In this document: piece by piece, positions 1 through 54,371 of the stretch
How the letters are laid out: every line of letters starts with the position of its first letter
Numbering within the stretch: position 1 is the stretch's first letter
Source of the DNA: a virus
Lineage: Duplodnaviria > Caudoviricetes
Length of the DNA: 54,371 bases
IMG/VR virus record: IMGVR_UViG_3300043758_000010
Coordinates: 1-54,371 of that record
Reading direction: 5' to 3' (one strand)
Made by a program: the position numbers and the translations under genes
Notes under the pieces: model-generated
Told to the model about the DNA's origin: nothing
Database searches by the model: none
Seen by the model: the letters and a program-made list of their open reading frames with translations, nothing else

Positions 1-71
1 GGGGGGGGGGGGCAGGGGGGGGTGGGTGGGGGGGGGGGGCGGGGGGGGGGGGGCGCCCCCCCCACGGGTGG

Positions 72-299
72 TTACTTGCTGGAGACGTCGTTGACGGCGT
101 CGCTGGCCGTGCGAACGCCGGCGCCCATGACCTCCTGCACCTTGGCGACTCCGGTGGCTCCCCAGGGGGTGGCGACGAGGAGGATCCAGAAGAGGCTGAC
201 GGCAAGGAACTCTCGGCGCTTGAAGCCGGGGTCCTTCTTCATCCAGTACCCGAGGGCTCCGGCGACGAGGAGAAACAGGGCAGTGGTGGTGAGGGTCAT
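72..299 (-). CDS. Small two-TM membrane protein, candidate Spd-like (spread) protein
   Basis: 75 aa with two hydrophobic segments; start overlaps the traB stop (ATGA). Confidence 0.6.
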   Translation of the reverse strand: MTLTTTALFLLVAGALGYWMKKDPGFKRREFLAVSLFWILLVATPWGATGVAKVQEVMGAGVRTASDAVNDVSSK

Positions 300-2848
300 G
301 ACGCGCTCCTGGTGTCTACGAGGGGGCTTTCGAGGGGGGCGGCGGTGTGCCAGTCACGCTCGACCTTGCGGAGCTTGTCGAGGCGCTGCAGGCGAGCGGT
401 GGCGTTGGCGACGTTGGTGGGCTTGAGACCGGTTACGTCAGAGATGGCTTTGTTGCGGCGGGCGCCGTCGTCCACTGCGCGCCAGACAAGCTGTGAGCGC
501 GTGAGCGGCACCAGCTCATCGAGGTCTTCGTCGTCGACGTCGGCGGCCGTGGCGGACGCCAGGTCAATAACCGTCTTCCGCACGGCCGGCTTGCCTGTGG
601 CGAGCTCTCGCAGAAAGGCCTCTTCGTCTGCGGCGTCGAGGTGCCGGTACTCGTCGCGCCGGAGGTAGGCGATGCCCGCAGCGTCGCCTTCGGCGCTGGT
701 CAGCGTCTCCAGAGGGAACTGGCGGCTGACGCGGGCCGGATTGGTGTGGAAGGCGGCCCTCGACTGGGTGTACTGGTCCTTGCCGTCGGCGATGTAGAAG
801 ACGCCGCCGGTTTCGGAGCCGTCGGGGAACCGTTCGGGGAGCGGTTCGAGGCGGAATTTGGGGGTGCGGGAGCCGAGGCTCATGACGTCGACGTCGGCTC
901 GGGCGGTCCTGAACAGGGCGATGTTCCCGGACTGGAGCATGTCGCGGATCGCGCTGGCGCTGTTGTCGGATCCGAGGGAGTCCAGGTTGGGGATCTGGAC
1001 CCAGATGCGTGCGGCGATCCCGGCGGCGCGGGAGAGCCGGCCGACGCTGGAGACCGATCGCAGGAGCGGCTTAACGTGGTCCGCCTGTGGGTCCTTGAGG
1101 ATCATCTCGTTGAATTCGTCCCAGGTGACCACCATCGGGGCGAACGGCTCCCCGGGGACGAAGAAGGACCGGCCGTTCTCGGTGTAGCCCTCGGCGTCGA
1201 GCCACCGCATGGTCATCTGCTGGGCGTAGCGGTACTCGCTGACGCGGTTGGCGGCCTGGCCCATGACCATCGCTCCGTAGGCGGACTTCACGATCCAGTC
1301 GATGTCGTTCGTCCAGGGGGCGTATCCGGCGCCGCCCTTGCCGTCGGCCAGCCAGGAGACGAACCCGTTCGCGCGCTGGGCGATCTGCAGGTCTTCCTCA
1401 AGGCTGGTCTTGCCGGCGCCGGTGGCTCCGGAACCGAAGGCGTGGACGGCGCTGGCTGAGGGGCGACCGGACAGGCCGCGGCGCTTGGGGTCGAACTTGA
1501 GCAGCCGCCATCGGGTGGGGTTGCCGTAGATGTCCCTGCCGACGGTGATGTAGCCCTGGTCGTCCATGAGGAGGCCGTCCAGGTCCAGGGGCACGCCTGA
1601 CTGGAGGGGGTTGGTGGTCATCTCGTTGACTTCGATGCGTCGGGCGTCGAGGACGCGGAGGTGGAGTCGGGAGGCTGCTCCTTCGCCCTTCAGGTCGAGG
1701 GCCTGGGCGATGCTGCCGGCCTGGACGTCGGCGACGCCGGATCCGCGGCGGGGCATCAGGAGCTTGAAGCGGCGCCCGTGCTGGGTGCGCTCGACGTCGT
1801 ACAGCTCGCTTCCGTTGTAGGGGTTGTACTCCTGCCAGACGGCCGGCAGGTCGTTCTCGTCCAGCTCTCCGGCCGCGACGGCCCGCAGGCGGACGGTGAG
1901 CTTGGCCCGGGTCGCGGCCATGTCGTCGGGCCGGTAGATGTTGACGGCCCGCGGCGGGACCTCAAATGCGATCGAGATGGCGTCCTGGCCGACGCTGAGG
2001 GCCGGCTTGGCGGTGGTGGAGACGATGACGGCGGTGAGCCTGTCGTCGTCCAGGTGCAGGCCGACGAGGCGCGAATCCGGCAGGGGTCCGCGGTCGCAGG
2101 CGATCCACTCATTCCAGCGGGCGAGGTACCAGTCGATACCGACGGGCGGAGCCTGCTCTAGGGCAGCGGCGGGGGCCGGCTTGGCCCACACCCAGGCGCC
2201 CCAGGTAGCCGCGACAGAGCCAACGAGGAGGTGTGCCCACCAGGGCATTTCCAGGTAGCCGGTGGCCGGGATGACGGCGGCCGGCCCGGCACGAAGCGCC
2301 ATCTCGGCCGGGGTGTAGCGCCGCCACCAGCCGGTACCCCAGTCGGGCAGGGCCTTCTGCCATGCGTTGCGCAGGAGCCGGCAGTGGGTGCGGTGGGCCT
2401 CGGCGGTCGCCTTGCGGACCAGGGCGGGACGGTCAGCTTGCCCGTACCAGCCGGCCGCCACGGTCAGGGTGGGCGTCAGCAGGCCGTCCTTGCCGACGTT
2501 CATCTGAGGGGTAGGGGTGCTGGCGAGGCGGCGACGCATGCGCCGCACGGTGCGCCGGTAGCGGCGACCGCTGGCGCGGCACATCCACTCCCACGGCTCC
2601 CCCTGACCGGGCAGCCAGCGCCACGGGCCGGGGTTCACCCCGAGCGCGGCCCAGCCAGCGGCGGCGCCGATGCCAGCAGCGGTGGCGGCGAGAAGAGGGG
2701 TGCCGGACATCGCGGGCGCGGTCAGAGCCAGTCCGGCACCCAGGTACATGCCGGGGTTGCTGACGGCGCCGAGCTTGGCGCGTATCCCCGTCGGTGCCTG
2801 CGGGGTCTCTTTCTCGGTGGTCGGTTTGGGTACGGTCGCTGTCGCCAT
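296..2848 (-). CDS. traB: FtsK/SpoIIIE-like conjugative DNA translocase (TraB)
   Basis: Start reassigned to MATATVPK. N-terminal TM segments, Walker A GATGAGKT, DGKGG motif, Walker B VVTWDEF, SRAAGI arginine-finger region, C-terminal winged-helix-like segment (LVWRAVDDG...NVANATARLQRLDKL). Confidence 0.88.
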   Translation of the reverse strand: MATATVPKPTTEKETPQAPTGIRAKLGAVSNPGMYLGAGLALTAPAMSGTPLLAATAAGIGAAAGWAALGVNPGPWRWLPGQGEPWEWMCRASGRRYRRTVRRMRRRLASTPTPQMNVGKDGLLTPTLTVAAGWYGQADRPALVRKATAEAHRTHCRLLRNAWQKALPDWGTGWWRRYTPAEMALRAGPAAVIPATGYLEMPWWAHLLVGSVAATWGAWVWAKPAPAAALEQAPPVGIDWYLARWNEWIACDRGPLPDSRLVGLHLDDDRLTAVIVSTTAKPALSVGQDAISIAFEVPPRAVNIYRPDDMAATRAKLTVRLRAVAAGELDENDLPAVWQEYNPYNGSELYDVERTQHGRRFKLLMPRRGSGVADVQAGSIAQALDLKGEGAASRLHLRVLDARRIEVNEMTTNPLQSGVPLDLDGLLMDDQGYITVGRDIYGNPTRWRLLKFDPKRRGLSGRPSASAVHAFGSGATGAGKTSLEEDLQIAQRANGFVSWLADGKGGAGYAPWTNDIDWIVKSAYGAMVMGQAANRVSEYRYAQQMTMRWLDAEGYTENGRSFFVPGEPFAPMVVTWDEFNEMILKDPQADHVKPLLRSVSSVGRLSRAAGIAARIWVQIPNLDSLGSDNSASAIRDMLQSGNIALFRTARADVDVMSLGSRTPKFRLEPLPERFPDGSETGGVFYIADGKDQYTQSRAAFHTNPARVSRQFPLETLTSAEGDAAGIAYLRRDEYRHLDAADEEAFLRELATGKPAVRKTVIDLASATAADVDDEDLDELVPLTRSQLVWRAVDDGARRNKAISDVTGLKPTNVANATARLQRLDKLRKVERDWHTAAPLESPLVDTRSAS

Positions 2849-2918
2849 CGGGATTCTCCGGGTCTGCGGTGGTGGAGGGCGGGCCACGCCCATGGCCCGC
2901 CCTCGTGCTGTCGGTGGG

Positions 2919-3299
2919 TCAGCGACGCTGGTTGAAGACGGGTTCGGCCATCTGCACCGAGTGGGTGCGGTTGGCATCGGCCATCCGGCCGTGCTGGCCT
3001 TCCGTCTCGCCGGCCAGGCCCTGGGCTGCGGTGGCGAGGGCGTCGGAGGCGGAGACGATCGCGGCGACACTGCCCGCCATGGCGTGGGAGATCGTCGAGA
3101 TCTCCATGTAGGCCGTGGTCGTGGGTTCGTCGACACTCAGCACGGTCATGGCCTCGGACAGGTAGCGGGCGGATGCGGCCCGGTCCTCAAATCGGTCGTG
3201 CATACGCTCGACGGCCTGTCGGGTGCGGGTGGCGCGGATGCCGTAGGCGGCGGCCCGGGCCATGACGGCCGCGTAGGTGATGGTTGTCCCGATGGACAT
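2919..3299 (-). CDS. TraA-like helical transfer accessory protein
   Basis: 126 aa, Ala-rich helical, ends HGRMADAN...MAEPVF; directly upstream of traB. Confidence 0.55.
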   Translation of the reverse strand: MSIGTTITYAAVMARAAAYGIRATRTRQAVERMHDRFEDRAASARYLSEAMTVLSVDEPTTTAYMEISTISHAMAGSVAAIVSASDALATAAQGLAGETEGQHGRMADANRTHSVQMAEPVFNQRR

Positions 3300-3301
3300 G
3301 G

Positions 3302-4396
3302 TCAGGCTCCCTGAGTCTCGTAGACGTCAGCGTGGGCTGTGGTGTCCTCGGCATCGACGGCGTCGCTGACGTAGAAGGGCCGCTCGGCGACGGACTCCAT
3401 ATCGGCGGCGATCTCGGCGTACACGCCCTGGCCGGCCTCCAGGAGCTTCTTCGCCTTCACGACGGCCTCGTCCTGGGCGTAGGTGTGCTGCTTGAGGTGC
3501 TGCAGCTGGCTGTTGATCAGCTGGTACTGCTCCATGCAGCGAGCAACCCAGCCGATGACCCTCTCTCCGGCTCCGGCGTTGCGGAGGGCCGCGATGAGTT
3601 CGTCGGCGCGGCCGATCTCCCGCTCGCAGCGTTCCTGGAGGCGGTCGTAGACGGCGAGGTCGTCGTCGCACATGAGCGACAGCTCTTCGCTTTCGTCCCT
3701 GACGGATTCGTAGGTGACTTCGGAGGCCATGCGGCCGACTCCGTTCTCGCCTGGCTGGGTGGGGGTGGTTGTGACGTCCGGCTCGGGGCCGGGGGCCGCC
3801 GGCTCGCGGGGGGCGGGGACAGTGGCGGCGCCGGGAAGGTCGGCTGCTGTCTCCGGCTGGTTGGGGGCCGCCGGAGGGGGGCTGGCGACGGTCTTCTCCG
3901 GCTCTCGCTCCCCGGCCTCGGCTGCCTCGCTGCCGACGGGCTTGGAGAGCGTGACTCCGGCTTCAGCGCCCACGGGGGGCGCTTCGGTCGGCATCGGAGG
4001 GCTCACGGGCGGGGTGGTGATCGGCGCGGGGTCGGGAGCGCCCTCCGCCATGCGGCGGTTGCGGTACTCCTTCAGGGCCGAGCGGCCGGTGTCGCGGACC
4101 CAGTACACGCCCTTGGCCGCCCAGTTCCCCAGGTGGCGGCCGGCCGGGGTGGCGACTCGCTCCAGTGGGGTGTGGCCGCGGTAGCCGGCCCGGAAGGCTT
4201 CGGGGATCGTGATCGGATTCCCCTTGTCGTCCTTGGGGTTTTCGCCGTGCTTGTCGGCGATCTTCCGGACGGCCTTCTCGTGGCGGACCTGTTCGCGCCG
4301 TAAATCGCGCTCGGCCGGGCTGATACCCAGCCGCGCTTGCTCGCTCTGCGCTCCTGCAGCCCATGCCAGGAGGCAGGCGGCGATCAGAACTTCCAT
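3302..4396 (-). CDS. Transfer accessory protein (hydrophobic N-terminus, Pro-rich linker, helical C-terminal domain)
   Basis: 364 aa; RBS GAGAGGAAG; C-terminal AERPFY resembles the AEPVF end of the next gene; TTA codon at Leu32. Confidence 0.65.
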   Translation of the reverse strand: MEVLIAACLLAWAAGAQSEQARLGISPAERDLRREQVRHEKAVRKIADKHGENPKDDKGNPITIPEAFRAGYRGHTPLERVATPAGRHLGNWAAKGVYWVRDTGRSALKEYRNRRMAEGAPDPAPITTPPVSPPMPTEAPPVGAEAGVTLSKPVGSEAAEAGEREPEKTVASPPPAAPNQPETAADLPGAATVPAPREPAAPGPEPDVTTTPTQPGENGVGRMASEVTYESVRDESEELSLMCDDDLAVYDRLQERCEREIGRADELIAALRNAGAGERVIGWVARCMEQYQLINSQLQHLKQHTYAQDEAVVKAKKLLEAGQGVYAEIAADMESVAERPFYVSDAVDAEDTTAHADVYETQGA

Positions 4397-4429
4397 CGCT
4401 TCCTCTCACGTTCCGCGACGGGAGGGGGT

Positions 4430-4510
4430 GAACGAGCGTCTCGTGCGCGCACGTGCGCGCGTAGCACAAGAACGAGTTCACGTCTTCCCGGGTGAATGAA
4501 CGAGTGAATG
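4430..4510. promoter_or_regulatory. Repeat-rich intergenic region upstream of the tra genes
   Basis: GAACGAG at 4430, 4470 and 4498; GTGAATGA twice; palindromic GTGCGCGCAC. Confidence 0.4.
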
Positions 4511-4511
4511 A

Positions 4512-4700
4512 CTACTTTGCGTAGCGGTCGTGGATGGCCTGGAGGGCATCCGCGATCTCGCGCCAGGCGCGGTTCGCGACGACGGGGTCGAGTTCGCGAA
4601 GGGTTCCGCGAAGCCGGTCCATCCGGCGGACGGCGCCTTCCTTCGGGGACTTGGCGTCCCGTCGCTTGAGCTCCTTGGCCCAGTACGCGGATCCGCCCAT
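4512..4700 (-). CDS. Small basic helical hypothetical protein
   Basis: MGGSAYWAKELKRR..., 62 aa, preceded by GGAGG. Confidence 0.65.
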   Translation of the reverse strand: MGGSAYWAKELKRRDAKSPKEGAVRRMDRLRGTLRELDPVVANRAWREIADALQAIHDRYAK

Positions 4701-4882
4701 GATCGTCCTCCGTTTCCAGCTCTGAGGTGGAGGCCTTCCGGGTCTGCTTGCCGGGTCTGCGAGAGTTCCGCTCACCGGGGTCACTCGTCGTCTGGCCTGC
4801 GTTGTTGCGGTTTCGACTGCTCCGGCAGTCGCAGCAAGGTCCAGCGGCGGACCGCTGGGCCTCACTGGTGGTGCCGGAGATG

Positions 4883-5986
4883 TCAGGCGGGTACGGCTTC
4901 GGCTTCGCGGGTCTCGATCTCGCCCCAGATGCGCCGGATGCGCCCCTCGCGAGACTGGAAGCCGGCCTTACGGAAGGCGTCCTGCGCCTGCCGGTACGAG
5001 CGAGGCGGCTCCATCGTGTAGCGGAGCCAGCGAAGGACAACTTCGAGCTGCCCATCGGACAGGTGCATGCTCTTCTTGGGGGTCTCGACGCCAGCTGCCT
5101 GGGCGAGCTCCTCCAGGGTCATGGCGCCCTCGACGGGGACCTGCTGGACGTCCAAGTCCGCGTCCGATTCGTCCGGGGTCACGAGCTGGGTGGTCACACC
5201 CTCGATTTCCGGGATGACCTGTGTGACCACAGCGTGACCACCCAGCTCGGGCGAGGTGTGACCGTCGGCTGTGACCATCGGGCGTGACCCGACACTCAGG
5301 AGCTCCCGCTTCATGAAGGCAGCGGCTTTCGTGCCGTGCTTCTTGTCGGCCGCCTCCAGGGTCGCCTCGGCCTTCGCTCGGGCTGCATCGATCTCAGCCT
5401 GGGCCTTGGTCAGGACTTCAGCACGTGCGATTTGGCGGCGCAGTTCGGCGCGGTGCTCGGCAGTCTCGGCGAGGACTTCGGTGTGGGCTTCCGATTCCAG
5501 GTGCCGGGCGTGAGATGCGGCCAGGGCGCGGGCGTTGCGGTCCTCGGCGGAACGCTCGGCGATCTCGGCCGCCGTCGTAGGGTCCGCTAGGACGTTTCCG
5601 GCGAACAGTCGCAGCCCCATGAACAGCGCCGCGGCGGCCGGGACGCCGGCGAACACCTGGGCGTGCCCGAGCTTCCACAGGGTGTAGGTGGACGCCGCAA
5701 TGGCAATAGCCGTCAGGCTGAAAAAGACAGCCATGCCAACCGCCGACCGCAGGCGGATCGCAACCTCGGACATTCGCAGGGAGCCGATCCACAGGGCGTC
5801 GTAGACCAGGGCGATCGACCACGCGGCGATGGTGGCCAGGTCGCCGTGCAGGCCGAGCTTCTGGCCGAGCTGGCTTCCGACCGTGGCGGCGACGAGGACG
5901 AGGGCAGCGATGGTGAGGAACGTCTCGACAATGCCGAACGGGTTGAGGCGGCGAACGCGCGCCCACATCCTCTTGATGGTTTCCAT
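4883..5986 (-). CDS. SpdB-like integral membrane spread protein (about 4 TM, coiled coil, C-terminal putative HTH)
   Basis: Hydrophobic N-terminal half, Ala/Glu coiled coil, C-terminal SYRQAQDAFRKAGFQSREGRIRRIW; strong RBS AAGGAGG. Confidence 0.7.
   Translation of the reverse strand: METIKRMWARVRRLNPFGIVETFLTIAALVLVAATVGSQLGQKLGLHGDLATIAAWSIALVYDALWIGSLRMSEVAIRLRSAVGMAVFFSLTAIAIAASTYTLWKLGHAQVFAGVPAAAALFMGLRLFAGNVLADPTTAAEIAERSAEDRNARALAASHARHLESEAHTEVLAETAEHRAELRRQIARAEVLTKAQAEIDAARAKAEATLEAADKKHGTKAAAFMKRELLSVGSRPMVTADGHTSPELGGHAVVTQVIPEIEGVTTQLVTPDESDADLDVQQVPVEGAMTLEELAQAAGVETPKKSMHLSDGQLEVVLRWLRYTMEPPRSYRQAQDAFRKAGFQSREGRIRRIWGEIETREAEAVPA
5177..5289. repeat. GTGACC repeat cluster with a 16-bp inverted repeat; candidate clt/TRS locus
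   Basis: 8-mers ending GTGACC start at 5221, 5232, 5256, 5269, 5282; inverted GGTCAC at 5177 and 5192; inverted repeat 5182-5197/5234-5249. Confidence 0.6.
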
Positions 5987-6019
5987 GATTCCTCCTTGGC
6001 CTTCCGGCCGTCGCAGGGG

Positions 6020-6277
6020 TCAGGCAGCGGTCGGGAGGTCGGTGATGCCGAGCTCGTCCAGCAGCGGGCTGCAGTCCGGGTTCGCCTCGTCGTAGGCGCC
6101 AGCCTCCAGCCAGATGAACGCGGCCTCGTCCCAGTCCTTGGCAAGGACGGCCTCGAAGTAGCGCCGGACGACGCCCGCGCGGTACTCGTGCTCCATCCAG
6201 GCGGCCTCGATCTCGGACTCGGTGACCTCGATCTCGTTCTCGGTCGGCTGCTTGAGGGCGGTGACGGTGGCGTACAT
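6020..6277 (-). CDS. Acidic hypothetical protein
   Basis: MYATVTALKQ..., RBS AAGGA. Confidence 0.65.
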   Translation of the reverse strand: MYATVTALKQPTENEIEVTESEIEAAWMEHEYRAGVVRRYFEAVLAKDWDEAAFIWLEAGAYDEANPDCSPLLDELGITDLPTAA

Positions 6278-6344
6278 GACTGTGGTCCTTCCGTTGGTCA
6301 AGCGGGGTGAGGTGCAAGGTGAAGGGCGCGACTGCGGATGGCTC

Positions 6345-6551
6345 TTAAACCGCACGGCAGCCGCTGGCGTGCCGCTGCGCCCAGTCCTTGGCCGCGGCCT
6401 CGCGCACGTTGTAGGGGGCGTAGGTGGTGTTGCAGCCCCGGCAGATGGAGCTGTAGCCGCGCAGTTCGCGCACCACGTCGACAGTGAGTCGGTTGTTGCG
6501 CATCAGCGCGCCGGCCTGCGTCAGGTACCGGGCGATCGGGGTGGTGGCCAT
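6345..6551 (-). CDS. Small putative zinc-binding protein (paralog A)
   Basis: PIARYLT...CRGC...WAQRHASGCRAV. Confidence 0.7.
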   Translation of the reverse strand: MATTPIARYLTQAGALMRNNRLTVDVVRELRGYSSICRGCNTTYAPYNVREAAAKDWAQRHASGCRAV

Positions 6552-6566
6552 GAGAGTCTCCTTCGG

Positions 6567-6953
6567 TTAGCGGGTGATGACGGGCTTGGTCAGGTCACGG
6601 TGCTGGAGCTGGACCTGGAGGCCGCGGCGGGTGATGCGCCGGGCGAGGTAGTGGGCGAAGGTCGCACTCCTGTGCCTGCCTCCGACGCAGCCCACGGCGA
6701 TGGTGATCTGGCCGGCGGAGGGGCCCTGGCGGTAGGCGACGACCTGTCGGACGGTCGCCTTCATGAGCGGCCGGATGCCGGGAGTGCGGAGGACGGCCAC
6801 GCGGACAGGGCGGTCGGCTGCGGTCATGTAGCGGAGGCGCGGATCAACGTGCGGATCCTTGAAGGCGAAGCGGAGGTCGAGAGTGATCGTCGCCTCAGGT
6901 GGGGCGCCGTAGCCGTACCCGAAGGACACGACCACGACATCAACGCCGGTCAC
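6567..6953 (-). CDS. Stand-alone RapZ C-terminal domain protein
   Basis: SFGYGYGAP, DLR...DPH, IAVGCVGGRHRS and HRDL motifs typical of the RapZ/YvcJ C-terminal domain; no kinase domain. Confidence 0.85.
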   Translation of the reverse strand: MTGVDVVVVSFGYGYGAPPEATITLDLRFAFKDPHVDPRLRYMTAADRPVRVAVLRTPGIRPLMKATVRQVVAYRQGPSAGQITIAVGCVGGRHRSATFAHYLARRITRRGLQVQLQHRDLTKPVITR

Positions 6954-7153
6954 CGGACGGCCCGGCAGGCATTGGCGTGCTTCTCGGCCCACGCCGTGGC
7001 CCGGGGCGCGGAGTCCTCGGTGAGCCCGGCGCACCCATTGCAGGTCGCCCTGACCAGCCCGTTCGGACGGTCGGTGAGGTCGACGGTCAAGCTGCGATCC
7101 CCGGTGATCTCGCCGCCCTTGGTCAGGTAGCGAGTGATCGGCTTGTTGGACAC
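6950..7153 (-). CDS. Small putative zinc-binding protein (paralog B)
   Basis: PITRYLT...CNGC...WAEKHANACRAVR. Confidence 0.7.
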   Translation of the reverse strand: MSNKPITRYLTKGGEITGDRSLTVDLTDRPNGLVRATCNGCAGLTEDSAPRATAWAEKHANACRAVR

Positions 7154-7172
7154 GGGTTCTCCTTGGCGGTGG

Positions 7173-7358
7173 TCAGGCGGCGTGGTTGTTGAGGTAGGCG
7201 AGGATGTTCGCGGGGTGCAGGTCGGCGTTGTCGACGAGGGTGATCGCCTCGTCGTCGCCGGCGTCCAGGCCGTCGGCGATGGCGCGGAGGCCACGGGCCT
7301 GCTCCTTGAAGTCGAGCGGCCAGGGCGATGCGGGGACGGGGGACTTGAAGAGGGGCAT
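7173..7358 (-). CDS. Hypothetical protein
   Basis: 61 aa, RBS GAGGAG, in operon. Confidence 0.6.
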   Translation of the reverse strand: MPLFKSPVPASPWPLDFKEQARGLRAIADGLDAGDDEAITLVDNADLHPANILAYLNNHAA

Positions 7359-7375
7359 GCCGTACTCCTCTGTGG

Positions 7376-7579
7376 TCAGTGGTTGGCGTGGATGGTGTCG
7401 ATGAGCAGATCGGCCTGCTCGGCGGCAATGCCGTACACGGCCTGCAGCGCAGTCGACGGGACCTGGGCAGCCTTGGCGGCTTCCTGGCAGATGGTCATGG
7501 CAGCCGGGTAGGTCACGGCGGCGGTCTGCCGGTGCTCCCGGGCCTCAGCCCGGTACGCCTCCGGAGTCGCGTGCTGCAT
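7376..7579 (-). CDS. Hypothetical protein
   Basis: MQHATPEAY..., in operon. Confidence 0.55.
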   Translation of the reverse strand: MQHATPEAYRAEAREHRQTAAVTYPAAMTICQEAAKAAQVPSTALQAVYGIAAEQADLLIDTIHANH

Positions 7580-7586
7580 GACGGCC

Positions 7587-7748
7587 TCAGCCGCGGTTGG
7601 TGTGCGGGCCGGCGCCGGTCGCGGAACCCAGCTGGTCACGCTGCGCGCCCGCGCTGACGGCCGCCTGCTGCGGGGTCCGGTACTCGGCAGCGCAGGCCGC
7701 CGGGGTCGCCGGCTGGTCCACGATGGAGTGCTGCTGCTGGTCGGCCAT
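7587..7748 (-). CDS. Small hypothetical protein (53 aa; not in ORF track)
   Basis: MADQQQHSIVDQPATPAACAAEY...; TGATG coupling to upstream gene, GGAGG RBS. Confidence 0.5.
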   Translation of the reverse strand: MADQQQHSIVDQPATPAACAAEYRTPQQAAVSAGAQRDQLGSATGAGPHTNRG

Positions 7749-7999
7749 CACGGCCTCCCGAGCGGCTGCTCAGTGCCCGCGGCCGCCGTCTCGAAGGCGA
7801 TACGGGCCGCCTGCTGGTACTGCGGGAGAGAGATCGGCGCGATCCCCGGCTGAGCGAGGATCTGCACGATGCGGGCGACAATGCCGTCACCGCGGCACTC
7901 CTCAGCACGGGCGGTGCAAAGGCCGCCGGCCTCGAAGAACGCGATCCGCGCCCGGCGCATCTCGTCGCCCCAGTTCCAGGGCTGTTCGGCGACCATCAC
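7748..7999 (-). CDS. Hypothetical protein
   Basis: 83 aa, translationally coupled on both sides. Confidence 0.55.
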   Translation of the reverse strand: MMVAEQPWNWGDEMRRARIAFFEAGGLCTARAEECRGDGIVARIVQILAQPGIAPISLPQYQQAARIAFETAAAGTEQPLGRP

Positions 8000-8544
8000 G
8001 ACACCTCCGCCACGAGACGCAGCAGACCAGCCAGCTCACCGATCGACACCCTGGACAGCAGCCGCGCCACGGTGTCGACCGTGTCCGCGACCAGCACGTC
8101 CGCCTGCCGACGGGCCACGTACACGCGGTTCCTGGCCTCCGACAGACGACGCTCGGCGTCCTCACGGGCCTCGTGCGTGGCCTGCGACGGCTCCGCGAAC
8201 AGGATCCGATCACGCACACGCTCGGCAATCGTGGCGACCCGCTGCAGCGGGGCGAGACGCTCCGCGGCCGCCCGACGCAGGAAGAACCAGACGATTCGCT
8301 CGTCGGCCGGACGGTCGGCGGGGAGGGTCGAGGCCTCCGCGATAGCGGCCGCCGTGAACAGCAGGTCCTGCGCCGACGGAGCCAGCCGGCCGAAGCCGTG
8401 CCGCACCTCCAGCTGGGCCAGACGCTGCTGCGGGGACGGGATGGGCACGAACGGGCCGGAGCCGGTCTTGCGACCCGCAGCGACCAGACGGCGAGACGGG
8501 GTGGACTGCTCCGGCGCGCGCCGGGCTACAGTGATCTCAGCCAT
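7996..8544 (-). CDS. First gene of the leftward transfer-region operon, hypothetical
   Basis: Start MAEITVARR with GGGAG RBS. Confidence 0.55.
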   Translation of the reverse strand: MAEITVARRAPEQSTPSRRLVAAGRKTGSGPFVPIPSPQQRLAQLEVRHGFGRLAPSAQDLLFTAAAIAEASTLPADRPADERIVWFFLRRAAAERLAPLQRVATIAERVRDRILFAEPSQATHEAREDAERRLSEARNRVYVARRQADVLVADTVDTVARLLSRVSIGELAGLLRLVAEVS

Positions 8545-8680
8545 GAGGGTCTCCCTAAAGACGCTCTGGTTAGGCCCTGGCCTGGGAGTGGAGTCCCGGT
8601 GCTGGGGCCGTTCTGTTTTCGGTTGCGCTGTGCCGGTGGAGCGGCACGTTGAGGCTTTCAGCGGTGGAGCGCCGTTTGCT

Positions 8681-8763
8681 TCAACCCCATATTGAAGGCG
8701 CGGGAAGCGCCGTGTCAAGCACTCTCCGCAACTTCCCCAACACCGCCTCAACCGGGCATTGAA
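8681..8763. promoter_or_regulatory. Two operator-like palindromes TCAACC-N4-ATTGAA in a divergent promoter region
   Basis: TCAACCCCATATTGAA 8681-8696 and TCAACCGGGCATTGAA 8748-8763. Confidence 0.65.
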
Positions 8764-8793
8764 TCCGGACAGACGCACCCCTACCCTGACCCC

Positions 8794-9042
8794 ATGACCG
8801 ACGCCACCACCGCCGCGATCGAGGACGCCACTGCCGCAGTCGCCGCCATCGAAGACCCCGTCGCCCGCTTTGAAGCCGCACGCGCCGAGCGTGCCAAGTA
8901 CGCCGCCGGCGACCGGGCCATGCTCGCCCTCCAGCGCGAGGTCGTCCGCGCGCTTCACGAGCGCGATCGAAGCTGGGCGGAGGTCGGCAAGATGCTGGGG
9001 TTCAGCGGCTCGCGAGCGGAGGCCATCGCACGCGAGCGGTAG
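8794..9042 (+). CDS. Small HTH regulator (candidate Kor-like repressor)
   Basis: C-terminal RSWAEVGKMLGFSGSRAEAIAR HTH; divergent from the transfer operon. Confidence 0.75.
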   Translation: MTDATTAAIEDATAAVAAIEDPVARFEAARAERAKYAAGDRAMLALQREVVRALHERDRSWAEVGKMLGFSGSRAEAIARER

Positions 9043-9092
9043 GGATGTGATCGGCATGGTTCCAGTCAAGCCCGGCGATGACTGTCCGACGA

Positions 9093-9140
9093 TGCACTGC
9101 CGGTGCACCGGCAGTGCAGGGATCATGCAGTAGCTGTGCA
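9093..9140. promoter_or_regulatory. 26-bp perfect palindrome within an 11-bp-phased TGCA array
   Basis: TGCACTGCCGGTGCACCGGCAGTGCA 9093-9118; TGCA at 9093, 9104, 9115, 9126, 9137. Confidence 0.65.
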
Positions 9141-9173
9141 CGTGGCGGGACTTGAGCAGGTGGAGGCCTCAGC

Positions 9174-9809
9174 ATGGAAGTCGTCGAGTCCTGGACGGGC
9201 CGTATGGCCTGCTGGCTCCAGTCCTCACTCCGCCTCGGGAATCAGGCCTTTGCTGACCATCTCGGCGTGGCATTGAGGACGGTGGCCGGTTGGCACGCGC
9301 AGCCCGACCTGGTGCCTCGACACGACATCCAGTCCGCGCTCGACACCGTCTACGAGAAGGCTCCCGCTGCCGTGCATGCTCGCTTCGCGCGCTTCGCCGC
9401 CCAGGTCGAGGTTGCTACCGCTCAGGCCCTTCGGGTTGCCATCGCAGTGGTCGTAAAGACCGGCGAAGTCCTGCTCGTCTGCCGACGGGACGACGGCGCC
9501 CTTTCCTGGCAGTTCCCAGCAGGCGTCGTAAAGCCGGGTGGCGCCGCCGAGGTGGTAGCCGTCCGCGAGACGCTGGCGGAGACCGGCGTGCACTGCTCGG
9601 TCCGGGAACCGCTCGGGTCCCGCCAGCACCCGACGACGGGCGTCCTGGCCACGTACTGGCTGTGCGATCACCTCATGGGCGAGCCCGCGAACCTCGACCC
9701 AGCCGAAAACGCGGAGGCCGCTTTCGTGCCGGTCTCCGATCTGACCCGCTTCATCCCGGCCGCCCGGATCTACCGGCCGGTCCTTGACGCCCTGGGGGTA
9801 TTCGAATGA
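9174..9809 (+). CDS. XRE-like HTH fused to a Nudix domain
   Basis: N-terminal WTGR...FADHLGVALRTVAGW; Nudix box variant GVVKPGGAAEVVAVRETLAETG. Confidence 0.85.
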   Translation: MEVVESWTGRMACWLQSSLRLGNQAFADHLGVALRTVAGWHAQPDLVPRHDIQSALDTVYEKAPAAVHARFARFAAQVEVATAQALRVAIAVVVKTGEVLLVCRRDDGALSWQFPAGVVKPGGAAEVVAVRETLAETGVHCSVREPLGSRQHPTTGVLATYWLCDHLMGEPANLDPAENAEAAFVPVSDLTRFIPAARIYRPVLDALGVFE

Positions 9810-10228
9810 GCGAGACAACGACTGAGCAGGGAATCTCCACGGCGATCATCACGGACGCCGACCGTGTGCTGATGATCAGACGGCGGGAGCGGGAGGGCAA
9901 GCTGCTCTGGGCCTTTCCGGGCGGAGGCATCGAAGAGGGCGAGACGCCCGAGCAGGCCGCAGTGCGGGAGACCGCCGAAGAGGTGGACCTGGAGGTGAAG
10001 GCGGTCCGTTCTCTCGGTGAGCGGGTCCACCCGCAGACCGGCCGGCACATGTCCTACGTCGCCTGCGAGGTCGTGGGCGGCGAAGCCCGGGTCGCTGACG
10101 AGGAGGAGCTGGCCGAGCTCGCCTGGATCCGGTTGGAGGAGATCCCGAACTACGTGCCCTGGGGGCTCTTCGAGCCGGTGCAGGAGTACCTGGACGAGAT
10201 CCTCGCCAGCAATGGGGATGACGCCTGA
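9806..10228 (+). CDS. Nudix hydrolase (MutT-like)
   Basis: Near-canonical Nudix box GGGIEEGETPEQAAVRETAEEVDL. Confidence 0.92.
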   Translation: MSETTTEQGISTAIITDADRVLMIRRREREGKLLWAFPGGGIEEGETPEQAAVRETAEEVDLEVKAVRSLGERVHPQTGRHMSYVACEVVGGEARVADEEELAELAWIRLEEIPNYVPWGLFEPVQEYLDEILASNGDDA

Positions 10229-10242
10229 CCCCGCCCAGCAGT

Positions 10243-10271
10243 GAAGGCCCCCACCATCGGTGGGGGCCTTC
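10243..10271. terminator. Hairpin terminator between convergent genes
   Basis: 13-bp perfect stem GAAGGCCCCCACC/GGTGGGGGCCTTC. Confidence 0.8.
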
Positions 10272-10272
10272 G

Positions 10273-10902
10273 TCATGCCGCGTCTGCTTCGGTCCGCGGC
10301 GGCTGGAGCAGCTCAGCCCGGGTGTGCTGCCGGCCGCAGTGGAGGCAGCCGGCGCTGCCGTCGAAGAGCCCGTATCTGATCGCGTGCCCGCATTCGCGGC
10401 AGGTCCCGCGGACGGTGACGGGCGGCCGGCCGCCGTCGACGAGCGCGGCGCAGGTCCGCTGGATTTCACGTATCTCGCGGGCACATTCGTCCAGGGCCGG
10501 GTGTCGGGTGACGGCCTGCGGAAGGTTGAGTCGAAGGGTGGCGACGGCCTGGTCCACGCGGTGCTGGAGCCGGCCGCCGGTGCCGGTGGCGGCGAGTCCG
10601 TAGGTGGCCCAGTCGGCGACCCAGGCCTCCAGTGTGGAGACGATGCCACCGTCGGCGGTGAGGTCGAGCACGGTGAGGTCGGCGGGGATGGGTGCTCCGC
10701 CGCTGCTGCCGCTGACGCGGGTGCCGGGGGTGCGGGCGCCGGGTTCGATGCGGAGGCAGAGGCGGGCGTAGAGACCGCGGGGGCCGGCGAGGGCGGCGAG
10801 GTGGTCGTCGAGGCGGCGCTGGCAGGGCTTGCATGTGTACCGGCCGAGCTCGTCTTCCCACAGCTCTCTCGCGCAGATGGCACAGTTCGGGGACTCGTTC
10901 AC
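10273..10902 (-). CDS. Cys-rich protein at the end of the early operon (possible late-gene regulator)
   Basis: Four CxxC motifs; position typical of late activators (inference). Confidence 0.6.
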   Translation of the reverse strand: MNESPNCAICARELWEDELGRYTCKPCQRRLDDHLAALAGPRGLYARLCLRIEPGARTPGTRVSGSSGGAPIPADLTVLDLTADGGIVSTLEAWVADWATYGLAATGTGGRLQHRVDQAVATLRLNLPQAVTRHPALDECAREIREIQRTCAALVDGGRPPVTVRGTCRECGHAIRYGLFDGSAGCLHCGRQHTRAELLQPPRTEADAA

Positions 10903-10932
10903 GGTGGCTCCTCGTGCGGCGGTGCGGGCGGG

Positions 10933-11235
10933 TCAGGTGGTGGTCGGGTCGGTGGCGGCGAGCTCCTTGATCACCTGCCGCTTGATCTGGTGCCGGATGC
11001 GGCTGGCCTCGTCGAGGTACGACCGGGCCGCCTGGCGGCTGTCGATGTCAGCGGCCCTACGGTGGAGCTCGTCGAGCTGCTGCTCGATGGCTGCGTCCCG
11101 GCTGATGTGGTGCTCGGTCCACCACAGGACACGGGCGGCGTAGGTGGGCTGTCGGCCGCCGAGGTGCGTGTCGTGGTCGACCAGCCGGTGGGGGCAGTCA
11201 CGGGCGATGGCGTCGCGGAGCGGGTCGCCGGTCAC
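10933..11235 (-). CDS. Hypothetical protein
   Basis: Coupled ORF in early operon. Confidence 0.6.
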   Translation of the reverse strand: MTGDPLRDAIARDCPHRLVDHDTHLGGRQPTYAARVLWWTEHHISRDAAIEQQLDELHRRAADIDSRQAARSYLDEASRIRHQIKRQVIKELAATDPTTT

Positions 11236-11540
11236 TTGCGTTCCTCGCTGCGGCAGCGGGGGCGAAGAAGCCGGACGGCTTCGCGGAGGCCCGTGGCGAC
11301 GCCGGACATCGAGATGGCCCCCTCCTGGGTCCGGTATGTCGTGCCCTCGATCCGCGCGGCTTCGGAGATGAGAGTGTCGAGACTGCGGTTGAGAGCGTCG
11401 TCGGACGCGGCGAGGACGGCGTCCACGACGGCGTCCACGACGGCGGCTTGCCCGTCGACCGGCAGCCAGTAGCCGCCGGCGTTGAGGGCCTGGGCTGCGG
11501 CGTCGAGGGCGCGGTCGCGGGTGGTGGGCTGACTGGTCAC
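11232..11540 (-). CDS. Hypothetical protein
   Basis: GTG start, VTSQPTTRDRAL; coupled. Confidence 0.6.
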   Translation of the reverse strand: MTSQPTTRDRALDAAAQALNAGGYWLPVDGQAAVVDAVVDAVLAASDDALNRSLDTLISEAARIEGTTYRTQEGAISMSGVATGLREAVRLLRPRCRSEERK

Positions 11541-11791
11541 GGCCGGTCCTCCGGGTGCGGGTGGGGCGGGATGGGGAGCCGCGGCGGCAGCCCCTTGAGG
11601 GCGCACTCGGGGCAGGGTCGGCTGTCGGTCTGGCCGGTGCCGTGGCAGTGGGCGCAGGCGAGCTGGTGCAGGTCGGGCCGGTCGCAGCAGGTGCTGAACC
11701 CCCCGTGGCGGGTCGACTCGGTCTCGTCGGAGGCGGGGCAGTAGTAGACGCTCGCGCCGGGCAGGCAATCGTGGGCGGGCTGCCTGGTCAC
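11537..11791 (-). CDS. Cys-rich small protein
   Basis: YYCP...HGGFSTCCD plus CAHCHGTG and CPEC. Confidence 0.6.
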   Translation of the reverse strand: MTRQPAHDCLPGASVYYCPASDETESTRHGGFSTCCDRPDLHQLACAHCHGTGQTDSRPCPECALKGLPPRLPIPPHPHPEDRP

Positions 11792-12048
11792 TGGCCCTCC
11801 TCCAGGACGTAGCCGGTGCGGCGGGGCTGGCCGTCGCCCGTGGTGGCGGTGGCGTGGAGCTGGCTCGCCTCGATGGAGCGGCGGCGCACCTCGCGGCCGG
11901 TTCGGGTCAGGGTGACGACGTCGACCTTCCCGTAGCCCCAGACGCCGGGAATGGTGATCGGGGTGCCGATGACCTTGATGCGGGTCGGGCCGTCGACCGG
12001 GTGGTGGCGGTTGCTGAGGCTGCGATAGATCTGGCCGGGCTTGATCAC
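11788..12048 (-). CDS. Small beta-rich protein (PGQIY type)
   Basis: VIKPGQIYRS...RRTGYVLE. Confidence 0.65.
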   Translation of the reverse strand: MIKPGQIYRSLSNRHHPVDGPTRIKVIGTPITIPGVWGYGKVDVVTLTRTGREVRRRSIEASQLHATATTGDGQPRRTGYVLEEGQ

Positions 12049-12263
12049 AGGTACCTCCGGGGTGGGGTGATGGTGGTGATGTGGATGTCGTCGCCGCCGG
12101 GTGTCCACAGCCTCCCGCTGCCGACCGCCCGGCCGGCTTCGGGTTCGACCCGGCGTTCGCGGAGTTCCCGGAGCCGGTCGGCGGCGTTGGTGCGGGGGCG
12201 CGGTGCCGGGTCTGCCGAGTGGCAGGGCTCCGGCGCCCACAGGGGCAGCTGGTCGGCGGTCAC
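12045..12263 (-). CDS. Hypothetical protein
   Basis: GTG start, coupled. Confidence 0.45.
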   Translation of the reverse strand: MTADQLPLWAPEPCHSADPAPRPRTNAADRLRELRERRVEPEAGRAVGSGRLWTPGGDDIHITTITPPRRYL

Positions 12264-12583
12264 GGAGTGGGGTCCTCGGCGGGGTCGAGGGCGGCTCGGA
12301 CGTGGCGCAGGCAGGTCAGGTAGCCGCCCGCAAGGTCCGGGTCCGTCGCGTTGGCCCTCACTGCGGCCTCGATGCGGTCGCACTCGGCGCGGACGCGGGC
12401 CAGTACGGCTTCGGCTTCGTCGCGCTGACGGCGGAGAGCGCGGATGACGCCCACGCTCTCGGCCAGCTCGGCTTCGGCCTGCTTGGCTCGCTGTTCGGCG
12501 GACGGGGGCTCGGCCTGCCGCTGTTCGCGTTCGTCTGCTGCGCGGCGTGCGGCGCCGATCGGGCCGGGCGGGTAGTCGGTCAT
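12260..12583 (-). CDS. Coiled-coil hypothetical protein
   Basis: AEQRAKQAEAEL...AEAVLARVRAEC. Confidence 0.6.
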   Translation of the reverse strand: MTDYPPGPIGAARRAADEREQRQAEPPSAEQRAKQAEAELAESVGVIRALRRQRDEAEAVLARVRAECDRIEAAVRANATDPDLAGGYLTCLRHVRAALDPAEDPTP

Positions 12584-12975
12584 GGGCGGGCCTCCTCAAC
12601 GGCGGGCGTGTGGGCCTCGTGCTGCGGGCAGTCCCGGTAGTGCCCGGCCGGGACGAAGGCGGGGCCGGCCGAACCGCAGGTGCACTGCGCGGGCGCGGGC
12701 TGCGTTCCGGCCTCCTCGGCGGCGCGGACCTGGTCGGCGAGTTCGTGTGCGGCGTCCTGATCGCCAGCAGCGGCGCGGACTGCGAGGGGCAGTTCCGTCC
12801 ACACGCCGCCCATCCACTCCATGGCCCACTCGTCGCCGCCTGAGCGGGCGCGTTCCATGTCCTCGTGGATGAAGTGCAGGGCGTCGATGAGGGGCTGCTG
12901 AAGCGACTTGAGTTCCTTGATGGCGGCCATCAGGGCGGGGACAGCTTCGGCGGCTGTTGCGTGCGAGAGGGTCAC
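12580..12975 (-). CDS. Hypothetical protein
   Basis: 131 aa, RBS AAGGA. Confidence 0.6.
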   Translation of the reverse strand: MTLSHATAAEAVPALMAAIKELKSLQQPLIDALHFIHEDMERARSGGDEWAMEWMGGVWTELPLAVRAAAGDQDAAHELADQVRAAEEAGTQPAPAQCTCGSAGPAFVPAGHYRDCPQHEAHTPAVEEARP

Positions 12976-13033
12976 GGCAAGTCCTTCCGAGGTTGGGCCG
13001 CCCGCGGTGGTGCGGGCGGCCGAGGGTGGCGGA

Positions 13034-13273
13034 TCAGATGGCGGGCTGCTCGACGGTGAAGCTGATGACGATCGACTCGTCGGTAGTGGTGAACATCAGC
13101 GCATCGTCCGGGAGGGCCACGGCATCGCTGAGGTTGAAGTAGTGCCGGTAGTCCTGGGCGGCGGCGCCGATGGCTGCCTCCATGTCGCCGAGGCAGGCGC
13201 CGCGCAAGTAGGTGGTCGGGATGATCCACTCGCGTCGGGTGCTGGTGATCGTGCGATGGCTGTAGGTGGCCAC
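13034..13273 (-). CDS. Hypothetical protein
   Basis: 79 aa, RBS AAGGAGG. Confidence 0.65.
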   Translation of the reverse strand: MATYSHRTITSTRREWIIPTTYLRGACLGDMEAAIGAAAQDYRHYFNLSDAVALPDDALMFTTTDESIVISFTVEQPAI

Positions 13274-13399
13274 GGGTCCTCCTTGTGCATGTGCGGGTGG
13301 GTTGTTCCGGCGGATCGTTCAGCGGCCTCTGTGAGCCCCTGTCAGGCACCCCGCCTCACTGGGAGGTCGGGGCGCCCTCCGAGAGCCTCAGGCGGGCTC

Positions 13400-13672
13400 T
13401 CAGGCGGTCTGGCGGGGCTGCGGCGGGTCCAGCGGGCGGACCGCCTCCCCTGGAACCAGGCCGGCGGTCAGCGCGATGGCGACTGCGTGAGTCCGGTTCG
13501 CCGCACCGAGGTTGGGGCGAATGAAGGACCGCCACCGCTCATGGATCCCGTACAGGCTGATCCCGGTGGCCTTGCTGATCTCGACATCGGTAGCGCCGTT
13601 CACCGCCAGGCGGACGATCTCGAGGTCTCGAGGAGACAGCCACGGCTGCACCGGCCGGGCGGGCGCGGTCAC
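13400..13672 (-). CDS. LuxR-type C-terminal HTH protein
   Basis: LSPRDLEIVRLAVNGATDVEIS...LGAANRTHAVAIALTAGLV. Confidence 0.85.
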   Translation of the reverse strand: MTAPARPVQPWLSPRDLEIVRLAVNGATDVEISKATGISLYGIHERWRSFIRPNLGAANRTHAVAIALTAGLVPGEAVRPLDPPQPRQTA

Positions 13673-13875
13673 GACTCGGCCCCTTCGCGGCAGTCGCCCC
13701 AGAAGACGCCGTAGCCGTAGTCGTCGGTGTGGGTGTCGCAGCCGTCACCCATCGGCAGGTCGAGGCAGACCCAGAATTCGCCGGTCGGCTGGTGGCGGGG
13801 GTGGTAGCCGTCGGTGCCGTGGGGGCAGTCGCCGGTACCGGTTTCGGCGTAGTACGGGATCGGGCGGTGGGTCAT
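13669..13875 (-). CDS. Small Cys/His protein
   Basis: 68 aa, RBS GGAG. Confidence 0.55.
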   Translation of the reverse strand: MTHRPIPYYAETGTGDCPHGTDGYHPRHQPTGEFWVCLDLPMGDGCDTHTDDYGYGVFWGDCREGAES

Positions 13876-13944
13876 CGGGGTTCTCCGTTCGTGAGAGGCT
13901 CGGTGGGCGCCCGCCCCGCTTCCCTCGGGGCGGGCGTCCTGCTG

Positions 13945-14139
13945 TCAGGCGTCCTTGCGGTAGGCGCGTTCGAGCTGGGCGTTCGTGGCCCAGCGGCCCT
14001 TGCCTACGCGGCGCGTCCCGGTGTCGGCGTTGATGTCGGCGATCCGGACGCGGTCGCCGTCGACCTCGATGACCACGACGCGGGCGCCGGTCACGTAGCG
14101 GGAGATCCAGACGTCGCCGAGGCTGTGCTGGCTGGTCAT
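13945..14139 (-). CDS. Small beta-rich protein (GDVW type)
   Basis: LGDVWISRY...VVVIEVDGDRVRI. Confidence 0.6.
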   Translation of the reverse strand: MTSQHSLGDVWISRYVTGARVVVIEVDGDRVRIADINADTGTRRVGKGRWATNAQLERAYRKDA

Positions 14140-14181
14140 GTGGTGGCCTTTCGGGTAAGGGTTCGGGCGGGCGTCCTGCTG

Positions 14182-15129
14182 TCAGGCGGCGGTGAGGTCG
14201 ACCGCGCAGGCGGCGGCCTTGAGGGCGCGGTACGCGGTCTCGGCCTGGAGGGCGACGACTCCGTTGCCGAGCCGCTTGATCTGCTCGGTGCGCGGCATGT
14301 CGGTGAGGTCGGTGACCCAGCCGGCCGGGTAGCCCATGGCCCATTCGACGAAGGCCGGTGCGAGGCGCTGGTTGCCGCGGGCGTCCGGCGCGGTCGGGGC
14401 GGGGGCGGGCCGGCCGAGGATGGTCTCCCAGCGGCGTATGGCGGGCGCGTAGTCGCGGCCGAGTTCGGGGGCCCGCCACTGGTGGTCGAGGCGGACGGCG
14501 AGGCCGGGCAGGTAGTAGTTGCCCTGGCCGTCGCGCTGGTTGGGGCCGCCGTTGGGGCCGTCGGAGGCCTTGGGGGTGGGCAGCAGCGGGCTGATCTTGG
14601 CGAGTGCGGGCGGGGCCGGCACGTGAGTTGTGATCCCGCGGCCGGGGATGGCGTGGCCGAAGAAGCGGGCCCGGGGCATGGGGGCGCCGACGGCCGAGGC
14701 GTGGGTGACGGTCCAGTGGAGGTCGTAGCCGAGCTCGGCCAGGTGGTCGGCGACGGTGTCGAGGCCGCGGCGGGTCAGCGCGGCGACGTTCTCCAGGAAC
14801 ACCTCGTCGGGCCGGATCGCGGCGATGGCGGCGGCGACGTCCCGCCAGAGGCCGGAGCGGGGGTCGTCGAGACCGAGGCGGTGGCCGTTGTTGCTGATGC
14901 CCTGGCAGGGCCAGCCGGCGATGACCGTGCGGATGTCGTGGTCGCGGGCGATGGCGGCCCAGTCGACGGTGTCGATCCCGCCCAGGTTCGGGACGCCGGG
15001 GAAGCGGGCGGCCATGAGGCGGGAGGCCCAAGGGTCGTTCTCGGCGTACAGGGCGGTGGTGGTGCCGGTGACGGCGTGGACGGCGAGGTCGAGGGCGCCG
15101 GTGCCGGAGCAGAGGCTGAGCAGGGTCAC
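14182..15129 (-). CDS. DNA cytosine-5 methyltransferase
   Basis: Motif I variant LCSGTGALD, catalytic GWPCQ, ENV, RAR, motif X LGNGVV. Confidence 0.92.
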   Translation of the reverse strand: MTLLSLCSGTGALDLAVHAVTGTTTALYAENDPWASRLMAARFPGVPNLGGIDTVDWAAIARDHDIRTVIAGWPCQGISNNGHRLGLDDPRSGLWRDVAAAIAAIRPDEVFLENVAALTRRGLDTVADHLAELGYDLHWTVTHASAVGAPMPRARFFGHAIPGRGITTHVPAPPALAKISPLLPTPKASDGPNGGPNQRDGQGNYYLPGLAVRLDHQWRAPELGRDYAPAIRRWETILGRPAPAPTAPDARGNQRLAPAFVEWAMGYPAGWVTDLTDMPRTEQIKRLGNGVVALQAETAYRALKAAACAVDLTAA

Positions 15130-15392
15130 GTGGTGGCCTTTCGGGGTCGGCGTGATGCCTGTCGGCGGGCGGGGCTGGGGTCGGCGAGCGCGGCGAGGAG
15201 TTCGGCCCGGTGTCGGGCGGCTGCGGCGGGGCTGGTTCGGGGTGTGCGGAGGATGACCGTCGGCCGTCGTCCGGCGCCGAGGCAGTGCTCAGGCAGGCCG
15301 GCGGCGCGGTGAGCGCGGAGGTGGCCGTCGGTGTTGAGGGCCCACTGTCGGCCGCACCAGGCGCACCAGCCGGTCGGGGTGACCGCGGTCAC
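15126..15392 (-). CDS. Small putative zinc-binding protein
   Basis: CAWC...H...C. Confidence 0.55.
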   Translation of the reverse strand: MTAVTPTGWCAWCGRQWALNTDGHLRAHRAAGLPEHCLGAGRRPTVILRTPRTSPAAAARHRAELLAALADPSPARRQASRRPRKATT

Positions 15393-15625
15393 CGGTCGGC
15401 CTCGCCGACGTACCGGTAGCCGGTGCTGATCGGCCGGAAGCGGTCCAGGCGGATCCGGGTGCGGCGGCCAGGCTTGGCGCCGTCATGTCCGGCGCCGCGC
15501 GGAGTTACGAGTTCGACGACGGCGTGTGCGCCGTCAATCTCGACGATCCGGACACGTCGGCCGTAGCCGCGTTTGTCGTTGTCCTGCCAGATCTGGCCGA
15601 CGGCGGGGGTGGGGTTCTCGGTCAT
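15389..15625 (-). CDS. Small beta-rich protein (GQIW type)
   Basis: PAVGQIWQDNDKR...RIVEIDG...STGYRYV. Confidence 0.7.
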   Translation of the reverse strand: MTENPTPAVGQIWQDNDKRGYGRRVRIVEIDGAHAVVELVTPRGAGHDGAKPGRRTRIRLDRFRPISTGYRYVGEADR

Positions 15626-15921
15626 GCGGCGGTCTCCTTGGCTTCGTTGATGCGGTTGGGGTGTACGTCGTCGAGCTCCCGGCCGTTGTCGTGGCAGGGG
15701 GTGCCGGGGGTCACCTGGCAGGTGGTGCAGACGGCGGTGGCGGTGGCCCAGGCGGCGATGCGTGCGGGGCAGGGGGCGAGCTTGGGGTGGCGGCCGGAGA
15801 TGGTGGTGCAGCGGGCGAGGGGTGCGGCGCTGCAGTGGGGGCAGCGGTGGTCGTAGGCGGGGTGCCGGGGGCGGGTGCGGAGGCTGGGCGGCATCGGCGC
15901 GGAGCGGGGGCGGTCGGTCAT
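15622..15921 (-). CDS. Tandem zinc-finger protein
   Basis: Two CxxC-x-P-x-C repeats ending HPNR. Confidence 0.7.
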   Translation of the reverse strand: MTDRPRSAPMPPSLRTRPRHPAYDHRCPHCSAAPLARCTTISGRHPKLAPCPARIAAWATATAVCTTCQVTPGTPCHDNGRELDDVHPNRINEAKETAA

Positions 15922-17153
15922 CGCTGGCCCGCCTTGACCGGCGCCGGGTACTGCCGTACCTGCAGCTCGGCCGGCCAGTCCGCGGGGGTACCGCCCTTGC
16001 GGTCGCTGGCGCTGTTGGCTGTGGCCCAGACGGATCCGAGCTGCTTGACGAAGGTGGCGGCGCCGGCGGCGTGCGCGGTGGCGGCCAGCCCTGCGACCCA
16101 GTCGGGGTTCACGGGTCGGGCGCCGGGTCCGGACTCGCCGCCGATGATCACCCAGTCGATGGGGAGTTCGGTGCGCTTGCGGGCGTGGCTGAAGGACGTG
16201 TAGGCGACCGTGCCGTCGTCGCGGATGAGACGGCCGATGTTGTTCCAGGCGTGGACGTACCGGCCGGTGACCTGCTTGGGGTTGGCTCCGAAGCCGTCGT
16301 CCATGGTGAGGCGGGCCCCGAAGGCGGGTGCCTGCTGCTCGTGCATGTTCCGCATCCAGTCACGCGGGGTGCGGTGCTGGTCAGCGCCCCAAAATCCCTC
16401 GACGGCTTCGCGGACGCTGGCAGGCACCCAGTCGGGCCAGTTCCAGTCGGCCCAGCTAGTGGGAGCCTGCTCGGGCTGGAGCGGTGAGATCGGCGTGAAC
16501 CAGGGGGTGAGGTCGACGGGGCCGAGGAGTGGTTCGCAGGACAGGAACCGCACGGCCGCGGGGGTCTTGATGAGGGCGGGGATGCGGAGGTCGGCTCGCT
16601 TCTGGTCCTCGACCGAGGTGCCGATCCACACGTTCGGGAGGGGCCAGCCGGCGCGGTGGTAGATGCCGTGCTTGAGGCCGGGCACGTAGGTGGGGCTGTG
16701 GGAGGTGGCGGCCCATTCCATGGAGGAGCGGAAGTGTTCGCCCGGGGGGTGTCCGGCTCCGCAGGTGCAGAGGTCGGTGAGGATGCGGGCTGCGCGCTCG
16801 GGGCGCTTGGTGAGGATCTGGTAGGTGTGCTGGGGGGTGGCGGCCATGACGGCGAAGACCTGGGCAAGGAAGTCGCGGGGGACCCTGGCGTGGAACAGGT
16901 CGCTCATGGAGTTCACGAAGATCTTGCGGGGCTTCTTCCACCGGAGGGGTTCCGTGAGGGCGTCCGCGTGGGTGGCGATGCCGAAGCCGGGGCCGGAGGT
17001 GCGGGGGTCGCCGTCGGCCTGGTACTTGGCGGATCCCATGCCCTTGAGGCGCTTGGCCATGGTGAGGGCGTAGCAGTTGTCGCATCCGGGGCTGATGCGG
17101 TCGCATCCGGTGGTGGGGTTCCAGGTCTGCTCGGTCCACTCGATGTTGCTCAC
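15918..17153 (-). CDS. DUF5131 / phage Gp37Gp68 family protein (radical-SAM-like)
   Basis: IEWTEQTWNPTTGCDRISPGCDNCYA, FVNSMSDLFH, QILTKRP, FLSCEPLLG, WVIIGGESG, FVKQLG. Confidence 0.93.
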   Translation of the reverse strand: MSNIEWTEQTWNPTTGCDRISPGCDNCYALTMAKRLKGMGSAKYQADGDPRTSGPGFGIATHADALTEPLRWKKPRKIFVNSMSDLFHARVPRDFLAQVFAVMAATPQHTYQILTKRPERAARILTDLCTCGAGHPPGEHFRSSMEWAATSHSPTYVPGLKHGIYHRAGWPLPNVWIGTSVEDQKRADLRIPALIKTPAAVRFLSCEPLLGPVDLTPWFTPISPLQPEQAPTSWADWNWPDWVPASVREAVEGFWGADQHRTPRDWMRNMHEQQAPAFGARLTMDDGFGANPKQVTGRYVHAWNNIGRLIRDDGTVAYTSFSHARKRTELPIDWVIIGGESGPGARPVNPDWVAGLAATAHAAGAATFVKQLGSVWATANSASDRKGGTPADWPAELQVRQYPAPVKAGQR

Positions 17154-17914
17154 GCGGCGTCTCCTTCGGTGTCGACGATCTCGGCGTCGGGGATGTCCTC
17201 GTCGGCTTGCTGGCGGGCGAGGTGGCGGGCGGACATGTCGCGGATGCGCTGTTCCTCGGCGGCCCGCTGGTCGGCGGTCTGCTCGGTGCGACCCTGTGCG
17301 GCCCTCAGCCGGGCGTTGTGGGGCTTGAGGCGGGGTTTCCCCAACGGCTGCTTGTCGGAGGCTCCCGGGGTCTTGCAGGGGCGTCCTATGGCGGCCTGGC
17401 AGGTCGGGCAGACGAGGCCGAGGGGGCCGGACCGCCGTACCTCGTCGATGAGTTCGGCTTCGACGGGGCGCGGGTCTTCGTCGACCATCCGGTTGCCCTG
17501 CCAGCCGCGGGCCTCCAGGCCGGCCATGAGCTCCCGGCTGGGCCCGCCTTTGAGGGCCAGGCGTCCGGTGGGTGCCGGGTACCGGCCGGAGGCGATGGCC
17601 TGGACCTGGCCGCGGTAGCGGGCGAGGTACTCAGCGGTCGACTCGTCGGCGATCGGCTCGTACTGGAAGTTCTCCAACCGAGCCGACCGGATCTTGGAGC
17701 GGAGGGTGCGGACGTGGTGGGGCAGGATCCAGAGCTTGGCGTCCGGGTCCTTCGGTGGCGTTGTGTAGTAGGCGGCAACGGCGGCCTTGGTGTCGGTATC
17801 CAGGGGCACGTCGTGGAGGGCCGAGGCCCAGGCGGTGGCAGCAGCGATGGAGTCCTTGCGGTTGTCGAAGGCGCTGCAGTGGCCGAGAAGCTCGGCGGCT
17901 TCGGAGCGGTTCAT
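17150..17914 (-). CDS. Putative helicase loader/inhibitor-like protein with C-terminal zinc finger
   Basis: MNRSEAAELL...FDNR...AW...L; CPTC...C...H..R; immediately after the initiator. Confidence 0.65.
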   Translation of the reverse strand: MNRSEAAELLGHCSAFDNRKDSIAAATAWASALHDVPLDTDTKAAVAAYYTTPPKDPDAKLWILPHHVRTLRSKIRSARLENFQYEPIADESTAEYLARYRGQVQAIASGRYPAPTGRLALKGGPSRELMAGLEARGWQGNRMVDEDPRPVEAELIDEVRRSGPLGLVCPTCQAAIGRPCKTPGASDKQPLGKPRLKPHNARLRAAQGRTEQTADQRAAEEQRIRDMSARHLARQQADEDIPDAEIVDTEGDAA

Positions 17915-18861
17915 GCGGAGTCCTCGGAGTCTTCGGCGGCTAGCTGGGCGGCGAGGGCTGCCCAGCCGGCGACCTTGGCGTCGGTACCGGTGAGGGTCTG
18001 GCCGCTGGGGAGCTGAATGACGTTGCCGCTCGCTACCTGCTGGCGGCGTTGGCTGGCGCGCTTGGCGTCGTCGCGAATCCACTTCTGCCAGGCGTCGGGC
18101 CAGGAGTGCCGTTGGGCGCCGGTGGAGCGGTAGTGGCTGACGAACTGGTCGGTCGAGTGCTCGATGTCGAGGCCGGGGTAGACGCCCGCGGCCCAGCGGC
18201 GCATCACGTCGGTGACCACGAATCCGGCGTCGTCGATTGGGGCGCTCGGCGCGAGCTCCCGGGGACCGTAGGTAGAAGACCCCACCCCAGCCATAGAGGT
18301 TGTTGGTGGTTCTTCTGGAGGTTGATTGGTGGTTAGGGCGGCACTGGGTGCGTTACATACGGACGCAGAATCCGTTACGTAACGCATTTGAAGTGCGTTA
18401 CTAACGGACGCAGGATCCGTTACATGGGTCTCGGTAACGGCGTTCGCGTCCGTTTCGGTAACGGACTCTGTGTCCGTTACATCACGGCTCTTGCGGTGCC
18501 GTCGAACGCGCTCCGCTGTAGCCGCCCGCTCTGCCTCCGTCGCCCGCTCGATCTCCTCCCAGTCACTTGCCGGGCGGACGGTCTTGATCGCGAGCTTCCA
18601 GCGGATCCGGTCCTGCACCGTGCCGTCCCGCTTGATGAGGGCTGCCAGTTCAAGGCGGCGTTGTGCCCGCTGGACGGTGCGCCGGTCGTACCCGGTGCGG
18701 TACTGGATCCGCTGCTCCGAGGGGTGGCAGTTCTTGCCCTGGGCGTTGGCGTGTTCGGCCATGGCCTGGAGGACGTGCCGTGCCGTGGTGTCGGGCTTCC
18801 CGGCCGGCGTGCGGAGCATGGGCGCGTCGTCCATGGCCCACTTCACGGCTTCGATGCTCAC
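17911..18861 (-). CDS. Phage replication initiator (N-terminal HTH)
   Basis: MSIEAVKWA...VLQAMAEHAN...HPS...RRTVQRA; C-terminal FVSHY...W...WQKWIR; internal DNA repeats. Confidence 0.8.
   Translation of the reverse strand: MSIEAVKWAMDDAPMLRTPAGKPDTTARHVLQAMAEHANAQGKNCHPSEQRIQYRTGYDRRTVQRAQRRLELAALIKRDGTVQDRIRWKLAIKTVRPASDWEEIERATEAERAATAERVRRHRKSRDVTDTESVTETDANAVTETHVTDPASVSNALQMRYVTDSASVCNAPSAALTTNQPPEEPPTTSMAGVGSSTYGPRELAPSAPIDDAGFVVTDVMRRWAAGVYPGLDIEHSTDQFVSHYRSTGAQRHSWPDAWQKWIRDDAKRASQRRQQVASGNVIQLPSGQTLTGTDAKVAGWAALAAQLAAEDSEDSA
18348..18483. repeat. Iteron-like repeats within the initiator gene (candidate replication origin)
   Basis: ACGGACGCAG(A/G)ATCCGTTAC twice plus several CGTTAC/GTAACG copies; locally AT-richer. 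Confidence 0.7.
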
Positions 18862-18897
18862 GGCGTCTTCTCTCTGGCTGGCTGGTGCGGGTAGGGG

Positions 18898-19314
18898 CTA
18901 GGCGGCGGAGCCGAAGATGGCGGTGTACTGCTGGCGCATGGGCTGGTCGCTGACGTGGTCGGGGTGGACGCAGCGGCGCTGTCCGCAGTCGGTCTTCACC
19001 AGGCCGACCGGCTCGCGCTGGTAGCGGATTCGGAAGGCGATACGGAGAGCGGAGCTGTGCTTGCCGCGATGCCCGGTGCGTACCTGCTTGTCGTCCGTGG
19101 GCCACAGGAGGTGGCCGTCCTCGCTGGCTTGGGCGAGCCGCCAGAACCGGTCTTCCGGAGGGCCGGCCGGGGCGGGGCCGGGCTTGTGCTTCGGGAGTCC
19201 GAGGTCGGCGCGGACGCGCTTCACGCGAGCGTGGCTGACGCGGAGGGTTCGCACGATGTGGGCGTCGGAGTGGCCGGCGAGGAGGAGTTCGCGGATGCTG
19301 GCCGTGGACGTCAT
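18898..19314 (-). CDS. HTH plus degenerate HNH/His-Cys-like domain protein
   Basis: GHSDAHIVRTLRVS HTH; CGQRRCVHPDH. Confidence 0.65.
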   Translation of the reverse strand: MTSTASIRELLLAGHSDAHIVRTLRVSHARVKRVRADLGLPKHKPGPAPAGPPEDRFWRLAQASEDGHLLWPTDDKQVRTGHRGKHSSALRIAFRIRYQREPVGLVKTDCGQRRCVHPDHVSDQPMRQQYTAIFGSAA

Positions 19315-19709
19315 GCCGCCGCCTCCATGTCCTTCTGCTGGGCGGCGTTGATGCGGCGCACCCGCCAGACGTGGTCGGGCGAGCAGCCGACGGTGGCGGC
19401 GACGACGGTGGCCTCGGTGCGGGGCATGGCGAGGATGCGCTCGCGGAGCTGAGCCGCCTTGTAGCTGCCGTGGTGTCCGGTGGCGTTGGCGGCGCGCTCG
19501 CGGGTGTCCTTGCCGGCCCAGACGCCGTACCGGTAGCTGTGCGAGAGACTGCCTTCGAGTTCGGAGGCCCGCGCGGCGCAGTGCTGGCGGACGGGGCACC
19601 AGCCGCAGATGGCCTTTGCTGCCTCGATGTCCTCCTCGTTCGTGGAAAACCACAGGTCAGGGTCGAAGGCGGTGCAGCTTGCTTCATTGGTCCATTCGTG
19701 GCTGGTCAC
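19311..19709 (-). CDS. WhiB-family transcription factor with C-terminal HTH extension
   Basis: C...DPDLWF...AKAICGWCPVRQHC...YGVWAG...ER. Confidence 0.92.
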   Translation of the reverse strand: MTSHEWTNEASCTAFDPDLWFSTNEEDIEAAKAICGWCPVRQHCAARASELEGSLSHSYRYGVWAGKDTRERAANATGHHGSYKAAQLRERILAMPRTEATVVAATVGCSPDHVWRVRRINAAQQKDMEAAA

Positions 19710-19984
19710 TGGTCTTCCTCCGTCCGGCGGGTCTGGTGGGGGATCTTGCGGTGGGGTGAGAGCTGCAGCCAGGCTTCGAGCTGGGCGATCTCCCGCTGTC
19801 GGCGGGCGGTCTCAACGTCGGCGGCGACCTCAGCGGCGCGGGCCTGCCACTGGGCGAGCTCGGCCCGTTCGGCGCGGCGGGCCCGGAGGTGCCGATCGAG
19901 GAGCCAGCAGAGGGTCCGGTAGGCGGCGATGACGGCCACGCAGATCACGGTGACGGTGGCAGCGGCGGCCTCGGCGGGGCTCAT
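19706..19984 (-). CDS. Membrane-anchored hypothetical protein
   Basis: N-terminal hydrophobic stretch, coupled. Confidence 0.55.
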   Translation of the reverse strand: MSPAEAAAATVTVICVAVIAAYRTLCWLLDRHLRARRAERAELAQWQARAAEVAADVETARRQREIAQLEAWLQLSPHRKIPHQTRRTEEDQ

Positions 19985-20322
19985 GCGGCCCTCCGGGCGG
20001 CCGGGGTGCCCTTCCAGGTGCGGACCCCGGAGTGGTGCACGGTCGGCCGGGAGGAGCAGGCCCAGCCCGCGGTGCGGATGTAGCCGGCGTCCTTCAGGAG
20101 GGTCGCGAGGCGTCCCCAGTGGTGGGCGCTGTCGGGCGGCTCGGGGAGGCGGTGCTCGTCGGCTATCTCGAAGATCGTGAACACACGGTTGGTGGCGGCG
20201 GTGGCGACGTAGACGGGTTCGACCTCGGCGTACCAGGTCTCGAAGTCCTCGGCGCGGCGCCGGGCGGGCTTGGGGGTGGGGAGGGTGCCGTCGAGGTGGG
20301 GCTGCACGGGCACGGCGGTCAT
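19981..20322 (-). CDS. Hypothetical protein (possible winged helix)
   Basis: 113 aa, GGAGG RBS. Confidence 0.65.
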   Translation of the reverse strand: MTAVPVQPHLDGTLPTPKPARRRAEDFETWYAEVEPVYVATAATNRVFTIFEIADEHRLPEPPDSAHHWGRLATLLKDAGYIRTAGWACSSRPTVHHSGVRTWKGTPAARRAA

Positions 20323-20344
20323 GACTGCCTCCGAGAGGTTCGGG

Positions 20345-20677
20345 CTAGATGCTGTTGACCAGGTCGTCGGCGGCCTTCTCGTCAGCGTCTGCGGCGGCGT
20401 TCCAGCAGCTCATGCACAGGAAGCGGACGGGCGGCTCGTAGTCGAAGTCGTGCCAGGGGCGGCCGGGCGCCTGGAAGCGGAAGAGGCGGCGCCGGTGGTT
20501 GCAGTCCGGGCAGTCACCGTCGTGGGAGGTGCCGAGGATCAGCGCGTGCTTCTGCCGCTGGAGCTCCTTCTGGGAGTCCTCCCAGGTGATGCCGCAGCGG
20601 ATGCAGTCGCTGGGGTGGAAGAGCGAGCCTCCGGGGGCGACGAGGGAGAAGCGGTGCTTGCAGAGCGAGACGGTCAT
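20345..20677 (-). CDS. Cys-rich hypothetical protein
   Basis: Three CxxC motifs. Confidence 0.6.
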   Translation of the reverse strand: MTVSLCKHRFSLVAPGGSLFHPSDCIRCGITWEDSQKELQRQKHALILGTSHDGDCPDCNHRRRLFRFQAPGRPWHDFDYEPPVRFLCMSCWNAAADADEKAADDLVNSI

Positions 20678-20753
20678 GACGGGTGTCCTCTCGGTGTGGT
20701 CTGCTTGGGGTGGGGCGCCGCAGGTTCGGGCCGCGGCGCCCCGAGTACTGCTG

Positions 20754-21371
20754 TCAGGGCTGGTGCTCGGTGCAGTCCTCGCACCGGCCGTTGGCGTCCC
20801 ACGGGCCGTGGGGGTCGGGGCAGGGCGGGCACCGGTCCGGTTCACTGGCGGTCAGCTGGGGAAGGGCCACGTTGAGCAGCTGGCCGGCCTGCCAGGCGGC
20901 AGCGACGGCTGCCTTGCCGGTCTTGCCGAATCGCACGGAGTGGCTGCGGGCCCGGGTGGCCCGGATCTCGACGCCGGGGACGGTGTCGACGACACCGGTC
21001 TCCTTGTCGCAGATCTCCGGCCGGCCCGCAGCGGTCATCTGGGCGAGGAGCGCGGCTCGGTAGGCGGGCCGGACCTCGGTGACGACCTCGACCCGGCGGA
21101 CAACCTCCGTGGCGGCGGTCTCCCGCACCCACGCGAGGAACGCGTCCGGGTCAGTGACGACGGCCTCCGGCTTCGGGTCGGTGAGGGAGATCTTCGCGAC
21201 CTCGGTCCCGTCGGGCAGGAGCGCGGAGACCTGGCGGACGCTGCGGACCTCGTCGAGGGCAGCCTGCATGTCCGCCTTCACGCCCTTCAGCCGGTCGCCC
21301 ACCGCGTCCAGCAGGGCCTTCAGGACGGCCTCCTCCGAGGCGAGCTGAGAGAGCTTCTCCAGGTCGCTCAT
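20754..21371 (-). CDS. Hypothetical protein adjacent to the recombinase
   Basis: 205 aa, coupled to RecT-like gene. Confidence 0.7.
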   Translation of the reverse strand: MSDLEKLSQLASEEAVLKALLDAVGDRLKGVKADMQAALDEVRSVRQVSALLPDGTEVAKISLTDPKPEAVVTDPDAFLAWVRETAATEVVRRVEVVTEVRPAYRAALLAQMTAAGRPEICDKETGVVDTVPGVEIRATRARSHSVRFGKTGKAAVAAAWQAGQLLNVALPQLTASEPDRCPPCPDPHGPWDANGRCEDCTEHQP

Positions 21372-22393
21372 GCAGCACCGCCGAGGAGCTGGTTCATCTC
21401 GGTGAGCTGGTCGATGCCGGCCTCGGCGATGGTGATGCCGTAGGACTGGGCGAAGTCGGCGTCGAGGGTGTCGAGGCCGACGCGGGCGGCGGTCGCGCGG
21501 AGCCGCTGCTCGGCGACAGCCACCAGGTCGTCCACGATCTCGGCGTCCACCACCACGTCGCCAGCGGGCTGGGCGGGCGGAGCCACGTCCGGCAGGGTGG
21601 CACCGAGCCGCTTCAGGTAGGCGCCCAACTCGTCGGGTCGCTCGGTGTCGGGGGCCAGGATCTTCGTGTCGAGAAGGCGGGCATGCGCCGCCTTCGTCCA
21701 GATGGCGTTGATGTGGTCCTTGCCCCTGGCCTCCTTCGCCGCCGCGTCCGCGTGGCCCTGACCGGCCGGGTGGGCGGTGAATGTCTCAGGGGCCGTGGGG
21801 ACGGCCCACTGGTCCGGCTCGCCCGGCTGGACCCGGCGCAGCTGCGTTACCTCGGCGTCGACCGGGACGCCTTCGGCATCCACGTTTACGTCGAGTTCCT
21901 CCGGCGTGTAGTGCAGGCCGAAGAGGACTTCCTCGCAGGCGTCCCGGGCCACCTCGGTGATCGCGCGGGCCTTGAGCATGGCCTGCGGGTACTTCTTCCA
22001 CACCTCCTTGTTGGCCAGCCCCGCGTTGCGGGCCCGGTCCATGTCCCACTCGGCGCGGAACTCGAAGTCGGGGTCGTCAGACCGGATGATCGAGGCGACT
22101 GCCTTGCCGTTCTCGGTGCGGACACGGAGCTTGTGACCGGCCTGCCGCACGAGTCCGGAGATGAGGGCGGCGGAAGCGGACGGCTTGCCTTCGATGACGT
22201 GGATGCCGGTGATCGCGGCGAGTGGGGTGATGCCGAGGGTGCGGCCGTACTCCATGGCGTACAGCACGTTCGCGGGCTGCTTGCGGTACTGGCTGGGGAG
22301 GAGGTTGGCGTTGGCGAGGTGCTCGGCGTAGCGGACCATGTCCGGGAGGGAGGCTCCCGAGAGGGAGCTGTGCTTGACGAGTTCGGTGCTCAC
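21368..22393 (-). CDS. RecT-like ssDNA-annealing recombinase
   Basis: LLPSQYRKQPANV...GIHVIEGKP...WKKYPQAMLKARAITEVAR...GLHYTPEEL. Confidence 0.8.
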   Translation of the reverse strand: MSTELVKHSSLSGASLPDMVRYAEHLANANLLPSQYRKQPANVLYAMEYGRTLGITPLAAITGIHVIEGKPSASAALISGLVRQAGHKLRVRTENGKAVASIIRSDDPDFEFRAEWDMDRARNAGLANKEVWKKYPQAMLKARAITEVARDACEEVLFGLHYTPEELDVNVDAEGVPVDAEVTQLRRVQPGEPDQWAVPTAPETFTAHPAGQGHADAAAKEARGKDHINAIWTKAAHARLLDTKILAPDTERPDELGAYLKRLGATLPDVAPPAQPAGDVVVDAEIVDDLVAVAEQRLRATAARVGLDTLDADFAQSYGITIAEAGIDQLTEMNQLLGGAA

Positions 22394-22616
22394 GTTCCCT
22401 GCCTGAGGGTGTGTTGGGGTAGGGCCCTGGCGGTGCAGGGCCCTGTGGTGGGTGGTTGAGCGCCGGGGCGACCGGTCGAGGCACGGCCGGCCCGGCGAGA
22501 TCAGCGGCCGATGCGGCCGGGGAGCGGCGCCTGCCACAGCGGCATGACGCGGATGGTGCGGGCGGGCGGGGTGGCGTTAGCCGGACGGCTGCCTTCCCCG
22601 CGGGGTATCGGGCCGC

Positions 22617-23084
22617 TCACCAGGGCTGGTTCTTGTGCTCACCGGCCGCCGCGGAGCGGACGTCGGACACCCACTCGGGTACGGGCAGCGGGTTCTCCCA
22701 GCGGATGGCTTGCTTCTCCGCGTTCCGGCACACCTCAAACACGGCGTTCAGGCAGCGGTGCAGGTAGGCCATCTCGTCGGCCACGGTCGGCTCCTTACCG
22801 ACGTAGCGTTCGAGCGTGGCCTCCAGCTCGGCCACCCGGGCGACCAGCGTAGGCACTGCGTCGTGTGCGTCCGTGATGAAGAGGGCGATGGGTCCCGCCC
22901 AGTCCGGGAGTTCCGCGAGCACCGTGCCCGACTCGTGGTGCTTGACGACGTAGTAGCTCGGCTCGTCAGGGGTGCTGACGACGTACTCGGTACGCCATTC
23001 GCCGCTGTACCAGTCACCCGGGTGTGACTCCGCGATCTCGTCGAGACGGTCCTGCGGCAGTGTGGGTTCGGCGATCTCGGTCAC
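22617..23084 (-). CDS. Hypothetical protein
   Basis: GTG start with GGAGG RBS. Confidence 0.65.
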   Translation of the reverse strand: MTEIAEPTLPQDRLDEIAESHPGDWYSGEWRTEYVVSTPDEPSYYVVKHHESGTVLAELPDWAGPIALFITDAHDAVPTLVARVAELEATLERYVGKEPTVADEMAYLHRCLNAVFEVCRNAEKQAIRWENPLPVPEWVSDVRSAAAGEHKNQPW

Positions 23085-23172
23085 GTGGTCCTCCAAGCTC
23101 GACGCCCCCACAGCAGGAGGCAGATGGATACGGCGCCCGCGAGGGCATCCAGGGCGGCGGCGCGGCGGAGGC

Positions 23173-23373
23173 TCACGGCCGGTCTCCCAGTAGGTCGTCC
23201 GGGATCTCGAGGAAGCCCTCGAGTACCGACTGGCGCACCGCCGGATCCGTGATCCAGTCCGGCACCCCGTCCGACGCCAGGCCCAGGCCCCGCAGCAGCG
23301 CCGGAGCCACCAGCACGGCCGGCAGGTCAGACAGCAGGTCCGACATCACCGTCTCGGTACGGCGGGCGGTCAT
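23173..23373 (-). CDS. Hypothetical protein
   Basis: Coupled small ORF. Confidence 0.5.
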   Translation of the reverse strand: MTARRTETVMSDLLSDLPAVLVAPALLRGLGLASDGVPDWITDPAVRQSVLEGFLEIPDDLLGDRP

Positions 23374-23585
23374 CGGGCCACCGCCTTCGCGCCGACAGCC
23401 AGCTTCCGCAGCGCCCGCATGTTCGCGTCGACCCGCCGCACGTGGCAGCCCACGCACAGGCAGCCGCCGCTGTGCTTCCGGGCAGCCGCGGACCGCATGC
23501 CCGCCAGCGCCCAGATCAGGTCCGACTCCTCCGCTGGCGACAGGCGCGCGGTCGAGGCCCAAGCCGAATCCCAGACGGTGTTCAT
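23370..23585 (-). CDS. Hypothetical protein
   Basis: Coupled; CLCVGC. Confidence 0.55.
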   Translation of the reverse strand: MNTVWDSAWASTARLSPAEESDLIWALAGMRSAAARKHSGGCLCVGCHVRRVDANMRALRKLAVGAKAVAR

Positions 23586-23794
23586 GCGGCACGCTCCAGG
23601 TCCGCCGACTCCTGAAAGTCGGCCTCCGCCAGCAGCACCGCCGCCATCGCCCGCAGGGCCTCCGGGGACGACGAGTCGGTGTGCAAGGTGACCGGCCCCA
23701 GGCGCAGCCACGAGTAGAGGCCCTGCCGTTCAGTCCGGATCTCGGCCGGGTCGTCCGTCAGGTGCACCGACAAGGTGCCGACGATCGTGCTCAC
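23582..23794 (-). CDS. Hypothetical protein
   Basis: Coupled small ORF. Confidence 0.55.
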   Translation of the reverse strand: MSTIVGTLSVHLTDDPAEIRTERQGLYSWLRLGPVTLHTDSSSPEALRAMAAVLLAEADFQESADLERAA

Positions 23795-24036
23795 GACGTC
23801 ACCGCCGTCTGGGCCTTCGCGACACCCGCGTACCGGTACAGCCCACGGGAGAACGCCGTCAGCAGGATCCGCTCCGCCTTCCGGCCCCGCGGGTGGGCGA
23901 CAACGCTTCCGTCCGGACGGACCGCAACCGGGCACGTCACCACGTGGCTGCCGTCGACACCGACTACGAGCACGTAGCCACCCAGGTCGGTCAGCCAGAC
24001 GTCGCCCGGGAGAGGCTTGAGGGGCTGGGTCTTCAC
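23791..24036 (-). CDS. Small beta-rich protein (PGDVW type)
   Basis: PLPGDVWLTD...VLVVGVDG...YRYAG. Confidence 0.55.
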   Translation of the reverse strand: MKTQPLKPLPGDVWLTDLGGYVLVVGVDGSHVVTCPVAVRPDGSVVAHPRGRKAERILLTAFSRGLYRYAGVAKAQTAVTS

Positions 24037-24233
24037 GACTGGCCTCCGGACTGCAGGTACGGGTAAGGGCAGGCGCCGGCAAAGGGGCACGCGCTGTCGG
24101 CGTTGAGGTCCAGGAGATGGTGCCGCTGCTCGGCGAGTTCCCCAGCGTGAAGCCGGTTGGCTGCCGTCCGCTTCATCGCCAGCATCTGCAGGTCCGCGTC
24201 CAGGCGGGTGATGTCGGGCGTCGGGGTGCTCAT
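24033..24233 (-). CDS. Hypothetical protein
   Basis: Coupled; LAEQRHHLLD. Confidence 0.55.
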   Translation of the reverse strand: MSTPTPDITRLDADLQMLAMKRTAANRLHAGELAEQRHHLLDLNADSACPFAGACPYPYLQSGGQS

Positions 24234-24424
24234 CGGGCACCACCGGCGGCCGGCGTGTTGATGCAGCCGATGCACTGCTCGTCCTCGCACTCGTCGTGGT
24301 GGAGGATCATCCACAGTGCATGCGCGTCCAGAGCAGCCACCAGGTCACGGTCGGCCGGGCTCAGGAGGGCAGACGCGTCAGCGGGGTTGGTGGGGGCCGG
24401 ATCACCGGCCATGATGTTGTCCAT
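24230..24424 (-). CDS. Hypothetical protein
   Basis: MDNIMAGD... Confidence 0.45.
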   Translation of the reverse strand: MDNIMAGDPAPTNPADASALLSPADRDLVAALDAHALWMILHHDECEDEQCIGCINTPAAGGAR

Positions 24425-24525
24425 CGGGATCTCGCTCTCTCCGCACGGACTGGTGCGGGTGAGGTGGGATTGCGGTAGGCCCTGCTGCCGGAGGTGAAGG
24501 CCCGGTAGTGGGGCCGTTTGCCGCT

Positions 24526-24822
24526 CTAGGCGGCGAGCGGGGCGACTGCGGTGCGTTCGTTCTCGCGGCGGATGTCCTCTGCGGTGAAGGTGATTCGGCC
24601 ACCGTCGAGGTGGCACCACACCTGCCGCCGGTTGCACTTCCGCTTGAGCACACGGACGCTCCGGTAGGGCAGCAGCTGGAGGGCCACGACCTCCTCGGGC
24701 GTCCAGCGGACGAGTTCCTGCTCGGCGTCCGCCTTCTTCTTCAGAGCGGCCGCATGGTTGTCCTGCTGAGCCGGCTTGCGGCGCCGCTTGACCGGGGGCG
24801 TGTCGGGGGCCTCGACGGTCAC
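24526..24822 (-). CDS. Excisionase/RDF-like winged-helix protein
   Basis: WTPEEVV...SVRVLKRKC...GGRITFTAEDI; follows the cro-like gene. Confidence 0.75.
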   Translation of the reverse strand: MTVEAPDTPPVKRRRKPAQQDNHAAALKKKADAEQELVRWTPEEVVALQLLPYRSVRVLKRKCNRRQVWCHLDGGRITFTAEDIRRENERTAVAPLAA

Positions 24823-25028
24823 GTCTTCTCCTTGTGGGTAATGGCTTCCGTGGGTACACGGAGGGCGTCGGCGATCTTTTGGACTGAGGGATCCGCCACA
24901 TGCCGGATCTGTCCTCGCTCGATGCGCGAGAGGTATCCGCGGTCCAATCCGGTGATGCGTTCGAGCAGGCGGAGGCTCATCTCCTGAGCCTCCCGTATGG
25001 CCCGTTGTGCCGGTCCGTTCGGTCTCAC
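24819..25028 (-). CDS. Cro-like XRE regulator
   Basis: IREAQEMSLRLLERITGLDRGYLSRIERG...IADALRV. Confidence 0.85.
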   Translation of the reverse strand: MRPNGPAQRAIREAQEMSLRLLERITGLDRGYLSRIERGQIRHVADPSVQKIADALRVPTEAITHKEKT

Positions 25029-25029
25029 G

Positions 25030-25242
25030 CTCAAAAAGTACGCCTTCTTCAGCTCGATGCGCAAGCACTCTGGCGACACTCGCAGCTCACTTTGAGAGCG
25101 CGACACTGCGTGACAGGCGCACACGGGGAGCACGCGCGGAGCGCAGGATGCAACCAAGAACGGCCGAAATGCTTACTAAGCAGCAGGTCAAGGCGCGGGA
25201 AGTAGGCTTCTTGGTTGCATGCGGTTGGGGCATCATGTGCCT
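25030..25242. promoter_or_regulatory. Lysis/lysogeny switch region
   Basis: 13-bp inverted repeat ATGCAACCAAGAA 25148-25160 / TTCTTGGTTGCAT 25208-25220; CACT at 25066, 25077, 25088. Confidence 0.7.
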
Positions 25243-25764
25243 ATGGACCGCGACTGGGCACGGCTAGGGAAGGCACTCCAGGCCGCCCGAAAGGCCTCCG
25301 GAGTCACACAAGAGCAGCTCGCCGACGAGCTAGGGGTAGGACGCTCGGCCGTCCAGCTCATCGAACGCGGCAAGGAGTTCAGCAAGCCATCGCAGACCCA
25401 GCGTGCGTTTGCGCGCCGTGTCGGGTGGGCCGACGGCTCGATCGAGGCCGTACTGGCCGGCGGCGAACCGGTCGTCAAGCCAGCCGCCACTTCTCCGCCG
25501 AGTCCGGAGGACGCCCTCTCGGACAGTCGGCTTCCCCTGCGGATCGTTGACGAGCTTGCCGACGATGGCGCTCTGCTGGACACGACGGTCGTCCCCCTTG
25601 GTGACGACGCCCGCATGGTTGTCGTGGTCAAGGGCAAGCCCGGTGCCAGCGCGGCCGAACTCCGACGAAACCTCGAGAAGTGGCGCGCCGCCTATCAGCA
25701 CCTGCTCGAAGCCGTTGAGGTAGAACGCGGCGGCGAAGATGACCCCGCCGCAAATCAGGCGTAG
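25243..25764 (+). CDS. CI-like immunity repressor (XRE HTH)
   Basis: LQAARKASGVTQEQLADELGVGRSAVQLIERG; divergent from cro, upstream of int. Confidence 0.88.
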   Translation: MDRDWARLGKALQAARKASGVTQEQLADELGVGRSAVQLIERGKEFSKPSQTQRAFARRVGWADGSIEAVLAGGEPVVKPAATSPPSPEDALSDSRLPLRIVDELADDGALLDTTVVPLGDDARMVVVVKGKPGASAAELRRNLEKWRAAYQHLLEAVEVERGGEDDPAANQA

Positions 25765-25869
25765 TTCACCACTGGACAACTTGCGGCCGCCCCCTCCCAA
25801 CTGACCCGCTGATGTGGTTCGATAACAGAACGTCGACCATGGGGCCACCAAGAGGACGAGGGGTGGCCG

Positions 25870-26106
25870 ATGTGTGTCCACGTTTTCCGGGTTCCTGGCA
25901 AGATGCCGAACGGCACCCTCGTATGGGTTGACCGGCAACTCTTGCATACCTGTGTTCTGGTTGATCCCTCTCTCTTCTGCGAGGGTCGCCTCACGGACGG
26001 AGCGGTCACCGCGATCGACGCAGCTCTGGCCATCCACGTACCCGGGCTCACCCTGCGGTCGGCCCCGAGCTGCGAGCGTCCTCTCCTGCGCGCCGTGGCC
26101 GGCTGA
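25870..26106 (+). CDS. Hypothetical protein between repressor and integrase
   Basis: 78 aa with GAGGGG RBS. Confidence 0.55.
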   Translation: MCVHVFRVPGKMPNGTLVWVDRQLLHTCVLVDPSLFCEGRLTDGAVTAIDAALAIHVPGLTLRSAPSCERPLLRAVAG

Positions 26107-26131
26107 CAGCCCGCCGACGCGAGAGGTCCTC

Positions 26132-27445
26132 ATGGCATACGCTGAGAAGGTCTACAAAGTCAGGGACGGTCGACAGACCAAGCAGTTCACCTGGCGTTGT
26201 AGGTACCTGCAGCCAGACGGGAAGTGGGGAAGCCGCCCGGGATTCCCCACGAAGAAGCTCGCTGAGGAGTGGGGCGACGCCCAGGAAACCGCGATGCGAG
26301 AGGGGCGCTGGATCGACCCGAACTTGTCGTCCAAGAAGTTCGGAGTCTTCGCCAAGGACACATGGATGAAGGCCCAGGCCGTCCGCGGGCGGACCACGAT
26401 GAACCAGTGGGAGCGGCTCGAGGCTCACATCCTCCCCGAGTGGGAGCACACTCCGCTGATCGCGTTCAACTGGTTCGACGTGGAGGCCTGGGCCAGGAAG
26501 GTCGCCAAGACGGCGGCCCGCAGCACGGTCAAGGACTGCGTCCAGCTCATGGCCCGGATCCTGAATGGTGCGGTGGACGCCAAACACTTGGCGGTCAATC
26601 CACTGGCGGGCCGACGTCTCACGGGTATGCCCGCGGACACGGCGAAGAAGAAGCCGGACGAGGAGCGGTGGGCCACGCCCGAGGTCGTGCTCCAGCTCGC
26701 CCGCCGGCTCGGGCCTGCCTACGGGATGCACGTCCTGACGGCCGCCTTCACGGGCCTGCGCTGGGAGGAGCTCGTCGGTCTTCACCGGCGGAACGCGCTG
26801 CTCACCCGGAAGCAGCGGCATGACGGGAAGGTGTTCTCCTGCCCGATTATCCGGATCGACGAGGACGAAGGCGCTCTGGCCGAGTACTACATCCGCGACG
26901 AGGAAGGGAAGCGGAAGATCTTTCGGGGGCTGGAGCCGCCAAAGAACGGCCCCTCGGCGCGGGATGTAGATCTGCCGCCCTTCCTCGCGCAGTTGCTACG
27001 AGAACACTTGGAGGGTTGGGAGTACGACTTCGTCTTCTGTACGCCGACCGGCAAGTGGTGGTGGCGTTCCGAGTGGTTCCGCATCATCAGGCCGGCAGCG
27101 GACGGACGCGAGGCCAGGCCGAAGGCGCGCGGTACAGCGCTCAAGGAGGGGTGGGAGCCGATCATGCCGGGGCTGACGATGCGCGACCTGCGCCACACCC
27201 ACGACACCTGGCAGGAGCAGATCGACGTGCGGCCGGTGTTGGGGTACGAGCAGATGGGGCATAAGTACCCTGGTATCAAGGGCACGTACCGGCACCCCAC
27301 GCCCACCATGCGGCAGGAGCGCCTCGACGGGCTCCAGGAGCTGTACGAGCGGGCGATGGGAAACCTCGGGTGGGACTCGGTCTGGGAGCGGACCGAATCC
27401 CCTAAATCTCTCCTAAATGATCTTCCTGGAGAGGCTTCCGAGTGA
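26132..27445 (+). CDS. int: Tyrosine integrase
   Basis: N-terminal arm-binding segment (WRCRY...GFPTKKLA); TGLRWEEL, PPKN, RDLRHT, QMGH and GTY catalytic motifs. Confidence 0.93.
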   Translation: MAYAEKVYKVRDGRQTKQFTWRCRYLQPDGKWGSRPGFPTKKLAEEWGDAQETAMREGRWIDPNLSSKKFGVFAKDTWMKAQAVRGRTTMNQWERLEAHILPEWEHTPLIAFNWFDVEAWARKVAKTAARSTVKDCVQLMARILNGAVDAKHLAVNPLAGRRLTGMPADTAKKKPDEERWATPEVVLQLARRLGPAYGMHVLTAAFTGLRWEELVGLHRRNALLTRKQRHDGKVFSCPIIRIDEDEGALAEYYIRDEEGKRKIFRGLEPPKNGPSARDVDLPPFLAQLLREHLEGWEYDFVFCTPTGKWWWRSEWFRIIRPAADGREARPKARGTALKEGWEPIMPGLTMRDLRHTHDTWQEQIDVRPVLGYEQMGHKYPGIKGTYRHPTPTMRQERLDGLQELYERAMGNLGWDSVWERTESPKSLLNDLPGEASE

Positions 27446-27699
27446 TCAGCTGGAGGTTCCCTCGCTGGTCACAGCCTCCTCTGCGATCGTCTCATGGTGA
27501 CGAATTACTTCAGCGATGATGAAGTTGAGGAGTTTCTCAGGGCTGCATGGGCACGTCACCCGCCTGCACGAAAGGCGAGGTATCCGCAGGTCAGATGACC
27601 ACTCCCCTTTTCGAGTTCGAGCCACGGACACTTAGAGCGCACTCTGAGGGCACTCTGGAAGCACTCCCAGTGCACTACCGCGTCCCCTAAATCTCTCCT
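27398..27699. other. Putative intact attP
   Basis: 17-bp direct repeat TCCCCTAAATCTCTCCT at 27398-27414 and 27683-27699 flanks an AT-richer core and five (A/G)CACT repeats at 11-bp spacing (27628-27676). Confidence 0.72.
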
Positions 27700-27916
27700 G
27701 TTTCGACGCAGAGAAGCTGCAGGTGGGAGCCCAAATGAAGCGACCCCCTCCCCTATTGAGAGGAGGGGGCCGCCGTGCGTCGGGGCCGACCACGGGGCCA
27801 ACCACATCGACCTCGCCGACGCGCTCCTGGGCCGATATCGGACCGGGCTATCAAGATCACAAAAAGCCGGATGTATCCTGCAGACAAAACGATCTTGAGC
27901 GATGACTGTCTAGTGG

Positions 27917-28147
27917 GTGCAACCTGCAACGCCCCCCTGGATCGCCGAAGCCCGCATTGCCGTCGGTAACCGCATCCGCGCCGCCCGCATGGACGCCGAC
28001 TTGACGCAGGACAAGCTTGCAGAGCTGGCCGGAGTCCACCGGACAACCCTGCAGGACACCGAGGCCGGCAAAACCGATCCGAAGCTAAGCCTCCTTCTCC
28101 GCCTTGCCCGCGCCCTTCGCCTCTCGGTGAGGGACCTCATGCCATGA
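27917..28147 (+). CDS. Small XRE HTH regulator
   Basis: IRAARMDADLTQDKLAELAGVHRTTLQDTEAG...LARAL. Confidence 0.85.
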   Translation: MQPATPPWIAEARIAVGNRIRAARMDADLTQDKLAELAGVHRTTLQDTEAGKTDPKLSLLLRLARALRLSVRDLMP

Positions 28148-28407
28148 CACAGTGACCGCATACCCAATTTCGGCCACGCGATCGGTTTCCAGTCTGCCTG
28201 TCATATGCAGCGTTCAACAGTGCGTCAGTGGAAATATGCATACATACACTTCGCGCGAGGCGCGAACGCACCACCAATCGCCAGATCCCGCAGGACACTT
28301 GAGCCTTAGCCGGTCGAACAGGTGCGCGAATATTTGTGGCAGCAATCGCATCCGAAGTGTCAGGTTCCCGCCCCTCCCGCTGCCGCCGCTGCGGGAGGGG
28401 CGGGGGT

Positions 28408-28602
28408 CTAGGCCGCGCCGTGCGGCGGGCAGGCGCGAGGGAACCAGCGGACAACCGCGCCGGCGCGGCGCAGGGTCTGCTCGCCCAGGTCGACAGCCGT
28501 CCCGTTGTCGAGAAGGACCCCGCAATGCACGCAGGCGGCCCCGCGGATCTGCTGCTCGGACAGGTCCCCCAGCGGGGGGATGTCCGTGGTGTGCGGCTTC
28601 AT
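28408..28602 (-). CDS. Small putative zinc-binding protein
   Basis: LSEQQIRGAACVHCG...WFPRAC; divergent from XRE gene. Confidence 0.65.
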   Translation of the reverse strand: MKPHTTDIPPLGDLSEQQIRGAACVHCGVLLDNGTAVDLGEQTLRRAGAVVRWFPRACPPHGAA

Positions 28603-28715
28603 GTCCCGTACTCTGCCTTGCCATTTGGGACGCTTCCACCGTCCCAGGAGGGACACCTGGGACACCTTGGCGGTAGCGTCCCGCAATACACCCGGACGGC
28701 CCTCAGGGGGGACTC

Positions 28716-29471
28716 GTGAACGCTGCGCTCAGACAGGCCCTCACAGAGGCGGGCATGACGGCCGCCGAGCTGGCCCGTAGAGTCGACGTGGCCGTGAAGA
28801 CGGTGGAGCGGTGGCTGTCCTCGGAAGGGCGGGCGCCGCATCCCGAGACTCGGATGAGGGTGGCTGAGGTGCTGGGCGTGAGCGCGGATTCGCTGTGGCC
28901 GCAGGCGGTCAGGTCAACCCTGAAGCTGGGATCCGACAGAGAGATCGTCGCCACCTACCCGTTCCGGAACCTGTGCCCGACCAGCGTGTGGGCCGACCTC
29001 CTGAACGGCGCGAGGAAGCGGATCTTCATGGCGGGCTACACCTCCTATTTCCTGTGGCAGGACCACCCACGGATCGCGGAGCGGCTGCGGGCGAAGGCGG
29101 CGGCCGGCTGCGAGATCCGCTTCCTCCTCGGCGACCCGGACTCGGCGATGACACGGGAGCGGGAGGAGCTGGAGCAGGTCCCCCTGACGGTCGGCACCCG
29201 GATCCGGATCACGCTGGATCAGCTGGCCAAGCTGGGCCCGCTGCCCGGTCTCGAGGCGCGGTTCAGTGACTCGCCGGCCCACCTGTCCCAGAGCGTCTTC
29301 CTCTTCGACGACCAGCTGCTGTACACCCCGCACATCGGAGACGGCCTGGGGCACGAGTCGCCCCTGTTCCACCTGCGCCGTCTGGAGGAGCATGGCCTGT
29401 ACTCCCGTTTCGCCGCACACGTGGGCGCACTGTGGGACCGGGGCCGCCCAGTGCCGAGTCTCGCCTCGTAG
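28716..29471 (+). CDS. XRE regulator with C-terminal DUF5919/PLD-like domain
   Basis: HTH N-terminus; IFMAGYT...RFLLGDP...SVFLFDDQLLYTPH...SPLFHL. Confidence 0.85.
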   Translation: MNAALRQALTEAGMTAAELARRVDVAVKTVERWLSSEGRAPHPETRMRVAEVLGVSADSLWPQAVRSTLKLGSDREIVATYPFRNLCPTSVWADLLNGARKRIFMAGYTSYFLWQDHPRIAERLRAKAAAGCEIRFLLGDPDSAMTREREELEQVPLTVGTRIRITLDQLAKLGPLPGLEARFSDSPAHLSQSVFLFDDQLLYTPHIGDGLGHESPLFHLRRLEEHGLYSRFAAHVGALWDRGRPVPSLAS

Positions 29472-29508
29472 GGCCTGACTGTCGGTGCTGCCCGGAAGCC
29501 TGTTCGAC

Positions 29509-29649
29509 ATGGAGATGATCACGGCGGCGGAGCTGAACGACGCAATCCGTGCCGTCGTGCTCGCGGGCCGGGCCGGCTCTGCGGGGTACGAGGAGCTGCT
29601 GGCCCGCTGGGTGGCGGCGATGCGCGCTGAGCAGGAGCTCGCCGCCTAG
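29509..29649 (+). CDS. Small helical protein (46 aa; not in ORF track)
   Basis: MEMITAAELNDAIRAVV...YEELLARWVAA. Confidence 0.6.
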   Translation: MEMITAAELNDAIRAVVLAGRAGSAGYEELLARWVAAMRAEQELAA

Positions 29650-29658
29650 GATCTGCGG

Positions 29659-29892
29659 GTGGCTATCGAACTTACCGACGAACTGATCCGCTTGCAGACC
29701 GCCTCCGACGAGGCCTGGGCTGTCGTCCGCGAGGCCCCGTCCGACGAGGCCTACGCGACATGGCGGGATCGGGCGGCGGAGGTGCAGGCCGCGGTGACGG
29801 CCTACGCGGCTGAGAAGAACGAACCCCGGAACAAGGTCGAGGCCGCGCTGAAGGCCCGCGTGCGCCATCCGCAGCCGCCGGCCGAGGCGTAG
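29659..29892 (+). CDS. Hypothetical helical protein
   Basis: 77 aa, same direction as preceding ORF. Confidence 0.65.
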   Translation: MAIELTDELIRLQTASDEAWAVVREAPSDEAYATWRDRAAEVQAAVTAYAAEKNEPRNKVEAALKARVRHPQPPAEA

Positions 29893-30042
29893 ACGTGGCT
29901 CCGCCCGTCGGTCGCTGTCCCCGAGGGGCCGACGGGCGGACCCGCACTCGCCCAGCAGCATCCCCGCTAGCTAGGAGTGAGTGCCTGATGTGCTCATGCT
30001 CCCAGGTGCCACTGACAACGGCGGCCCGATCCGGAGCTAGAA

Positions 30043-30058
30043 TCGAACTTGTGTCCGA
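30043..30058. promoter_or_regulatory. LexA (SOS) box overlapping a -10 element and start codon
   Basis: TCGAAC-TTGT-GTCCGA versus actinobacterial consensus TCGAAC-N4-GTTCGA; TAGAAT at 30038-30043. Confidence 0.7.
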
Positions 30059-30383
30059 TCTGCCGCCCGACCTGCCCCGCCTCCGCACCCTGGAGACGTG
30101 GCTCGCCATGACCCTGGACCGGGTCCGGCAGCAGATCGCGACCGAGGAGGCCCTGACCGCCGAGCGGGCCGCCAGGCAGGCCCCGCCCCCTCCGCCGGAG
30201 TGGGAGCTTGAGCTGGACCTCGGCCGCCGGCCCGTCCGGGTCCACGTCGGTGGCTGCTCAATGGGTGGTAAGGGGTTCCGGCGGCACGCCCTCACCCGCG
30301 AGGCCGCACTGCGGGCCCTCGCCGAGCACCTGGATGCCTGCCAGTACTGCCGGCCGGACGCGGACCTCGGCGTGCTGGACTGA
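30051..30383 (+). CDS. DUF6233-like protein
   Basis: LPPDLPRLRTLETWL...VHVGGC...ACQYCRPDADLG. Confidence 0.78.
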   Translation: MSDLPPDLPRLRTLETWLAMTLDRVRQQIATEEALTAERAARQAPPPPPEWELELDLGRRPVRVHVGGCSMGGKGFRRHALTREAALRALAEHLDACQYCRPDADLGVLD

Positions 30384-30406
30384 GCGGCTGCCCGCAGGCT
30401 GGAGGT

Positions 30407-30643
30407 ATGGAGCAGGCGCCGATCCTCGTGCACCGCATCTCCCCGTCCGGCGGCCGACGGGTGGTGATCCGGATTCGTGGCATCGACAGCGTCCTCGGCG
30501 TCGCCTACTCCGACGCGGACCTGATCGAGTTCCTGTGCCGCCTCGGCCTCCCAGACCCGGACGACCTGGTCCTCGGCGACTCGGAGGCAATCGCCTGGCA
30601 GGGCGGCCGGCCGCACGTGTACGAGGAGCCCGACGAGCCGTAG
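30407..30643 (+). CDS. Hypothetical protein
   Basis: VHRISPSGGRRV...LGVAYSDADLIEFL; GGAGG RBS. Confidence 0.75.
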   Translation: MEQAPILVHRISPSGGRRVVIRIRGIDSVLGVAYSDADLIEFLCRLGLPDPDDLVLGDSEAIAWQGGRPHVYEEPDEP

Positions 30644-30648
30644 ACGCG

Positions 30649-30684
30649 CGACGACCCTCCCGTGGGGAGCCGGGAGGGTCGTCG
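30649..30684. terminator. Hairpin terminator
   Basis: 14-bp stem CGACGACCCTCCCG/CGGGAGGGTCGTCG. Confidence 0.7.
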
Positions 30685-30769
30685 GCCCGGGATGGTCCGG
30701 TGGATGCACCGTAAACCCGCTGGTCGGACAGCGGTAGGCATATGACAGGGGAGGTTCCGGGAACGCCAA

Positions 30770-30795
30770 GAGCCCCCACCCGAAGGTGGGGGCTC
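30770..30795. terminator. Hairpin terminator
   Basis: 11-bp stem GAGCCCCCACC, CGAA loop. Confidence 0.65.
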
Positions 30796-30944
30796 CTCGA
30801 CGATGGTGGCGGGCCGGGACTTCACGTCCCTCCCGGGCGCACGGGTTCGCGCGACCCGCCCCGCGCAGACGCTGTACCGGCGCCTGGCACGCCTGCCCGT
30901 ATCAGGGGCTCACCAGCCAGTGTGGCACGCGTCGCAGGCGGGCG

Positions 30945-31124
30945 TCACTCCGTCGGCCACTCCCCACTCCAGACCGTGTTGCACTCGCGCCCAGGGTGCT
31001 CGCAGGTGAGTCGCTGACCGCCCACGACCGAGCAGCGTGCGACATCACAGCCTTCGTCGTGTAGCTGACCGGGCAGGACGTCGCAGTCAGGGCAGCGGCT
31101 CTGTTGGGCTTGAGGCAGCTTCAT
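30945..31124 (-). CDS. Small Cys-rich protein (59 aa; not in ORF track)
   Basis: AAGGAG RBS; MKLPQAQQSRCPDCDVLPGQLHDEGCDVARCSVVGGQRLTC... Confidence 0.65.
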   Translation of the reverse strand: MKLPQAQQSRCPDCDVLPGQLHDEGCDVARCSVVGGQRLTCEHPGRECNTVWSGEWPTE

Positions 31125-31161
31125 GGCGGCTCCTTCGGATGTTTCCAGTGTGGCAGGGCGG

Positions 31162-31467
31162 TCAGGCGCGGCGCTGGATCTCCGCGAGGGCCTTGGCCTC
31201 GGCGATCTGCCAGGCCTTCACCTCGGTGTCGATTCCGATGGCGAGGTGAATCTCCTGGTAGAGCCGCGTCTCCACGAGGACAGGCGGCACCTCATCCCAT
31301 GGCGTCGGGCCCACCAGCGCGGTGAGCGCCTTGATCCGGTCGACCACGCTGTCGCACCGCATGGACCACCGGCCGTCAGCCGCCGCCCGGCATGCGCTTT
31401 CCAGGTCGCGCCACAGGAGCGCCAGCTCCGTGCGGGCCGCCTCTTCGAGTTTCCCCTCGTCGATCAC
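31162..31467 (-). CDS. Hypothetical protein
   Basis: 101 aa, GAGG RBS. Confidence 0.65.
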   Translation of the reverse strand: MIDEGKLEEAARTELALLWRDLESACRAAADGRWSMRCDSVVDRIKALTALVGPTPWDEVPPVLVETRLYQEIHLAIGIDTEVKAWQIAEAKALAEIQRRA

Positions 31468-31509
31468 GCCAGGTTCCTCTCATGCTGCTCGGTAGCGCAT
31501 AACGTTCCC

Positions 31510-31707
31510 TTAAGCGGCGGGCCGCTTGGTCTGTCGGTAGCACTCTCGGCAGGTGATTGGAGTGCCGACCTCCAGATGCTCATCTCGGTGTGAGACCACC
31601 TGCCCGCAGGCCGTGAACTCGGCGTCCCCGTCCGGCAGGACGCGTGCCGCGTGGAAGTCGCGCCCTCGGTAGAGCCGGACGCGAATGGGGTGGGTGTTGG
31701 CCGTCAT
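31510..31707 (-). CDS. Small putative zinc-binding protein
   Basis: H...TACG...ITCREC; coupled to the resolvase. Confidence 0.6.
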
Positions 31708-32273
31708 GCTCGCTCCAGGTATCGGTAGATGGTGGTGCGGGCGACCCCCAGCTCGTCGGCGATGGCCTGCACGGTGTGCCTGCGCTTGCCGTCCTCGCCG
31801 AGCTCGTCGTACATCTGCTGGGCGAGCTGGACCTGGCGTGGCTTGAGAACGGCGCGGCGCCCCCCGACGCGTCCGCGGGCGCGGGCGGCGGCGAGACCGT
31901 CGTGGGTCCGTTCGACCATCATTGCGTGCTCGAACTCGGCGATAGCGCCGATGATGGTGAAGAAGAGGACGCCGGCCGGAGTGCTGGTGTTGATGCCCTG
32001 ATCGAGGACGACCAGGTTGACCTTGTTGGTGCGGAGCTGCTCGGAGAGTTCGAGCAGGTTCTTGGTGGAGCGGCCGAGCCGGTCGAGTTTGGTGATGACG
32101 ACCTCGTCGCCCTCGCGGGCGGTCAGCAGCGCCTTGTCGAGCTCGGGCCGCGAGGCGAGCTTGCCCGAGGCCTTGTCGACGAAGATGCGGTCGCAGCCGG
32201 CGGCGGTGAGTGCGTCGTGTTGGGCTTCGGGGTTCTGGTCGCGAGTGGAGACCCGCCCGTATCCGATCCTCAT
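31704..32273 (-). CDS. Small serine recombinase (resolvase/invertase)
   Basis: [20 protein letters not shown]...ERT...GGR, C-terminal [16 protein letters not shown]. Confidence 0.95.
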
Positions 32274-32279
32274 GCAATG

Positions 32280-32400
32280 AGCGTACCGATAAGGGGGGTT
32301 AACGCGACATAGCTAAGGACACGAGTTCTCGTCATTCTTGTGCTGCATCGGAGCGATAGACGCCGCGATGACGGCAGACGATCGTTTCTCGACACGGGGA
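32280..32400. other. Candidate res site
   Basis: AT-richer region just upstream of the resolvase with imperfect dyads (CGTACCGATAA...TTAACGCGACA; GACGATCGTTTCTCGACA). Confidence 0.45.
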
Positions 32401-32543
32401 TACCGCATCTTATCGAGGGCCGCCCCCCTCAACTCAGCGACGGCTTCAGCGCGGTGGGCAACCCGGAGGTCGCAGTTCCGTAACGCGCCCTCGCGTCGCG
32501 CCCCTCGGCGGTACGGTCGCGATTCAACCACCTGGGGGTCGCC

Positions 32544-33149
32544 ATGCGCCTACGCGCCGTTCCTGTCCTTCTCCTCCTCGCCGCCGCCACTGCGTGCGGC
32601 ACCACCACCGAGCCGGCCGCGTCGCCCAGCTCGCCCAGCGGCTCTGCCCCGTCGACCGCCCCTCTCCCGGCGGCTCCTGCGGCGCTGCCGCTGGGCACGC
32701 CGGCGGAGACAGTGGGGTCCGGCGGGAGAGGACGGCTGCAGATGACCCCGACGACGGTGGTCTACACGCCGGCCGGCACCACCCTGACCAAGCCGTCAGC
32801 GGACGGCTTCGCCTTCGTCACGGTGAAGGTGGCGCCGACGACAGCCGCCGCCGCTGAGCAAGCCGCGCCGATCAGCCGCGGCGGCTGGAGCTGGATCGCC
32901 CCGGACGGGCAGGCGATCGAGCAGGGCAACGGCGAGGCATACAACGTCGTGGCGTCTTCCTTCAACGCCGGCGGCCCGGTGCAGCCCGGCAGTTTCGTTT
33001 GGGACGGTGAGGTCTTCGACCTCAAGACGGCGCAGGCCGGCGGGACGCTGGTCTACGTGGACGGTGCCGGCACGGCGTACCGGTGGGCGATGCCGAAGGC
33101 GGACACGGGCCCGCAGGTGGAGCAGGTGAAGAAGGAACTCGCCCCCTGA
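32544..33149 (+). CDS. Lipoprotein (moron; possible exclusion function)
   Basis: Signal peptide with lipobox ATAC, Ser/Pro linker, beta-rich domain. Confidence 0.8.
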   Translation: MRLRAVPVLLLLAAATACGTTTEPAASPSSPSGSAPSTAPLPAAPAALPLGTPAETVGSGGRGRLQMTPTTVVYTPAGTTLTKPSADGFAFVTVKVAPTTAAAAEQAAPISRGGWSWIAPDGQAIEQGNGEAYNVVASSFNAGGPVQPGSFVWDGEVFDLKTAQAGGTLVYVDGAGTAYRWAMPKADTGPQVEQVKKELAP

Positions 33150-33153
33150 CGCA

Positions 33154-33191
33154 GATCAGCCCCCCACCGCCGAAGCGGTGGGGGGCTGATC
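33154..33191. terminator. Bidirectional terminator ending the late operon
   Basis: 17-bp perfect stem GATCAGCCCCCCACCGC, CGAA loop, between convergent genes. Confidence 0.85.
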
Positions 33192-33489
33192 AGGCCTCTG
33201 GTTCGCGCTGTACCCATTTCGTGATGGTCTCGACCACTGCAGGGTCCAGCTTTGCGATCTCTGCGATCGCGTCGGCGTCCTCAGGTGCAGTCGTGATGCC
33301 GGCGCCGGCCAGCGCCTCGTCGAGCGCGGCCGCGTTGGCTTGCTCCACTAGCGACGGGGCAGCCGGTTCTTCGACGGGGGGCTGGGGCTGCTCCTCCAAG
33401 ACGCCCATGTCCACGAGAGTTTCAGCGTCAGCCAGGAACGACTGGCCCCGCGGGACAGCCGGACGCGGCGGCGGATCCTCGTCCATCAC
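33190..33489 (-). CDS. Acidic hypothetical protein
   Basis: Last gene of the late operon, coupled. Confidence 0.65.
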   Translation of the reverse strand: MMDEDPPPRPAVPRGQSFLADAETLVDMGVLEEQPQPPVEEPAAPSLVEQANAAALDEALAGAGITTAPEDADAIAEIAKLDPAVVETITKWVQREPEA

Positions 33490-33845
33490 ACCCCCGTCTG
33501 GTTGTATTCAGTGATCCGGTCAGGCGGGGCCGGCGGCTCGATGCCGTGCTGCCGCATCTGCGTCGTGAGATCGCCGACGTAGAAGACGAAGGCTCTCACT
33601 AGCGAGCGCAGCGACCGAACTTCCTCACGGGTCTCAGCCAGGTCTTGGCTCTGCTTCTCGCGGATCTCCCGGAAAGCCTGGAGGTCAGCTGCTCTCTGCG
33701 CGGGCTCGCTCTGCACGACGGCGGCCACCTCAGTAGCTCGCGCTGTTGCCGCCGCCGCAGCTTTCGATGACCGGGCGGTGAGAACCACCCCGATGAGTGT
33801 GAGCACAGTTCCGCTGACCGTGGCCACCGCCGACCAGAGATTCAT
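33486..33845 (-). CDS. Membrane-anchored coiled-coil protein (lysis cassette)
   Basis: N-terminal TM plus coiled coil. Confidence 0.7.
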   Translation of the reverse strand: MNLWSAVATVSGTVLTLIGVVLTARSSKAAAAATARATEVAAVVQSEPAQRAADLQAFREIREKQSQDLAETREEVRSLRSLVRAFVFYVGDLTTQMRQHGIEPPAPPDRITEYNQTGV

Positions 33846-34264
33846 CCGCCCTCAGCTCTCCGGCCGCGCGGAGGCTTGGGCACGGAGTGCTCGGGCACCG
33901 TCGCGGCCCACAGGATCACCCCCACGTGGGAGGTGAGGTACCAGATCGCGACCCAGAAGCCGCGCGGGTAGCCGCCGCTTAGGGCGGCGGCGAGGTATGC
34001 GATGGCCCACACGGCCGGCGGTACCAGTGCGGCGCCAAATCCGAAGCGGTCGCGGCCCACCGGGAGGAGGGCGCTTCCGCTGGTGATGACCCCGGCGGCG
34101 ATCCATATCCACGCCCACTGGCACAGGCCGGGGAGTGGGTGGATCGGCGGCGGGGCCGCGTAGAACGAGATTCCCCAGCACGTCTTGCCGACGCCGAGGA
34201 CAAGGAGAAACGCGCCCCGCCGACCCAGCCGCCTGTGCAGACGGCGGGCCCAGCGGCATCTCAT
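33842..34264 (-). CDS. Multi-TM membrane protein (lysis cassette)
   Basis: About 4 hydrophobic segments. Confidence 0.7.
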   Translation of the reverse strand: MRCRWARRLHRRLGRRGAFLLVLGVGKTCWGISFYAAPPPIHPLPGLCQWAWIWIAAGVITSGSALLPVGRDRFGFGAALVPPAVWAIAYLAAALSGGYPRGFWVAIWYLTSHVGVILWAATVPEHSVPKPPRGRRAEGG

Positions 34265-34620
34265 TAGACGCTCCGGACCGGAGCCACTGCTGCGGCCGGC
34301 GCGGGGGCGGTGATCTGCGTCCGGTCCCACATGGCGACGACCGCGGCGGCCGCGGCGAGGACGACGGCCTGCTGCTCGGCGGACCACCCGAGGCCGAATC
34401 CCACGGCCAGCGCGAGGGCCGCCTGAGCGAAGCCCAGGACGGCGGCCCCGATCGCGTCGTGCGCCATCACGGCGAGCACGAGGCCGACGAGGGCAGCGGC
34501 CACGGCGTTGATGACGGCCTGCTGGTCGGCGGAGACGTCGAGGCCGAAGGCGGCGAGGAGCTTGACGGCGATGGCGACGAGGCCCAGCCAGAGGGCGGGC
34601 TCACGGTTAAAGATCTTCAC
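34264..34620 (-). CDS. Holin
   Basis: REPAL...; repeated QQAV TM hairpins; next to the endolysin. Confidence 0.8.
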   Translation of the reverse strand: MKIFNREPALWLGLVAIAVKLLAAFGLDVSADQQAVINAVAAALVGLVLAVMAHDAIGAAVLGFAQAALALAVGFGLGWSAEQQAVVLAAAAAVVAMWDRTQITAPAPAAAVAPVRSV

Positions 34621-34628
34621 GGGTGCTC

Positions 34629-34973
34629 CTAGGCCTTCAGGGTGGTTTCGATCATGTAGCCGACCGGGCAGATGCCGGCGTCCTTCTCATCGACCCTCAG
34701 TCGGCCGACCGAGATCTTCTGGTCGCCGTCCCGGATGGCCAGGGTGACGCGGCCCCCGTTGGAGGTGACCTTCAGCGGGGGTTCGACCCGCCAGGAGCCG
34801 CTGTTCCAGACCGCGATGCGGAGCAGGGCGTCCCCGAAGTCGCTGGCGAAGGAGACGTAGACCTGTCCCCAGCCGATCGCGCCGCCGTTCTGGGGCGGCA
34901 GGGGGATGAGGGTGCCGTTCTCGGGGTGGCCGTCCAGGAATCCGGGCCTGACGTCGCCGATCACGAGAGCCAT
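34629..34973 (-). CDS. Beta-rich protein in frame with the endolysin (possible cell-wall-binding module)
   Basis: ATG is two codons after the endolysin TAG in the same frame; GAGGT RBS. Confidence 0.6.
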   Translation of the reverse strand: MALVIGDVRPGFLDGHPENGTLIPLPPQNGGAIGWGQVYVSFASDFGDALLRIAVWNSGSWRVEPPLKVTSNGGRVTLAIRDGDQKISVGRLRVDEKDAGICPVGYMIETTLKA

Positions 34974-34979
34974 CAGGGC

Positions 34980-35624
34980 CTACCTCACTTCTTCGTCGAG
35001 CCGTCGCCGGTCGGCGGCGGGCTTGGTCTGGGGTTCCTCGGCCGCGAAGGACAGAGCCCACTCGCGCAGCTCGGCCCGGGAGTCCAAGTGGCAGTAGTTG
35101 GTGTCGACGGGCTGGTCGGTGAACTGGTGGAAGAGCCACGGCGCGGTGATGCCCGGGTCGCCGGCCTTGCGCCCTCCGGTGGCGATCCACAGGAAGTCGC
35201 CGTAGTAACCGGTCGTGTCGATGTCGCGCCAGTAGGACCTGTTGCAGTACATCCCGACGGGGTTCTGCGGCATCTTCGCTTTGACGTAGCGGAGCCACTT
35301 CTCCTTGTAAGCGAGCTGTCGGGCGGCGCTGACCCCCTCGTTGGCGGGGTCATATCCTTCCCAGTCCAGGACGATCAGGTCGCCGGGCTGCCAGGCCACC
35401 TGCTTGAGGAAGTAGTCGGCCTCGCTCTCGGGGGCGTTGGCCATGTGGGGGTAGTAGTACCCGCCCCAGACCAGGCCGTTTCGTTTCGCGTGGTCGCGCT
35501 GACGGGTCCACTTGGGGTTGATGTACCCGAGCCCCTCGGCGATCTTGACGAAGGCGAAGTCGAGCCCGCGCACTTCGGGTTCGCTCACCTGGTACGAGGC
35601 CCAGTCCTGTCCGTAGATGCCCAC
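34980..35624 (-). CDS. Endolysin, GH25 muramidase
   Basis: GQDWASYQ, FAFVKIAEG, VLDWE, LWIA, HQFT...VDTN. Confidence 0.92.
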   Translation of the reverse strand: MGIYGQDWASYQVSEPEVRGLDFAFVKIAEGLGYINPKWTRQRDHAKRNGLVWGGYYYPHMANAPESEADYFLKQVAWQPGDLIVLDWEGYDPANEGVSAARQLAYKEKWLRYVKAKMPQNPVGMYCNRSYWRDIDTTGYYGDFLWIATGGRKAGDPGITAPWLFHQFTDQPVDTNYCHLDSRAELREWALSFAAEEPQTKPAADRRRLDEEVR

Positions 35625-35651
35625 GCGGGCCTCCTTCTGCTGGGGCGGTCG

Positions 35652-36320
35652 TCACGGGGAGAGGTAGGTGACTTCGAACGTAGACGCGGACTCGAAGGCG
35701 TTGATCGTGCTGATGCTGCTGCCCGAGTTCTGGCCTGCCACGATCTCGATGTAGTCGCCAGCCACCAGCGCCATCTTCCGGTCAACCTGCGGGACAGTCG
35801 GAAGGGTGCTCGCGCCGACGATGGTGGCCGCACCGGTGACGATGTTGCCGTTCTTGTGGATGCGGGCGCCTCGGGAACCTGAGGTACTGGAGTTGTTGAA
35901 GGCAACTCTTCCGCTCACCTGGTACCAGCCGCTCACAGGGATCGTGTACCGGGAGGTGTTGGTCACGGTGCTGTGGCCGCTGTGGGTGTCCCTGTCCTCG
36001 GTGTCGAAGGTGACGGCGGTCCAGACGCCCGTCGGGATGGACTGGGTGGCCGTCTGCACCGCAGAGAAGGACGGGGTGGTGACGGCGACGGTCGCCCAGG
36101 CGGTGCCGTCGTAGACGGTGAGGATCTTCTCGGCGGTCAGGAAGGCGACCATCCCGGCGACAGGGCTCGTGATGGCCGCAGTCCGTGCGGACGCGGAGGC
36201 GAAACGCATGACCGTCTGGGGGACCATGGCGGCCAGGTTCTGGGCCAGGGTCGCAGCGTTGGGTGGATCGGTCAGGGACGCGATCTGGATCCCCTGCCCG
36301 AAGGCGTCGGTGGTGGGCAT
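35652..36320 (-). CDS. Minor tail / receptor-binding protein with C1q-like domain
   Basis: RFASASAR...GMVAFL N-terminus; VTFDTE...RYTIPVSGWYQV...GDYIEI. Confidence 0.75.
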   Translation of the reverse strand: MPTTDAFGQGIQIASLTDPPNAATLAQNLAAMVPQTVMRFASASARTAAITSPVAGMVAFLTAEKILTVYDGTAWATVAVTTPSFSAVQTATQSIPTGVWTAVTFDTEDRDTHSGHSTVTNTSRYTIPVSGWYQVSGRVAFNNSSTSGSRGARIHKNGNIVTGAATIVGASTLPTVPQVDRKMALVAGDYIEIVAGQNSGSSISTINAFESASTFEVTYLSP

Positions 36321-36330
36321 GTCCCTCCTT

Positions 36331-36939
36331 TCAGGCGATGCGGAACGTGATGTTGTCCAGGCCGGCCCAGGTGGCGGTCCCGCTGTAGTCGGCGATCTGC
36401 ACGGTGCCGTCGGCCTTGATGTCGAGGGCGCCGACGGAGGCGATGGCCACCATGGACGTGGCCCGGATCTGCGCGGACGGGCGGGCCCCGACGGGCAACG
36501 TGCCGACCGTCGACGTGCCCGTGGTGGATCCGGGAGCGCGCGCCAGGCCGGCCAGGGAGACGGTGCCGTCGCCGTTGATCCGGTACGAGGGTGTCAGGAA
36601 TGGGAGCCCATAGGCCGTCCAGGAGCCGGCCAGGGGCAAGGTCTGCCAGGTGCCGGCGGTGGAGGCGGGGGCGGTGCGCCCGTAGGTGATCCAGTTGCCG
36701 TTGCCGGATGAGGTGATGACGATGACGTCGCCGACGATCGGGGTCAGGTAGGTGCTCATACGGCGGGCGATGATGTTGTCGGTCGTGGTGACGGTGCCGT
36801 CGGTGTCGATGCTGGCCACTACCGCTAGGCGCCAGTCGGCGCCCCGGATTGACGGGTTGAGGTCGGTGGCCTGCTGTACCTGCATCTGCATGGCGTCGGC
36901 GAGGTCGGCCATGACGTTGCGCTGGGCGGCGTTGCTCAC
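36331..36939 (-). CDS. Minor tail protein
   Basis: OB-like N-terminus (YLTPIVGDVIVI), TLPVGARP C-terminal domain. Confidence 0.75.
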   Translation of the reverse strand: MSNAAQRNVMADLADAMQMQVQQATDLNPSIRGADWRLAVVASIDTDGTVTTTDNIIARRMSTYLTPIVGDVIVITSSGNGNWITYGRTAPASTAGTWQTLPLAGSWTAYGLPFLTPSYRINGDGTVSLAGLARAPGSTTGTSTVGTLPVGARPSAQIRATSMVAIASVGALDIKADGTVQIADYSGTATWAGLDNITFRIA

Positions 36940-38027
36940 GCGTCCTCCTTCGCCGCGATGGTGCGGATCGGGAAGTCGCCCGCGACGTCCAGGGGGACCG
37001 TGAAGCTGTCGGCCTGGTGCAGCTCTGACGTGCCGTCCATGTACCGGACGCGGATGACGTCGCCGCAGGCCAGGGCCGGATTGGGCAGGCTGGAGATGTC
37101 GGCGGAGGCGTTCGCCGCCCGCGCGGAGCGCAGGCGCAGGGTCGCCGCAGACGTGCACTGCCCGACGTCGATGAGGGTCGGGGAGCTGATGAAGGTCGGC
37201 CGGTGCCCGAAGGGGCCGTCCCAGTAGGTGGGGCTGCCGGGGTCGGTGTCCGTGACCAGGGCGGAGACGGGCGGGACGCCGTCCTCGGCGTTCTCGCCGC
37301 GGGCGAGGACCGCGTTGTAGACGTTGTCGAGGCTCATGCCTCGGTCCGCCTGGATGTACGCGCCGCCCTCGCTGGCCGCGATGGTCCACACCGGGGTGGC
37401 GGTCAGCGGGTCCGGGAGTTCGGCGATGGTGAAGATGCCGTCCGCGTCGGCGTAGACCTCGGCTCCGATCGTTGCTCCGATCTCCATCACGGCAGCCCAC
37501 GGGTCGCCCTGGATGTCCCAGGTCCGCGGTCCGATGGTCGCGTCGGTTGCGGTGGAGGTGACGACTGCTGTCGGAATGGACCGCTGGATGAGAGCGGTGA
37601 TCGCACCGACGGCGGTTCCGCTGGCCCGGTATGGGGCGGTGAACTTGTCGTCGGCGACGACGGCCTCCAGTGACTTGCCTGAGATGGTGGCCGGCCCGTC
37701 GTCGACGTCGCCCTCCACGCGGTCGATGCGGAACGTGCCGAGCGGGACGAGTTCCTCGGCGCCGTCGTTGTAGCGGATCCCACGGGCGATCTGCAGCCGG
37801 GCGCCGTACACGCTGATGCGGTCGGCCGCGGTACGCGGGATCAGAGTCGGGTCGGCCAGGGTGACGGTGCAGGTCCGGCGTGTGGCCGAGCGGCGGTCGA
37901 CCGTCACGGATCCACCGATGTGGTCCAGCACCTCGGCCTTGCCGTCGGTCCGGTAGAGGGTGACGCGGGTGACCACCGTGTGGGCTTCGGTGAGCGCGGC
38001 CAGGAAGCGAGCGGTGACCGGGTACAC
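36936..38027 (-). CDS. Baseplate hub-like tail protein (DUF5047-like)
   Basis: GGSVTVDR...RRTCTV, VPLGTF, PNPALACGDVI. Confidence 0.8.
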   Translation of the reverse strand: MYPVTARFLAALTEAHTVVTRVTLYRTDGKAEVLDHIGGSVTVDRRSATRRTCTVTLADPTLIPRTAADRISVYGARLQIARGIRYNDGAEELVPLGTFRIDRVEGDVDDGPATISGKSLEAVVADDKFTAPYRASGTAVGAITALIQRSIPTAVVTSTATDATIGPRTWDIQGDPWAAVMEIGATIGAEVYADADGIFTIAELPDPLTATPVWTIAASEGGAYIQADRGMSLDNVYNAVLARGENAEDGVPPVSALVTDTDPGSPTYWDGPFGHRPTFISSPTLIDVGQCTSAATLRLRSARAANASADISSLPNPALACGDVIRVRYMDGTSELHQADSFTVPLDVAGDFPIRTIAAKEDA

Positions 38028-38036
38028 GGGGCCTCC

Positions 38037-40259
38037 TCACGTGTTCAGGAGGACGGTCTCCCAGGTGGCGCGGCGGGAGCGGACGTCTTCCCACGTGCTG
38101 TTCTCGGTGAGGATGTCCTGCCAGGTGCGGCCGGCGGATCCGGCGACGCCGATGGTGGTGGGCATGTCGACCTGGGTGACGGGCACGGTCCAAGTCCGCT
38201 CGGGGTCAGTGTCGATGCCGCCCCCGCGATCCTCGGTAATGCCGCCGACGGCGACGTACATGTCGCTGATGCCACGCCCCGGGGCGACCTGCCAGAGCAG
38301 CGTCGTGCCGGCATCCAGGAGCAGGTGGAGGGCTTCGCGTTCCTCGTCGGTGAAGGTGTAGAGGGAGACCTCGCCTTCGAGGCCGCCACGGACGTCGGAG
38401 AGGATCACGCTGTTGCGCCGGCCCCGGACACGGTGGGCGGTCTGCTGGATGGAGCGCTGCCAGACGGGGCCGCGGGCCACCATCAGCCGCAGGTTCCGCT
38501 GGGGGCTGCCAGGATCCTTCAGCCAGCAATAGTTGCCGTCGTCGAGGCTGACAGTGACCGGGTCGCTGGTGCGGGATTCGGCGAGCGTACCGACGGCCGA
38601 GTACACCTCGATGTAGTAGGAGACGGTCGTGTTGAGCGGGGCCTCGTAGTCCTCGATGACCATGCGGTCGGCGGTGATGGTCTGGGAGCTGATCAGGCCA
38701 GCGGGGCCTCGGACCAGGGTTCGGGTGCCGTCGCCGACGACGCGCCAGACGGAGATCAGGTAGCCGACGGTCAGTTCACGGATGGTGAGGGTGATGCTGG
38801 CCGTATCGTCGTCTGCCGCGACAGAGGTGAGCGGCAGGGCCTGCCAGAGCGCCATCTGGTCGAGCTGCATCACCGAGGAGGTGGCGGTGGCCACCAGGGA
38901 CAGCTCGATGGCCGCCTGCGTGGCCCCGGCCGGTGCAGTGAAGGAGTTGGTGAGGGTCCACCAGTTGGGGGTCGGCGCTGTTCCGGCGCCGCCCGACGTC
39001 AGGCCGAGGTCGACGTTGGAGGCGTCGTACCAGCGGACGCCGCGGTTGATGGTCCAGCCGCCCGCGGTGACGTTCTCGTTGACCTGCAGTCGGAAGGAGA
39101 GGCCGGCGGCGGCGCCGACCGAGAACTTGGCGGAGCGCAGGACGCTGGTGGTGGCGGTCGCGGAGGACACTGTGAGGGCGTAGGCGCCGTCGATGGCGTA
39201 GGCCCCCCATGGGGTGGAGCGGGCGATGGTGGCGGCGCCGCTGGTCACGGTCCAGCCGGCCGCGTCCTTCTCGAAGGAGGCGTCGGCGTATGGGACGACG
39301 CTGCCCTGCCGGATGACGGGTGCAGTGGCGATGACAGCGCCGTCGACGCGGACGACCTGGGCCGCCGTGCCGGAGGTGATGCCGACGGCGAGGGTGGCGT
39401 AGGCGGTGGCTGCCGGGGCGATGGCGCTGACGCGCTGCTGGTAGAAGCCTGTGCCCGGGGCGGCCAGGTTGGCGCGGGTCGTGGACAGCTGCGTGTTGGC
39501 GGCGTTGTAGAAGCGGAGCTCCACCCAGACCGTCGAGCCGGAGGTTGGCGGGTTGAGGTAGCAGTAGCCGATGTACTCCGTCCCCGCGGTGGCCGTGGGG
39601 GTCTCCGTGACTTTCGCGGAGGCGTTCCCGTTGGCGGTCACCGTGAGGGCGAGAACGTGCCCACCCGGCAGGTAGGCGTCGACAGGCCACTGCACGACGG
39701 GCACCTGGCGTGCCACGGAGCAGTTCGTCTCCGAGGCCCACCGGAGCGTCGCGTACTCGAATGTCTCCGCGTCGAACGACAGCAGGTTGCCGGTGGTGCG
39801 CATCGGCAGCCCGAGGTAGACGTTCTCGAAGTGGTTGATGACTCCGGCGCCGGCCGGGGTGGCGGACACCAGCACCTGGGCGGATGCTGCCGTGGCCGGC
39901 GCCATGCCGGCCACGGAGATCCGGTGCCATGAGGAGGATGCGGCGGCGGTGGTGAGGGACCAGGTGATGCTGATCTCGGTGCCGCCGGAGGTCATCCAGC
40001 GGATCCCGATGCGTTCCGGGACCGTGGCCCCGGAGGCATCTGCGAAGACCTGGTACTCCTGGCCTGGGGTGACGGCGTAGGACGCTGCCGTGCGGGCCTG
40101 CATCTCGCCGGCGGCCGTCGACGTGAGCTTGAGCGTGCCGTCCCCGTTACGGCCCCCTGTGCCCTTGGAGATGGAGCAGTTGAGCTTGGCGAGCCAGCCG
40201 GAGGTGTTGGGGTCAACGGACTCCGTGACCGCAGACAGGAGGTTTCCGGGGATCGCCAT
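38037..40259 (-). CDS. Distal tail-like protein with repeated CBM-like domains
   Basis: Three repeats (GNLL.../APATAASA, APAATAYA, APAGATQA); DYEAP and WLKDP C-terminal domain. Confidence 0.75.
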   Translation of the reverse strand: MAIPGNLLSAVTESVDPNTSGWLAKLNCSISKGTGGRNGDGTLKLTSTAAGEMQARTAASYAVTPGQEYQVFADASGATVPERIGIRWMTSGGTEISITWSLTTAAASSSWHRISVAGMAPATAASAQVLVSATPAGAGVINHFENVYLGLPMRTTGNLLSFDAETFEYATLRWASETNCSVARQVPVVQWPVDAYLPGGHVLALTVTANGNASAKVTETPTATAGTEYIGYCYLNPPTSGSTVWVELRFYNAANTQLSTTRANLAAPGTGFYQQRVSAIAPAATAYATLAVGITSGTAAQVVRVDGAVIATAPVIRQGSVVPYADASFEKDAAGWTVTSGAATIARSTPWGAYAIDGAYALTVSSATATTSVLRSAKFSVGAAAGLSFRLQVNENVTAGGWTINRGVRWYDASNVDLGLTSGGAGTAPTPNWWTLTNSFTAPAGATQAAIELSLVATATSSVMQLDQMALWQALPLTSVAADDDTASITLTIRELTVGYLISVWRVVGDGTRTLVRGPAGLISSQTITADRMVIEDYEAPLNTTVSYYIEVYSAVGTLAESRTSDPVTVSLDDGNYCWLKDPGSPQRNLRLMVARGPVWQRSIQQTAHRVRGRRNSVILSDVRGGLEGEVSLYTFTDEEREALHLLLDAGTTLLWQVAPGRGISDMYVAVGGITEDRGGGIDTDPERTWTVPVTQVDMPTTIGVAGSAGRTWQDILTENSTWEDVRSRRATWETVLLNT

Positions 40260-40268
40260 GGGCAGACC

Positions 40269-43200
40269 TCACTTCCGGCCGGCGTAGACGATGGCTTTCA
40301 GGTCGCGGATTCCGGCGGCCATGCGGCCGTCGGCCCGGTCGTCGACGTAGGCGTCGAACTCCTGGTCGCCGACGACGAGAGTGAGCCGATCTCCTGCCGC
40401 GAGGCCGCCGCGGTTGGCGGCCAGGGAGGAGACGGCTTGCCATTGCGTTGCGGTGAGGATGGCCTCGGGGCGGCCGGTCTCGTTGATGGCGGCGGTGACT
40501 CCTGGCTGGAGCCATCCGCCGGAGTCGTAGCCGCCGGCGCGGTCGTAGGCCCGCGGCAGACTGCCGTAGGCGGCCAGGGCGTAGCGCATGCTCGCGTAGA
40601 TGTTGGCGAGCGGGTTGACCGAGGTCCCGTACAGGAACGGGCCGACCCCGCGCATGGCTCCGGCGTAGGCCTGGAACGTCGGGCCGATGACCTGCATGAG
40701 GCCGACGGACGGCGTTCCAGCGAGCCAGTTGGAGTCCCACGTGTTGACGATCGTGGGGTTGCCGCCGGACTCCTGATCCATGCGCCGGAGGGTGGTGGCC
40801 AGGTAGGCGGCTGGCTGGCCGAGCATCTGGAGGGCCTGCAGTACGACGGGGGCCCAGCGCTGGACGCCGGAGCCGCCCATGTCGCCGCCTCCGAAGCTGC
40901 TCATGATGCTGGTGATCTTGTCTTTCAGGGTGGACAGCATCTTGGTGGGAACGGAGGCGATGAGCCGGCCGAAGCCGCTGTCGGCGATGCTGGCGATCTT
41001 GTCTCGGATGAAGGCGGTTGCCCCCTGCCAGGCCTTGGACGGGTTGGTGATCAGGTCGCCGATGTTGCTGAAGAAGCTGCCGATCGACCCGACGAGACCG
41101 CCGTCCTTGAAGCGCTGGACGGGGCCGCCAGCCGCGAAGCCGGGCAGGGTGCCGTAGCGGTTGATGAAGTCGAGCGTGCCGAAGCCCAGCTTGCGGGCCG
41201 AGTCGCGGCGGATGACGTACTCGTCGGCCATCATCAGCGCGGGAATGGAGTCCTGGCCTGGGGTGCCGCCGTAGGTCCGGCCGCCTTCCGCGAACTGCAC
41301 GGCGCCGAGCTTTCCGGCGCCGGTGAAGTCCGCGATCGTGTTCCAGACCTTGCGGATCCCGTTGTTGTAGACGGTGTCGATCACGAACTGGACCGGCTTG
41401 CGGGTGATCTCGCGTAGCCGGTCCCAGATGAGGCCGATCCCGGTGATGCCGTTGTTGAAGCTGTCCTTCAGGACGCTGACGCCGCGGCTCAGGGCATCGA
41501 AGGCCGGCTTGATGCCGCGGTCCCACACGAACTGGATCGTGGCCCTGATGCCCTCCCAGACCGGCCTGATCGTGCCGTTCCAGAAGCTCATGAAGGATTC
41601 AGCGAGCGGCCCTTTGATGTAGGCGACTACGGCATCGAAGATGAGCTTCGCCTTGAACCACCACTCGGAGAACTTCCCGCCAATGGCTTCGAAGACCGGC
41701 TTGACCGCAGTGGTCCACAGCCACATCGCAATGGCTGCGAACGCCTGGAAAAGCAGGCTGATCTGATCGAAGACGGGCTTGATCGCGTTGTTCCACAGCC
41801 ACAGCGCAAGGTCGGCGATCAGGGTGAAGACCGGCTTGATTGCCGTGTCCCACAGCCACAGCGCGATGGCGCCAAGGGCTTTGAAGAGCAGGTAGAGGGG
41901 CGCGAAGACGATGGTCCCGAGGACCGTGATCAGAATGCGTCCGGCTGCGACGATGAAGTCGAACGCAGGCTTGATCGCGTTCGTCCACAGCCAGATGGCC
42001 ACGTCGGCAAGCGCCTTGAACGCCACGACGAGGGCGGCGAAAACGGGCTTCAGGACGTTCTCCCACGCCCACATCGCCGCAGTCTGGATCCCCGCCCACG
42101 CGGTCTGGACGATGGCCCTGAACGTCTCCGACTTGTTGTAGGCGACGACCAGGGCCGCCCCCAGGGCGGCGAGCGCGATCACGATCAGGGTGATCGGGTT
42201 CAACGCCATGACGGCGTGCAGGAGCGCCTGGGCCGCGGCGAACCCGTTGGTGACGGCCGTGCCGACGAGGATGGCCGCCCGGTAGACGGAGAAGACGGCG
42301 GTAACCGCAGCGGTGGCGATGGCCTGCGCGTTCAGGGCCAGGGTGAGACCGCCAATGAGTACCACGACGGGCGTCAGCCAGGCGCCCCACTCGCGGAACC
42401 AGTTGATCAGGGGCCCCACGACAGCACTGGCCTGTCGGATGCCGGAGATGAGGGCATTCAGGGCAGGCAGGACCACCTGGTTGACGATGGTCCCGAGGCT
42501 GTCCATCAGCTGTCGGCCCAGGATGGCGAGCTGGGTGCTGGTGTTGTCGCGGATGGTGTCACCCACCGCCTTGGCGGCTCCTTCCAGCTGGCCCAGCCCA
42601 GAGGCTGCCGTGGAGGGGTCCATCGCGAACAAGGCCGAACCGAGGTCCTCCGCCTGGGTGCCAAACAGCGCGGTAGCTGCAGCAGACTGCTGCAGAGGGT
42701 CCTTCATGTCCCGGAGGCGAGACAGGGTCAGCGTCAGGACCCCGTTCGCAGCGCTGCCTCCTTGAGCGAACTGGGCGCCCATGTCCTGGGCGGACAGGCC
42801 AAGCGCCTCGAATCCTGCAGCACTGGAGGCGGACCCATCGACGGCCCGGATGCTGAATTCCTTGATGGCATCGGCAGCCAGGTCAGAGTCACGGGCGCCA
42901 GCTGCGATTGCCTGATTCAGCAGGCCGACGGCAGACGCGCCGTCCAGGCCGGCCTTCTTGAACTGGACCCCGTACTCGTTGAGGGTGTCCAGGAAGTCGC
43001 CGGCCTTGTCGGCGTTGGACTGCAGGCCCTTGGTGATCAAGTCGAGCGCCGCCGGGGCGTCCTTGGCCAGCCCGGTTCGGATCAGCTGCGTAGCCGCGTT
43101 CGCGGCGCCGCCCAGATCCTGGTCGAAGGTCGTGGCGAGGTCGGAGACCTTGGTGGTGATGGCCTCGATGGACTGGGTGGTGGCCTTCTCGGGGATGAGC

Positions 43201-43574
43201 CCGGAGCCCATCACGGCCCGCACCGCGGCGGCCCCCTCCTCGAAGGAGTCGACGACGGCCTTCGAGTACAGAGAGCCCGCCACCGCGCCAGCCTGCTTGG
43301 CGCCCTTGCCGGAAAGACCAAGCTGGGCGGCCAGCTTGTCCGCCATCTTCTCCTTCTCGATGGCGGACATCGTGGCGGCGACAAGGACGGCGCCGGCCGC
43401 CGCCCCTGCCACGGCCAGGCGTTCCTTCCACTTCTCGCCAAAGCGCCCACCGGACTCCTCGCCGGCGCGGGAGCCCGCGTCGCCCGCCGGCCCGGACAGC
43501 TGGCGCCGCAGCTCGTCGGAGATACCGCGGACGGAGGGGATGATCTGGATGGTGGCGTAGCCGACGTTGGGCAC
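40269..43574 (-). CDS. Tape measure protein with C-terminal lytic transglycosylase domain
   Basis: DFLDTLNEY, DAIKEF, ALFGTQAEDLG; aromatic heptad-like repeats; ESGGNP...GLMQVI. Confidence 0.95.
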   Translation of the reverse strand: MPNVGYATIQIIPSVRGISDELRRQLSGPAGDAGSRAGEESGGRFGEKWKERLAVAGAAAGAVLVAATMSAIEKEKMADKLAAQLGLSGKGAKQAGAVAGSLYSKAVVDSFEEGAAAVRAVMGSGLIPEKATTQSIEAITTKVSDLATTFDQDLGGAANAATQLIRTGLAKDAPAALDLITKGLQSNADKAGDFLDTLNEYGVQFKKAGLDGASAVGLLNQAIAAGARDSDLAADAIKEFSIRAVDGSASSAAGFEALGLSAQDMGAQFAQGGSAANGVLTLTLSRLRDMKDPLQQSAAATALFGTQAEDLGSALFAMDPSTAASGLGQLEGAAKAVGDTIRDNTSTQLAILGRQLMDSLGTIVNQVVLPALNALISGIRQASAVVGPLINWFREWGAWLTPVVVLIGGLTLALNAQAIATAAVTAVFSVYRAAILVGTAVTNGFAAAQALLHAVMALNPITLIVIALAALGAALVVAYNKSETFRAIVQTAWAGIQTAAMWAWENVLKPVFAALVVAFKALADVAIWLWTNAIKPAFDFIVAAGRILITVLGTIVFAPLYLLFKALGAIALWLWDTAIKPVFTLIADLALWLWNNAIKPVFDQISLLFQAFAAIAMWLWTTAVKPVFEAIGGKFSEWWFKAKLIFDAVVAYIKGPLAESFMSFWNGTIRPVWEGIRATIQFVWDRGIKPAFDALSRGVSVLKDSFNNGITGIGLIWDRLREITRKPVQFVIDTVYNNGIRKVWNTIADFTGAGKLGAVQFAEGGRTYGGTPGQDSIPALMMADEYVIRRDSARKLGFGTLDFINRYGTLPGFAAGGPVQRFKDGGLVGSIGSFFSNIGDLITNPSKAWQGATAFIRDKIASIADSGFGRLIASVPTKMLSTLKDKITSIMSSFGGGDMGGSGVQRWAPVVLQALQMLGQPAAYLATTLRRMDQESGGNPTIVNTWDSNWLAGTPSVGLMQVIGPTFQAYAGAMRGVGPFLYGTSVNPLANIYASMRYALAAYGSLPRAYDRAGGYDSGGWLQPGVTAAINETGRPEAILTATQWQAVSSLAANRGGLAAGDRLTLVVGDQEFDAYVDDRADGRMAAGIRDLKAIVYAGRK

Positions 43575-43584
43575 CCGTCCCCCC

Positions 43585-44318
43585 TCAGGTCTTCGGTTGT
43601 GTTCTCCGGGCCTGGGCCCGCGCACGGGCCGCCTCAAGGCGGGCCTTGCGCTGGGCGTCTGGGGCTTTACGGTTCTTGGCTCCGCGCAGCCACCACCGCG
43701 GGTAGGGCTTCGGCCGCTTGGGCGGCGAGGTGGCGTTGACGGCCTCGATGGTCCAGTTGATGCGCTGGAGCATGTCGAAGAGGTCGGCGAGCATCAGCTC
43801 TTCCCGGCGCGGCTCCGGAATGCCGTCGCTGAGAGCGGTGCGGACGCGGGACTGCGGTGAGAGGCCCTGGACGTATCCGGCGAGCTCCCGGTAGGTGAGC
43901 GTCCCCTCGTACAGGTCGCGCAGGCGCACGCCGTACTCGGCTCGCAGGTCAGCGTCCAGGGCGCGGGGGTGCCTCCGGATCAGGTCCCGGAGGCCGCGGA
44001 TTCCCCCGGCTCCAGCCCGCAGTGCTTCTGGTAGGCCTTGAAGAGCGCCGTCAGCTTGTACTGGGGGAGGCGGATCTTGCGGAAGTCGTCGAAGTCGTCG
44101 CCCAGGGCCAGCTTGAAGGAGCCGAGCATGGCCCGGACATCGCCCCCTTCGGCGGCCTCGACGAGGTCCCAGATGTCGAGGTCCTGCAGGTGGGCCATCT
44201 CCCAGCGGCGGCCTTCGAAGTGGAAACGGAAGGGGCTCAGCTCCACCTCTGCCCGGACCGCGTCCAGGTTGAAGTCGAAGGGCTGGTCATCGGGGGTGCG
44301 CGCGGTTCGACTGGTCAC
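43585..44318 (-). CDS. Tail assembly chaperone long form via -1 frameshift
   Basis: GGGGGAA at 44001-44007 (- strand); the -1 frame reads GIRGLRDLIRRHPRALDADLRAEYGVRLRDL into the 43585..43929 ORF. Confidence 0.85.
43980..44318 (-). CDS. Tail assembly chaperone (short form)
   Basis: FDFNLDA... ends GLEPGES; upstream of tape measure. Confidence 0.85.
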   Translation of the reverse strand: MTSRTARTPDDQPFDFNLDAVRAEVELSPFRFHFEGRRWEMAHLQDLDIWDLVEAAEGGDVRAMLGSFKLALGDDFDDFRKIRLPQYKLTALFKAYQKHCGLEPGESAASGT

Positions 44319-44319
44319 G

Positions 44320-44667
44320 TCAGGTCTCGCTTTCGGTTCGCGGGTCGGGTGGGACGATCTGGACAGCGCCGGCCAGCAGGGTCAGCCGAACAGTGCTGAC
44401 GCCGTCGTGCTGGAGGGTGATCTCCATGGGCTGGCGGCCGACGAGCCAGGGGAACGGCTGGCCGTCGACGAGGACGGCGCCGCCGGGCTGGATGACGACC
44501 TCGCGCGCCAGACGCGGCGTCGACGGCGCGGCAGGGGGAGGCCCCGGGTCGGCCATGGCCGCGATCACGCGGCTGCGCAGGTGGCGGGGAAGTGTTTCGC
44601 CGTTCTGGACCAGGCCAAGCTCTAGAGCCTTGGCCTGGACGTCTTCGTCGGAAGCCTGGATCGGCAT
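44320..44667 (-). CDS. Hypothetical protein between major tail and chaperone
   Basis: 115 aa, GAGGAGG RBS. Confidence 0.7.
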   Translation of the reverse strand: MPIQASDEDVQAKALELGLVQNGETLPRHLRSRVIAAMADPGPPPAAPSTPRLAREVVIQPGGAVLVDGQPFPWLVGRQPMEITLQHDGVSTVRLTLLAGAVQIVPPDPRTESET

Positions 44668-44739
44668 GGGGCCTCCTCGCGGTTCGGGTGTTGCACCGGG
44701 GCGCGGCCGAACCGCGCGAACTGCCGCGCCCCGGCGGCA

Positions 44740-45507
44740 TCAGGAGACGGTGACCGCACAGGTGTCGGTGTGGCCGTCGTAGGTCGCGGTGATGGTGGCC
44801 GAGCCAGCGGCGATGCCGGTGACGAAGCCGGAGGCGACTGTGGCCTTCGACGTGGCGCTGGACGTCCACGAGGCGGAAGCGGTGACGTCGGCGGTGGAGG
44901 CGTCGCTGTAGGTGGCCGTGGCGGTCAGGGACCCGATCTGTCCGACAGTCAGAGACTTCGTCGCGGGCGCGACGTCGATGGCCGTCAGGGTGGGGGTCGT
45001 CTGCTTGATGAAGAGCACCCCCGCGCCAGTCGGGAAGATCGTCGCCGCGAAGGTCATCGACTCAAGGTCGGTCTCGGTCTCGCCGTGGTCACCGTCCAGG
45101 CTGACCTCGGCATAGTTGGCGGTGATCAGCCGGCGGACCTTGGCGCCCTCGCGGACCTCGAAGGCGACCAGCACCTTCGCGGGCCGCGGGACCTTGATCT
45201 GCGTGGACGTCGAGCCCGGCCACAGCAGCGAGTAGGTGGTGTCGTTGTCCTCCAGCGCCGTGAAGGACTTCGTCAGCTTGAAGTGGGCGCGGCTGGTGCG
45301 GACGAGAATGCCGCCCCAGGCGTACTTGTCGTCGGTGTCCTCGTCCCGGGACTCCGGCATGCCGTCGTCGCCGTCGAGGAGACCAACGAGGTCCCAGTCG
45401 ACCCCGAAAGGTGTGCTGGCGTTGGCGGGCAGGGTTGCGGAGAGGTTGGTGGAGATGTAGACGTCCGCGTCCGTCCACAGATTTGCCTTCAGCGGGTCGC
45501 CGGCCAC
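44740..45507 (-). CDS. Major tail protein with C-terminal Ig-like (Big_2) domain
   Basis: WDLVGLLDGDDG, YAWGG; ATATYSDAS...DVT...GSATITATY. Confidence 0.9.
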   Translation of the reverse strand: MAGDPLKANLWTDADVYISTNLSATLPANASTPFGVDWDLVGLLDGDDGMPESRDEDTDDKYAWGGILVRTSRAHFKLTKSFTALEDNDTTYSLLWPGSTSTQIKVPRPAKVLVAFEVREGAKVRRLITANYAEVSLDGDHGETETDLESMTFAATIFPTGAGVLFIKQTTPTLTAIDVAPATKSLTVGQIGSLTATATYSDASTADVTASASWTSSATSKATVASGFVTGIAAGSATITATYDGHTDTCAVTVS

Positions 45508-45557
45508 GGCGTCCTCCTCTTTGGGGTAAGGGTTGTCGCCGCAGGTGGGCGGAGGGG

Positions 45558-45983
45558 TCAGACGGTAAGCGGGATGGGCCTGATGTTGGCCAGGACGGTC
45601 AGCGTCGACAAATCGACGCCGCTGCTCGGGTCGGTAGCGGCCAGGGGGCCTGTCCCGGAGCGGACTCCTCGGATGACGGGGCCGGCGTGGATGAGCAGAA
45701 GTCCCTGGCAGAGCATGGCGAGGTCGTGGGCCTTGTCGGCGTCCATGTGCCAGACCGTCACGCGGATCGTGCACTTGGCGTTCGCCATGGAGGAATGCGG
45801 CAGGTCACTGTCCTTCCGCACCAGGACGTAAGGCAGGTGCGGGGCCTCCGGCGACCGGGTGTCGGGGACACGGGTTCCGACCGTCGCACCGGCCGCGTAG
45901 GCCTCCGAGCGGGCGGCCAAAGCGGTGCGGAGTACACCAGCAGCGGCCGCCTGCACGTCCCCGAAGACGACGAGCGGCTTCAC
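45558..45983 (-). CDS. Tail terminator
   Basis: Position and PYVLVRKD...IRVTVW pattern. Confidence 0.7.
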   Translation of the reverse strand: MKPLVVFGDVQAAAAGVLRTALAARSEAYAAGATVGTRVPDTRSPEAPHLPYVLVRKDSDLPHSSMANAKCTIRVTVWHMDADKAHDLAMLCQGLLLIHAGPVIRGVRSGTGPLAATDPSSGVDLSTLTVLANIRPIPLTV

Positions 45984-46261
45984 CGCTCCGTCGCCTTGAC
46001 CTCAAGGCCGACATGTCCAGCGGCGCGGGTCAGTATCCCGTCCCGGGCCTGCCAGGCCATCGCCTGGGGATCGGCCACCACCACCGTCGCAGCCCCGCGG
46101 TCGGTCGTGTAGGCGCGGACTTCGATGACGGTCCCGTGTGGCACCAGGGCCCTCACGCTGTCGGCGACGTTGGACGCCAGGCCGTCGATCAGGGAGCGGA
46201 CATCGTCGCCCTGGAGTACCTCTCGGACTCCGGCCGCATCCAGACGCCACTCGACGAGCAT
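45980..46261 (-). CDS. Neck / tail completion protein
   Basis: Synteny; LDAAGVREVL...LTRAAG. Confidence 0.65.
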   Translation of the reverse strand: MLVEWRLDAAGVREVLQGDDVRSLIDGLASNVADSVRALVPHGTVIEVRAYTTDRGAATVVVADPQAMAWQARDGILTRAAGHVGLEVKATER

Positions 46262-46270
46262 GAGGGCCTC

Positions 46271-46618
46271 CTATCCGGTGGCGCGGACCATCACGAACTC
46301 GATGTGATGGACGGCGTCAGAGAAGAGCTGGGGCCAGCTGCCCACTTCGCCCTGGACCTCGTAGAGCAGGCCAGCCCACTCGATCCGGTCGGCCGCCCTG
46401 ATGTCGGGGGCGGTGCCGGGGGCCGACTGCACCTTGTAGCCGGTGATGACGGCCGTTCGCTGTTCGTCCGCCAACTCCGACTGGCTGGCAGGCTGAATGT
46501 TCAGGCCGGTCACCGTGAGTCGCATCGCCGCTCCCGGAGACCAGTCTGGGATGGCGTTGCCGCCGCGGTCCGGGCGGCTGCCCGCTCGCACACGCACGGC
46601 CGCCTGGTTGAACATCAC
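46271..46618 (-). CDS. Head-to-tail stopper
   Basis: DRGGN..PDW, IQP, DRIEWAG..YEVQG. Confidence 0.8.
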   Translation of the reverse strand: MMFNQAAVRVRAGSRPDRGGNAIPDWSPGAAMRLTVTGLNIQPASQSELADEQRTAVITGYKVQSAPGTAPDIRAADRIEWAGLLYEVQGEVGSWPQLFSDAVHHIEFVMVRATG

Positions 46619-47163
46619 GGTCGCTCACCCCGGTTGAGCTGGTAGCGGTCGACGACGGTCGCCCACTGCGCGGTGACGCCGGTGGCCGCCTGGACCCCGA
46701 ACGTCACCGACTGTGCGCCCACCGTCTGCTGCTGTACGCCGGGGAGGACCGCGTACATGGCGCGCGCCTGGTCGATGACGACCTCCTGGATGTCTCCAGG
46801 GACCTCGGCGTAGCCGTGGCTGTAGACCACGGTCACCGACCGCAGTGCCGTCGGCCATATGCCGCCCATGCGGTGCAGGTAGCCGTCGACGGACCAGGTG
46901 TAGTCCGTTCCCGCGGTCAGGGCCTGGCCGCCGACCGCCACGGACGACACCTCAGTGACAGGGGCGGCCGGCAACAGGAGCGACATGGCCCCGCTGCCGT
47001 CGAGGACGATCGTGTCGCCCACCACCAGGGACACCGGGTGTCGCACCGCGCCGCGGAAGCGGCGGGACGCCGAGCTGAGCGCCGCGAGCAGCTTGGGGTC
47101 GTCCCCGCCGACCGCGAGCCACACGGCGAGCTCCTCAGGGTCGGCCAGGTAGTCAGCCGTCAC
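46615..47163 (-). CDS. Head-to-tail adaptor
   Basis: LADPEEL, VTVVYSHGYAEVPGDI. Confidence 0.82.
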   Translation of the reverse strand: MTADYLADPEELAVWLAVGGDDPKLLAALSSASRRFRGAVRHPVSLVVGDTIVLDGSGAMSLLLPAAPVTEVSSVAVGGQALTAGTDYTWSVDGYLHRMGGIWPTALRSVTVVYSHGYAEVPGDIQEVVIDQARAMYAVLPGVQQQTVGAQSVTFGVQAATGVTAQWATVVDRYQLNRGERP

Positions 47164-47482
47164 CGGGGGCGGCCTTGCCGCGTACCTGGCGCGCCTTGTT
47201 CGGGGCACTGCGGGCCTTCTCGGGCACCTCGGCCGCACCCTCGGGGACGTCCTCGGAGTTGTCCGATTCGACGAGGGTGGCGTCGTAGCGTTCCGCGTCG
47301 GCCTCGTTGAGCTTCATCCGGGTCGGTACGCCGTGCATCACGACGTCGTACAACTTCAGGGGCCCGCCCACGACGGCCACCTCCAGGTTCTCGTCCACGG
47401 GTGTACTGGCCGAGGGCGGCCCGCATGCGGCGTGCGATACGCCGCACGGGCACCGCCCTCGTACCAGCCGGGTGAAGGTCAC
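47153..47482 (-). CDS. Hypothetical head-module protein
   Basis: TRMKLNEADA...KARSAPNKAR; start uncertain. Confidence 0.6.
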   Translation of the reverse strand: MTFTRLVRGRCPCGVSHAACGPPSASTPVDENLEVAVVGGPLKLYDVVMHGVPTRMKLNEADAERYDATLVESDNSEDVPEGAAEVPEKARSAPNKARQVRGKAAPGDG

Positions 47483-47691
47483 GGGGCGAGCTGGCCGCTC
47501 GTCCGCAGCGCGGCCAGAAGCGCGTTGACCTTGGTGCGCAGCGCCAGGTAGTCGGTGCGCAGGGCGTCGTACTCGGCCTTCGTCGGTGTGGAGCCGGCCG
47601 CGGCTGTCGACGTGGCGGCCCCAGCGTCCGCTACTGCTGCCGTCTGTCGGCCTGCGCGGGCCGCACCGGCCCCCGGGTTCAGGTATGCCAT
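47479..47691 (-). CDS. Head fibre / decoration-like protein
   Basis: KVNALLAALRTSG C-terminus; follows the capsid gene. Confidence 0.7.
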   Translation of the reverse strand: MAYLNPGAGAARAGRQTAAVADAGAATSTAAAGSTPTKAEYDALRTDYLALRTKVNALLAALRTSGQLAP

Positions 47692-47701
47692 GTCAGCCTC
47701 C

Positions 47702-49018
47702 TCAGGGGGTCAGGTCGACTTCAACGAAGGCGGACGGCTGAATGACACCAAAGGCAGCACGCATTTCCGCCAGGATCGCGACGAGGTTGCGGATGAAGAA
47801 GTCCGCGTGGGTGTCGGTGACCGTGATGGAGGCCTGCTCGCGGTCCCAGAGGATCGCCTTGCGGAAGTCGCCGACGTAGCCGACGCCGGCCGGGACGGCC
47901 TCGGTCTCGATGACCGGCAGACCCCACAGGACGGACGCGGAGCCGACGCCGGAGGGGCCGCCGAAGTAGAAGCGGCCCTCGTTGTCCTGGAGCAGGTCGA
48001 CCGTTTCCAGGTCGGCTGGGTTCAGGAGGTAGGCGTTGGCGACGCTGCGGCCGACGGTGCGGACCTTGGTCTTGGCCTTGCGCAGGGTGGTGAGGACGTT
48101 GGTGTCCCAGGCCTGCGACTGCGTCCCGGAGACGTTGCCGAGGCCCTCGAAGTTCTCCCCGGTGCCGTCGCCGGAGATCATCTGGTCTTCGAGTTCCTCC
48201 TCCAGGCCGTAGCGCAGGAAGGAGTCGATGAGGGTCCGGATCTGGCTCGCGTCCGAGAGGGCCCGCTTGGTGATCGGGATCCAGTGCGCGATCGTGCGGA
48301 CGGGCGTCGTGACCTTGGCCGCGGCCAGCGCGGACTCGGGCTTGTAGCCACCGCCGGCGTTGAGGACCAGCGCGCCGGCGCCGCCCGGAGCCGTGGGCGC
48401 CGCCGACGACGTCGCCTCGGCGACCGGGGCCGCGTTGTTCGTGGTTGAGGTGATCCGGACGTACTCGATGGTGTCCGAGCTGGTGGTGCCGTTGGTGACG
48501 ACGTCGCGCAGGCGCAGGGGGCGCTGGAACAGGTCCAGGCCGACGCGCTGGCCGAGGTAGTCGTTGGTCACCCAGGCGCCGGCGGACGCGTCGGAGGCGC
48601 CGGTGACCAGGGACTTGTAGCCGACCGGCAGGGACTGGACGCGGGACTTCTGGCCGAACCCGCCTCGCGGGGCCTGCGCCATGAGGCCGGCGAACTCCGG
48701 GGACTCGGTGAACGTCTCGCCGAGCGACTTGCCCGCAGGCGGCACGATCAGGCCCGAAGGGGTGCGGCGCTCGCCGCTCTTCTCGGTCAGCTCGACGCCA
48801 TCGCCGAGGTCCGCGAGAGCCTGGCGCATGGTGTTGGTCGCCTTGGCCTTCTCCAGGCCGGCCTTGGCTTCCTTGGCCTTGGCCATGTGCTCGTTGAGCT
48901 GGGTGCGCTCGGTGTCGGTGAAGTCGCGGTCCTCGGCCTCGGCCTGGGCCGCAATCCCACGAGCTTCCTTCAGGTGGTGCGTGAGCTCGTCCAGGAGCTC
49001 CTCAGTCTTGACAGGCAT
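47702..49018 (-). CDS. Major capsid protein (HK97 fold)
   Basis: Start MPVKTEELL; delta-domain coiled coil; KPES, TIAHWIPIT, GDGTGENFEG, LWGLPV, RNLVAILAEMR. Confidence 0.95.
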   Translation of the reverse strand: MPVKTEELLDELTHHLKEARGIAAQAEAEDRDFTDTERTQLNEHMAKAKEAKAGLEKAKATNTMRQALADLGDGVELTEKSGERRTPSGLIVPPAGKSLGETFTESPEFAGLMAQAPRGGFGQKSRVQSLPVGYKSLVTGASDASAGAWVTNDYLGQRVGLDLFQRPLRLRDVVTNGTTSSDTIEYVRITSTTNNAAPVAEATSSAAPTAPGGAGALVLNAGGGYKPESALAAAKVTTPVRTIAHWIPITKRALSDASQIRTLIDSFLRYGLEEELEDQMISGDGTGENFEGLGNVSGTQSQAWDTNVLTTLRKAKTKVRTVGRSVANAYLLNPADLETVDLLQDNEGRFYFGGPSGVGSASVLWGLPVIETEAVPAGVGYVGDFRKAILWDREQASITVTDTHADFFIRNLVAILAEMRAAFGVIQPSAFVEVDLTP

Positions 49019-49025
49019 GGGTTCC

Positions 49026-49970
49026 TCATCCCGTGAGCGTGGAGACCTCGGCCTCAAGGGCTTCGAGGTCGGTGCGCAGGCGGAGCGAGGCGGGGCCGGC
49101 CTTGGCTGCGCGAACGCGCTCGCGGGGGCTCGACTTGGTCTCGTCGTCAGTGCGTGCGGCAGCCGCGGAACGCTTCTCCAGTTCGTCGGCCACCAACTGC
49201 GCGAGCGTGCGCAGATCCTTCTCCGACATCCCTTCATGGGGGTTGTCGTCAGCCTTGGCTTCCTCTTCCTGGGCGGCCTCGACAGCTTCGGCCTGGGCGG
49301 ACGGCGTGGTGCCGTCGGCCGGCCGGGCGCCAGGGCGGCCGGAGAGGACAGGGGCGGTCTTCTCGGGCTCCGCGGCGGCAATGACGGTGCCTATCGCGGC
49401 GTGAGCCTCCTTCAGACTGCTGATGTGCTTCGCAGCCAGGACACGGCCTTCCTTGAGGCCCTGCGCCAAGCCGTGGGCCTTCGCTGCGAGCAGCTCCGTC
49501 TCCTGATTCGCGCCGACCAGCGTCGGTCCGACCTCGTGGAGCTTGAGCTGCTTCAGCTCGAAGACTTCCTGCCCATCCTTCTCGGCGGGCGCGCCGTCCT
49601 CGACATCGTAGGCGAAGGAGAACTGGGTGACGCGGCGCCCCTTCAACAGCCGGTACACCTGCTCTGCCTTCGGATTGTCCATGTCGATCTGACCCGTGAC
49701 CTGAAGTCCGTCAGGGGTTTCCTTGGCGTCGGTGACGTGCCCGATGTGCGAGAACGGGTCGCCCCAGTCGTGAGACCAGATCACGGGGATCGGGTCACCC
49801 TTCGCCTGCCAGTCGGCGAGCGTCTTGGTGAACGCCCCGGGCATGACGACGTCACCGACGCTGTCCTTGTTCCCGAAGACGGACACCAGAGCGGTGAACT
49901 GGCCGGGCTGCAGCCCATCCGCCTCGCCGGCCGCCTTCACCCGCGCGGGGCAGTCCTTCGTGTACGGCAC
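49026..49970 (-). CDS. HK97-family prohead protease
   Basis: DSVGDVVMPGAF, WSHD, FSFAY, LHEVGPTLVGAN. Confidence 0.93.
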   Translation of the reverse strand: MPYTKDCPARVKAAGEADGLQPGQFTALVSVFGNKDSVGDVVMPGAFTKTLADWQAKGDPIPVIWSHDWGDPFSHIGHVTDAKETPDGLQVTGQIDMDNPKAEQVYRLLKGRRVTQFSFAYDVEDGAPAEKDGQEVFELKQLKLHEVGPTLVGANQETELLAAKAHGLAQGLKEGRVLAAKHISSLKEAHAAIGTVIAAAEPEKTAPVLSGRPGARPADGTTPSAQAEAVEAAQEEEAKADDNPHEGMSEKDLRTLAQLVADELEKRSAAAARTDDETKSSPRERVRAAKAGPASLRLRTDLEALEAEVSTLTG

Positions 49971-49971
49971 T

Positions 49972-51924
49972 TCAGTCTCCCCTCGCGTAGTCGAGTGAGC
50001 AGTTGCAGTTCGCGGTTTCCTTGGCCTTGCCTTCGCCGTCTCCCGGCCAGCGCAGGCCGTTGCTGAAGACGTCGTCCAGTGACACCGTTTCGCCGTTCTG
50101 TGCCTGGTGGCTGGGGCGCGGATTCTTGCCGCCGGTCCGCCAGGTCTTCTTCTTCAGGCCCGACGCCCCGGCGGCGTCGTGTGAGCCGAAGCCGCGCGCC
50201 TCGGCCGACGCGGTCAGGGCCCTCGTCGTGGCCGCAGAGGCCCAGACCTGGCCGGCGTGGGCGAGGTTCGCCCTCCAGCCGTCGCCTTCGTCATCGACGG
50301 CGGCGACCGCGGTGCGGCCGGCGTCGTCGTGCTGACTGGCGTGGGTTTCGGCGGCGGCCAGGAGCCAGGGCAGCATCACCTCGGGGTCCCAGCCGGACGC
50401 CTCGGGGTTGAAGTCCTGTAGAACACCCCAGGCAGCGCCCTGGGCGATGCGGTAACCGTGATCGGAGACGAGCGCCGCCAGCTCGGCGAGCCGCCCCTTT
50501 TTCCCCTCGTCCCACCAGGACAGGAGGTCCGGCATGCTGGCCTTGTTGTCGGCCCGGGACTGCAGTTCGTCGAAGCGGCGCTTGGTCCACGTCTCAAGCG
50601 CGGCGGCGAAGGCGTCACGCTCCTCGTCGAAGCCCCCGAGTTCCGGCCGCTCCGGCGCCGCCTTCATCAGCACCAGGCGGCCCCGCGCTTTTGGGGCCGC
50701 GGCCGGATCGGGCGCCGTGTCGGTCGGGGACGCCATGTTGCCGACGAGGACGTTCAACGGGGTGACCAGTTCGTCGCCGCCGTCGATGGCCGGCAGGTTC
50801 ATCCTGGCGCGGGCCTCGTTCCGCAGCAGCCACGGGGCGCCGACGGCGGTCTGCAACTGGCTGGCCTGCTCCTCGAAGCTGCCCCGCAGCTTCTCCGCAA
50901 GGTTGAACTCGACGTATACGTCCTCGGAGTCCGGCAGGTCCGGAATGAGCTGCAGGCCGATCTCTTCCTGGATCATCGTCAGCCACGGGCCGAGCGTGTC
51001 CTGGTAGAGCTGCTGATGCTGCTCTTTGATGTTGGAGAACGTGGCGTGATCCAGGATCCCGACCATGGGCAGCGGGATGTGGTAGGCTGCGGCGACCTCT
51101 TCACGGGTCAGCTTCCGGGCCTCGATGTACTGGGCCTTGGACGGGTCGAGGGCGATCTGCTCATACTCCATCCCGTCCTCAAGGATCGGCGTGCCGCCCG
51201 CCGAGCCGCCGCCCGCCGTGTACGCCTTCCACGACTCGCCGAACCGGGCCCGTGAGGTCGGGTCCCACTTCGGGGCGTCCGCCGGCCGCTTCAGGACCCC
51301 GGACATGCGGCCCCCGTTACGCCACATCTGCTCCCGCGACCGGGTCGCCTCGAACTCCTCGGCGAGCATCGACCGGAGCGCCTCGATCGGCGAGGATCCC
51401 TTGCGCAGGTCATCAGGGTCGTAGCCATGGAAGTGGACGACGTCGTCCGGCGCGAGCTCCAGCTTCCCCTTCGAGCCGTGCACCACGAACCCTTGCGGCT
51501 CCAGCCAGCTGTCACCCACTACCTTCATGCGAGGCGGCGGTACCGGGATCACCCCGAGGAGCTCTCCGGTGTCCAGGCGGACCTTGACCCAGAACGCGTC
51601 GTCGTAGATCGCGTAGTCGCAGACCAGGCGTTCGATCAGCCGATACCGGGTCAGCTTCGCACCAGGCGCCGCGAGAATCCGGGCGAGCGGATGGTCGGTG
51701 AGCCGCTCCCGGTCCGTGTCTGACACCCGACGGTAGGTGTGCAGCCCCAGCTGGGCGATGTTCCGGGCCAGGAAGGAGACGACCGTGCGGATCTGCGGCT
51801 GCCGCCGGTACAAGGCCCCGTACTCCTGGTGAACGTCCGAGGCGAGCTGTACGTAGGCGGGGAAGGCCAGCGACGGGGCGACGGCCACGCTGGACAGCTG
51901 CCCCTGGGAGACGACGAACGCCAC
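49972..51924 (-). CDS. Portal protein fused to a MuF-like domain
   Basis: HK97 portal motifs (VVHFH, GSSPI, ILEDGM, NEARA) then KKTWRT...RPSH...NGE...PGD...NCNC. Confidence 0.9.
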   Translation of the reverse strand: MAFVVSQGQLSSVAVAPSLAFPAYVQLASDVHQEYGALYRRQPQIRTVVSFLARNIAQLGLHTYRRVSDTDRERLTDHPLARILAAPGAKLTRYRLIERLVCDYAIYDDAFWVKVRLDTGELLGVIPVPPPRMKVVGDSWLEPQGFVVHGSKGKLELAPDDVVHFHGYDPDDLRKGSSPIEALRSMLAEEFEATRSREQMWRNGGRMSGVLKRPADAPKWDPTSRARFGESWKAYTAGGGSAGGTPILEDGMEYEQIALDPSKAQYIEARKLTREEVAAAYHIPLPMVGILDHATFSNIKEQHQQLYQDTLGPWLTMIQEEIGLQLIPDLPDSEDVYVEFNLAEKLRGSFEEQASQLQTAVGAPWLLRNEARARMNLPAIDGGDELVTPLNVLVGNMASPTDTAPDPAAAPKARGRLVLMKAAPERPELGGFDEERDAFAAALETWTKRRFDELQSRADNKASMPDLLSWWDEGKKGRLAELAALVSDHGYRIAQGAAWGVLQDFNPEASGWDPEVMLPWLLAAAETHASQHDDAGRTAVAAVDDEGDGWRANLAHAGQVWASAATTRALTASAEARGFGSHDAAGASGLKKKTWRTGGKNPRPSHQAQNGETVSLDDVFSNGLRWPGDGEGKAKETANCNCSLDYARGD

Positions 51925-51925
51925 G

Positions 51926-52147
51926 TCAGCCTCCCGCCACCTGGATGAACTCGACCCGAGACCGTTCGACGAGGACTTCGCCGTCCAGCGGCGTATCGGC
52001 GGCGCCGTGCTGCATCAGCACGGCGTCCTTCAGGATCAGCAGCGGGCCCCGTTTGGCCCACAGCACGCCGGCGAACGCCTTGTCGGCCAGGTTGACCACG
52101 ACCCTCTTACGGATCGCGGTACGACGCCACGGGAACCAGCCCCACAT
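51926..52147 (-). CDS. Small protein between terminase and portal (possible Sm-like fold)
   Basis: RVVVNL...FAGVL...LILKDA...GEVLVERSRVEFIQV. Confidence 0.7.
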   Translation of the reverse strand: MWGWFPWRRTAIRKRVVVNLADKAFAGVLWAKRGPLLILKDAVLMQHGAADTPLDGEVLVERSRVEFIQVAGG

Positions 52148-52159
52148 CGGCGGACCTCC

Positions 52160-53905
52160 TCACAGGACCATCAGGTCGCCGTCGTCGTAGGCGCTGGACT
52201 GCGGCGCCTCTCGGGTCATCGCCTCAGACATGGCCGTCACCAGGGCCGACACCGCGTCGATCTTCTCGGCGGACCGCGCCTTGTCCGGCTTCACATTGCC
52301 GGCCGGGTCCATCGCAACGGCCAGGTTGTCGACCATCCACGTCACCGCCGGGTTCCCGCCGTGCCGAACCTGCGGTGCCTCCGGCGTGCCCTTGAGGAGC
52401 AGCCGCTGCAGCTCCTTCAGCGGCGGCGACATCGTGACGAAGCCCTGCCGAACCTTGACCATCGGCGCATCGACCTTGGCCAGCTCGTTCGTCAGCGGGA
52501 CCGCCGACCAGGGGTCGAATCCCAGACTGCGGACGTCGAACTCGCCGAGGTCCCGCTCGATCTGCTGCTGGATGTAGTCGTAGTCGGCCACATTCCCGGG
52601 GGTGGCCACGAGGAGGCCCTCGCGGACCCACACGGACGCCGCCCCCGCGGTCCTCTGGTCCAGCCGGTCCACGTTGTCCTCCGGCGTCCACAGCCGCCAG
52701 ATCGCGTCGTACCCGCCGCGCTCGTCATCCGGGAAAAGCCAGCACAGAGCCAGCAGGTCAGACGTGGCCGCCAGGTCCAGGCCGCCGTAGGCCTCCCGGC
52801 CGGCCAGGGACGCCTCGTCGACCATGCCCGCGTTGGCCAGCCAGGACTCCATGGTCAGGAACTTGGTCTCCTGCTTCGTCCGTCGCCCGAGATGCAGGCG
52901 CAGGAACTTCGCCAGGTCGGCCGGCGACTGCTTCGCCTCGTCTGACTTGGCCTGCAGGTAGGAGCGGGTCGGCGAGACCCCGTATCCCGGGTTCGCCTTC
53001 CGCCAGGTCGCCTCGACGTGCGGGTCGTCGTCCCGCTCGGCCGCCCACACCACCCCGTACACCGACGGCGCCGTGAACACCCGCCGGGCCAGCTGCTCCA
53101 CTCGCTTGCGCTTGCGGTCGTACACCGACTCACGCTTGCCGGAGTCCGCAGTGGTGATGATGCACACCAGCGGCTGCCTGCGAGAACCTGTGCCGGTCTC
53201 GATCGTCTCGACCAGCTCGGGCGTCTTGTGCTCGTGCAACTCGTCGACGATCGCGCAGTGGATGTTCGCGCCGTGCTGGGCGCCGGCCACCGACGCGATC
53301 GGCTTGAAGTAGGAGCCGCTGCGCTTGTGCAGGATCTTGTCCTTCAGCGGCAGCACGTGCTTCTTCAGCGAAGGCGCCGCCTCCGCGAGCTTTCGCACCG
53401 GCTCGAAGACGAAGCCGGCCTGCTCCTTGGTGGTGGCCGCGGTGATGACCTGAGCGCCCTGCTCGCCGTCCGCGCAGGTCATGTAGATCGCGAGGCCGCC
53501 GGCCAGGGTGGACTTGCCGTTCTTGCGGGGCACGTCCACGTACAGCTCGCGAACGATCCGCACGTAGGACTGGGCATCCTCATCCCAGCGGACCCAGCCG
53601 AAGACGGGGGCGAGGATGTAGGACACCTGCCACGGGTCAGGCTTGAGCGGCTGGCCGGCCCACTGCCCCTGCGTGTGCCGCAGCAGGGAGAAGGCGCGGA
53701 TCACCTTGTCCACGCGGTCCGGGTCGAAGACCGCGCCCGGCGCCTCGCCCGGAGAGGGCGTCTGAATGAGCGGCGGGCAGTCCGGCAGCGGGATCCCGCG
53801 GTCCTCCAGGTACCAGGCCACCTCGGGTGACAGCTTCAGCCGCTCCAGGTCCGGCCCCGACCGGGCGGCCGCCCTACGCGAACGGGTTGTCGTCCTCGCC
53901 GCCAT
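52160..53905 (-). CDS. terL: Terminase large subunit
   Basis: VPRKNGKST, IVDELHEH, ITTA, WRKANP, GGLDLA, KIDAVSA. Confidence 0.97.
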   Translation of the reverse strand: MAARTTTRSRRAAARSGPDLERLKLSPEVAWYLEDRGIPLPDCPPLIQTPSPGEAPGAVFDPDRVDKVIRAFSLLRHTQGQWAGQPLKPDPWQVSYILAPVFGWVRWDEDAQSYVRIVRELYVDVPRKNGKSTLAGGLAIYMTCADGEQGAQVITAATTKEQAGFVFEPVRKLAEAAPSLKKHVLPLKDKILHKRSGSYFKPIASVAGAQHGANIHCAIVDELHEHKTPELVETIETGTGSRRQPLVCIITTADSGKRESVYDRKRKRVEQLARRVFTAPSVYGVVWAAERDDDPHVEATWRKANPGYGVSPTRSYLQAKSDEAKQSPADLAKFLRLHLGRRTKQETKFLTMESWLANAGMVDEASLAGREAYGGLDLAATSDLLALCWLFPDDERGGYDAIWRLWTPEDNVDRLDQRTAGAASVWVREGLLVATPGNVADYDYIQQQIERDLGEFDVRSLGFDPWSAVPLTNELAKVDAPMVKVRQGFVTMSPPLKELQRLLLKGTPEAPQVRHGGNPAVTWMVDNLAVAMDPAGNVKPDKARSAEKIDAVSALVTAMSEAMTREAPQSSAYDDGDLMVL

Positions 53906-54326
53906 CGTCGGCCCCCCTCGCGAGCGCCTGCTCCGACGAGGGGGTCAGGCCGAAGTGGGCCGCGAAGCTCCGCAGCTCGCGGCCAGCGTTGCGGGCGATC
54001 CCGACCGCCGGGTGTGCGAGGGTGCCCTGCCTCGCCTCGATCGTCAGGCCCTCAGCGTGCTGCTGCCGGATCGCCCCGACGTAGGTGGACCAGGTCTCGC
54101 AGTAGGCGACGAGGACGGCCCGGTCCTCCTCCTTCAGGATGTCCAGGCGGGTCAGGCCCGGGACGACGCGCCGCCACTCGGCAGCCGCCTCCTCCGACAG
54201 CCAGTCCGGAGGCTCCGGGGCGATCCGACGGAAGGCGGGCCCCAGGTTGACCTCCCGGCCCGCCGAGTCCTTGCCGGGCGCCCGCCCCTTGATCAACTTC
54301 AGGGCGGCAGGCTGAGCTGTGGCCAT
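53874..54326 (-). CDS. terS: Terminase small subunit (P27 family)
   Basis: PPDWLSEEAAAEW, YCETW, HPAV, FGLTPSS. Confidence 0.95.
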   Translation of the reverse strand: MATAQPAALKLIKGRAPGKDSAGREVNLGPAFRRIAPEPPDWLSEEAAAEWRRVVPGLTRLDILKEEDRAVLVAYCETWSTYVGAIRQQHAEGLTIEARQGTLAHPAVGIARNAGRELRSFAAHFGLTPSSEQALARGADDGGEDDNPFA

Positions 54327-54371
54327 GATCCAGACCCCCTATCCCTAGATCTGTGCAGCCGTCTTTTTCAC

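Follow-up and report, generated by a model that had tools for sequence, protein, structure and literature searches.

A Streptomyces plasmid-type DNA transfer cassette, probably functional, in the genome of an integrative temperate siphophage lineage

What is a set of conjugation-type genes doing in a phage genome, and could such genes move phage DNA between hyphae? The window analysed here (54,371 b) is an entire virus record, a contig from a soil metagenome. PHROG scans identified genes for terS, terL, portal, protease, major head protein, connector proteins, major tail protein, chaperone, tape measure, tail proteins, endolysin, holin, invertase, repressor, integrase, RecT, WhiB and HNH; this set makes the window a complete temperate siphophage; its reading direction is the − strand, and Streptomyces as the host is suggested by its relatives only. 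The initial annotation had proposed that a conjugation-type module lies within a complete siphophage, and this was confirmed: a Streptomyces plasmid-type Tra/Spd cassette accompanies the full phage gene set and forms the last 10 kb of the genome (− strand reading), just ahead of terS and, as had also been proposed, between the early operon and terS. The phage landmarks are as follows:

26132-27445, + strand: tyrosine integrase of the phage (phrog_1, E 1.7e-34)
27483-27538, + strand: attP core, directly 3′ of the integrase gene
52160-53821, − strand: terL (phrog_9, E 7.3e-145), at the opposite record end from the cassette
53874-54296, − strand: terS (phrog_83, E 3.6e-32), at the opposite record end from the cassette

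The attP site had been described as unsplit in mid-window, and its core is indeed intact at ~27483-27538, whereas its two halves lie 59.7 kb apart in an integrated relative, where the core is present at both ends of the prophage (G073:C26, 29082-88815). Matches to the core were found in 119 of 151 Streptomyces genomes, mostly 80-91% matches ending at the core boundary. A tRNA identity for the core was considered and rejected: it is not a tRNA.

In the block at 72-10271, 15 ORFs and the adjacent g14 were scanned against Pfam, PHROGs and NCBIfam, with ORFs 8794-9042 and 7996-8547 scanned against Pfam only. No second integrase and no RepSA, RepAM or prim-pol replicase family matched among the ORFs scanned in this block, in agreement with the initial annotation, and no ParA/ParB or Rep family matched among the window ORFs scanned. 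The cassette and the record end beside it comprise:

1-70, no strand: C/G-tract array at the record end, with a G8-CG-C8 hairpin before the array, just 3′ of g1
72-299, − strand: g1, last cassette gene, a 75-aa membrane protein with one predicted TM helix
296-2848, − strand: Tra-type dsDNA translocase of 850 aa, with a membrane anchor, an FtsK/SpoIIIE-like P-loop ATPase and a C-terminal winged helix
2858-2867, − strand: single GCAGACCCGG copy a short way ahead of the translocase start, sharing bases with the ribosome-binding site
2919-3299, − strand: g3, 126 aa, small gene preceding the translocase gene and weakly homologous to the small TraB of SCP2/pSV2
3302-4396, − strand: g4, 364 aa, with a hydrophobic N-terminus, a proline-rich linker and a helical C-terminal domain
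4512-4700, − strand: small ORF of 62 aa between the repeat array and g4, read from the sequence
4735-4835, − strand: candidate clt or operator, a hairpin and then direct repeats of 12-13-nt period with core GACCCGG
4883-5986, − strand: g5, 367 aa, with four N-terminal TM helices, a coiled-coil region and a C-terminal domain, resembling SpdB/DUF2637

Is the 850-aa protein a plasmid-type DNA pump? The protein itself had no Pfam, NCBIfam or PHROG match, and its named homologues are all 'hypothetical protein', its subfamily having no characterised member. It contains one hydrophobic segment (residues 53-71) and Walker A (GSGATGAGKT) and Walker B (VVTWDEF) motifs that are invariant in 25/25 family members. 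A profile of this family matched TcpA (E 3.8e-5), a 768-aa protein of pSV2 (114.5 bits), the 774-aa transfer protein of pSLE1 (38.7 bits) and TraA of SCP2, a 'major plasmid transfer protein' (36.7 bits), while a broadened profile reached EssC (1.4e-10), TcpA (1.7e-8), FtsK (2e-7) and EccC and, at its C-terminus, MarR-type wHTH proteins (5.8e-4). Among 66 distant full-length relatives, 31 matched PF01580 at E<=1e-3, with 16 at or above the gathering score, and 15 had a C-terminal wHTH or FtsK-gamma family. At profile level, the matches to SCP2 TraA, pSV2, EssC, TcpA and FtsK bear out the FtsK-like ATPase, and those to MarR-type proteins the C-terminal wHTH-like segment, that the initial annotation had read. 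No relative of the translocase was found among 50,697 phage records, so it is not known from any phage with proven virions.

The partner genes recur with the translocase: g3 was found in 23/23 related loci, a g1 homologue follows the translocase in 22/23, and g4 has homologues in 21/23. By phmmer, g3 matched the small 'conjugal transfer protein TraB' of pSV2 (23.8 bits), SCP2 TraB (16.8) and a 127-aa gene of pSLE1 (12.2), and these small genes sit ahead of the SCP2/pSV2/pSLE1-type translocases. No family in Pfam, PHROGs or NCBIfam matched g4. The two genes had been labelled helical and TraA-like, which needs correction, as g3 resembles the small TraB and g4 belongs to no named family. The small TM protein that had been noted is g1. 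As for the SpdB-like membrane protein, the four TM helices of g5 agree with that description, but the family assignment stands only near the cut-off and through an orthologue: g5 itself had no DUF2637 match, and its orthologue on plasmid L001 scored 22.1 bits (E 1.5e-4), below the cut-off of 22.8.

Does the cassette also contain a site on which such a pump could act? The clt-like repeats of the initial annotation correspond to a conserved direct-repeat array in non-coding DNA, 1.9 kb upstream of the translocase gene, with perfect GCAGACCCGG copies at 4738-4747 and 4751-4760; CAGACCCGG copies occur at the corresponding place, on the coding strand, in 15/21 module loci. The single GCAGACCCGG copy ahead of the translocase has a counterpart at the corresponding place in C8 and L011, and small genes are annotated on plasmids L001 and L002 where the window has the 62-aa ORF. 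With one mismatch allowed, the window contains no excess of the repeat motif (21 matches vs 14.7 +/- 3.8 expected). The array core presumably resembles the 8-bp motif of pSVH1. Known clt sites consist of direct and inverted repeats, TraB reads 8-bp repeats through its own wHTH, and the clt of pWTY27 is described at the 3′ end of the transfer gene. The array could also be an operator instead of a clt.

Upstream of g5, the block contains:

6020-6301, 6345-6551, 6567-7034, 7173-7358, 7376-7579 and 7996-8547, − strand: six co-directional ORFs (GC3 gene calls)
8794-9042, + strand: divergent small ORF (82 aa) whose C-terminus looks like an HTH by eye
9093-9118, no strand: perfect 26-nt palindrome ahead of the Nudix genes
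9174-9809 and 9806-10228, + strand: two overlapping Nudix hydrolase genes (Pfam NUDIX, E 8.9e-16 and 1.3e-23)

ORF 6567-7034 has a RapZ C-terminal domain (PF22740, E 6.5e-27; phrog_18111, E 7.4e-43) and the other five ORFs had no family match. The Pfam matches agree with the two Nudix genes of the initial annotation; in the 9174-9809 gene the match covers residues 87-205, with the first ~80 aa outside it, and in L013 Nudix homologues (60-63% identity) are located 8 kb upstream of the cassette. Its divergent HTH with operators held in part: the palindrome is there, with a related half-site at 8631-8646 and CGGTGGAGCG twice, at 8634 and 8662, but the HTH was seen by eye alone, ORF 8794-9042 having no Pfam match at E<=1e-3. 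No GntR-type TraR/KorA regulator adjoins the cassette. [quoted passage not shown]

Is the link between cassette and phage peculiar to this record? Four further phage-like contigs were found to have the same cassette. Of these, G005:C8 is a 63.5-kb contig of a cultured strain, circular in that its ends overlap by 44 nt, and has genes for integrase, terS, terL (92%) and portal, and the G005 genome has, besides this circle, an attB-like site on contig C162; the other three, from IMG/VR (G002, G003, G004), have tail, lysis or early genes in common with the window. A traB-like gene between attL and attR of a related prophage, which the initial annotation had suggested looking for, was found in G073:C26, but it is of another sequence family: this integrated prophage, whose integrase is 97% identical to that of the window, carries a different TraB-like/Spd/GntR cassette at the same place. 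In a third strain, a circular 51.8-kb "plasmid" (NZ_CP108596.1) has a third cassette type there. Three different cassettes thus occupy one locus, each with a translocase and membrane partners. Near-full-length translocase homologues (64-72% identity) also occur on 8 Streptomyces plasmids of 155-290 kb, which have the same g1 to g5 order as the window and share DUF5131, RapZ-C, WhiB and Nudix families with the phage. The translocase tree contains two phage clades, the clustering of the phage label being not significant (180/500 shuffles as low).

The cassette genes are under purifying selection. The dN/dS of the translocase was 0.26-0.34 in 4/4 comparisons, similar to tail genes (0.19-0.52), and values across the translocase, g3, g4 and g5 were 0.12-0.41; g1 (75 aa) reached 0.95, in 1/4 comparisons. 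All five cassette genes are intact in the five phage-linked copies, at 20-50% protein divergence.

We consider it somewhat probable (about 55%), judging from these sequences, that the genes of this block form a working dsDNA transfer/spreading cassette of Streptomyces plasmid type that is now part of the genome of an integrative temperate siphophage lineage. Once double-stranded phage DNA is free, after excision or in early replication, the translocase would assemble in the membrane, bind the GACCCGG-core repeats at ~4735-4835 as a clt through its C-terminal winged helix, and pump the DNA through septal cross-walls and at points of contact between hyphae, with g5 (SpdB/DUF2637-like), g4, g3 and g1 aiding passage through the envelope; the divergent Nudix pair may act like the Pif of pSAM2 and block transfer between cells already carrying the element. 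Phage DNA may then move between hyphae without virus particles, and if so the genome would spread without virions or receptors, besides lysogeny and infection. Like the initial annotation, we infer from this that the element may have three modes: lysogeny, virion transmission and hypha-to-hypha transfer.

The cassette could instead act only inside the lysogen's own mycelium, in inheritance or in the spread of an infection and not in transfer to other strains, with free or replicating phage DNA being pumped through cross-walls or the septa of sporulation in the way that FtsK moves the chromosome. We regard this as unlikely, although two isolate assemblies show relatives as circular replicons of their own (G005:C8 and NZ_CP108596.1), another segregation aid would be useful where the scanned ORFs gave no ParA/ParB match, and phage-DNA spreading was already suggested as the role of phage SpdB2 homologues by Thoma et al. 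2015. The closest characterised homologues (SCP2 TraA and, via pSLE1, the pZL12-type locus) are conjugal transfer genes, and a Pif-like Nudix pair makes most sense with cell-to-cell transfer. The two readings are hard to separate because plasmids use the same TraB for spreading and transfer.

That the cassette is cargo which does not move the phage, and mobilises the host chromosome or resident plasmids or provides exclusion or defence to the benefit of the lysogen, seems quite improbable. The Nudix operon does form a self-contained, oppositely oriented, moron-like transcription unit, and the cassette type is swapped among close relatives as accessory genes are, but the repeat array accompanies the cassette in 5/5 phage-linked copies, so that the phage DNA itself bears the likely recognition site, and the retention of a translocase and membrane partners by all three cassettes at the locus points to selection for that function in the phage. 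We give very little credit to the idea that a phage and a large plasmid recombined and left the cassette behind as an inert remnant: it would account for the nearest full-length homologues and the four shared gene families on the 155-290 kb plasmids, but the intact genes, the low dN/dS values outside the one g1 comparison and the invariant Walker motifs argue against it. Finally, an assembly chimera in which a plasmid fragment was misjoined to a phage contig near 10.2 kb, conceivable for a metagenomic record in which an end overlap was looked for and none was found, is scarcely credible, since another assembly made from the likely source run gave one 54,315-nt contig that spans the junction at even depth (22.6) with 0 differences over window 71-20000 (both assemblies being from the same reads), composition is even across the junction, and the cassette-to-phage linkage recurs in the four other contigs, which come from other sources. 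Both assemblies end at the same C/G tract, and the C/G-tract array is not present at the same place in relatives.

How does the element compare with known systems? The TraB-clt-Spd systems of pSVH1, pIJ101 and pSG5, as described in the literature, are built like it, with a membrane-anchored translocase, a wHTH, short direct repeats and a Spd partner that has four TM helices, and they share the mechanism proposed here, whereas the window array is away from the 3′ end of the translocase gene. SCP2 (traB, traX/traA, SCP2.27c) and pSV2 are arranged likewise: a small TraB-like gene immediately precedes an FtsK-like translocase that has a membrane anchor and a wHTH, and a membrane protein of DUF2637 type is encoded upstream. 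Identity between window and pSV2 is ~25-27% over the ATPase part; unlike theirs, the window cassette has no adjoining GntR regulator and is seated in a phage, not a plasmid. AICEs such as pSAM2 share an integrase gene that is followed directly by attP, a Tra translocase, pif-like Nudix gene(s) and an HTH regulator (PMC2440964), but the window has neither a RepSA, RepAM or Prim-pol initiator nor a GntR KorSA, and it encodes a complete virion and lysis set, which makes it a phage and not an AICE.

Among isolated actinophages, VWB (gp24), Gilgamesh and phiC31, cited by Thoma et al. 2015, have SpdB2/DUF2637 genes and, like the window, are temperate Streptomyces phages with a Spd-type membrane protein; in VWB this gene lies between early genes and terminase, as here. 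Of 91 query proteins (71 window genes and 20 cassette proteins), two window early genes and three DUF2637 proteins matched VWB and none of the queried translocases did, so that these phages, unlike the window, have the helper and not the pump. The lytic Streptomyces phages Geonosis, Mandalore, Naboo, Jaresh and AndoPrime encode an FtsK/SpoIIIE-like ATPase, as the window does, which their authors class as replication or host-like, with conjugation, TraB and Spd unmentioned in the accessible text. Two translocases queried against actinophage records had no match.

The idea of a phage spreading in this way is not new: SpdB2 homologues in phiC31 and VWB are precedents, and pZL12 is one experimental precedent. 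This plasmid-phage of Streptomyces sp. 9R-2, reportedly described by Zhong et al. in J Bacteriol in 2010, is said to have both a plaque (phage) and a plasmid cycle. For conjugal transfer it requires a major tra gene together with genes next to it (PMC3583192). Like the window, pZL12 and pSLE1 combine a full virion gene set with a Streptomyces tra locus on one replicon. pSLE1 (S. leeuwenhoekii) differs in its 86 kb with ParA/ParB, against 54 kb, an integrase, a chromosomal attB and no Par/Rep match in the window, and the window translocase, although related at profile level (38.7 bits), falls in another subfamily, with its nearest kin on the 155-290 kb plasmids. The pSLE1 order is a GntR regulator, small genes, a 594-aa gene, the 127-aa gene, the 774-aa transfer translocase and then directly the terminase genes, and relative to terminase the window cassette is placed in the same way.

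The gene set recovered with PHROGs and Pfam establishes that the window, which comprises an entire 54,371-b virus record, is a complete temperate siphophage. A GC3-based gene call places 71 genes on it, mostly on the (-) strand; the GC content stays at 63-75% all along the window and no tRNA gene lies in it. The PHROG scan of 44 ORFs identified terS (53874-54296), terL, portal, protease, major head protein and head-tail connector proteins, then the major tail protein, chaperone, tape measure, tail proteins, endolysin and holin, as well as a tyrosine integrase (26132-27445, +), a DNA invertase, a repressor, RecT, WhiB and HNH; using Pfam, the early region was found to encode also a C5 methylase, a DUF5131 protein and phage zinc-binding proteins. 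In phage orientation, terS comes first and the cassette block lies at the far end. The nearest isolated relatives are 29 records with short DNA pieces in common, each covering at most 3% of a 24-kb query, and the best terL matches are in Gordonia and Arthrobacter phages (up to 62% identity).

Three further features of this genome are recorded here. The serine DNA invertase (31704-32273, -), which matches Resolvase at E 3.3e-43, is encoded between the lysis region and the immunity region and has a 75% identical counterpart in the IMG/VR relative G002. The 411-aa DUF5131 (Gp37/Gp68) protein (15918-17153, -) matches over residues 2-386 for only 229 profile positions and therefore contains an insertion of about 150 aa. 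Finally, positions 1-70 of the record form an array of G/C homopolymer tracts, preceded by a G8-CG-C8 hairpin. The source run, when assembled a second time, gave a contig that also ends at this tract, and relatives have ordinary genes there; the array could reflect a genuine genome end, a tract that resists assembly or an artefact of the library.

The initial annotation had read positions 72-10271 as a conjugation module inside this phage. The features of that block are as follows.

Features of the cassette block
Between 8547 and 6020, (-): six small ORFs, transcribed before g5
6567-7034, (-): ORF with a RapZ C-terminal domain, the sole family among the six small ORFs
4883-5986, (-): g5, four TM helices, after the small ORFs
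4512-4700, (-): 62-aa ORF, after a conserved non-coding array and before g4
3302-4396, (-): g4, after the 62-aa ORF
2919-3299, (-): g3, between g4 and the 850-aa ORF
296-2848, (-): 850-aa ORF (the translocase), after g3
72-299, (-): g1, one TM helix, last gene transcribed
8794-9042, (+): small divergent ORF, HTH judged by eye only
9093-9118: 26-nt perfect palindrome, ahead of the NUDIX genes
9174-10228, (+): two NUDIX genes, divergent from the cassette genes

When 16 ORFs (15 of the block plus the adjacent g14) were searched, a Pfam family at E<=0.01 was found only for the RapZ-C ORF and the two NUDIX ORFs, and no integrase, Rep or Par family was matched in Pfam, PHROGs or NCBIfam. The two Nudix genes announced for the block are thus confirmed by Pfam, as is its lack of a second integrase or replicase among the scanned ORFs; of the proposed divergent HTH gene with operators, the small divergent ORF and the palindrome are present, but the HTH itself was recognized by eye only. 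The RapZ C-terminal domain stands alone as a protein inside the cassette operon, and a homologue (34% identity) is found on the large plasmid NZ_CP013744.1 (locus L002, 37154-37561), which also has DUF5131, WhiB and Nudix families in common with the phage. Upstream of g4, ACTCGTTCA occurs three times within positions 4397-4511, alongside the palindrome GCGCGCACGTGCGCGC, and this stretch may be a promoter or operator within the cassette.

The translocase itself matched no family in Pfam (even at E<=10, PF01580 included), NCBIfam or PHROGs, and a precomputed Pfam domain was found in 0/115 of its close homologues. It carries Walker A (GSGATGAGKT) and Walker B (VVTWDEF) motifs and, in a crude hydropathy scan, an N-terminal hydrophobic segment at residues 53-71 (score 1.54 for a threshold of 1.5). 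Used as a single query, it gave a marginal match to TcpA of pCW3 (E 0.048); a 25-member family profile reached TcpA at E 3.8e-5 and, in a set of 1.84 billion proteins, detected 249 representatives (E<=1e-3). We scanned 66 of 105 full-length distant relatives chosen among the 150 matches listed: 31/66 contained PF01580 (FtsK_SpoIIIE) at E<=1e-3, 16 of them at or above the gathering score, 15/66 contained a C-terminal wHTH or FtsK-gamma family (MarR_2, HTH_20, FtsK_gamma or similar) and 28/66 had no family match; the names retrieved for ten distant relatives were uninformative. A broadened profile, combining the translocase family with nine distant relatives, matched EssC (4nh0, 1.4e-10), TcpA (1.7e-8) and FtsK (2iuu, 2e-7), as well as EccC5 and HerA, and its C-terminal positions 758-816 matched MarR-type winged-helix regulators (E 5.8e-4).

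Considering the hydrophobic segment, the Walker motifs and the matches of both profiles, the translocase is predicted to consist of a membrane anchor, an FtsK-like motor and a DNA-binding winged helix. This agrees with the initial annotation, which had proposed an FtsK-like ATPase with TM segments and a C-terminal wHTH and a profile comparison of it with TraB and FtsK; the profiles indeed reach TcpA, FtsK, EssC and the SCP2 TraA protein. TraB has been described with the same three-part architecture in the portions of PMC4447253 and PMC3583192 consulted. Since the translocase has no PF01580 match, and a match to PF01580 on the protein is the criterion of AICE surveys, Tra surveys relying on this domain would miss the whole subfamily.

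The closest relatives of the translocase were found on plasmids. Using tblastn, none was detected in 50,697 phage records, and matches were obtained in 109 plasmid records (104 from Streptomyces and 5 from Kitasatospora). Near-full-length copies with 64-72% identity are present on 8/109 of these records, on plasmids of 155-290 kb; the remaining matches, at 24-30% identity, are labelled "transfer protein", "DNA translocase FtsK", [quoted passage not shown] or wHTH proteins. Against the family profile, a 768-aa protein of pSV2 scored 114.5 bits, the pSLE1 transfer protein (774 aa) 38.7 and SCP2 TraA, annotated as "major plasmid transfer protein", 36.7 (E 1.6e-10 in a search of the ORFs from three loci). 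SCP2 requires a major tra gene, as cited in the consulted part of PMC3583192, and the profile match argues that the translocase is homologous to this experimentally defined tra gene. The SCP2 genes traX and traA (locus L031, 16943-19254) correspond in alignment to the N-terminal and the C-terminal portion, respectively, of the pSV2 768-aa protein, and they may be one gene.

The neighbouring genes also have plasmid counterparts. g3 weakly matched the pSV2 "conjugal transfer protein TraB" (23.8 bits), SCP2 TraB (16.8) and a 127-aa gene of pSLE1 (12.2), and in all three plasmids the g3 counterpart directly precedes the translocase gene. Four hydrophobic segments lie between residues 18 and 129 of g5, ahead of a coiled-coil region and a C-terminal domain, and SpdB2 is described with four TM helices in the part of PMC4447253 consulted. 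g5 itself did not match PF10935 at E<=10, and its orthologue on the large plasmid L001 scored 22.1 bits against this DUF2637 family, just under the cut-off of 22.8; the family includes SCP2.27c and the upstream membrane protein of pSV2. On the large plasmids, the g1-g5 order is kept and a divergent GntR regulator lies about 5 kb upstream. NZ_CP013744.1 additionally encodes, 1.4 kb downstream of its cassette, a complete homologue of FtsK (L002, 23931-26327), which has the 4TM, alpha, motor and gamma domains and is distinct from the cassette translocase.

A candidate recognition site was detected only through the comparison of loci: an exact 8-10-mer screen (at least 4 copies per 400 nt) and a general repeat search revealed no clt, the cis-acting transfer site of Streptomyces plasmids. 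Between g5 and the 62-aa ORF lies a hairpin with direct repeats of period 12-13 nt and core GACCCGG (array 4735-4835), holding two perfect GCAGACCCGG copies 13 nt apart (4738-4747 and 4751-4760); other exact copies are found at the translocase start (2858) and at 12206, giving four in the window, all (-). In 15/21 loci, both phage- and plasmid-borne, copies of CAGACCCGG occupy the corresponding position on the coding strand, with at most three perfect copies per locus and degenerate ones alongside. With one mismatch tolerated, the genome as a whole shows no enrichment of the motif (21 observed versus 14.7 +/- 3.8 expected), and the argument therefore rests on conserved position rather than on count. 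The core may resemble the 8-bp motif of pSVH1. Sites of the clt type are described as direct and inverted repeats in the consulted part of PMC3583192, a description that the array fits; the clt-like repeats that had been proposed thus find a conserved counterpart, but this array could equally be an operator.

The presence of the cassette in phages is real and recurrent. We found the cassette at four IMG/VR loci and 17 genome loci. Counting a match over at least 30% of the query as presence, and with the plasmids L001 and L002 included, g3 was found in 23/23 loci, g1 in 22/23, g4 in 21/23 and g5 in 9/23. Five carriers are phage-like, namely the window and the following four.

Other phage-like carriers of the cassette
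G005:C8, circular contig: 63,512 nt with a 44-nt end overlap; integrase 74%, cassette, HNH, terS 74%, terL 92%, portal and tail genes
G004: 61.8 kb, estimated 99% complete; translocase 83%, holin 96%, endolysin 81%, tail genes and RecT; head genes differ
G003: 70-kb provirus carrying the cassette
G002, IMG/VR record: 92,199 nt with a 129-nt terminal repeat; cassette, with tail genes and invertase in common with the window

G002 exceeds the window by 38 kb and may be a phage-plasmid-like relative. A chimera at about 10.2 kb is ruled out by recurrence in these four contigs together with a junction-spanning assembly: in the likely source run, the soil metagenome X1, another assembler yielded a single 54,315-nt contig (depth 22.6) identical to window 71-20000, so that the 10.2-kb junction is spanned. 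The placement of the module inside the phage genome, with no break near 10.2 kb, is thus upheld by the X1 contig and by the four further carriers, the X1 contig not being independent evidence since both assemblies come from the same reads. Two other soil runs, X2 and X3, contained short exact pieces of the window only, no RNA data set was listed as containing this DNA, and megablast of window 1-10300 against phages gave no match.

In a 23-row translocase tree, built with whole contigs substituted for rows L004-L006 and L010 and with the truncated L014 omitted, the window, G004 and G003 form a starred clade (support 100/99), as do C8, G002 and the locus L003 (96/96). The cassette may have a single origin in phages, but the phage label is not significantly clustered in this tree (180/500 shuffles as low). 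The dN/dS values computed between phage-borne copies are given below.

dN/dS between phage-borne copies
Translocase: 0.26-0.34 (4/4 comparisons)
g3: 0.12-0.34 (4 comparisons)
g4: 0.22-0.35 (3 comparisons)
g5: 0.36-0.41 (4 comparisons)
g1: 0.17-0.95 (4 comparisons)
terL: 0.11 (1 comparison)
Two tail genes: 0.19-0.52 (6 comparisons)

A 3.9-kb query around the integrase gave matches in 119/151 Streptomyces genomes, a count that includes G135 (flagged unpublished), on which no claim is based. Most matches listed show 80-91% identity over window ~27483-27538 and end at 27538, which marks this segment as the attP core; it is located 3' of the integrase gene and is not a tRNA. This core resembles the 3' end of a host protein-coding gene and is conserved in most Streptomyces genomes searched; in G005, an attB-like copy lies on contig C162 (276014-276088) and the phage relative is a separate circular contig. 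On contig C26 of genome G073, a prophage of 59.7 kb is bounded by the two sides of the core (29082 and 88815). This prophage is colinear with the window, with identities of 97% for the integrase, 82% for the major head protein and 69% for terL.

The initial annotation had suggested searching for traB between attL and attR of related prophages. Between terS and the g14 homologue, the G073:C26 prophage lacks the window's cassette, and the query used detected the window's translocase family in none of G073, G030 and G029. This slot, which lies between the early operon and terS, instead encodes a 669-aa FtsK-like protein (PDB FtsK 2iuu, E 2.4e-4; hhalign to the family, E 1.3e-3; 15.9 bits against PF01580, below threshold), a coiled-coil protein of 419 aa, shorter ORFs (171 aa, 155 aa and below) and, in divergent orientation, a protein containing UTRA, an effector domain characteristic of regulators of the GntR family. 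The search thus revealed a cassette with FtsK-like and UTRA proteins at the expected place, but of a different sequence family. A third arrangement is found in NZ_CP108596.1, a circular 51.8-kb "plasmid" of Streptomyces sp. NBC_01177 that is a phage of the same kind (terL 73%): its slot encodes a clear member of DUF2637 (PF10935, E 1.5e-37) and a protein of 701 aa. The latter has P-loop motifs but lies outside the reach of the family profiles, aligns weakly to the family with hhalign (E 0.021) and has no PDB sequence match. We call it a translocase from its P-loop motifs and position only.

Altogether, the best reading of the cassette, to which we give a probability of roughly 55%, is that it would serve virion-independent transfer and spread of the phage DNA. 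If it works, it would provide a transmission route bypassing adsorption, receptors and cross-wall compartments, alter the view of phage spread, lysogeny and phage defence in mycelial bacteria, and blur the boundary between prophages, AICEs and plasmids. The translocase subfamily, previously unnamed, is common to phages and 155-290 kb plasmids, and three cultured carriers and the candidate recognition site offer material for direct tests. A broader proposal, which we put forward tentatively and hold at somewhat less than even odds, is that this lineage of integrative temperate Streptomyces siphophages has a swappable "transfer slot" between early operon and terS, where at least three unrelated-looking translocase/Spd cassettes are traded with giant plasmids; routine virion- and receptor-free travel of naked dsDNA in the mycelium and between strains would then be a normal third route rather than a pZL12 oddity.

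Several known systems come close to this arrangement. In the parts of PMC4447253 and PMC3583192 consulted, Streptomyces plasmids and AICEs are described as moving dsDNA with one FtsK-like protein that reads clt, and Spd proteins as spreading DNA through the mycelium; likewise, the consulted part of PMC2440964 reports that Pif, a Nudix protein, confers conjugal immunity on pSAM2 and that a Nudix protein is present in most AICEs. Like an AICE, the window has an integrase, attP, Tra and Nudix, but it has no RepSA, RepAM or Prim-pol match among the ORFs scanned and carries a full virion gene set, so that it falls outside the AICE definition. Thoma et al. (2015) pointed to SpdB2 homologues in phages, phiC31 and VWB among them, and suggested that they spread phage DNA. 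We confirm that a DUF2637 gene occurs in the phages VWB (gp24) and Gilgamesh (four records, two phages); the 18.6 kb of VWB around gp24 gave no match to any translocase queried. FtsK-like genes of lytic Streptomyces phages are mentioned without a link to conjugation in the excerpts available, and our literature search found no integrative Streptomyces phage described as carrying a Tra translocase cassette.

The experimental precedent for a plasmid-phage with a tra locus is, in the portions of the literature consulted, pZL12, to which pSLE1 is homologous and syntenic (consulted part of PMC4487206). In pSLE1, the tra translocase lies directly upstream of the terminase genes, and the window resembles this type in that a single replicon carries both a tra locus and virion genes, the tra locus adjoining the terminase genes. 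It differs from it in having no ParA, ParB or Rep match among the ORFs scanned and in being integrative, with an integrase, attP and a close relative found integrated. Unlike pZL12, moreover, its translocase belongs to an unnamed subfamily common to giant plasmids and its slot takes different cassettes in closely related phages. Thus, relative to pZL12, the association of a tra locus with a phage was already known, and what is new is the integrative phage, the unnamed translocase subfamily and the exchangeable slot.
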